From Acinetobacter wanghuae (GTDB lineage: Bacteria; Pseudomonadota; Gammaproteobacteria; Pseudomonadales; Moraxellaceae), in NCBI RefSeq assembly GCF_009557235.1, contig NZ_CP045650.1:1380001-1412000 (forward strand): a stretch of 32,000 nucleotides of DNA, written 5' to 3'. Shown in pieces: positions 1-32,000 of this stretch; position 1 is the stretch's first letter, and the number at the start of each line of letters is the position of its first letter. Both the position numbers and the translations under genes were made by a program. The notes beneath the pieces were generated by a model, which was given only the letters and a program-made list of their open reading frames with translations, was not told the origin of the DNA and did not search any database.

Positions 1-1
1 C

Positions 2-421
2 GGGCCAGAAGGAAAACAATCTTGGAGTGAAATCCAAGCCGCTGTGCTTCAAAACATTAAAGATGAAGCCACCAAAGGTGTTGCACCAGACGGTCAAGGC
101 AACCAGATGATTAGTCCAGCTGCACTTAATGCTCAAATTCGCAAACTTGATGACAAGCTTGATTTCATTTTTGGCAAACAAGGCGCTGATAAGTTACGGG
201 CCTTGAATGAAGTATCCAAAACAATCTTTACTGTTCCAGCTTCAGCAGCGATCAATCACAGCAATACGGCTGCAACACTATCAGCAGCAATGGATTTGGT
301 TTTGTCGGGCATGTCTGGATTCCCAGCACCAGTCGCAAGTGCATTACGCCTCTCAACCAAACACATTAAAGATCGGAAAATTCGCAAGCGTGTAGAAGAC
401 GCATTAAACCCACGGAGTTAA
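2..421 (+). CDS. Phage virion-associated protein, C-terminal fragment (gene continues left of the window)
   Basis: The frame of the 44..421 ORF stays open back to base 2, so the GTG at 44 is probably internal. The TAA at 419-421 lies 3 nt before the tailspike ATG. It sits directly 5' of a tailspike gene. No family recognised. Confidence 0.5.
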   Translation, partial: GPEGKQSWSEIQAAVLQNIKDEATKGVAPDGQGNQMISPAALNAQIRKLDDKLDFIFGKQGADKLRALNEVSKTIFTVPASAAINHSNTAATLSAAMDLVLSGMSGFPAPVASALRLSTKHIKDRKIRKRVEDALNPRS

Positions 422-424
422 GTT

Positions 425-2551
425 ATGACCATGTTTTTAGCACCCTACACAGCCATTGCTGATATTGATGGAAGCCCGCTCGATGCGGGTTTCTTGTTTT
501 TTGGGGAATACGGAAAAGACCCTGAGTTGTTTCCAGTGGAGGTGTTTTGGGATGCGGATTTTACAGTTCCCGCAGCACAACCAATTCGCACGCGCAATGG
601 TTATCCAGTACGCAACGGCAGCCCGACCAAGGTTTATTTAAAAACAGCACAACATTCTGTTGTGATTAAAAATAGAAATGGCGCCTTTATTCTTGTGGAT
701 TTTAAAAACAAGGGTTGGTCTGCGAACTTTGTTGTTGACGCAAGCGGAAAAAATCAGCAGCAAGTCAATGATGAGTTAAATCAGGCTACACTTAAATTAG
801 CAGAACATGTGGCTGTATATCCAAAAGACTTCGGCGCATCGGGTGATGGTGTAACTGACGACAAGCAAGCTCTAATTGATGCTGATGTTTTTGCGACTGA
901 AAACGGACTTGTTTTGGATGGTCAAGGTCTGACTTATGCAGTGTCAAGTAAAGTTACACTGGAATGTGCTAATTTTAAAAACATTAAAATCGTACCAACA
1001 TCTGGAAATACAGGCGACGGTGTAGATTTTGTGATTAATCAATCTAGCAATTCAATATATTTGGATAAAGTTCTTGCGAATGGTTTTAAAGGTTACGGAG
1101 CAATGATCCTAAAAGGGTCTATCTCATCAAGTTCTAAATCATTGCTTATAGCTCAAGATTGTGACTTCTCAGCCAACGGAAATCTGGTAAGAAGTGTTTT
1201 AACTGTTGCTGCTGACGGGAACTCAAAAACACAAACTGTTGCGGACGCAAGTATCTTTTCTGTGGGTCAGTATATCTGGATATCTGACTGCCGAGTTAAG
1301 ATTGCTTCTGTATCGGGGAATGTGTTGACTATGGTTAGTTCTGATGGGGTGTATGCTGATATTCTTGAGGGTTCAAGTACAGCAAATCCTGTGGGTCAGT
1401 ACGTTACTGTAAACAACGCAGGACGAAACGGATTACAGATTGGGGGGCATCGCGAGGATGAGTTTGATATTTACTTAAATCGAGTAGCCGCAAATGATTG
1501 TGGTTGGTTTGGTATTTACAACAGAATTGCGGTAGACCCAACAACAAATACAATATTCCACGCACGTAGTTGTGAAACACACCGATGTGGGTACTTAGGC
1601 ATGGGTGCTGGCCGCACATATATTGCAGATATAGAAGGGTGCTTTGCTGATGAAAACAGCAACAACGGCATTGATTCCAACGCGACATTAGCACCATCAT
1701 TCTTTAGAAAAAATACTTGCTTGCGGAATGGTGCAGATGGCTTATTTATATCCCCGCTCGCTGGGTATAACAACCCCGTTACTATTGATGATAATAACCT
1801 TTGCTACAACTTGAGAATCGGGTGCTTGTTCAGTGGTGGTAATGATAACAACATTATAACTAACAACACGATGATCGGAAATTTAAGACGAAATCTTGGG
1901 TCTAGGGGTGTTCATTCAGGGGAGGTCACTGGAAACACATTCGATGGTGCATCTGATTATCATGTCTATATCGAAGGACGCGATGGTTACGCAAATCCGT
2001 CTGGATGGAATATACATCACAATACTTTCAAATCAGAAGCTAACATTCAGGATATTTTTGCCAACATTGGTGGCTACTCTGGAGGTGGAGCAAATGGTAA
2101 AATTGAAATTAAGTATAACAATTACGCAGTGAGCCTGCCAAAAATTGAGGTTATAAGGTATGACACATCACTAAGTAAATCATACCCTGAAACTTATTTC
2201 ACAATGATTGGAAACAAGACTTCTGATGTTGTAAAAAGTGTATTGAAGATTAACTTTCAAGCTAAAAACCCATTCCGAACATCCCAGAACTTAAATATTA
2301 GTAAGAAGGTTGAATTCTCAGCTTATTCATCATACCCAGCAACACCGACTAGAGCTATAGCTTGTACATGGTCAAACAGAACAGCAGGGATGTTATTAAA
2401 CGACAATCTCAACACTTACGGTTATGCTGAGATCGTGTTTGGAACTTCGGGCGCTGCGGGAATAGATATAGATTACAACACAACCGCGAAAAGGGTTTAT
2501 GTAGCTAAAGTGGACGAAGTTGAGCAATATATAGAGATGGAATGGATATAG
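425..2551 (+). CDS. Phage tailspike / capsule depolymerase (head-binding N-terminal module + pectate-lyase-superfamily beta-helix)
   Basis: 708 aa, with GGAG at 414-417 seven nt before the ATG. The N-terminal ~110 aa (DGSPLDAGFLFFGEYGKDPELFPVEVFWD...RNGYPVRNGSPTKVYL...VVIKNRNGAFI) follow the pattern of the P22 gp9-type head-binding domain. YPKDFGASGDGVTDDKQALIDA is a Pectate_lyase_3-type motif. Asn/Gly-rich beta-helix-like repeats follow, then a strong terminator. Confidence 0.85.
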   Translation: MTMFLAPYTAIADIDGSPLDAGFLFFGEYGKDPELFPVEVFWDADFTVPAAQPIRTRNGYPVRNGSPTKVYLKTAQHSVVIKNRNGAFILVDFKNKGWSANFVVDASGKNQQQVNDELNQATLKLAEHVAVYPKDFGASGDGVTDDKQALIDADVFATENGLVLDGQGLTYAVSSKVTLECANFKNIKIVPTSGNTGDGVDFVINQSSNSIYLDKVLANGFKGYGAMILKGSISSSSKSLLIAQDCDFSANGNLVRSVLTVAADGNSKTQTVADASIFSVGQYIWISDCRVKIASVSGNVLTMVSSDGVYADILEGSSTANPVGQYVTVNNAGRNGLQIGGHREDEFDIYLNRVAANDCGWFGIYNRIAVDPTTNTIFHARSCETHRCGYLGMGAGRTYIADIEGCFADENSNNGIDSNATLAPSFFRKNTCLRNGADGLFISPLAGYNNPVTIDDNNLCYNLRIGCLFSGGNDNNIITNNTMIGNLRRNLGSRGVHSGEVTGNTFDGASDYHVYIEGRDGYANPSGWNIHHNTFKSEANIQDIFANIGGYSGGGANGKIEIKYNNYAVSLPKIEVIRYDTSLSKSYPETYFTMIGNKTSDVVKSVLKINFQAKNPFRTSQNLNISKKVEFSAYSSYPATPTRAIACTWSNRTAGMLLNDNLNTYGYAEIVFGTSGAAGIDIDYNTTAKRVYVAKVDEVEQYIEMEWI

Positions 2552-2581
2552 TATAAATCACAACCATCACACCTTCTTAAT

Positions 2582-2612
2582 AAAAGCCCTTCGGGGCTTT
2601 TATTATTTTCAT
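2582..2612 (+). terminator. Rho-independent terminator after the tailspike gene
   Basis: AAAAGCCC-TTCG-GGGCTTTT hairpin (2582-2601) followed by a T-rich tract. Confidence 0.8.
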
Positions 2613-2651
2613 TCAAAAGTGCTATTATAAGGAAAACTTATATCGGGTTCG

Positions 2652-2840
2652 GTGCGCATTACAAGACATATGTTTGTTAATGAAGCGAACCATCATAAGA
2701 CAATAAAGGGAGTTCTAAAAAAGAAAGGAGCAGGCGAAATCTATATGCTACGCATGGAAGAATGCTTGGCTGTAGAAATGACTTATCAGCGTAGACGTAT
2801 TGATAAAATTGAACAAATATTGAATAACTCAAGTAATTAA
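2652..2840 (+). CDS. Small hypothetical phage ORF; start uncertain (candidates 2652 GTG, 2670 ATG, 2745 ATG)
   Basis: Only ORF between two terminators. AAAGGAG lies about 13 nt upstream of ATG 2745. The C-terminal part (MLRMEECLAVEMTYQRRRIDKIEQILNNSSN) looks helical. No family recognised. Confidence 0.3.
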   Translation: MRITRHMFVNEANHHKTIKGVLKKKGAGEIYMLRMEECLAVEMTYQRRRIDKIEQILNNSSN

Positions 2841-2856
2841 CCAGCAAACCCACATC

Positions 2857-2888
2857 AAACCTGATCTTTAATTAGATCAGGTTTTTTA
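2857..2888 (+). terminator. Rho-independent terminator
   Basis: AAACCTGATC (2857-2866) pairs with GATCAGGTTT (2875-2884) around an 8-nt loop, followed by TTTTATT. Confidence 0.75.
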
Positions 2889-2911
2889 TTGCCAAAATTT
2901 AGGGGAAGTAA

Positions 2912-3286
2912 ATGGAGCCGGTCTCTAGTAGTGTTGCTGCATTTTTAAAATTTTATGGGATGTTTATTGTCACATCGTTGGCGATATTAATGGTCGCAAC
3001 AGTTGTTCTCATGATGCGTCTGCCGCGATCACCGCAAGAATGGGTTACTGGCTTGATCTGCACGATCGTTTCTAGTTTGGCAGGTGGGGCTTTCATTATT
3101 GTGAAATTTTCATTACATCAATGGGTTACTGATATTTGGGGGATGATTGCCCTTGGTGGGTTTTTCTTTGCTTGTGGTTTGCCGGGTTGGGCCGTTGTGC
3201 GTTGGGTGTTTAATTTAATTGAACAACGTGAAGGTCGAACAATTTTAGATATTTTGCGTGAATTTAAAGAGGAATGGAAAAAGTGA
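2912..3286 (+). CDS. Putative holin (three TM segments, charged C-terminus)
   Basis: 124 aa with three hydrophobic stretches and a highly charged tail (EQREGRTILDILREFKEEWKK). Lies immediately upstream of the endolysin gene and overlaps it. Confidence 0.65.
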   Translation: MEPVSSSVAAFLKFYGMFIVTSLAILMVATVVLMMRLPRSPQEWVTGLICTIVSSLAGGAFIIVKFSLHQWVTDIWGMIALGGFFFACGLPGWAVVRWVFNLIEQREGRTILDILREFKEEWKK

Positions 3287-3828
3287 ATATTGAGCAATTT
3301 CTTAACGACTTAATCAAGCGCGAAGGCGGTTATGTAAATATTGCAGCTGACCGTGGTGGCGCTACCAAATACGGTATTACTGAATCAGTAGCTCGGGTAA
3401 ATGGCTATAAAGGCAATATGAAAGACCTGCCCGAATCTTTAGCGCGTGATATTTATCGAAAGCAATATTGGATTCAGCCACGTTTTGACCAAGTAAATAA
3501 TATTAGCCCATTGATTGCTGAAGAATTACTAGATACTGGTGTGAACTGTGGTGTTGGTTTTGCTAAACCCACCTTGCAGCGTGCCTTGAATTTACTCAAC
3601 AACCAAGGCAAAGGTGGCTGGTCTGATTTAGCAGTCGATGGTGTATATGGCCCAGCAACCCTAAATGCATTAAAAACCTTTTTATCTAAGCGTGGTAAAG
3701 AGGGTGAAAAGACATTGTGGAAAGTCTTGAATATCATGCAGGGTAATCGCTATATCGAAATCACTGAACGCAACCCAAGCCAAGAGCAATTTTTCTTTGG
3801 ATGGATCTCACAGCGGGTGGCGCTATGA
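3274..3828 (+). CDS. Endolysin, glycoside hydrolase family 108 N-terminal domain + PG_binding_3-like C-terminal domain
   Basis: REGGYVNIAADRGGATKYGIT matches the GH108 EGGY...GG.T.YGIT signature. The C-terminal DGVYGPATLNALKTF is peptidoglycan-binding-like. An alternative start is GTG 3283, which forms a GTGA overlap with the holin stop and sits 9 nt after GAGGA. Confidence 0.85.
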   Translation: MEKVNIEQFLNDLIKREGGYVNIAADRGGATKYGITESVARVNGYKGNMKDLPESLARDIYRKQYWIQPRFDQVNNISPLIAEELLDTGVNCGVGFAKPTLQRALNLLNNQGKGGWSDLAVDGVYGPATLNALKTFLSKRGKEGEKTLWKVLNIMQGNRYIEITERNPSQEQFFFGWISQRVAL

Positions 3829-4220
3829 TTAAAACATTCATCGCTAAATTTTATGAAGCCGTCATCATTGTATTGACGGCTTTTTTATTACTTGCACTTA
3901 TTGGCTTTGGTGTGCAGACATGGCGAGCTTCACATTGGAAAGCCAAATTTAACAGCGCAGATGCTGCCTGTGTTGAACGCATCAACAAAGTAAATAGTGC
4001 ATATCAATCTACAATTGACGCATGGCGAGCCAAAGTATTCATTGTTGAGAATGAACTGGAAGCTGAGCGCAATAACATCAAAGTTGAATTTCGAGATATA
4101 AAACATGAAACTCAAAAAGTCACTACTAACATTATCTATCGTGATTGCAAGCTTGATGACGCAGGCATGTCAATCGCGGAACGTGCCCGCATTGCCGCAA
4201 ATACCCGCAAGCCTCCTTAA
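3825..4220 (+). CDS. Rz-like inner-membrane spanin (i-spanin)
   Basis: ATG 3825 forms an ATGA overlap with the endolysin stop. It has an N-terminal TM (AVIIVLTAFLLLALIGFGV) followed by a coiled-coil-like charged domain, and contains the o-spanin start in another frame. Confidence 0.7.
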   Translation: MIKTFIAKFYEAVIIVLTAFLLLALIGFGVQTWRASHWKAKFNSADAACVERINKVNSAYQSTIDAWRAKVFIVENELEAERNNIKVEFRDIKHETQKVTTNIIYRDCKLDDAGMSIAERARIAANTRKPP

Positions 4221-4356
4221 GCCCTGTGATGAGTATCAGCCACTCAAAGACAACACCATGGGTGAATTACTCACTCGATATGTTGAGAGTTTAGAGATTG
4301 GTGCTGAATGTGCTGCAAAAGTGGATGCTTATATTAAGATCCATTCAGATAAATAA
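4105..4356 (+). CDS. Rz1-like outer-membrane lipoprotein spanin (o-spanin), overlapped architecture
   Basis: Starts inside the i-spanin gene in a different frame and runs 136 nt past its stop. Signal peptide MKLKKSLLTLSIVIASLMTQA|C is followed by a Pro-containing segment (VPALPQIPASLLKP). The lipobox is atypical (T-Q-A-C). Confidence 0.65.
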   Translation: MKLKKSLLTLSIVIASLMTQACQSRNVPALPQIPASLLKPCDEYQPLKDNTMGELLTRYVESLEIGAECAAKVDAYIKIHSDK

Positions 4357-4467
4357 AAATCGTCTTTTTAAGTGGTTGCTTATTAAGAGATACATTAACT
4401 ATTCACAAGCACAACAATCACTATTTTTTCACTCTGTAAAATGATCTATACTTATTGAGCAGATTAG

Positions 4468-4498
4468 CCGGCTCAAAAGAAATTTTAAGCCGGTTTTT
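4468..4498 (+). terminator. Candidate terminator at the end of the lysis cassette / prophage arm
   Basis: CCGGCT (4468-4473) pairs with AGCCGG (4488-4493) around a 14-nt loop, followed by TTTTT. Confidence 0.45.
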
Positions 4499-4590
4499 AC
4501 GTTTCTAAAGTCTGTGGATAAGTCAGTTTAAACACCAAAAAAACACCAATAAGATATAAACCACTGATTTTGAAACGGAGTTGATAAACA

Positions 4591-5598
4591 ATGATTTTAG
4601 TGACCGGTGGATTAGGCTTTTTAGGTTCACATATTACTTTAAGTCTTTTGGCACAAGGATTAGAGGTCATTGTGGTGGATAATTTATCCAATGCAAGCCT
4701 ACAGACACTCGAACGACTTGAATTTATTTCTGGCATGTATGTGCCTTTTATTAAAACGGATATCCGTAATACACCTGCGCTGAATAAAGTTTTTGAGCAG
4801 CATTCCATTCAAGCGGTGATTCATGCAGCAGGTTTTAAATCACTCGAAGAATCCGTACTTAAACCGCTTGAATATTACAATGATAATGTTAGTTGTATTA
4901 TGAGTCTTATGCGTGCGATGCAGCGTACCGGTGTGCGACATTTGGTGCATTTATCAAGTTTGGCAGTGTATGGGCATTCAGGTACAGACCTGCAAGAAGA
5001 TCAAGAATTTAACTACACTTATCCCAATCCTTATATTAAGTCTCAGCAAATGGTTGAGGAAATCATTCGTGATACCGCACATACGGATAACGAATGGAAA
5101 ATTGCGATTTTAAGGCTCTCTAATATCGCGGGTGCATTTGAACATGGCGTACTTGGAGAATGGGTACCGCCATTGCCGAAAAATATTATTCCACTCGCAT
5201 TACAAGTTGGTGCATTACAACGTGACAGTATTGAGTTGCGTCGGCAAGCCAATACCGCAGATAAAACCACAGAACGCAGTTTCTTACATGTCCTAGATGC
5301 CTGTGATGCAGTCTTTAAGACCTTACAATGGTTAAGCCAACAACAATCGGCATGTGAAGCCTTTAATATTGCCGGTGAATTAACATCTATTCAAAAATTA
5401 CTTGATGAAGTGGCAGAAGTGACCCAAGTGAGTATCCGTACAGAAGAAGCGCTGTATTACTCAGGTGTGGAGCTTGATCAGTTAGGTGCGAGTAGTGAAA
5501 AAGCAAAAGCGCAGCTCAATTGGCAGCCGACCCAGCCCTTAAGAAAAATGCTTGAAGATGAATGGCGCTTTTATCAAAACACTTTGCGCGGACAATAA
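4591..5598 (+). CDS. NAD-dependent epimerase/dehydratase, divergent GalE-like (UDP-hexose 4-epimerase family) with a degenerate active-site motif
   Basis: N-terminal Rossmann motif VTGGLGFLGSH. Colinear with E. coli GalE as I recall it (KPLEYYNDNV, SSLAVYG, NPYIKSQQMVE). The expected YxxxK reads Y148-I-K-S-Q152. Confidence 0.8.
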   Translation: MILVTGGLGFLGSHITLSLLAQGLEVIVVDNLSNASLQTLERLEFISGMYVPFIKTDIRNTPALNKVFEQHSIQAVIHAAGFKSLEESVLKPLEYYNDNVSCIMSLMRAMQRTGVRHLVHLSSLAVYGHSGTDLQEDQEFNYTYPNPYIKSQQMVEEIIRDTAHTDNEWKIAILRLSNIAGAFEHGVLGEWVPPLPKNIIPLALQVGALQRDSIELRRQANTADKTTERSFLHVLDACDAVFKTLQWLSQQQSACEAFNIAGELTSIQKLLDEVAEVTQVSIRTEEALYYSGVELDQLGASSEKAKAQLNWQPTQPLRKMLEDEWRFYQNTLRGQ

Positions 5599-5612
5599 GC
5601 GAGATTGAAACT

Positions 5613-5631
5613 AATGATAATGAATATCATT
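5613..5631. promoter_or_regulatory. Fur-box-like 19-bp palindrome upstream of fumC
   Basis: AATGATAATGAATATCATT has perfect 7-bp arms (AATGATA / TATCATT) and contains GATAAT. It lies 71-89 nt upstream of the fumC ATG and resembles the GATAATGATAATCATTATC consensus. Confidence 0.5.
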
Positions 5632-5701
5632 TACATCATCTATTAAATCACATAAGCTCAAGACATAAGGAAATCTATTTATTCAACATCTAGAGGTACA
5701 T

Positions 5702-7096
5702 ATGCAAACACGTATTGAACATGACACCATGGGTGAGGTAGAAGTACCAAGCGAAGCACTATGGGGGGCACAAACTCAACGTAGTTTGCAAAACTTTAAA
5801 ATTGGTCAGGAGCGCTTACCACGTCCGATGATTCGTGCCATGGGCTTGGTAAAAAAAGCTGCTGCAATGACTAACGCTGAACTGAAACAAATTCCTGATG
5901 AGCTTGCCACGTATATTGTAGGTGCAGCGGAAGAAGTGATTGAAGGAAAATGGGACAGTCAATTTCCTTTGGTGGTTTGGCAAACGGGTTCAGGTACACA
6001 AAGTAATATGAACTGTAATGAGGTCATTGCCAATATTGCCAATCAAAAGCTCGGTAATGCGTTGGGTTCACAAAAACCTGTACATCCGAATGATCATGTT
6101 AATCGCGCGCAATCGACCAATGACTCATTTCCAACAGCGATCCATGTCGCGGCAAGTTTGCAAATGAATGAATTATTAATTCCTGCTGTTCAACAATTAC
6201 GTGACACCTTACAAGCTAAGTCTGAAGCCTTTTCCGATATTGTGAAAATCGGACGTACCCATTTACAAGATGCAACGCCGTTGACACTGGGTCAGGAATT
6301 TAGTGGCTATGTCTCACAGCTTGATCATGGTTTAAAACGTTTGAATCAAGCGTTAGAAGGTTTATATGAGTTACCTTTAGGTGGAACGGCTGTGGGTACG
6401 GGTTTAAATGCGCATCCAGACTACGCGGTTAAAGCGGCTGAAACGCTGAGTAAACTGACAGGACTTCCTTTTGTCACGGCGCCCAATAAGTTTGAAGCGC
6501 TTGCAGGTCGTGATGCTGCTGTCTTTGCATCGGGTGCTTTGAAAACATTAGCGGTGAGTTTTAATAAAATCGCCAATGATATTCGTTGGCTCGCAAGTGG
6601 TCCACGTTGTGGTTTAGGTGAGCTTCGCATCCCTGAAAATGAACCGGGTTCTAGTATTATGCCGGGCAAAGTCAATCCAACTCAAAGTGAAGCCATGACC
6701 ATGGTTGTGGCGCAAGTGTTGGGTAATGACACCACCATTAATGTGGCAGGTGCTTCGGGTAACTTTGAGCTAAATGTGTTTATGCCTGTGATTGCATTCA
6801 ACCTATTACAGTCGATTCAACTCTTGGGCGATGCTTGTAATAGCTTTAATGATCATTGCGCCGTCGGGATTGAGCCGAACCGTGAAAAAATTGATCATTA
6901 TCTGCATGACTCTTTAATGCTTGTCACTGCTTTAAACCCCGTCATTGGTTATGAAAATGCTGCCAAAGTCGCAAAAACTGCCTATAAGGAAAATAAGACC
7001 CTCAAACAAGTGGCTATTGAACTTGGGCTTGTGACGGCTGAACAGTTTGATGAAGTCGTGAGACCTGAGAAGATGGTTTCAGCAAATGTGAAGTGA
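5702..7096 (+). CDS. fumC: Class II fumarate hydratase
   Basis: 464 aa with the [16 protein letters not shown] signature. Full-length colinearity with the FumC/aspartase family (SSNDSFPTA-type region [10 protein letters not shown]). AGAGG lies 5 nt upstream of the ATG. Confidence 0.97.
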
Positions 7097-7105
7097 TTGC
7101 TAAGT

Positions 7106-7135
7106 AAAAAAGCCCTCAATTGAGGGCTTTTTTAT
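7106..7135. terminator. Rho-independent terminator, potentially bidirectional
   Basis: AGCCCTCA-AT-TGAGGGCT hairpin flanked by an A-run on the left and a T-run on the right. It sits between convergent fumC and the 7145..7351 ORF. Confidence 0.8.
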
Positions 7136-7408
7136 ATTTAATTTCTATTTTTTAAGCAAATCGACGTGAAATTTTGAAATTATATCTATGAGATTGATAG
7201 TTATATTTCTTATGTCTTCCTCGAAATCACCTAGTTTTACATACTCAATAACTTGTTTTGCAGAGGAAATATAATCCTCTATGTAATGTGGGGTACTTAA
7301 TGTTTGATGTAGTTCTGTTAGTGATTTATAAAATGGTTCTATGTTAAGCAAGTGTTCATTCTCAAAGGAAATTTTAGAATTGAAATTATATTAGACTTCT
7401 TTCATAAG

Positions 7409-7879
7409 TCATTTTTTACTCAGCTCCATGTTGTAGACTCCAGCAATTAAATTGAATCTTAAGCCTAATCTTTTGCCGCGGTTGCGATATCGCTCGGTAA
7501 GGATTTTGAAGGTTTTCAAACTGCCAAATACATGCTCAATCTCAATTCTTCTTTTATTGATTTCTTGATTGTAGACTTTTAGTTCGGGATGTAATTTGCA
7601 GCGCTTCTTTGCTTTAAGAGGCAGTAAGCTATTTGGATACACTGCGTAAATCCCTTGATAGCCTTTATCTGCAAGGATAAAAGACCCTTTAGGAACCTGA
7701 TTTAAATTGCGTTTGAATAGCTCGAAATCATGTACAGCACCACGACTCGTGCATAAACTCAGAACTTGCCGAGTTCTATAATGGATAATGGCTTGAACTT
7801 TAAAAGTATGTGCCTTCTTCTTGCCACTATAGCTTTTCTTCTGTTTTTTTAGGTCTTTGTATTGGAATTTCTGTGGCAT
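7409..7879 (-). CDS. Transposase OrfB (DDE catalytic C-terminal part)
   Basis: YSGKKKAHTFKVQ..., ILADKGYQG and RRIEIEHVFGSLK are typical IS5-type DDE motifs. It overlaps OrfA by 53 nt and lies in the +1 frame relative to OrfA. Confidence 0.8.
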   Translation of the reverse strand: MPQKFQYKDLKKQKKSYSGKKKAHTFKVQAIIHYRTRQVLSLCTSRGAVHDFELFKRNLNQVPKGSFILADKGYQGIYAVYPNSLLPLKAKKRCKLHPELKVYNQEINKRRIEIEHVFGSLKTFKILTERYRNRGKRLGLRFNLIAGVYNMELSKK

Positions 7880-8273
7880 CTACGATCACCACATTCCAGT
7901 CGATACCTTCGCCTTCAGGCAAATTCTTCGGTAAATTGAATAGATTGGACTTGATTAGACAATCCTCTACATGGCGGACGATTCTTGAAGCAGTAGGCTC
8001 TGACACGCCATAACTTGTTGCGACATGGAATAAAGTTCGGTATTCACGCCAATAGCTCAGACAGAGTAAAACCTGATCTTCTACACTTAACTTAGGTGGT
8101 CTACCTTTAGTCGGGACATGCATTTTCAGTTGTTCAACCATTAAATCAAAGGTTGAAAAACTGATGCCTGTATATCGCTTAAACTGTGTTTCAGAAAGCT
8201 TCTTCAAATCAATGTATTTCATCCGCAGATTATGCATGAATATATAAAATTCTTCGGTACAAATAATCAGCAA
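7827..8273 (-). CDS. Transposase OrfA (HTH / N-terminal part, includes first catalytic-Asp region IVDAT)
   Basis: Sequence MKYIDLKKLSETQFKRYTGISFSTFDLMVEQL...GRPPKLSVEDQVLLCLSYWREY...VSEPTASRIV is typical of IS5-type transposase N-termini. The probable start is ATG 8237 or 8222 rather than TTG 8273. It ends at TAG 7827-7829, just after an A7 run. Confidence 0.8.
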   Translation of the reverse strand: MLIICTEEFYIFMHNLRMKYIDLKKLSETQFKRYTGISFSTFDLMVEQLKMHVPTKGRPPKLSVEDQVLLCLSYWREYRTLFHVATSYGVSEPTASRIVRHVEDCLIKSNLFNLPKNLPEGEGIDWNVVIVDATEIPIQRPKKTEEKL

Positions 8274-8928
8274 AAGATTGATCGTTTTTTGATTTATGAA
8301 AGAGATCTATTTATACATAACTAATAAATTCGCTAAGTCGTCGATATCATCAAGTAAATTTTTGATGATACTTTTATATTTTAAACTGTCAGTATTATCG
8401 TTGTTTAAATTAGTCGTTGCTAGACGAGTATTAACTAATTCTAATAGTTGATCTGCTTTTAATTTTAACTGACGTGAGACTTTAAAAATCTCTCTGCTTT
8501 CATAAGATATTTTCTGTAAATATTGAGGTGCTCGCCAATCTGTATAAAGTATGATTGCCACAAAAGCAGCAAAAAAAGTAGCGGTGGCTGATAAAATTGT
8601 AGCCATATTATCTCCGAAAGAAGGGAGAAATGAGTTCATCGTTAAAAGTGGTAACCATGCAAGAGCGAGCGCGAATACTAATGCCAAAATAAATTTTATT
8701 AATAATCTTATTTTTTCAAAATTTCATACCAAGTAATAAGTTAAGTTTAAAAGTAATCGATGCTTATGTTAGTAATTAATATAAATATCCAATTATAGTG
8801 AGAATTTCAAATAACTTTGAATAACTTTTTATAATTGCTAGAATACACATTGCTATTCATTGTTGCTAAATTTCATCTACCATTTTTGATGAAACCTTTG
8901 TGCAGCAACCACTCTACGGAAATTTTCA

Positions 8929-9420
8929 ATGCTTGATGTTTATTTAACAGATGTTCAAAAAAAGGTGCAATTCAAAGATTATCCAGGTGAGCATCCTGTT
9001 AAATTTATTTTGAATTTTAAAAAGATTTTCCCATCCATTATGGAACTTCTTTTACCTGTGCTTCCAGAAAATGAAAACTTGGAAGACATGTCATGGGAAT
9101 CGACGACTCAAGATTTTGAGACATTCCAAATGTTACTGACAGGTTGGGGCATTATCGAGCTGCGCTTAAATGCAATTAGCCAGTACAAAGACAAAGCCTT
9201 TGCAGACCAAATGATTAAAACATCGCAGCAGAAACGTAAAGAATATCAAAAGAAACATATGAAATTGAGCACAGTAGAGCTTGATTACTTATTTATGCAC
9301 GATATTCACGGTTTGATTGATGCTGAACTGGTGGATCTTGGTGAGAAATTCTACTTACCAACATTACGTGACTTGTGGAAATCGAAAGTGTCTGCAAACG
9401 TCTTAAATGCCAAATTTTAA
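8929..9420 (+). CDS. Hypothetical protein (163 aa)
   Basis: Clean ORF followed by a terminator, divergent from the IS-split gene. Protein-like composition. No family recognised. Confidence 0.6.
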   Translation: MLDVYLTDVQKKVQFKDYPGEHPVKFILNFKKIFPSIMELLLPVLPENENLEDMSWESTTQDFETFQMLLTGWGIIELRLNAISQYKDKAFADQMIKTSQQKRKEYQKKHMKLSTVELDYLFMHDIHGLIDAELVDLGEKFYLPTLRDLWKSKVSANVLNAKF

Positions 9421-9442
9421 TACTGTATAGTTAAAATAATAG

Positions 9443-9468
9443 ATCCTCCAATATTGGGGGATTTTTTA
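9443..9468 (+). terminator. Rho-independent terminator
   Basis: ATCCTCC-AATATT-GGGGGAT hairpin (one G-U pair) followed by TTTTT. Confidence 0.7.
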
Positions 9469-9715
9469 TATCTCCAAAATAAATTAGTGCGCCGTCGTGT
9501 GATGCTAAAAGCAGATAATTTGATCAAAAAATAAGAATATATTCAGTATTTTGATAAAGTTATACCGAAATGAGCATGGCTATTGCATGTATTTTTTCAT
9601 AAGGTATACACACCATTTATGCTTTATAAAACGTGAAAAAGTAAATTAAGTTTTACTACACAAATAAACGTAAAGGTTTCAATTTTCCCGAAGATATATC
9701 CAAGGATTTTTAAAA

Positions 9716-10318
9716 ATGTCGAATCAGTTTTTAGATTTAATTACTAAACGCCGTACCATTTATGCCATTGGCAAGAACGTTGAACAGACGCCAGAATACC
9801 TCACTGATTTGATTCAAAACGCAATTAAGCAAAGTCCATCTTCATTTAATTCGCAATCATCACGTGCTGTGATTCTTTTTAGTGCAGCGCATGAAAATTT
9901 TTGGGGCCTTGTTGCTGACAAACTGAAAGACTATGCAAAAGACGAAGAAAGTGCAGCAAAAACCACAGCGAAAATGGCAACATTTGCAGCAGGTGTGGGT
10001 ACAGTTTTGTTCTTTGAAGATCTTGATGTCATTAAAGGTTTACAAGACAGTTTCCCATCGTATGCAGAGAATTTCCCAATTTGGGCTGAACACTCAACTG
10101 CAATTGCTCAATTTGCAACGTGGACTGCATTGCACACTGAGGGTTTAGGTGCCTCTTTACAGCACTACAATCCAATTGTAGACGAACAAGTGCATAACGA
10201 ATGGGATATTCCTGCCAACTGGAAACTTCGTGCACAATTGGTATTTGGTTCGGTTGAAGGCGAAGCACGTGCTAAAGATTACATCGCAGACGATGTTCGC
10301 TTCAAAACATTTAAATAA
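9716..10318 (+). CDS. Nitroreductase-family protein (Frm2/Hbn1-like subgroup)
   Basis: 200 aa. The N-terminal RRTIYAIGK…SPSSFNSQSSRAVIL and C-terminal GLGASLQHYNP resemble the nitroreductase fold. AAGGA lies upstream of the ATG. Confidence 0.8.
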   Translation: MSNQFLDLITKRRTIYAIGKNVEQTPEYLTDLIQNAIKQSPSSFNSQSSRAVILFSAAHENFWGLVADKLKDYAKDEESAAKTTAKMATFAAGVGTVLFFEDLDVIKGLQDSFPSYAENFPIWAEHSTAIAQFATWTALHTEGLGASLQHYNPIVDEQVHNEWDIPANWKLRAQLVFGSVEGEARAKDYIADDVRFKTFK

Positions 10319-10328
10319 AAGTGTCACA

Positions 10329-10357
10329 TTAACTGCTCTTCCATTGAGAGCAGTTAA
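10329..10357 (+). terminator. Stem-loop downstream of the nitroreductase gene (weak U-tract)
   Basis: Perfect 11-bp stem TTAACTGCTCT / AGAGCAGTTAA with a 7-nt loop. The trailing sequence is only moderately T-rich. Confidence 0.5.
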
Positions 10358-10442
10358 TCCTGAGATTTCGACAAAACAACATTCAGAACGATAAAAATTA
10401 CGCTAAACTACTCAGGATTTAAAATCTACGAGTAACGACAAT

Positions 10443-10808
10443 ATGTCAAAGAGCACACAAAATTTATCTCCCTTACAAGAATTAATCGCTGAACAAAAAC
10501 TTCTATGTGAAGAAGTGGGTTCTGCTTATGTAGAAGTAAGTGGGGATGATGTCGTTGCTGTGGCTGTAAAAACCTTAGATCAAGACCCAATCGTGGGCAT
10601 TCGCAAAAAACCAGAGACTGAAGAAAATATCAGTTGGTTTATTTATGGTGGTGAACAAGTGTCAAATGAAGATGACTTTGAAACCATGACCGTGCGTGAG
10701 CTGCAAGATATTATTCCTGACGTGCTTCCATACCTTGCGCTCGAGCAAGGCTTCCGCTTTATGATCGATGGTGATGATTATGAAGATGTCTGGAAAGAAG
10801 ACGCTTAA
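10443..10808 (+). CDS. Acidic small protein, DUF2185 / Imm33-like (tentative)
   Basis: 121 aa. ISWFIYGGEQVSNEDDFETMTVRELQDIIPDVLPYLALEQGFRF resembles my recollection of the DUF2185/Imm33 pattern (GW.I..GE…DDF…P.…YL.L..G..F). Its stop TAA abuts the next ATG. Confidence 0.5.
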   Translation: MSKSTQNLSPLQELIAEQKLLCEEVGSAYVEVSGDDVVAVAVKTLDQDPIVGIRKKPETEENISWFIYGGEQVSNEDDFETMTVRELQDIIPDVLPYLALEQGFRFMIDGDDYEDVWKEDA

Positions 10809-11204
10809 ATGAACTTAGGTTTATTTCAATTCGGTGTTTTCTGCGCGGCTATAGCGACGATGCCCGTTTATGCGGCCACACTTACTCAAGCTGAATATGA
10901 TCAGTTTATTGAAGTGCAGACCGATATTGTCAATGAAACCAAACCGATTTTGGATGAACCTGATTCGCATTCAGATGCGTCGACACAGCGTAAAGCCTTT
11001 TGTGCGCGTCTGAATGCCTACCAAAATATCAAAACAACCTCTGAAGAAAATAGCCACTTAAATATGGCAAATATGATGCACATGGTTGCCACGAATTTTC
11101 TAAAACGTCAGGAGGAGAGTTTGACTCAGTCTGGCATGACAACACAGGTGTTTTGCGCCAACTTATTCAATGAAAACTCAAAAGAAAATACGAATAGTAA
11201 GTAG
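10809..11204 (+). CDS. Exported hypothetical protein (signal peptide, two Cys)
   Basis: N-terminal MNLGLFQFGVFCAAIATMPVYA|AT is signal-peptide-like. Its ATG immediately follows the preceding stop (TAAATG). No family recognised. Confidence 0.65.
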   Translation: MNLGLFQFGVFCAAIATMPVYAATLTQAEYDQFIEVQTDIVNETKPILDEPDSHSDASTQRKAFCARLNAYQNIKTTSEENSHLNMANMMHMVATNFLKRQEESLTQSGMTTQVFCANLFNENSKENTNSK

Positions 11205-11373
11205 AACATCTTCACAATAAATCATTTTCTATGGATTTTCCCCGAGGATATATCTCACTAATTTTATTATTATCAATATTAAGTGAACAATCTTGTTTTT
11301 CTTACAATTATTTTAGAGTGAAACTTTTAGTTAAAAGATGTGTAGCGGTGAGGCTTTTATCTAAATCTATATT

Positions 11374-11405
11374 TATAAATAGCCTAAGCAATTTAATATT
11401 TAAGA
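11374..11405 (+). repeat. Direct repeat copy 1 (exact 18-nt core TATAAATAGCCTAAGCAA)
   Basis: The 18-nt core at 11374-11391 is identical to 11715-11732. The downstream ~14 nt are similar with small indels. Confidence 0.7.
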
Positions 11406-11714
11406 CTTATACGGGATAGGGCATTGGCTTAAATTTTATCTGCTGAATTAACACAAATGAAGATCTATTTAATGAAGTTTCTATTTACTTTGCAGATCCT
11501 TATTAGCTCATCAATAGACTACAACTCCAACAACTCATATTCATCTGCAAATAAACCTAAAGCACAACAATGTAAGGAATTTTAAACAAGCAATAGTCAT
11601 GTCTTATGATTGAAATTTAGAGAAAAAAATAAATGAATCTTTCAAAGATCTACACGATTAATCGATCAAGAATAATCCCTATAAATTCTCTGATACTTTC
11701 CTAAAAATCACCCA

Positions 11715-11750
11715 TATAAATAGCCTAAGCAAATTTTTAAATATTTTAAC
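11715..11750 (+). repeat. Direct repeat copy 2 (exact 18-nt core TATAAATAGCCTAAGCAA)
   Basis: See copy 1. The two copies lie 341 bp apart inside a 615-bp non-coding AT-rich gap. Confidence 0.7.
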
Positions 11751-11819
11751 ATCAATTGATTAATTTCCATTAGACCCAATCTATCTTTACAAAGAAATGA
11801 AATCACGGAATTCTCAAAA

Positions 11820-12578
11820 ATGCTGCTTAACTATCAATATAGTGAATCTAATTCAACACAAACGTCCATGGTTTTTATTCATGGTTTATTCGGTAGTTTA
11901 AGTAATCTGGGCATGTTAGCGCGTCATTTTGCAGAAACTAGAGCTGTCATTCAAATCGATGTTCGTAACCATGGTCGATCAGGGCATAGTGATGAAGTTA
12001 ATTATGAAATGATGGCAAATGATGTTTTAGAGACGCTAAGCCATTTAGAAATAAAACAATTTATTGTTGTTGGGCACTCGATGGGCGGAAAAATTGCCAT
12101 GAAAATTGCAGATCTTGCACGAGAACAAATTGAATCTTTAGTGGTTTTGGATATATCACCATATTCATATGTAAAACAACAACATACTGAAATTTTTAAA
12201 GCCTTATTTGCAGTAGAAAAAGAAAATGTCAGGTCACGCCTTGATGCGACAAATATTATGAAAAATTTCATTTCAGAAGATATGGTGATTCAATTTTTAT
12301 TAAAATCTTTTAATCAAGGACAATGGTTATTTAACGTAAAAGCCTTGCATGAGCATTATACGGACATCATGCAGTGGGAAAGTATTCAGCCATTTGAAAA
12401 GCCAAGCTTATTCTTACGTGGGGAACACTCAAATTATATTTCTCAACCCGAACACTTAAATGCAATTGCTGAACAGTTTAGTCAGCACAAAATTGAAATG
12501 GTTGAAGGTACAGGACACTGGTTACACGCAGAGAAACCAAATGTCGTAATTGAGAAAATCAAAAGCTTCTTAAACTAA
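11820..12578 (+). CDS. Alpha/beta hydrolase, YbfF-like esterase
   Basis: 252 aa with HGLFGS oxyanion region, GHSMGG nucleophile elbow and C-terminal GHWLHAEKP. The layout is colinear with YbfF-type esterases. Confidence 0.85.
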   Translation: MLLNYQYSESNSTQTSMVFIHGLFGSLSNLGMLARHFAETRAVIQIDVRNHGRSGHSDEVNYEMMANDVLETLSHLEIKQFIVVGHSMGGKIAMKIADLAREQIESLVVLDISPYSYVKQQHTEIFKALFAVEKENVRSRLDATNIMKNFISEDMVIQFLLKSFNQGQWLFNVKALHEHYTDIMQWESIQPFEKPSLFLRGEHSNYISQPEHLNAIAEQFSQHKIEMVEGTGHWLHAEKPNVVIEKIKSFLN

Positions 12579-12595
12579 CTTGGCTGAATTTTTAT

Positions 12596-12622
12596 AAAAG
12601 AGCTTCTTAAGCTCTTTTTTTG
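12596..12622 (+). terminator. Rho-independent terminator
   Basis: AAAAGAGC-TTCTTAA-GCTCTTTT followed by a T-run. Confidence 0.8.
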
Positions 12623-13201
12623 TTTGGGGAGAATTTGCTGCTTGAGCAACATATTACATATCAACAGATATAAGAATATATTTGATTTCGTATAATGTAT
12701 ATTATGTTAAATGTAATATTATTAAATATTCATATCCAGTCGCCTTGTATCTTCATTCATAAATTGATGGGATAAATTATAAGGTTGGTTTTGTACGGAT
12801 ATATTGAAGTTCTACATCATCCAATGATCGCCCAAATAAGCATGCTATTTTCATCTTCTATTTTGATATGGAATTGTACTGCATAAATTTAGGAAATCTG
12901 TTTCGCTTAAAACATTAAAGCTGCTGTAGTATTCTAATAATCTATATCTACTCATCATCTGTATTCACCTCTTTATCATGATGATGAAAATTAAAGACTT
13001 AGTTATTTCCAAAAAAATATTTCATGATGTTTCAACGTTAACTTAGATGGTTGAAATGTTTCATTACTCTCAATACCAATTTATCAAGTCGAGAAAATGT
13101 TATACCAATACTCAATCATGTGAATATTACATGATCATAATCTAGATGGAGCGTTACTTTTTTATTGATCACTTGTAAGTGATGAACTGGAACATAAAAC
13201 T

Positions 13202-14038
13202 ATGGAAACCGATAGAAACATCATAGATTTTATTAAAAGTCATATGGTGGATTTACATAAGAAAAGATCGAGATCTGACGGTTTAGCAATTATTCTTTTT
13301 CTCGATATTGACGGCACAATCTCAGAGTTTCATATTGACCCCGAACAAAGTTTTATCGCACCTGAAATATTAGGAACAATTGAACATTTAAATCAAATCA
13401 TTGATCTTTTTTTAGTCACGGGAAGATCCATCCAACAAGCACAACACTTGATCTCCCCTTTTGACTGGAATATTGCTGCTTCGCATGGACTTGAGCTTTA
13501 TCATCAACAGCAAACACAAAATCTAATTCATTTTAACCATACACAATTTAATGCACTAAAAACATATTTGCGTGAAGCGATTGACACAAAAATTCCCATA
13601 CGAATTGAGGAAAAACCTTTTTCCATTGCTTTACATTTTCGTGAGCATCCTCAACTCGAAAGCTTTGCACAAAATATTATAAAACAATGCCTTGAACATT
13701 ATGATGACTTTGAACTGAAGTCAGGAAAATACGTTTTTGAATTGGTCGCCAAAGGCTGTCATAAAGGCATCGCGATACAACATATTTTATCTCAATCCGA
13801 CGATCTAAATCTTTGCCCTATTTTTATTGGTGACGATTTGACAGATGAATCTGGTTTTGAGGTCATTAATCAACATCATGGAATTTCAATCAAAGTCGGT
13901 TCAGGACTCAGCCAAGCGAAATTTCGCTTAAAAAATGTCACAGCAGTTGGATGCTTTCTACAGGATTTATTTAAAGAATTAAAAGTACAACAACACATCA
14001 TTGGAGAATCAAATGTCAAAACTCATTGTATTGTCTAA
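13202..14038 (+). CDS. otsB: Trehalose-6-phosphate phosphatase
   Basis: HAD motif I FLDIDGTISEF, motif VTGRS, and C-terminal GDDLTDE. Overlaps and precedes otsA. Confidence 0.9.
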   Translation: METDRNIIDFIKSHMVDLHKKRSRSDGLAIILFLDIDGTISEFHIDPEQSFIAPEILGTIEHLNQIIDLFLVTGRSIQQAQHLISPFDWNIAASHGLELYHQQQTQNLIHFNHTQFNALKTYLREAIDTKIPIRIEEKPFSIALHFREHPQLESFAQNIIKQCLEHYDDFELKSGKYVFELVAKGCHKGIAIQHILSQSDDLNLCPIFIGDDLTDESGFEVINQHHGISIKVGSGLSQAKFRLKNVTAVGCFLQDLFKELKVQQHIIGESNVKTHCIV

Positions 14039-15446
14039 TCGCGTGAGCCTACCTCATCCTGATTCACAGCAAGCCGGTGGCTTAGCAGTCGCTTTAGAAG
14101 ATGCTTTAAATGGTGTCGGTGGTATTTGGATGGGGTGGAATGGTGAACAAAGCACAGAGAAACAAGATACATTTGACATCATTCATGAAAAAAATGTGGA
14201 GTACCATACTTGTGCGCTGAGTGAAGCGGAATATCAGGGCTATTATTGTGGATTTGCCAACGGCGTTCTATGGCCACTCATGCATGAACAGAAAAAATAT
14301 ATCGAATTTAAAGCCCATGAATATCAAATCTATCAAGATGTAAATTTAAAATTTGCTCAACACTTAAATAAAATTGCGTCATCTGAAGATGTTATTTGGA
14401 TTCATGATTACCATTTCCTAAGCGTTGCGCACTATTGTCGTCAGTTGGGAATGAAAAATCGAATTGGCTTCTTTTTACATATTCCATTTCCCGAACGAAC
14501 CCAGTGGAAAAGCGTTAAACCTTACCAGGAATTAGCGCAGCATTTAGCGCAATATGATTTATTGGGTTTACAAACAGACTATGATCAAACATATTGTTTT
14601 GATTTTTTAAGACAAACATTGGGACTAAAAGCGCACGATGCAAATACATTATCCGATCAAACACGTCAGATCAAGATTAACTGTTACCCGATTGGTGTAC
14701 ACCCGACGGCGCTTCAAAAACGTGCTGCTGACAGTATTGATGTAGCGCTTCCTTTTTCTGATCTTAACAACCCGAATATTCAAAATATTATTTCAGTGGA
14801 TCGAATTGATTACAGCAAAGGTTTACTTGAGAAAATAACTGCTTTTGATGCGTTCTATAAACATTATCCTGACATGAAAAACCAAGTTCGCCAATTACAA
14901 ATTGCTTGTCCTTGCCGTTTAGATGTCGATACTTATCGATCTTTATATGACACATTTAAAGCCAAGGTTGATCAACTCAATCAAAAATATGCAGAATCAG
15001 AAAGCCCAGTTTTTAGCTGTAGTTTTGAAGCGATCGCTCACCATGAATTGATGCATTTATATCGTCATGCGGATATTTGTTGGGTCAACTCTATCCGTGA
15101 TGGTATGAACCTTGTTGCCAAAGAATATATTGCAGCGCAAGACCCGATAGATCCTGGCGTTTTAATCTTATCGAAATATGCTGGGGCTGCTGAACATATG
15201 CCAGAAGCCATTATCGTCGATCCGTTTAATGTGAAAAGCATGATGAAGGCATTAAATCAAGCGATTCATATGCCGCCATCTGAGCGTCTAGCTCGCTATA
15301 AACTTTTATTTCAAGGGTTGAAGGATTTTGACATTATTCAATGGCGCAATCATTTTATTGGTGATTTAAATCGTTCTGGTCAAAGCGTCATCTATCTGCC
15401 AAGAAATAAAGCAGCGCGCTATGATGCAATAAACTTATCTATTTAA
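14013..15446 (+). CDS. otsA: Alpha,alpha-trehalose-phosphate synthase (UDP-forming)
   Basis: MSKLIVLSNRVS… matches the OtsA N-terminus pattern and the gene is GT20-like throughout. GGAG at 14002-14005 lies 7 nt before ATG 14013, which I prefer over the track start at 14001. Confidence 0.93.
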   Translation: MSKLIVLSNRVSLPHPDSQQAGGLAVALEDALNGVGGIWMGWNGEQSTEKQDTFDIIHEKNVEYHTCALSEAEYQGYYCGFANGVLWPLMHEQKKYIEFKAHEYQIYQDVNLKFAQHLNKIASSEDVIWIHDYHFLSVAHYCRQLGMKNRIGFFLHIPFPERTQWKSVKPYQELAQHLAQYDLLGLQTDYDQTYCFDFLRQTLGLKAHDANTLSDQTRQIKINCYPIGVHPTALQKRAADSIDVALPFSDLNNPNIQNIISVDRIDYSKGLLEKITAFDAFYKHYPDMKNQVRQLQIACPCRLDVDTYRSLYDTFKAKVDQLNQKYAESESPVFSCSFEAIAHHELMHLYRHADICWVNSIRDGMNLVAKEYIAAQDPIDPGVLILSKYAGAAEHMPEAIIVDPFNVKSMMKALNQAIHMPPSERLARYKLLFQGLKDFDIIQWRNHFIGDLNRSGQSVIYLPRNKAARYDAINLSI

Positions 15447-15472
15447 AAGAAATATACCAAGATATTGACAAG

Positions 15473-15495
15473 CACCAGCATTATGCTGGTGTTTG
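15473..15495. terminator. Shared hairpin between convergent otsA and the MFS gene
   Basis: CACCAGCA-TTA-TGCTGGTG is followed by TTTG. It overlaps the MFS stop codon region. Confidence 0.55.
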
Positions 15496-16713
15496 ATTAT
15501 GATGCTCGACTTCATTTTCATAGACAGGTTCATGGGCATGAATCATGTGATACAAAAATGCAATGCCAGAGAGTGCAACAGCCACCACCATAAACACGGT
15601 GGACAGTCCAAAAATATCTCCACCGAATCCAACAATAGCAGGTCCCATTAAAGAACCGGTATACGCAAATAAAGACACGTAAGATAACGCAACATGTGAT
15701 GCTAATGCTTTTTGACGACCAGCAAAAGAAAACATGAGTGGAACAATATTAGCACTGCCTAAACCTAACATGGCATAACCTAGCAAAACCACTTGCCAAA
15801 CTGGTGCAATGACCACGGTTGCCATGCCACAACATGCCAATATCGCACTGATTAAAATTGTATTTTTTTCACCTAAACGTTGCACGATCCACTGCCCGCT
15901 TAAGCGACCTGCCACCATGAGTGCAGCAAAGAAACTATATGCCAAACCTGAATGAGCTGGATCAATTTTAAATCGTGTATTGAGATAAATCCCACTCCAG
16001 TCCATGGCTGCACCTTCTGATAAAAATGCAATAAAACAGATAAGTCCAATACTAATAATCGCAAGATTTGGACGTGATTTACTCGTAGGCTGATCTGTTA
16101 CAGATATAACCGAATCTTGTTGTTGTGATTTTAGGCAAAATGGGACGGCGCAACATGCAATCATCACGAGCACGATGCTGACCATAAGCATACTCACAAG
16201 AGGCGTAAATCCAAAACTCAGTAAGGTTGTAATACCAAGTACACCTGCCAACCCACCCAAACTACAGATTCCATGAAATACAGGCATCATATTTTTTTGG
16301 CTATATTTTTCTAATTGTGATGCTTGCAGATTTACCGTAACACCCAAAGCCCCTGCACTCGCACCAAAACAAAATAAAGCACTGGCTAAGATCCAAACAG
16401 TTGGACTCATGGCTAACATAGGTAATATGAACATAAACGCAAATAGAGTCACAGCAAGCACTGGGCGACAGCCAAATTTATGTGCGAGTTTTCCTGCAAT
16501 AGGCATTGCAATCATAGAGCCAATACCAGCGCCCAATAACAATAACCCAAAATCTGAATGACTCAGAAATAAACGTTTCTTTACATAGGCAATGATGGGT
16601 GCCCATGCTGCTGTTGCAAAGCCAAGACTAAAAAAGCACAGCGCAGTCGCGATTTTTTGCCAAGTAGAATATTGAAAGTTTTGAAAAGCATGAAGATTGA
16701 GTCGTGAAAACAT
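15481..16713 (-). CDS. MFS transporter
   Basis: About 12 hydrophobic segments with MFS-like loop motifs. The track ORF extends to 16782, but the first 23 codons are not membrane-protein-like. ATG 16713 (MFSRLNLHAF…) is preferred. Confidence 0.85.
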   Translation of the reverse strand: MFSRLNLHAFQNFQYSTWQKIATALCFFSLGFATAAWAPIIAYVKKRLFLSHSDFGLLLLGAGIGSMIAMPIAGKLAHKFGCRPVLAVTLFAFMFILPMLAMSPTVWILASALFCFGASAGALGVTVNLQASQLEKYSQKNMMPVFHGICSLGGLAGVLGITTLLSFGFTPLVSMLMVSIVLVMIACCAVPFCLKSQQQDSVISVTDQPTSKSRPNLAIISIGLICFIAFLSEGAAMDWSGIYLNTRFKIDPAHSGLAYSFFAALMVAGRLSGQWIVQRLGEKNTILISAILACCGMATVVIAPVWQVVLLGYAMLGLGSANIVPLMFSFAGRQKALASHVALSYVSLFAYTGSLMGPAIVGFGGDIFGLSTVFMVVAVALSGIAFLYHMIHAHEPVYENEVEHHNQTPA

Positions 16714-16914
16714 AGTACAGCCAGCATCAAAAGTAAATTGCAGGCATCCATAACCCGTAATCCATAGAAAAACCCTATGCAACGTGATTCAATTACAATA
16801 CGTTACATAGGGTCTAATTGCGCAAATTATAGTCGCTTTTATTTCAAAAGGAATACTTTTCCAGCATTTTTTTAATCAAAATAAGCAAGCTTTTGATTCA
16901 ATAATATTTATAGT

Positions 16915-17634
16915 TTAAATTATTTTTCGAGCTAGATTTAAAGTCTCATTTTGCAGGGCTTGCTGTTCTAATTTTTGTAAAAAATGTGCAAAACCCTGCT
17001 CAACACGTGAACTTAAACGGCTACTGGTTTGCACACGTACTTTATTCGACCAAATGATATTTAAGCCTTGCTGTTCGGCACGTTGCACTAAATCCACATC
17101 TTCATGACAAGGCATTGCTTTAAAGCCACCTAAACTTTGATACGTCTTAGCGCTAAAACTTAAATTTGCGCCATGAATATGTCGATGATGCATTTTATCT
17201 TGATAATGCTGCTCATAGCTTTGACGTGTATACGCACTTAAATGTTGCCATGCATTTAATTCGACAATACCACAAATCATATCGGCTAAAGGCGTCAGTA
17301 GCATCGTATTAAACCAATGGGTAGAAACCATTGAGTCAGCATCGGTACAACACAGCCAATCACACTCTTGCGCAATTAATGCCTGAATGCCCAAATGCCG
17401 ACTTTTACCTACACAAGCATAATCACATTCAAGATAGTCAATCTCCAAGTTCTTTACCTTATCTAAGGTTTGATCTGTACAACAATCTAAAACTACCAAT
17501 ACCTGAATTTCGGGTAAATCATCTACATGATGATATTTCGATACATTCAATTTCGCTTGAGCAATTGCGTGCAAACAATTTTCGATATCATCTTGTTCAT
17601 TACATGCAGGAATAACGACACCAATTTTCTTCAT
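16915..17634 (-). CDS. Glycosyltransferase family 2 (small, soluble, 239 aa)
   Basis: N-terminal VVIPACNEQDDIENCL and DxD-like CTDADS. Its ATG overlaps the preceding stop (ATGA at 17631-17634). Confidence 0.85.
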   Translation of the reverse strand: MKKIGVVIPACNEQDDIENCLHAIAQAKLNVSKYHHVDDLPEIQVLVVLDCCTDQTLDKVKNLEIDYLECDYACVGKSRHLGIQALIAQECDWLCCTDADSMVSTHWFNTMLLTPLADMICGIVELNAWQHLSAYTRQSYEQHYQDKMHHRHIHGANLSFSAKTYQSLGGFKAMPCHEDVDLVQRAEQQGLNIIWSNKVRVQTSSRLSSRVEQGFAHFLQKLEQQALQNETLNLARKII

Positions 17635-18248
17635 ATGAGTCCCTCTTCATCCGCAATAGAGGTTTGAGTCTGACGCCATACATCTAACAAAAAATCTGCG
17701 TCTCCTAATTGCAGATAATGCGGATAGCTTAACTTTTCTTTCAGTAAGGTATGTACCGCTTGCCCATTCATTTCAAAATGTTGAATGGGCTGAAGCCAAT
17801 GACAGGCTAATATTGACCCATTTGGATTTAACGCGGTATTTAACCATTCAATCACCTGTAAAAGTGAAGTCTGATCTAAGTAATACAGCACCTCACTTAA
17901 TACGATCAGATCAAATTTTTGCTGTGGCAGGTCTTGCGGGATAATGCCTTGAATGACTTCTACATGACGATGCTGTTGTAAACGCTGTTTAGCCAATGAA
18001 ACCGCTATCTGATTGGCATCTAGACAGTATAATTTTTGGCATCGTGCTGCGAGTTGCTCACTTAACACGCCATTGCTACAACCCATCTCAATCGCATTAC
18101 TGAATTGAGCATTCGGTAAAACTGCTAACGTTATGTTACGTTTACGTTGCTCATACCAACGTTGTTCATATTGCCATGGGTCACCTTCATTCACCGCATA
18201 CAAGGCATCAAAATAATCATGATCGTAATTTGATTTGTTAGTCTCCAT
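17631..18248 (-). CDS. SAM-dependent methyltransferase, NodS-like
   Basis: SAM motif I IEMGCSNGVLS, acidic motif II CLDAN, and LIVLSEVLYYL. 11-nt overlap with the upstream gene. Confidence 0.85.
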   Translation of the reverse strand: METNKSNYDHDYFDALYAVNEGDPWQYEQRWYEQRKRNITLAVLPNAQFSNAIEMGCSNGVLSEQLAARCQKLYCLDANQIAVSLAKQRLQQHRHVEVIQGIIPQDLPQQKFDLIVLSEVLYYLDQTSLLQVIEWLNTALNPNGSILACHWLQPIQHFEMNGQAVHTLLKEKLSYPHYLQLGDADFLLDVWRQTQTSIADEEGLI

Positions 18249-19023
18249 GAAGATAAACCTCCCATGGCTGTAACAATCGATCTAAGGTGGTTTTCGATAA
18301 AATCGCTGCTTGCCCAGTACTTGGATCTGGCATAAGCTGACTTTCAAAACAAGCTGTAGCTAATGCCTTGCGCTCTAATTGTTCAGGGCTAAGGGTTAAT
18401 TTAAGTGCATTATCCCAAGGAATACGTGCATCTTGTGGTTTCGCCCAATGCCATGCCCAAATCAAGACCTGTAAATATGATAATGATAAGGTTTGCGCAA
18501 TTTGTCTTACCACCTGACCACATGCCTCATGATCAGGATGACCATCTTTTTCAAAAGTTGTGATTAAGACATCATGAGGTTTTAAATGACTGCAAAGTTT
18601 TTCTTCCAAAGATCGTTTTTGACTATAAATTTCCCCATCTGGAATACCCAGCTCAATGCGTTGAATATTGTGCTGAAGCCCTAAGCTTTTTAGTGCAGCT
18701 AAGCTTTCATACGGTCGCACTTTATTTAATTGATGTCGGCTATATATGTCAGAATTTGGATGGCTCGCGGTTCCGTTGGTGACTGCAAAGAGAATAATCT
18801 CAAGACCCAATGCATCAAGTTGTTGAATTAACCCTGCACAACCTAAAATTTCATCATCAGGATGAGGTGCAATTAGACAAACACGACTATTTTTTGCAAA
18901 AAACGAATGTGGCTCAAAAGCGTTCAATTCATTTAAGAAAGAACCATTCTGCCAAAGATCGACAGATGTACCCTCACCATAAATGAGTCTATCACCCACA
19001 AGAGGATGATCTATAGTATCCAT
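18238..19023 (-). CDS. LmbE / PIG-L family N-acetylglucosaminyl deacetylase
   Basis: APHPDDEILGCAG and GHPDHEACG zinc-binding motifs. 13-nt overlap with the upstream gene. Confidence 0.88.
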   Translation of the reverse strand: MDTIDHPLVGDRLIYGEGTSVDLWQNGSFLNELNAFEPHSFFAKNSRVCLIAPHPDDEILGCAGLIQQLDALGLEIILFAVTNGTASHPNSDIYSRHQLNKVRPYESLAALKSLGLQHNIQRIELGIPDGEIYSQKRSLEEKLCSHLKPHDVLITTFEKDGHPDHEACGQVVRQIAQTLSLSYLQVLIWAWHWAKPQDARIPWDNALKLTLSPEQLERKALATACFESQLMPDPSTGQAAILSKTTLDRLLQPWEVYLHGD

Positions 19024-20012
19024 ATACCATGCTCCTGCAATGCTAATTCACCAATTCGTTCTAAATCAAAAGCCGCATGACTTTGTCGAATAAATACGGG
19101 GAGATCCGCAGCCAATTGCGCAAAATTTGCATGATTACAATACGGCGCCGCACCTAATGCTTTGCCTGTGAGCTCTAATACTTTTAATACGGTATTTTCG
19201 ACATTCGCTCTTAACGCTCGAATCTGTAATTCATGTGTTTTTTCAGGTTCAGCATCTATCAACTGCGCTGTTTGATAAAAAAGTGCTTGTGTAGCGAACA
19301 TATGGGACGTCATTTCACCCAAATACATGTATTTATAGGCGTGAGGCTTATGTACTGTTGCCTCGTGTAGATATTGTGCTAAACGTTGTGCTGCACCAAA
19401 CCAACATGCGGCAACGCCAGCTGCACCATGCCAAAATCCTGCACGTGTTAAATAAAGATTGGGTTCACCTATCAGTTCAATTGGGACATGATCAAATTGG
19501 AGTTGAGCCGTATGTGTATGCTGCATTCCAACAGCGTGCCAATCATTGAATTGTTGTTGAATACCAGACTCAGCCAAATGAACCATCAGTAATTGTGAGT
19601 TTTGCTTTGCGTCTCGATAAGTCATGACTGCATGATTGACCCAATCGGCAGCGGAACACCAATTTTTTACACCAGAGACATGTCCATCTTGTAATGTTAA
19701 AGGTGGCGAAGCGCCTTCTGCTGCCCAAACTGCCCACAACTCATGCTTAGCCGTTTCAAAGGCATGACCCGTTTCATTTAATATGGCTAATGCATCTAAA
19801 TGTGACTCAAAAATTTTGGCAAGGCTTAAATTAATGCCAGCGACTCGGCTTAATATTTGCCAACGCTTTAGCGTATTCCCTTGTGCGGGATATGGAATTT
19901 CATCTGAATATGGGATGAGTTCAAATAATGCGTCATGAATGTTTTGTTCTAAATCTGATGCACGAGCATCCCAATCACGAGATAACTGTTCAAGAACCAA
20001 ATCAAGATCCAT
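19011..20012 (-). CDS. Acyl-CoA dehydrogenase-fold protein (short, atypical)
   Basis: GVKNWCSAADWVNHAVM resembles the ACAD GxKxWITN..AD segment. The C-terminal helical domain aligns loosely. The canonical …IYEGT… region reads FIRQSH. 333 aa. Confidence 0.7.
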   Translation of the reverse strand: MDLDLVLEQLSRDWDARASDLEQNIHDALFELIPYSDEIPYPAQGNTLKRWQILSRVAGINLSLAKIFESHLDALAILNETGHAFETAKHELWAVWAAEGASPPLTLQDGHVSGVKNWCSAADWVNHAVMTYRDAKQNSQLLMVHLAESGIQQQFNDWHAVGMQHTHTAQLQFDHVPIELIGEPNLYLTRAGFWHGAAGVAACWFGAAQRLAQYLHEATVHKPHAYKYMYLGEMTSHMFATQALFYQTAQLIDAEPEKTHELQIRALRANVENTVLKVLELTGKALGAAPYCNHANFAQLAADLPVFIRQSHAAFDLERIGELALQEHGIWIL

Positions 20013-20103
20013 CTTGGCTCCTCTTCTATTATTGTTAAGTCGGTTGTTTATTCATCTATATTGAAGAAAAATTGGTTTTTTAAATGTTCTATTTTGTCAA
20101 TAA

Positions 20104-20143
20104 ATTGAAAAGCCACGAAACAATCTGAACTGTTCCGTAGCTT
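20104..20143 (-). terminator. Rho-independent terminator of katE
   Basis: On the minus-strand RNA, AAGCUACGGAACA pairs with UGUUUCGUGGCUU (13 bp including 2 G-U) around an 8-nt loop, followed by a U-rich tail. Confidence 0.6.
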
Positions 20144-20166
20144 AACTGGAGACGCGAATATAAAAA

Positions 20167-22293
20167 TTATGCAGGAATCGCTTCCGCTGCAGCTTCACGT
20201 GCCCAAATACGATGTAAGCGAATCAACTTTTTAAAGTGATCTTTCACCGCGCTAAAGTCTTGATCTGCCAATGTACCTTCATCTTTTACAAGATTTAAAT
20301 CATCAAGCAGTTGAGATTTATCACCTAAAAACACAATTGGTTTTAAGTGCTTATACGCTTCAAGTAAATAATGCTTGGTCACACCATCTTGAATGGCCAC
20401 ATCATAGTTATCACCATCTACAATAATCACTGCATCATAAGCAATTGAAGGTTCTGCTTTTTGCATACCATCAGATGGGACTTCGGCTTTATCTGTATTG
20501 AGTACAGGAGCAGGTTTAGGCGTTAAAATTTCGGCAACAGCACCTTCAGCTTTTGCCCAAGCCTGAATCGCATCAATATTGCTTTGATTCACATCATCAT
20601 GAACCAAGACTGCAATTTTTTTAGCTTTAATATCTTCAGGGTTAAATGCTTCTAAAGATAATTTAGCCGATGTTTGAACAGAAGCTTGTTTATTCTTTTG
20701 TGCATTTGCAGGAATTTTAATGCCCAATTGATCTGCGACTTGTTGTGCCAAATCTAGATCAATATTGCACAGTACCTCTAAGACTTCACGTTCGCGAATA
20801 TGCACTCGTTCTACTTTGCTCAGCTCAAAGACATAGGCATCGACCACATGCTTTTGCTCGTGTGGTGCGAGACTTTGGAAATATAAGCGTGCTTGGCTAA
20901 AGTGATCTGAGAACGATTCGCTACGTTGACGAATTTTATGTCCATCAATGCGTTCCTGATAACTTTCAAATCCGCCATTTTCTGCGGCAGCCGGTGTTTC
21001 AGCAGGCCAATTATTATCAATAGAATTCGGTTGATATGCAGCTTGTCCACGATGAATCGTATGCTGATGAATACCATCACGTTGATTATTATGGAATGGA
21101 CAAACAGGCTTATTGATTGGAATTTGATGGAAATTCGGTCCACCTAAACGGCTTAATTGCGTATCGGTATAAGAAAACAATCGTGCTTGTAATAATGGAT
21201 CATTGGTGAAATCAATTCCCGGCACAATATGTCCCGGACAGAATGCCACCTGTTCTGTTTCTGCAAAGAAGTTATCGATATTTCGATTTAGGACAAATTT
21301 ACCAATTGGCGTCACCGGAACAAGTTCTTCAGGAATCAGTTTTGTTGGATCGAGTAGATCAAAATCAAACTTCATCTCATCTGCTTCAGCAATCACCTGT
21401 ATTCCCAGTTCCCATTCAGGATAATTGCCCGCTTCAATGGCTTCATAAAGGTCACGACGATGGAAATCAGGATCTTTACCCGCTAACTTTTGTGCTTCGT
21501 CCCAAACTAACTGCGCACAGCCTTGTTTTGGTGTCCAATGGAACTTCACAAATACCGCTTTATTATTGGCATCAATTAAACGGAAGGTATGAACCCCAAA
21601 ACCTTGAATCGATCTTAAATTACGAGGAATCGCACGATCTGACATTGCCCACATAACGGCGTGTGCTGACTCTGGTACTAAAGAGACAAAATCCCAGAAG
21701 GTATCATGTGCAGATGCGCCCGTTGGGATTTCAGTATGTGGTTCAGGTTTTACGGCATGTACAAAGTCTGGGAATTTAATACCATCTTGGATAAAGAATA
21801 CTGGTGCGTTATTCCCTACTAGGTCGAAGTTACCTTCTTGTGTATAGAATTTAATGGCAAAACCGCGAATATCTCGAACAGTATCCGCTGAACCACGTGG
21901 TCCTTGAACTGTTGAAAAACGCACAAAAATCGGCGTTTGAACCGATGTATTGGTTAAAAAACCTGCTTTAGTAAATTTTTCATTCCCCGGATAAGCTTCA
22001 AAGTATCCATGTGCGCCCACACCACGCGCATGTACAATCCGTTCTGGAATACGCTCATGATCGAAGTGGGTAATTTTTTCACGTAAGATAAAATCTTCGA
22101 GTAATGTTGAACCACGTACACTCGATTTTAAGCTGTTCTGATTATCTGCAATCTTAACCCCATGATTGGTGGTCAGTGCCTGTTCTGAAGCATCGCTTCG
22201 ATTTAAATCAAGTTGTTTATTTTTCTCATTTATATTTTGTTTATCCAGACTATCGGTTCCTGCCACTTGGCTGGTCTGTGGATTTTTTTTCAT
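20167..22293 (-). CDS. katE: Large-subunit (HPII-type) catalase with C-terminal DJ-1/PfpI-like domain
   Basis: FDHERIPERIVHARG and RLFSYTDTQ catalase signatures, ~708 aa with a C-terminal extension. ATG 22293 is preceded by AGGA 8 nt upstream and is preferred over GTG 22311. Confidence 0.95.
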   Translation of the reverse strand: MKKNPQTSQVAGTDSLDKQNINEKNKQLDLNRSDASEQALTTNHGVKIADNQNSLKSSVRGSTLLEDFILREKITHFDHERIPERIVHARGVGAHGYFEAYPGNEKFTKAGFLTNTSVQTPIFVRFSTVQGPRGSADTVRDIRGFAIKFYTQEGNFDLVGNNAPVFFIQDGIKFPDFVHAVKPEPHTEIPTGASAHDTFWDFVSLVPESAHAVMWAMSDRAIPRNLRSIQGFGVHTFRLIDANNKAVFVKFHWTPKQGCAQLVWDEAQKLAGKDPDFHRRDLYEAIEAGNYPEWELGIQVIAEADEMKFDFDLLDPTKLIPEELVPVTPIGKFVLNRNIDNFFAETEQVAFCPGHIVPGIDFTNDPLLQARLFSYTDTQLSRLGGPNFHQIPINKPVCPFHNNQRDGIHQHTIHRGQAAYQPNSIDNNWPAETPAAAENGGFESYQERIDGHKIRQRSESFSDHFSQARLYFQSLAPHEQKHVVDAYVFELSKVERVHIREREVLEVLCNIDLDLAQQVADQLGIKIPANAQKNKQASVQTSAKLSLEAFNPEDIKAKKIAVLVHDDVNQSNIDAIQAWAKAEGAVAEILTPKPAPVLNTDKAEVPSDGMQKAEPSIAYDAVIIVDGDNYDVAIQDGVTKHYLLEAYKHLKPIVFLGDKSQLLDDLNLVKDEGTLADQDFSAVKDHFKKLIRLHRIWAREAAAEAIPA

Positions 22294-22632
22294 GATCCTA
22301 TTCCTTAACACATAAGCAGTACATTAAAATAATAAAGTGATCTCACATCGCCTAAATGCACTCAGCATACGTCTTGAAAATGCTTGAATTTTTTATTGTG
22401 CATTATGGGTAATGTTTAATAAGTACACTGATCACATTATTTTAAAACGCACCACGTCCTTGTTATTTTTTTCACTCTTTGTGTAAGTAATACGCTACTT
22501 TTTTATTTTGCGTTCATGGTCTGTATCGAAGCTGCTAATAAGTATCACGTTGGGTAAGAATCAATGTTATTTCATATGGAAAAAGACTTTTAAATCAAAT
22601 CAAAAATATATTTTACTGTATGGATTAAGAGC

Positions 22633-22842
22633 TCAGAAATGCCTTAATTTTTTTAATTGTCGAATACGTGTGACCAAGCCCAACACTTTGCGCCTTGCCA
22701 TAATCTCTTCATCACTAAATGGTAAGGTTTGTTTTAAAATGTCCATTGCTAAATCATTATTCTCAATGAGATAGCTATCGTGTTGTGGTGTCCAATTATC
22801 AAATTGAACATCGTTTGGTTTCCTCATCTGTCTATTTCTCAT
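22633..22842 (-). CDS. Small hypothetical protein (about 69-76 aa)
   Basis: Minus-strand ORF with protein-like composition (…WTPQHDSYLIENNDLAMDILKQTLPFSDEEIMARRKVLGL…). Start is either ATG 22842 or TTG 22863. It competes with an overlapping plus-strand ORF of poorer composition. Confidence 0.4.
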   Translation of the reverse strand: MRNRQMRKPNDVQFDNWTPQHDSYLIENNDLAMDILKQTLPFSDEEIMARRKVLGLVTRIRQLKKLRHF

Positions 22843-22955
22843 CGCGTATTCTTTATCTGCCAATATCTCTATGTATATTAGTCATCAGTCATGAAACGGA
22901 TGTAAATTTTCGTATAGCAGGTCTTATTAAAATAATCTTTTGAAATATCATTTTC

Positions 22956-24449
22956 CTATTCCAAGATTTCAATACTTTCTATCTTTGGTTGAGGCGCATC
23001 TAGTGACTGATAAACCTTGACTTGATTTCGCCCCTGTTGTTTAGCCCAATACAAGGCTTGATCGGCATACTGCAGCAATGCTTGTAATTCATATTTATTT
23101 TGACTGACATTGACTAAGCCAATACTGACCGTCATTTGAATCATGCCATATGCAGGCGTTTCTACTTTTAAATCAGAAATTTGCTGCCGAATACGTTCAG
23201 CAATTTTTTCGCCTTGTGATGCATCCGTATTTTGTAGAAAAATCGCAAATTCTTCACCACCGATTCGGCAAAATAAATCATTGGCGCGTAATAATGCATG
23301 TACACCGCTCGAAAATGTTTGCAATGCTAAATCACCACTGGCATGACCATAGCGATCATTGAGTGTTTTAAAATGATCAATATCAAGCATCATGATGGTG
23401 ACTGGATAGACCTGTTGGCGACTCAATAATTTACTTGCCAAATACATGAATTTACGGCGGTTTAAGGCATTGGTCAGGCTATCATGTCCTGCTAAATGCT
23501 CAATTTCACGAAATATTTTTCGATGGTATAAGTTCATCACACAAATATATAAAGTGGTAATGCCTAAAATGATTAAACCAACACGAATAGAAATCATTGG
23601 ATAAATAAAGGTATGATCGACACTGCTTAGATACATGGATGACAAACTATTGTAGAGCGTGAGACAGGTCAGCATAGTAATGATAGAGATACTAAATAAA
23701 CTATAAACCGCCGCTGCCCACATGAGGGTGGCAAGTGGATAGAACAATGCTCCCGGTGCAAAATAATAATGGGTTAAAACGCATGAAATCATTACTGCAA
23801 TAAAGGGTAAAATGATTTTTAAATCAGACCATTTAAATGCCTCAGGGTGATAGAACCACATACGCGCTAATTTTCTTAATCCGGGAAAGCTAATTAAAAT
23901 CGGTAAGATCAAAATGTAATTAAATAACTCCCCACTCCACCAGTATAGAAAATTTAATAATGGTTGCTCATGACCCAAAAAAGTATGTGGCACATAGGGC
24001 AAAACGCTCACGGCTAAACATGCACAAAAACAGCTCCCAATAATGGTAGAAAATAAAAGTGGGAATGAATTACGCATGAATTTCTTATTATTCACAAAGG
24101 TTTGATTTTTATAGAAGTATAGATAAAAATACAGTGCAACTAAGACGGAAATAAAATTAATCACGGTGAGCGATAGTGTGAGTAAAAAGGTGTTACCGAT
24201 GAATAAATCTGCACCTATATAGCCCAATGCAGCACCGATGATTGATGAGATATTCCGAAAAAAAGGATAACGAATCAATACGCCTAACAAAATTGCATTT
24301 GCAGGCCAAAAAAATGCCGAATAAGACAATGGACGGGTAAAGATACCAAACCAAGCTGCCGCCAAAATAGTGAAAAAAATAACGATAAAGCTTAAGCTAT
24401 AACGGTATTGGGAGAGTTTTTGAATCATTTGGTTCACAGTGTCACTCAA
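22956..24449 (-). CDS. Diguanylate cyclase: polytopic membrane N-terminal sensor (MASE1-like) + GGDEF domain
   Basis: About 320 aa of multiple TM helices followed by a GGDEF domain with active-site RIGGEEF. An RxxD I-site (RAND) lies five residues upstream. Confidence 0.9.
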   Translation of the reverse strand: MSDTVNQMIQKLSQYRYSLSFIVIFFTILAAAWFGIFTRPLSYSAFFWPANAILLGVLIRYPFFRNISSIIGAALGYIGADLFIGNTFLLTLSLTVINFISVLVALYFYLYFYKNQTFVNNKKFMRNSFPLLFSTIIGSCFCACLAVSVLPYVPHTFLGHEQPLLNFLYWWSGELFNYILILPILISFPGLRKLARMWFYHPEAFKWSDLKIILPFIAVMISCVLTHYYFAPGALFYPLATLMWAAAVYSLFSISIITMLTCLTLYNSLSSMYLSSVDHTFIYPMISIRVGLIILGITTLYICVMNLYHRKIFREIEHLAGHDSLTNALNRRKFMYLASKLLSRQQVYPVTIMMLDIDHFKTLNDRYGHASGDLALQTFSSGVHALLRANDLFCRIGGEEFAIFLQNTDASQGEKIAERIRQQISDLKVETPAYGMIQMTVSIGLVNVSQNKYELQALLQYADQALYWAKQQGRNQVKVYQSLDAPQPKIESIEILE

Positions 24450-24536
24450 TATTTATTGTGATGAAGTACACATAATTTAAAAATTATTTGAAATGAATTC
24501 TGTGTGTATTTTATACATATTATAATTTTTAGATAT

Positions 24537-24587
24537 AGCCTAGATCAGTTTTTATGTTCTTTAACTCAATCAACGCTGATCTAGGCT
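24537..24587. repeat. Perfect 12-bp inverted repeat with 27-nt spacer
   Basis: AGCCTAGATCAG (24537-24548) and CTGATCTAGGCT (24576-24587). Lies 10 nt downstream of the czcD stop and about 90 nt upstream of the diguanylate cyclase start. Confidence 0.6.
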
Positions 24588-24597
24588 TGATACAAAC

Positions 24598-25521
24598 TCA
24601 ATGATGATGATCTGTATGCGCATGATTAGACTCATGTAAATGACAATGATCCTCTTCAATTTGCAAAGTAATATCGGTAATGTGATGTTTGTTGGATAGC
24701 AATGTAACAGCCTGTTGATACAACTGTTTTTGTGGGACTTTAGGTGCTATTAAATGTGCCGTAAGATGAACATTTTGAGAACTAATCGCCCAGACTTTCA
24801 GTTGATGAATGCCCTCTACGCCCTCTAATGCCAACAAATCTTGTCTTAAAACCTCGATATCAATCTCATCAGGTACACCTTCTAACAAGATGTTAATACT
24901 TTGCTTAAGTAGCAGCCATGTGCGTGGTAATACCCAAAAACCGATCAACACAGCAATCACGGTGTCGACCCACATCCATTGGGTAAAATAAATCACGGCT
25001 CCGCCAATAATCACGCCAACCGAACCGAGCGCATCACTCAGAACCTCTAAATACGCGCCTTTCATATTTAGACTGTCTTGGGCACTTGAAACCAAAATAC
25101 GCATCGAAATTAAATTGATAATTAAACCAATCGCTGCCACGATCATCATGCCTATACTTTGAATATCAGGCGGCTGACTTAAACGTTGATAAGCTTCATA
25201 AAGAATATAGATGGCGACCATAAACAACATGGATGCGTTAAAAAGTGCTGCGAGGATTTCAAAACGTTGATAGCCAAAGGTTCTTTTATTGTCGGCAGGT
25301 TTTTTACCGATTTTAATGGCAGCAAGTGCAATCGCTAAGGCGGCTGCATCGGTAAACATATGCGCCGCATCTGAAAGTAGCGCTAAACTTTGTGTGATAA
25401 ATCCTGCAATGACTTCTACAATTAAAAAACTGAGTGTGAGCCCCAAGGCAAACATCAACTTTTTACTGTTTTGTTCTGTGACGACTGCATGACTATGCTC
25501 ATGCGAATGATTTCCTGACAT
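24598..25521 (-). CDS. czcD: Cation diffusion facilitator (Zn/Co/Cd efflux), CzcD/ZitB-like
   Basis: Six TMs, HxxxD-type motifs (SDAAHMFTD, SDALGS), and His-rich N- and C-termini (HSHEHSH, HESNHAHTDHHH). Confidence 0.9.
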   Translation of the reverse strand: MSGNHSHEHSHAVVTEQNSKKLMFALGLTLSFLIVEVIAGFITQSLALLSDAAHMFTDAAALAIALAAIKIGKKPADNKRTFGYQRFEILAALFNASMLFMVAIYILYEAYQRLSQPPDIQSIGMMIVAAIGLIINLISMRILVSSAQDSLNMKGAYLEVLSDALGSVGVIIGGAVIYFTQWMWVDTVIAVLIGFWVLPRTWLLLKQSINILLEGVPDEIDIEVLRQDLLALEGVEGIHQLKVWAISSQNVHLTAHLIAPKVPQKQLYQQAVTLLSNKHHITDITLQIEEDHCHLHESNHAHTDHHH

Positions 25522-25634
25522 CAGTTCATGGAGACCTTAGCTGCTGATTGTCTAATTAGTACAATAAGTTAGTTTGGATGATCAAGATGAGATCTGAATC
25601 AATTATGTAAGTTCAAACAGCTTTCATCAGCATG

Positions 25635-25670
25635 AAAAAATCCTCAATAGACCTAAGACCTATTGAGGAT
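25635..25670 (-). terminator. Rho-independent terminator of the desaturase operon
   Basis: ATCCTCAATAG / CTATTGAGGAT 11-bp stem with a 9-nt loop, followed on the minus strand by TTTTTT. Confidence 0.8.
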
Positions 25671-25714
25671 GACTTCAACTTAAATAGACACGTTTTAAAT
25701 TGAATAGATAGCGC

Positions 25715-26878
25715 TTATAAGAACTTCGCTTTCAGTCCTTGAACCAAAGATTTCGCTGTTGAAACTTTGTCTTTTACCTGTGCTGTCCAATCATTTGGCA
25801 ATGAACATTCTGCTAAGCGCACCCAGACTGTCGAGAACTGTTTCATAAAACTTGCTTCGTTATAATTCAGTCCATATTCAGCACACAGTGCTTTAATTTT
25901 AGGCGCAACTTCTGCATAACGGTTGGCAGGCATATCAGGGAACAAATGATGTTCTATTTGATGGCTCAAATTACCACTTAAAATATGCAACCATGTTGTT
26001 CCAGTAAAGTTACTTGAACCACGAATCTGACGGACATACCATTCAGCACGTGTTTCATTATCCACATTATCAAGTTCAAAGTTTTCTGCATCTTCAGTGA
26101 AATGACCATTAAAGATCACAGCAGATGCCCAAAGGCTGCGGATGACATTGGCAACGGCGTTTCCAGCAAATACAGGAATCGCGTTTGGTCCTGCAATCAG
26201 TGGGAAAAACACATAATCTTTCACCACCTGACGGCGCATTTTTTTGCGTAATGGCGCAGCCTCTTCCCAAACTTGTTTCCATGTTTTAGTTTTATAGACC
26301 AGAGCATCTTCTAAATGCAGACGTTGTAGACCGACGTACCATTCAAAGAACACCATCAATTGAATGCCGAGTGGAATATTAAATAGGAAACGGGGTTCCC
26401 ATTTTTGTGCATCGCTGACACGTACCAAACCATAGCCAACATCGTGATCCATACCCACAATATTGGTATAGGTATGATGGATATAGTTATGGGTATATTT
26501 CCAATCATCACCCGTAGCAATTGTATCCCAGTCGTAGGTTGTACCATTTAATGAGGGATCATTTAACCAGTCAAATTGTCCATGCATGACGTTGTGACCA
26601 AGTTCCATATTTTCGACAATTTTAGAAATACCAAGTAAGCCTGTGCCTAACAACCAGACTGGCGGCAACCAACCCGCGAACATCAACATCCCACGCGATG
26701 CAATCTCACTATAGCGAACGAAATCACGAATTTTATAAATATAATTCGCATCTTTTTCACCTAGATCATCCATCACTTCACGACGGATGGCTTCAATTTT
26801 TTCACCCAGCTCTTGGGTTTGTTCTGGGGTTAGAAATTTAGATTTACTGTTCGGATTTAACTGGATACTCATGTTCAT
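25715..26878 (-). CDS. Membrane fatty-acid (acyl-CoA/acyl-lipid) desaturase, DesB-like
   Basis: Three His boxes (HNVMHGQ, HNYIHHTYTN, HQIEHHLFP). Paired with an upstream reductase gene. Confidence 0.9.
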   Translation of the reverse strand: MNMSIQLNPNSKSKFLTPEQTQELGEKIEAIRREVMDDLGEKDANYIYKIRDFVRYSEIASRGMLMFAGWLPPVWLLGTGLLGISKIVENMELGHNVMHGQFDWLNDPSLNGTTYDWDTIATGDDWKYTHNYIHHTYTNIVGMDHDVGYGLVRVSDAQKWEPRFLFNIPLGIQLMVFFEWYVGLQRLHLEDALVYKTKTWKQVWEEAAPLRKKMRRQVVKDYVFFPLIAGPNAIPVFAGNAVANVIRSLWASAVIFNGHFTEDAENFELDNVDNETRAEWYVRQIRGSSNFTGTTWLHILSGNLSHQIEHHLFPDMPANRYAEVAPKIKALCAEYGLNYNEASFMKQFSTVWVRLAECSLPNDWTAQVKDKVSTAKSLVQGLKAKFL

Positions 26879-26896
26879 GCGATCACCTCATTCTTT

Positions 26897-27919
26897 TTAT
26901 AAGTTAATTACAACAGGACTGATGGCTTGAGAAATACACAGTTTAATCGGCGTATTTTCTTCGTGATCAATTTCACCTGTTAACACATTACGGACTGAAC
27001 CACTGACTTTCGTACACGAACAGGTATTGCAAATGCCCATGCGACAACCATGCGCTGGTTTTAATCCTGCTTGCTCTGCACTTTCTAACAAATTACTTTT
27101 GGCTTGAAAATCTTGCTGAGATCTTAAAAATTGCACGGGCTGTGCTTCAAGCGATTCATCCACCACAATTTGGAAAAATTCACTGTGATAATGATCATTC
27201 ATTTCAAATTTGCGCATGATCTTTTCAACACTTTGCATCATGCCTGTTGAACCACAGGCATAGATTTCGCATTGCGTGAAATCAGCAATGAGTTTCTTGA
27301 GCAACGCTTGGGTTAAATACTGCTTTTCTTCTAGCGTATTAATATGATGATAACGGAAATGCGGTGAAACCAACGCTAAAGTTTTTAACTCTGCATGGAA
27401 TGCATCATCCCGTGTAAAATAAATTAAATCAATATCTTGATTGGTTTGTGCCACCGCTTTTTGTAATAAAGAATAAATCGCCGTGATCCCACTGCCCGAG
27501 GCTAAAAACAGCATCGGACGTGCATTTGATTTCAGTACAAAGTCACCTTGCGGTTGCGATATTTCAACGACAACACCAACTGATAATGCACTTAACATAC
27601 GCGACACTTTGCCTTGTTGTTTAACCGCAATAATCACATCGCCATTTTCTAAAATGGTCACGACTGAATAATGACGTTGATGACGAACACCACCAATACG
27701 CAGCGTAACAGCGATACTTTGACCTGCTTGAAAGCTGGCTGCTTTGAAATTTTGATTCGGGCGCAGTTGAATTTTAAAGAAATCTGGGCTGACGGCTTGA
27801 ATTGTTATGATTTCAGCTTTGACTTTCTTAAATGCCCATGTTGGATGTATTTTTTCAGCAACGAAATCGATGAAATCTTCGCGTACCCATTCAGGCTTAT
27901 ATGTATTCAAACTTGTCAT
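26897..27919 (-). CDS. Ferredoxin-NAD(P) reductase-type oxidoreductase with C-terminal 2Fe-2S domain (DesC-like desaturase partner)
   Basis: RHYSV FAD motif, LFLASGSGITAI NAD(P)-binding motif, and C-terminal CRMGICNTCSC…C cluster motif. ATG 27919 is preceded by a G-rich SD and is preferred over TTG 27934. Confidence 0.9.
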   Translation of the reverse strand: MTSLNTYKPEWVREDFIDFVAEKIHPTWAFKKVKAEIITIQAVSPDFFKIQLRPNQNFKAASFQAGQSIAVTLRIGGVRHQRHYSVVTILENGDVIIAVKQQGKVSRMLSALSVGVVVEISQPQGDFVLKSNARPMLFLASGSGITAIYSLLQKAVAQTNQDIDLIYFTRDDAFHAELKTLALVSPHFRYHHINTLEEKQYLTQALLKKLIADFTQCEIYACGSTGMMQSVEKIMRKFEMNDHYHSEFFQIVVDESLEAQPVQFLRSQQDFQAKSNLLESAEQAGLKPAHGCRMGICNTCSCTKVSGSVRNVLTGEIDHEENTPIKLCISQAISPVVINL

Positions 27920-27957
27920 ATGTCTTGCCCCCAAATTAGCGACAGTAATTAATGTAC

Positions 27958-27994
27958 AACTGTCTATTATTGTTTAGGTTCAGAATAGACTGTT
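27958..27994. promoter_or_regulatory. Candidate operator: 11-bp inverted repeat with 15-nt spacer upstream of the reductase-desaturase operon
   Basis: AACTGTCTATT (27958-27968) and AATAGACTGTT (27984-27994) are 10/11 complementary. Lies 39-75 nt upstream of ATG 27919. Confidence 0.35.
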
Positions 27995-28090
27995 TTTGTA
28001 AACACACCATGTCAATAGAGGTCAAATTGTTCAATAAATGATAATTTTTACTTAGATTGTCTAACAATATTGCGCTGTTGCGTGCTGCAT

Positions 28091-28116
28091 AAAAAAGACC
28101 TCATATTGAGGTCTTT
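28091..28116 (-). terminator. Rho-independent terminator of the acyl-CoA synthetase gene
   Basis: AAGACCTCA-TAT-TGAGGTCTT hairpin followed on the minus strand by TTTTTT. Confidence 0.8.
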
Positions 28117-28152
28117 CACATTGCATCAGAATAAAGAACAATTGTTCAGCGG

Positions 28153-29781
28153 TTAAGATTCGAGTAAGACACGCCCAAATTGCTCACGCAGATCTTTTTT
28201 CAGCATTTTGCCTGTTCCACTTAAAGGAATAGCATCAACAAAGATGACCTTGTCTGGAATCTGCCATTTCGCAACTTTATCTGCGTAAAACTCGAGAACT
28301 TCCTCTTCAGTCAATTGTGATTCAGGCTTTTTAATGGCAATGAGGATCGGACGTTCGTCCCACTTCGGATGTTCAGCTGCAATGACCGCAGCCATCGCAA
28401 TTTCAGGATGTCCCATTGCCATGTTTTCTAAATCAACCGATGAAATCCACTCACCGCCCGATTTAATAAGATCTTTAGAGCGATCGCTAATTTTTAAGAA
28501 ACCATCGGCATCTAAAGTGGCAATATCACCAGTATCAAACCATCCGTCTGCAGTCAGTGCTGATTCTTCTTTGCCAAAATAATTGTTTAAAATCCATGAT
28601 CCTTTAATCTGTAAGTTACCCGTGGTGACGCCATCACGTGCAATTTCATGTGTGCCATTTTCAGCATCGGTTAAGCGTAAATCGACCCCAAATGGCGGAC
28701 GACCTTGCGATAAGCGAAGATTGAAACGTTCTTCTTCTGAAAGGCCTAAATGCTTGGCTTTAATTTGGTTCGCTGAGCCTAAAGGACTAGTTTCCGTCAT
28801 GCCCCATGCGTGAATCGTTTCGCAATTAAATTGTTCTTTAAAGGTTTTGAGCATTGATGGTGGGCATGCAGAACCGCCTACGACATTACGTTTCAAGCTT
28901 TCAAGTGTTGAACCTGATTGCATGGCTGCTGCAATTAAGCCTTGCCAAATGGTCGGAACACCAAGCGCCACGGATACTTTATAGGTATCAATTAAGCTCA
29001 CTAAACTCGCGCCGTCTAAACCCGGTCCTGGCAGCACCAATGTACATCCCACCATCGCTGCGGCATACGGTGTTCCCCATGCATTGACATGGAACATCGG
29101 CACAACAGGCAGCATAATTTCACGTGCTGATAGATTAAGTGAGTCCGGCATAATAATGCCATAGCTATGCAATACAGTTGAACGATGGCTATACAACACA
29201 CCTTTTGGATGACCTGTGGTGCCTGAGGTATAACAGAGCGAACTCGCGGCATTTTCATTGAGTAATGGCCAATCAAATGTGGCTGGCTGCTCTGCAATCA
29301 AATCATCATAGAATTTCACTTCTGGTATGGCTTCACGGATTGCGTCGTCTGCTGCATCTAAACAAATGAAATGCTCGACTTTAGTAAGAAGTGGCTTCAC
29401 CGCTTTAATCAATGGCGTAAACGTTTTATCAAATAACACTACGCGATCGGATGCATCATTAATGATAAAGACCAATTGTTCGGGGAATAAACGTGGATTA
29501 ATGGTATGACAGACCAAGCCACTGCCTGAAATGGCATACCAAGACTCTAAGTGACGATGATTATTCCATGCAATGGTTGCCACACGATCGGCATGGGCTA
29601 ATCCTAAAGCAGATAACGCGTTGGCAAAACGTTTCGAATTTTGATGAACCTCACCCCAATTGGTGATGGTCATATTGGTATCTGTATTTTTAGAAATGAC
29701 TTGAGTATCGGCATGATAACGACCCGCATGTTCAATCATGCTGCTAATCAATAGCGGTTGAAACATCATATTACCAAGCAT
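28153..29781 (-). CDS. Fatty-acid--CoA ligase (AMP-binding superfamily)
   Basis: 542 aa with AMP-binding signature LCYTSGTTGHPKGV, the TGD…DR.KD region (WFDTGDIATLDADGFLKISDRSKDLIKSGGEWIS) and a terminal GK. Confidence 0.92.
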   Translation of the reverse strand: MLGNMMFQPLLISSMIEHAGRYHADTQVISKNTDTNMTITNWGEVHQNSKRFANALSALGLAHADRVATIAWNNHRHLESWYAISGSGLVCHTINPRLFPEQLVFIINDASDRVVLFDKTFTPLIKAVKPLLTKVEHFICLDAADDAIREAIPEVKFYDDLIAEQPATFDWPLLNENAASSLCYTSGTTGHPKGVLYSHRSTVLHSYGIIMPDSLNLSAREIMLPVVPMFHVNAWGTPYAAAMVGCTLVLPGPGLDGASLVSLIDTYKVSVALGVPTIWQGLIAAAMQSGSTLESLKRNVVGGSACPPSMLKTFKEQFNCETIHAWGMTETSPLGSANQIKAKHLGLSEEERFNLRLSQGRPPFGVDLRLTDAENGTHEIARDGVTTGNLQIKGSWILNNYFGKEESALTADGWFDTGDIATLDADGFLKISDRSKDLIKSGGEWISSVDLENMAMGHPEIAMAAVIAAEHPKWDERPILIAIKKPESQLTEEEVLEFYADKVAKWQIPDKVIFVDAIPLSGTGKMLKKDLREQFGRVLLES

Positions 29782-30014
29782 GCTTATACTCCTATTTATT
29801 TGTTATTTATCCATTTTTTAATTGGTTGAAATTATATTTAAACTTTTATATATAGATACAAGGTGTGATCTATAAAATGGTTTTCATGCTTTGAATGTAG
29901 CAAGGAATGAAAGGTTTGTAAGTATCTAATTGTGACAATTGAGTCAATTATTTTGGAAAGCTTAATATTGTTGAATATGCAGATGCACTCCTGCTAGTAA
30001 CATCATCCACGTAT

Positions 30015-30902
30015 TTATGCCCAAATGACTAACATTGCAGCAATAACCACTAAGGCTAAACCCCAATGCTCTGCGCGGGCTAATTTTTCTTTAAAGAAGT
30101 AAGCGGAAATGATTAAGCTAAATAGAATTTCGATCTGACCTAGGGTTTTAACTACAGGCACACTGACCATACTCATGGCAGTGAACCAACCAAGTGATGC
30201 CATAAAGCTACAGATGCTCACCTTTAGCGTCAGTCCTATGCGTTGCCACATCGCGACTAAGGTTTTTCGGCTAAATAGACTGAGATAAAGCAACATGGTT
30301 ATGCATTGAAAACCAATCACGGACACCAACACCCATGAAGCACGATGCATAAATGGTAAATTGCTCAGCTCTAAACTGGCTTCACGTACCAAAAGTGAGG
30401 TAATGGCGAAACTTAAGCCACTCCCAATGCCGATCATTAATGTTTTGCTTGATAAACCTGTAACTTGATTGCCTTTACTCAGTAAAAATACGGCGTAACC
30501 CCCGATCAAAACACCAATCCATGCTAAAAAGGAAAGATGATCGGAGAGAAAAATAACACCAATAATTGCAGCTAAAATGGCTTCACTTTTGGCAAGTCCA
30601 ACACCAATGGCAAAGTTCTTTTGTTTAAAGAGTTGTACCATCAATACCGTAGCTAAAATTTGGCTTACCCCTGCAATGAAAATATACATCCAATACTTCG
30701 GGGTGAAATGCACCACACCTTCGACAGGTTGTACGTGATAGAGCCATTCGATATAGGCAAATGCCAGCGGAAAACCAAATAAGAATCGGGCTAGCGTTAC
30801 GCCCCAGACATCGACAGTTGAACTTAGTTGTTTTTGAAATGCATTACGCCATGCCTGCATAAATGCAGCCATTAAGGTAAACAAGATCCAACTCATTGGC
30901 AT
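30015..30902 (-). CDS. EamA/DMT-family transporter
   Basis: 295 aa with about 10 hydrophobic helices in two similar halves, typical of EamA-repeat proteins. Confidence 0.85.
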   Translation of the reverse strand: MPMSWILFTLMAAFMQAWRNAFQKQLSSTVDVWGVTLARFLFGFPLAFAYIEWLYHVQPVEGVVHFTPKYWMYIFIAGVSQILATVLMVQLFKQKNFAIGVGLAKSEAILAAIIGVIFLSDHLSFLAWIGVLIGGYAVFLLSKGNQVTGLSSKTLMIGIGSGLSFAITSLLVREASLELSNLPFMHRASWVLVSVIGFQCITMLLYLSLFSRKTLVAMWQRIGLTLKVSICSFMASLGWFTAMSMVSVPVVKTLGQIEILFSLIISAYFFKEKLARAEHWGLALVVIAAMLVIWA

Positions 30903-31002
30903 ATCACTATTTGTACTTCATTCGTCACTAAATTTTATGCTTTTGAGTTGGAGATGACTAATTAAAAAAGGGTTTAAAGTTAATAGCAGAAAGTTTGGAT
31001 AA

Positions 31003-31665
31003 TCATCTTACATGTGTAGTATTTTTTAAAATATTGTAATCATCTGCCTGAATTACTTCATTTTCAAACTTCCCAGTTTTTAATTGAAAGAATTCCCCCC
31101 ATTCTTTTCCCAGATAATTTACAAAATTAGCCAAATGAGTGTTATTTTCTTGCTTATATGCAGGTGCCCATACTTGGTTGGCTATTTGATTACCTATATC
31201 AATATAAGTATTCATAGTCATGAGTACAAAACCGTCAATACAGGAAAATTCTTCTTTATATAACAAAAAACAAATTGCTTCGAAAAGCTCATTAAATTCG
31301 ACACTTTCAACGCCATCGATAATTAAAATAGCGATACCATGAGCCTCTATATTTTTAGAAAATTTTTTTGTTGATTTAATTTGGCTATTAGCTTTTTTTA
31401 AAGTTCTGCGTATAGGTTCATATTTAATTTGGAAAATTTTTCTCTTTTGCCAATTCGTTAATAAGCTTAAATTAAATAGCGCTGGAAAATTCAATTCCCC
31501 TTTTTCTAACCATTTCATCAATTGCTTCTCAACCTTAGGAGATAATTGATTAATTTCCGCAAAATCGGACTGCAAACTTTTCAATTCAATGATTACATTT
31601 TGGTTATTGAAGTAATAGTCTGCATTTTCAAATTGAGGATTCCCTTCTATGGTATTCTTGATCAA
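31003..31665 (-). CDS. Hypothetical protein with PD-(D/E)xK-like motif; possibly frameshifted (upstream ATG at 31745 in another frame)
   Basis: 220-aa ORF beginning at TTG in a very AT-rich stretch. ADYYFNNQNVIIELKS forms a D-x10-E-x-K beta-hairpin-like motif. A 27-codon ATG-initiated ORF (31662..31745) ends overlapping the TTG at a T4 run. Confidence 0.55.
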   Translation of the reverse strand: MIKNTIEGNPQFENADYYFNNQNVIIELKSLQSDFAEINQLSPKVEKQLMKWLEKGELNFPALFNLSLLTNWQKRKIFQIKYEPIRRTLKKANSQIKSTKKFSKNIEAHGIAILIIDGVESVEFNELFEAICFLLYKEEFSCIDGFVLMTMNTYIDIGNQIANQVWAPAYKQENNTHLANFVNYLGKEWGEFFQLKTGKFENEVIQADDYNILKNTTHVR

Positions 31666-31815
31666 AACCCACTTACAGATTCAACAAATTCATCAAATAC
31701 TTTTTCAGTATTAAACGTATGTTTTAGTCCACTTTTATTGTACATTTTCAATATAATTCACCATTTTTATTGATTATATAATATTTAAAACTCCTAATTA
31801 TTCCCCTCATCCTAA

Positions 31816-31959
31816 CCTTCTCCCAAAGGGAGAAGGAATATACCTCTTTTTAAATTGATTGTTTTTACCTCTCCTTTAAGGAGAGGGTCAGGGAGAGGTA
31901 AAATCCCTCCTAACCTCCCTTTATTAAAGGGAGGAAAGTCCCTCTTTCCCAAAGAGGGA
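31816..31959 (+). repeat. Cluster of four hairpin-forming pyrimidine-arm/purine-arm palindromes (REP/MITE-like)
   Basis: Hairpin 1 is CCTTCTCCC-AAA-GGGAGAAGG (31816-31836). Hairpin 2 is CCTCTCC-TTTAA-GGAGAGG (31868-31886), with a second right arm GGAGAGGTA at 31892-31900. Hairpin 3 is CCTCCCTTTA-T-TAAAGGGAGG (31914-31934). Hairpin 4 is TCCCTCTTT-CCC-AAAGAGGGA (31939-31959). Confidence 0.8.
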
Positions 31960-32000
31960 TTTAGGGAGATTACTAAAACAAAAAATACCTTTGCGCCATT

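Follow-up and report, generated by a model that had tools for sequence, protein, structure and literature searches.

Four minus-strand open reading frames follow one another in the 32,000-nt stretch of DNA that we analyzed (the window). ORF calls place an ACAD-fold, flavoenzyme-like protein of 333 amino acids (gene 1) at 19011..20012, a PIG-L/LmbE-family metal-dependent de-N-acetylase of 261 amino acids (gene 2) at 18238..19023, a NodS-like class I SAM-dependent methyltransferase of 205 amino acids (gene 3) at 17631..18248, and a small GT-A-fold family 2 glycosyltransferase (GT2) of 239 amino acids (gene 4) at 16915..17634. As a first-pass annotation of this DNA had claimed, the sequence shares exactly 13 nt (ATGGATACTATAG) between genes 1 and 2, 11 nt (ATGGAGACTAA) between genes 2 and 3, and 4 nt (ATGA) between genes 3 and 4; the motifs it quoted (PHPDDE, HPDH, EMGCSNG, VVIPACNE, TDAD, and GVKNWCS) were also all found. 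A ribosome-binding site, GAGGAG, lies at 20023-20018, 5 nt ahead of the gene 1 ATG, in an AT-rich, minus-strand spacer (20013..20109) that is presumed to hold the promoter. The proposed separate promoter at 20013-20100 is plausible, but no sigma-70-like consensus was found in this interval at the scanner's threshold. Alignment of the upstream regions of 10 Acinetobacter loci revealed no conserved element.

Directly upstream on the same strand is katE (20167..22311), encoding an HPII catalase (NF008422, 1175 bits; cut-off, 1102). The hairpin terminator previously assigned to katE proved real and strong: at 20143-20110 (minus strand), a 15-pair stem leading into a U-rich tail folds with −19.9 kcal/mol (z, −6.2), and 0 of 200 shuffles folded equally well. 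This terminator-like hairpin shields the four-gene operon from katE transcription. A second terminator-like hairpin (about 16815-16770), followed by a UUUUU run, lies about 100 nt downstream of the GT2 gene on the minus strand (hairpin plus run, 16766..16815); it was overlooked by the pattern scan because of its long loop but folds strongly (−23.5 kcal/mol; z, −6.3; 0 of 200 shuffles). The four-gene transcript likely ends here. Strong hairpins thus flank the unit at the katE end and downstream of GT2, and the four genes constitute one self-contained operon. Beyond the block are a minus-strand MFS transporter gene (15481..16713; 106 hydrophobic windows; weak match to a TsgA-like profile) and, convergent with the block on the plus strand, otsB-otsA (13202..15446), encoding trehalose-6-phosphate phosphatase and synthase, for which TIGR00685 exceeded its cut-off and OtsA was the best match for its ORF. 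The TTG start assigned mechanically to the MFS ORF overlaps the hairpin at 16766..16815, so translation of this ORF probably begins at the ATG at 16713. The transporter could, speculatively, be an exporter or importer for the pathway.

The family assignment of each of the four proteins was upheld: in profile-HMM searches the PIG-L, NodS, and Glycos_transf_2 domains exceeded their Pfam cut-offs and Acyl-CoA_dh remained below, the ACAD fold being assigned through a structure model and Foldseek. Gene 2 scored 92.9 bits against PF02585 (cut-off, 28.2), and its APHPDDE and DGHPDHE motifs, kept in 83 orthologues, align with the same motifs of the solved diacetylchitobiose deacetylase and TT1542. Gene 3 scored 62.2 bits against PF05401 (cut-off, 24) and has the DPW, ExGCxxG, and FDLIVxxEVLYYL motifs in common with NodS (3OFJ). 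A NodS equivalog assignment was rejected, with a score of 83 against a cut-off of 300. Gene 3 has an orthologue in PDB entry 4ISC (E, 1e-43; end-to-end over all 163 residues), and the alignment includes the family motifs RWYExRKR, CHW, and DFLLDxW; named merely "Methyltransferase" and carrying no functional annotation, the entry offers a structure without a function. Gene 4 scored 40.7 bits against PF00535 (cut-off, 23.3), and its conserved motifs are PAxNE, VVxDxCxD, TDAD (DxD), HxHxHGANL, and HEDV. A structural search with its AF2 model (pLDDT, 92) returned generic GT2 enzymes only, with no hint of the acceptor, and a PDB sequence search gave no match.

The ACAD-fold protein gave Pfam matches to Acyl-CoA_dh_M and _1, both under the cut-off, no N-terminal ACAD domain was detected by Pfam, and its best NCBIfam matches, SfnB and DszC, fell far under their cut-offs. 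The top Foldseek matches of its AF2 model (pLDDT, 96) were 5Z8T, DszC/TdsC, DnmZ, KijD3, and MsuC, with true ACADs just slightly behind these monooxygenases. In common with the group D ACAD-fold flavin monooxygenases (KijD3, ORF36, DnmZ, DszC/TdsC, SfnB, and MsuC), gene 1 has the fold (TM, 0.75-0.83), an alignable N-terminal helix, and a GxKx(F/W)CSG flavin-side motif; the family's GxKxWCSGA corresponds to GTKAFCSGSA in TdsC, versus WITSAG in the true ACAD 2DVL. On the other hand, identity to these monooxygenases is only 13-18%, gene 1 encodes a protein some 60 residues shorter with invariant motifs of its own (RPGFWHGxxGxAACWxGA and RQSH), no equivalog cut-off is reached, and no flavin reductase gene is encoded within the operon or alongside it.

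Database annotation nevertheless names the protein an acyl-CoA/acyl-ACP dehydrogenase. Were it genuinely one, the operon could build a Nod-factor-like N-acylated glucosamine lipid, with GT2, deacetylase, and N-methylation followed by N-acylation with an unsaturated acyl chain; the small distance of true ACADs in the fold search and the parallel of the NodS-like/GT2/deacetylase trio to NodC, NodB, and NodS fit this scheme. We consider it very improbable, since a NodA-like acyltransferase is absent from every locus, the GT2 is small and non-processive, the ACAD profiles behaved as described above, the flavin-proximal motif is of the DszC type (CSGA) and not the ACAD type (WITxx), and alignments to ACADs end before the catalytic-Glu segment, where the family has the invariant RQSH. 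Rather than a canonical acyl-CoA dehydrogenase, gene 1 thus probably encodes an enzyme of the flavin monooxygenase type, closer to the DszC/nitrososynthase kind, with putative flavin binding. Altogether, the NCBIfam and Foldseek matches and the CSGA-type motif lend support to amine oxidation as its role, in place of acyl-CoA dehydrogenation.

Of the first 84 related loci, 83 carried the complete four-gene set, as did 7 of the 10 fetched later (90/94 overall), with the genes mostly overlapping or abutting and standing in one order or a circular permutation of it. The exceptions were one Pseudomonas locus without PIG-L, one Cupriavidus locus with merely a non-orthologous PIG-L gene nearby, and two loci with a disrupted GT2. 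The set occurs in Gamma- and Betaproteobacteria and Actinobacteria (Acinetobacter, Psychrobacter, Moraxella, Enhydrobacter, Pseudomonas, Xanthomonas, Pandoraea, Streptomyces, Kitasatospora, Mycolicibacterium, Rhodococcus, and Nesterenkonia), as well as on Acinetobacter plasmids. Fusion proteins were also found, joining ACAD, PIG-L, and methyltransferase, GT2 and ACAD, or methyltransferase and GT2. Co-occurrence with overlaps thus extends across genera and phyla, whereas its confinement to close relatives was what the first-pass annotation had named as a ground for refutation, and recurrence in 90 of 94 loci shows that the arrangement is not due to chance. The catalytic motifs are invariant in 83-85 orthologues, and with these intact the enzymes are predicted to be active; the best reading is that they would act on a common substrate. 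Furthermore, in Acinetobacter baumannii ATCC 17978 all four genes have equal expression (FPKM, 4.7-5.0) as one transcription unit, and in published mutants they are labelled one operon and fall together 31- to 62-fold (PMC5660220), in agreement with their behaving as a single unit.

Neighboring genes vary by lineage, yet a single theme is kept, namely, survival of drying (trehalose, catalase, and DNA-end repair). Of 59 Moraxellaceae loci, 44 have otsBA next to the block, and two different arrangements occur; katE adjoins it at 17 of 35 Acinetobacter loci and also on plasmids, whose islands read katE-DUF421-dtpC-like-DUF2171-block-MFS-otsAB. Genes like dtpC also occur close to the block, in A. 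puyangensis and in at least seven Pseudomonas loci; the 32,000-nt window holds no dtpC homologue. On plasmids of Pandoraea, Cupriavidus, and Kitasatospora, the neighbors are CsbD/YqjD, PA2169-family plus catalase, and ferritin-like plus spore-photoproduct-lyase genes. In Pseudomonas, 22 of 25 loci have ligD immediately upstream in the same orientation, and 19 of 25 have a convergent ku downstream.

This tight ligD-block-ku arrangement would be accounted for if the enzymes modified a DNA base or end, RNA, or a protein tied to DNA-end repair or dormancy. Pointing the same way are an ATP-dependent DNA ligase gene that follows the block in Streptomyces, the spore-photoproduct-lyase family gene in Kitasatospora, and the umuDC-like, SRAP, and xseAB genes carried by an A. 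ursingii plasmid. However, neither ku nor ligD is among the neighbors in Moraxellaceae loci, and profile searches recognized a nucleic-acid-binding domain in none of the four proteins. No characterized LmbE-family or NodS enzyme is known to use anything other than small glycosides. In addition, the NHEJ genes are themselves stationary-phase/desiccation genes, so that common regulation explains the ligD/ku linkage. A macromolecular substrate is thus very unlikely.

Co-location with stress genes could also be incidental, with the module modifying and inactivating, or salvaging, something exogenous that contains an amino sugar (e.g., an aminoglycoside-like antibiotic, chitin fragment, or xenobiotic). 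The LmbE family does contain conjugate amidases and chitobiose deacetylases, the latter being the nearest solved relatives; plasmids carry the block, and an MFS transporter gene is often 3′ of it, with this place between the GT2 gene and otsA retained at 19 Acinetobacter loci as well as on plasmids. Nonetheless, two of the enzymes, the glycosyltransferase and the methyltransferase, are of the anabolic tailoring kind, and the kinase, hydrolase, and regulator typical of catabolic loci are not conserved. Co-regulation with otsBA and katE without added substrate, and a dormancy-gene context that stays consistent across three bacterial classes, speak for an endogenous function, and we regard catabolism or detoxification as distinctly unlikely.

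The co-regulation comes from two independent lineages of colistin-dependent A. baumannii mutants, in which just 33 genes are down more than 10-fold; these include otsA/otsB, the catalase and DUF2171 genes, and the four-gene set (PMC5660220), although in this species the four genes are unlinked from otsBA, katE, and DUF2171. In exponential phase, the operon was not significantly changed in A. baumannii bfmS, bfmRS, or bfmR mutants. KatE-DtpC of A. baumannii shows the same regulon behavior in published RNA-seq; a dtpC-like gene adjoins the block on Acinetobacter plasmids and in A. puyangensis, but dtpC is unlinked from it in A. baumannii. Desiccation survival experimentally needs both katE and dtpC, and DtpC is an N-oxygenase-like diiron enzyme for which a protective small-molecule product has been suggested as possible (PMC13232832). 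The stress link, first drawn from otsBA and katE in the window, is thereby much strengthened by the otsBA, katE, ligD/ku, and dtpC neighborhoods and the joint fall in RNA-seq. The link of the operon to stress is well supported, and its membership in a stationary-phase/desiccation/oxidative-stress gene set of aerobic environmental bacteria is part of the reading that we favor, while the neighborhood association itself can reflect co-regulation or island hitch-hiking instead of common function.

The strong decrease in colistin-dependent mutants would also fit enzymes that modify a lipid-linked or envelope glycan and not a soluble metabolite. GT2 would then glycosylate polyprenyl phosphate or a membrane lipid, PIG-L would deacetylate the product as in GPI anchors or hopanoid glucosamine, and the methyltransferase and oxidase would tailor the glycan, so that the charge of the cell surface or the stability of the membrane would change during stationary phase. 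Weak GT2 profile matches to HpnI, Glyco_transf_21, and PgaC-type families and a polyprenyl-phosphate mannosyltransferase among the structural matches are in line with this. However, these mutants lower the entire stress regulon, not this operon alone, the neighborhoods share no conserved gene for a flippase, polymerase, or lipid carrier, and the GT2 has neither the membrane region at the C terminus nor the QxxRW motif that processive enzymes carry. Transmembrane or strongly hydrophobic segments are absent from all four proteins, which are therefore predicted to be soluble and cytoplasmic. An envelope target is, in our estimate, unlikely.

The logic of the set is that of the rhizobial Nod-factor enzymes NodC (GT2), NodB (deacetylase), and NodS (N-methyltransferase), in which a GlcNAc glycoside is made, its amine is freed, and a NodS-type SAM enzyme methylates it; gene 3 and NodS have both Pfam domain and motifs in common. 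NodB is a CE4 enzyme, unlike the LmbE/PIG-L deacetylase here, the GT2 is non-processive without the membrane domain of NodC, and the loci have neither NodA nor a nod gene context and are hosted by non-symbiotic bacteria. Bacillithiol (BshA/BshB/BshC) and mycothiol (MshA/MshB/MshC/MshD) synthesis likewise combine a glycosyltransferase with an LmbE-family deacetylase on a GlcNAc conjugate, yielding a cytoplasmic redox protectant. In contrast, the present set has GT2 rather than GT4 and, instead of a cysteine ligase, a methyltransferase and a flavoenzyme. BshB1 was the best NCBIfam match of gene 2 but at 54.9 against a cut-off of 182.5, with BshB2 and Mca lower and also short of their equivalog cut-offs. 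Hopanoid HpnI (GT2) and HpnK (deacetylase) similarly place GlcNAc on an alcohol acceptor and then form a glucosaminyl product. Their acceptor, however, is a membrane hopanoid, HpnK is not known as an LmbE-family enzyme, the HpnI profile matched gene 4 weakly (17.5; cut-off, 310), and no hpn genes are near the block. None of the four proteins reached an NCBIfam equivalog cut-off, in keeping with the earlier view that no mycothiol, bacillithiol, or Nod equivalog is matched, and the statement that no pathway can be assigned stands after profile, structure, and literature searches. The literature search found no paper giving the four genes a function and no test of their desiccation phenotype.

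We favor, at about even odds (roughly 50%), a soluble cytoplasmic four-enzyme pathway of the stress program that makes a small protective amino-sugar conjugate; its donor, acceptor, step order, and product, like the protective role, are what we infer from the enzymes and their context. The glycosyltransferase would decorate a small cytoplasmic acceptor with an N-acetyl-hexosamine, GlcNAc donated by UDP-GlcNAc being the likeliest, and the LmbE-type metalloenzyme would strip the acetyl group. The NodS-like enzyme would methylate the exposed amine, and the ACAD-fold protein, as a DszC/nitrososynthase-type flavin monooxygenase, would oxidize it, e.g., to a hydroxylamine or nitrone, chemistry akin to oxidation of an amino-sugar amine by the nitrososynthases KijD3, ORF36, and DnmZ. 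Alternatively, tailoring may take place on the nucleotide sugar, with GT2 acting last. The product would aid non-growing or dried cells beside trehalose, catalase, DtpC, and NHEJ repair. Thus, because many bacteria keep this operon beside drying-survival genes, our data suggest that what it makes is some protective sugar compound.

The first-pass annotation had proposed a minus-strand operon of four genes, and ORF calling in the window recovered all four at exactly the coordinates claimed: ACAD-like (19011-20012), PIG-L (18238-19023), methyltransferase (MT, 17631-18248), and GT2 (16915-17634). Every protein motif quoted for them was likewise found in the window proteins. Read on the minus strand, the ACAD-like stop and the PIG-L start overlap by 13 nt (ATGGATACTATAG), PIG-L and MT by 11 nt (ATGGAGACTAA), and MT and GT2 by 4 nt (ATGA). 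A good ribosome-binding site, GAGGAG, lies 5' of the first ATG of the block. The hairpin 3' of katE (20167-22311, minus strand) was confirmed as a strong one (-19.9 kcal/mol, z -6.2). As to the separate promoter suggested between this hairpin and the first gene, the spacer and the hairpin are present, but a consensus scan of the 90-nt spacer (20013-20100) detected no sigma-70-like consensus; alignment of the upstream regions of ten Acinetobacter loci also yielded no conserved promoter or operator element. Judged from the sequence, such a promoter is plausible. At the other end, a second strong hairpin followed by UUUUU was found approximately 100 nt 3' of GT2, at about 16815-16770 (-23.5 kcal/mol, z -6.3), which had escaped the pattern scanner because of its long loop. 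With hairpins at both ends, the block has the look of a self-contained unit. The downstream MFS ORF (15481-16782, minus strand), as called mechanically, starts at a TTG (16782) within the terminator-like hairpin; its true start is probably the ATG at 16713.

The ACAD-like family comprises 205 representatives at the 50% clustering level (E<1e-30). We scanned genomes with a 10-sequence alignment; at least 462 loci were confirmed, of which the best 80 were inspected, the gene starts in these related loci being heuristic calls. Whether the four genes co-occur and stay overlapped across genera had been raised as a test of the operon, and the test was passed in Proteobacteria and Actinobacteria: the complete set, in the order ACAD, PIG-L, MT, GT2, was present in 83 of the first 84 loci, the junctions mostly overlap, and the 13-nt overlap is kept from Acinetobacter to Pseudomonas. 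Streptomyces shares the Acinetobacter order with three 4-nt overlaps, Mycolicibacterium and Rhodococcus carry the circular permutation GT2, ACAD, PIG-L, MT, and all four genes also occur in Xanthomonas and Kitasatospora; cluster names add Comamonas, Burkholderiaceae, and Herbaspirillum. Natural fusions include ACAD+PIG-L+MT in Nesterenkonia, with GT2 3 nt upstream, as well as GT2+ACAD and MT+GT2. Exceptions are a Pseudomonas locus without PIG-L, a Pandoraea plasmid with GT2 in two pieces, a locus (L006) in which no intact GT2 ORF was callable from a shortened match, and a Cupriavidus plasmid from which the orthologous PIG-L is absent. The latter plasmid has an unrelated PIG-L-family gene beside its catalase gene; orthology was not detectable, and this gene was therefore not counted as a relocated member of the block. 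These four degenerate or variant copies are at loci L082, L092 (11248-11905), L093 (4976-5698), and L006. Two assemblies look like contamination or mislabelling in public databases: L055, titled Streptomyces cinereus JCM 3040, is co-linear with Moraxella osloensis loci, with the same coordinates and identities, and L068, titled "Enterobacterales bacterium," fits the Pseudomonas entomophila/alabamensis pattern. The four genes are conserved together as a functional unit.

Profile searches upheld the family assignments made from motifs, with PIG-L, MT, and GT2 all scoring above their Pfam cut-offs. PIG-L matched PF02585 with 92.9 bits (cut-off, 28.2) over profile positions 2-128 of 129. Its motifs APHPDDE and DGHxDHE (here GHPDHE) are conserved in at least 97% of 83 orthologues, and these metal-binding and catalytic motifs align with the same motifs in the solved LmbE-family structures 8BGN, 3WE7, and 1UAN. 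PIG-L is thus a member of the LmbE/PIG-L de-N-acetylase family and a predicted deacetylase. MT matched NodS (PF05401) with 62.2 bits (cut-off, 24) and aligned to the NodS structure 3OFJ over residues 17-147, with the common motifs DPW, ExGCxxG, and FDLIVxxEVLYYL. Across the conservation set, which comprised 83-85 non-identical orthologues per protein, the MT signatures DPW…WYExRK, ExxCxNG, and FDLIVxSExxYYL are conserved and common to NodS; MT is also orthologous to PDB 4ISC, an entry without annotation. GT2 scored 40.7 bits against PF00535 (cut-off, 23.3), and its model (pLDDT 92) has a GT-A fold whose structural matches are GT2 enzymes. PAxNE, VVxDxCxD, TDAD, and HEDV are conserved in its 83-85 orthologues, the DxD motif TDAD being invariant. 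In A. wanghuae, the nearest named relative of this Acinetobacter, GT2 is 94% identical. A search for the GT2 acceptor with this confident model returned only a generic spread of GT2 enzymes (TM about 0.6). The features of processive membrane GT2 enzymes were not found in the 239-aa protein, which has no transmembrane segment, carries a conserved TSSR instead of QxxRW, and scored 21 bits against PgaC (cut-off, 422). PADLOC was also consulted for an anti-phage defence system, and this candidate was rejected: the output was a generic methyltransferase-domain match to mad2, with nothing for the other three proteins.

No hydrophobic segment was detected in any of the four block proteins, compared with 106 such windows in the neighbouring MFS protein; the pathway would therefore be cytoplasmic and soluble. 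These results bear on the idea that the four enzymes modify a lipid-linked or envelope component. That all four proteins are soluble and that flippase genes are absent makes such a role decidedly unlikely.

In Pfam, the ACAD-like protein stayed under the cut-offs of Acyl-CoA_dh_M (23.5 versus 33.3) and Acyl-CoA_dh_1 (16.3 versus 22.4), and Acyl-CoA_dh_N gave no match. Its AF2 model (pLDDT 96) nonetheless has the three-domain ACAD fold, with a Foldseek probability of 1.0 and TM values of 0.7-0.83 to many ACAD-fold structures. The flavin monooxygenases 5Z8T, DszC/TdsC, MsuC, and Rv3094c and the nitrososynthases DnmZ, KijD3, and ORF36 rank at the top, with true ACADs just behind. In the family profile, the N-terminal half (positions 25-189) aligns only to DszC, TdsC, and MsuC, with an identical CSG motif; GxKxWCSGA resembles GTKAFCSGSA of TdsC, whereas the true ACAD 2DVL reads GVKSWITSAG. 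Sequence-profile alignments to 2DVL stop at position 308, short of the family's invariant RQSH, and all profile alignments of the ACAD-like protein break off just before this motif. The catalytic glutamate of ACADs is located at about the RQSH position. The fold, the GxKx(F/W)CSG motif, and the N-terminal substrate-pocket helix of the group D flavin monooxygenases with ACAD fold (DszC, SfnB, MsuC, nitrososynthases) are all present in the protein; the group D equivalog scores were low (SfnB, 21 versus 431; DszC, 16 versus 850), and no flavin reductase gene is conserved as a partner in the loci examined. The model and motifs make it improbable that the "ACAD" is an acyl-CoA dehydrogenase, and a monooxygenase-like enzyme would fit the amine oxidation suggested in the first-pass annotation. 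A nitroreductase-family flavoprotein gene lies at 9716-10318 in the window, approximately 3 kb from otsB. Some nitroreductase-family enzymes are NAD(P)H:flavin reductases, so its product could feed reduced flavin to a two-component monooxygenase.

None of the four proteins reached an NCBIfam equivalog cut-off; the profiles of BshB1, BshB2, Mca, NodS, MftF-like, HpnI, SfnB, and DszC were all far from being satisfied. The earlier statement that the block matches neither the mycothiol, the bacillithiol, nor the Nod gene sets thus withstood every equivalog-level test, and the partner enzymes differ as well. Bacillithiol and mycothiol syntheses share with the block a core of GlcNAc transfer and LmbE deacetylation, but PIG-L scored below BshB1 (54.9 versus 182.5), BshB2 (34.4 versus 195), and Mca (16.3 versus 277), and those pathways use a GT4 enzyme and a cysteine ligase, whereas the block has a GT2 enzyme and no ligase in the loci examined. 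With NodC/NodB/NodS the block shares a tailoring logic, and MT has the NodS domain and SAM-binding motifs; however, MT reached only 83.4 against the NodS equivalog NF041650 (cut-off, 300), and nodA, nodB, and nodC were found in none of the loci. A Nod-factor-like glucosamine lipid made with a true ACAD would draw on the same NodS likeness, but with the block lacking NodA or another acyltransferase and carrying monooxygenase-type motifs, we regard it as highly improbable. To the nitrososynthases, the likeness is one of amino-sugar N-oxygenation logic. A full-text search by enzyme combination and by the locus tags A1S_2226-2230, ACICU_02432-5, and PP_3256-9 (the PP_ tags being also the form of unrelated accession numbers) turned up no paper in which the block is given a function, and its traces in the literature were unlabelled arrows or table rows only. 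We rate the block as a new pathway assembled from known enzyme families.

The genes flanking the block vary by lineage but are drawn always from one functional repertoire. In Psychrobacter, Moraxella, and Enhydrobacter, all 24 loci have otsB-otsA as the immediate upstream neighbour in the same orientation; as in L003 (5418-11556), the gap is approximately 50 nt, which suggests a six-gene operon that would couple trehalose synthesis to the pathway. Among 35 Acinetobacter loci, otsBA is present in 20, mostly convergent past an MFS gene as in the window (13202-15446, plus strand), and katE in 17; the A. baumannii group has a very highly expressed DUF2171 gene, and several species have a BLUF photoreceptor gene. 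BLUF genes adjoin the block in Xanthomonas (L088, 5179-5730), A. seifertii (L024, 10373-10843), A. calcoaceticus (L047, 10113-10580), and A. vivianii (L050, 10056-10523), in agreement with published maps of blsA and AnBLUF65 in A. baumannii and A. nosocomialis; the window has no BLUF gene. In Pseudomonas putida-type genomes (25 loci), ligD immediately precedes the block on the same strand in 22 and ku is convergent downstream in 19, while in the single Streptomyces locus an ATP-dependent DNA ligase gene follows directly downstream. Such neighbours might point to modification of a macromolecule in connection with NHEJ, but ku and ligD are absent from the Moraxellaceae loci and the four proteins have no nucleic-acid-binding domains, so that we give this explanation very little credence.

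Other genes of the window were also noted. Genes of phage origin occupy the left end (425-4220), which is probably a prophage edge: one encodes a tail-spike-like protein of 708 aa whose N-terminal extension is of the endosialidase type, another encodes a GH108 lysozyme that also has a peptidoglycan-binding domain, and there is a small overlapping ORF as well. Between fumC and the otsBA side, an IS element at 7409-8273 has its DDE_Tnp_4-type transposase divided between two overlapping ORFs, one for the HTH half and one for the DDE half, and it may be expressed by frameshifting. The segment 25715-27934 contains a fatty-acid desaturase gene and, after it, a gene of the ferredoxin-reductase type with FAD/NAD-binding and 2Fe-2S domains; neighbours of the pair are genes for CDF cation efflux and for a GGDEF diguanylate cyclase.

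The block also occurs on genuine Acinetobacter plasmids of 75-220 kb, as judged with PLSDB gene tables that are incomplete. Three A. baumannii records of 3.6-4.1 Mb inside the plasmid collection (H1-H3) are presumably chromosomes, which bears on plasmid counts. Two plasmids share an island of catalase, DUF421, two small ORFs, an "iron-containing redox enzyme," DUF2171, the block, MFS, otsA, and otsB; this portable island spans approximately 13 kb (L090, 3470-16826; L091, 3481-16822). It is flanked by IS256 and IS3 elements on the A. towneri plasmid, and umuDC-like, SRAP, and xseAB genes lie near it on the A. ursingii plasmid. From its annotation, size, and position, we take the "iron-containing redox enzyme" to be a homologue of DtpC (ABUW_2437). 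dtpC is co-transcribed with katE, desiccation survival needs DtpC together with KatE, and DtpC may, as its authors suggested, synthesise a protective small molecule (PMC13232832). A. puyangensis and at least seven Pseudomonas loci likewise have genes resembling the plasmid DtpC-like protein close to the block. Elsewhere, the block is accompanied by CsbD and YqjD genes on the Pandoraea plasmid; by genes for catalase, a PA2169-family protein, glgE, and a PRC-barrel protein on the Cupriavidus plasmid; and by those for a ferritin-like protein, a spore-photoproduct-lyase family protein, a PRC-barrel protein, and ppk2 on a Kitasatospora plasmid.

Published RNA-seq data show the A. baumannii orthologues as one unit, with FPKM values of 4.7-5.0 for all four genes. 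In a separate data set (PMC5660220), they shift together, 31- to 62-fold. Together with the overlaps, the bracketing hairpins, and the conserved junctions, these equal transcript levels mark the block as a single operon. For two colistin-dependent mutant lineages of A. baumannii that arose independently, the published list of genes dropping by more than 10-fold has only 33 entries and includes otsA/otsB, catalase, DUF2171, and all four operon genes (PMC5660220). In A. baumannii, otsA/otsB, catalase, and the block are unlinked; their joint fall supports the reading that the window order otsBA, MFS, block, katE is a physical gathering of one regulon. The stress link, originally a guess from the otsBA and katE neighbours, is thereby bolstered by both multi-lineage context and co-regulation. 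According to the literature, KatE is controlled by BfmR, as are the trehalose genes. In exponential-phase bfm mutants, the four genes are at a very low level with no significant change, and BfmR control of the operon is therefore not claimed. A module for catabolism or detoxification would be another use for four such enzymes, but the enzyme types are anabolic and the regulon is endogenous, making this very unlikely.

We propose a cytoplasmic four-step pathway with a stress-serving product, to which we assign a probability of about 0.5. GT2 would move a HexNAc, probably GlcNAc, onto a small acceptor; the LmbE-type enzyme would then remove the acetyl group, the NodS-like enzyme would methylate the freed amine, and the ACAD-fold flavoenzyme would oxidise that amine. 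Alternatively, the three tailoring steps may take place on the nucleotide sugar, with transfer afterwards. In either case, cells that are dried or no longer growing would be the ones to benefit from the product. The analysis shows the operon's structure, its enzyme classes, conservation, fusions, context, and co-regulation, from which we infer the donor, the acceptor, the sequence of steps, the product, and its protective role. A bolder and, on balance, unlikely version of the four-step pathway ends in a protective metabolite not known before. This would be a glucosamine glycoside, N-methylated and N-oxygenated and perhaps built on trehalose or on some other solute of stationary phase, whose role in dried cells that no longer grow would be that of an antioxidant or an iron-taming agent. 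As part of desiccation tolerance, it would be widespread and horizontally mobile, would act jointly with the diiron oxidase DtpC in hosts that have this enzyme, and might be the "protective small molecule" hypothesised by DtpC's discoverers.

The weeks-long survival of non-sporulating Acinetobacter on dry hospital surfaces is an open, clinically relevant question, and to our knowledge only a few dry-survival factors of this genus are known: KatE, DtpA/B/C, trehalose, and BfmR/CsrA control. The operon travels with known desiccation factors on chromosomes and plasmids, in other phyla lies beside NHEJ and spore-type repair genes, and is co-regulated with desiccation factors, yet it is unstudied so far as appears. 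What makes it interesting is chiefly this strong multi-lineage tie to determinants of desiccation and dormancy, along with a possible link to DtpC, for which it may be a biochemical partner. The four genes are a concrete, easily deletable candidate source of a new protective metabolite; if the proposed chemistry is true, the logic of GlcNAc transfer followed by LmbE deacetylation would extend to a new compound class in Proteobacteria and Actinobacteria.
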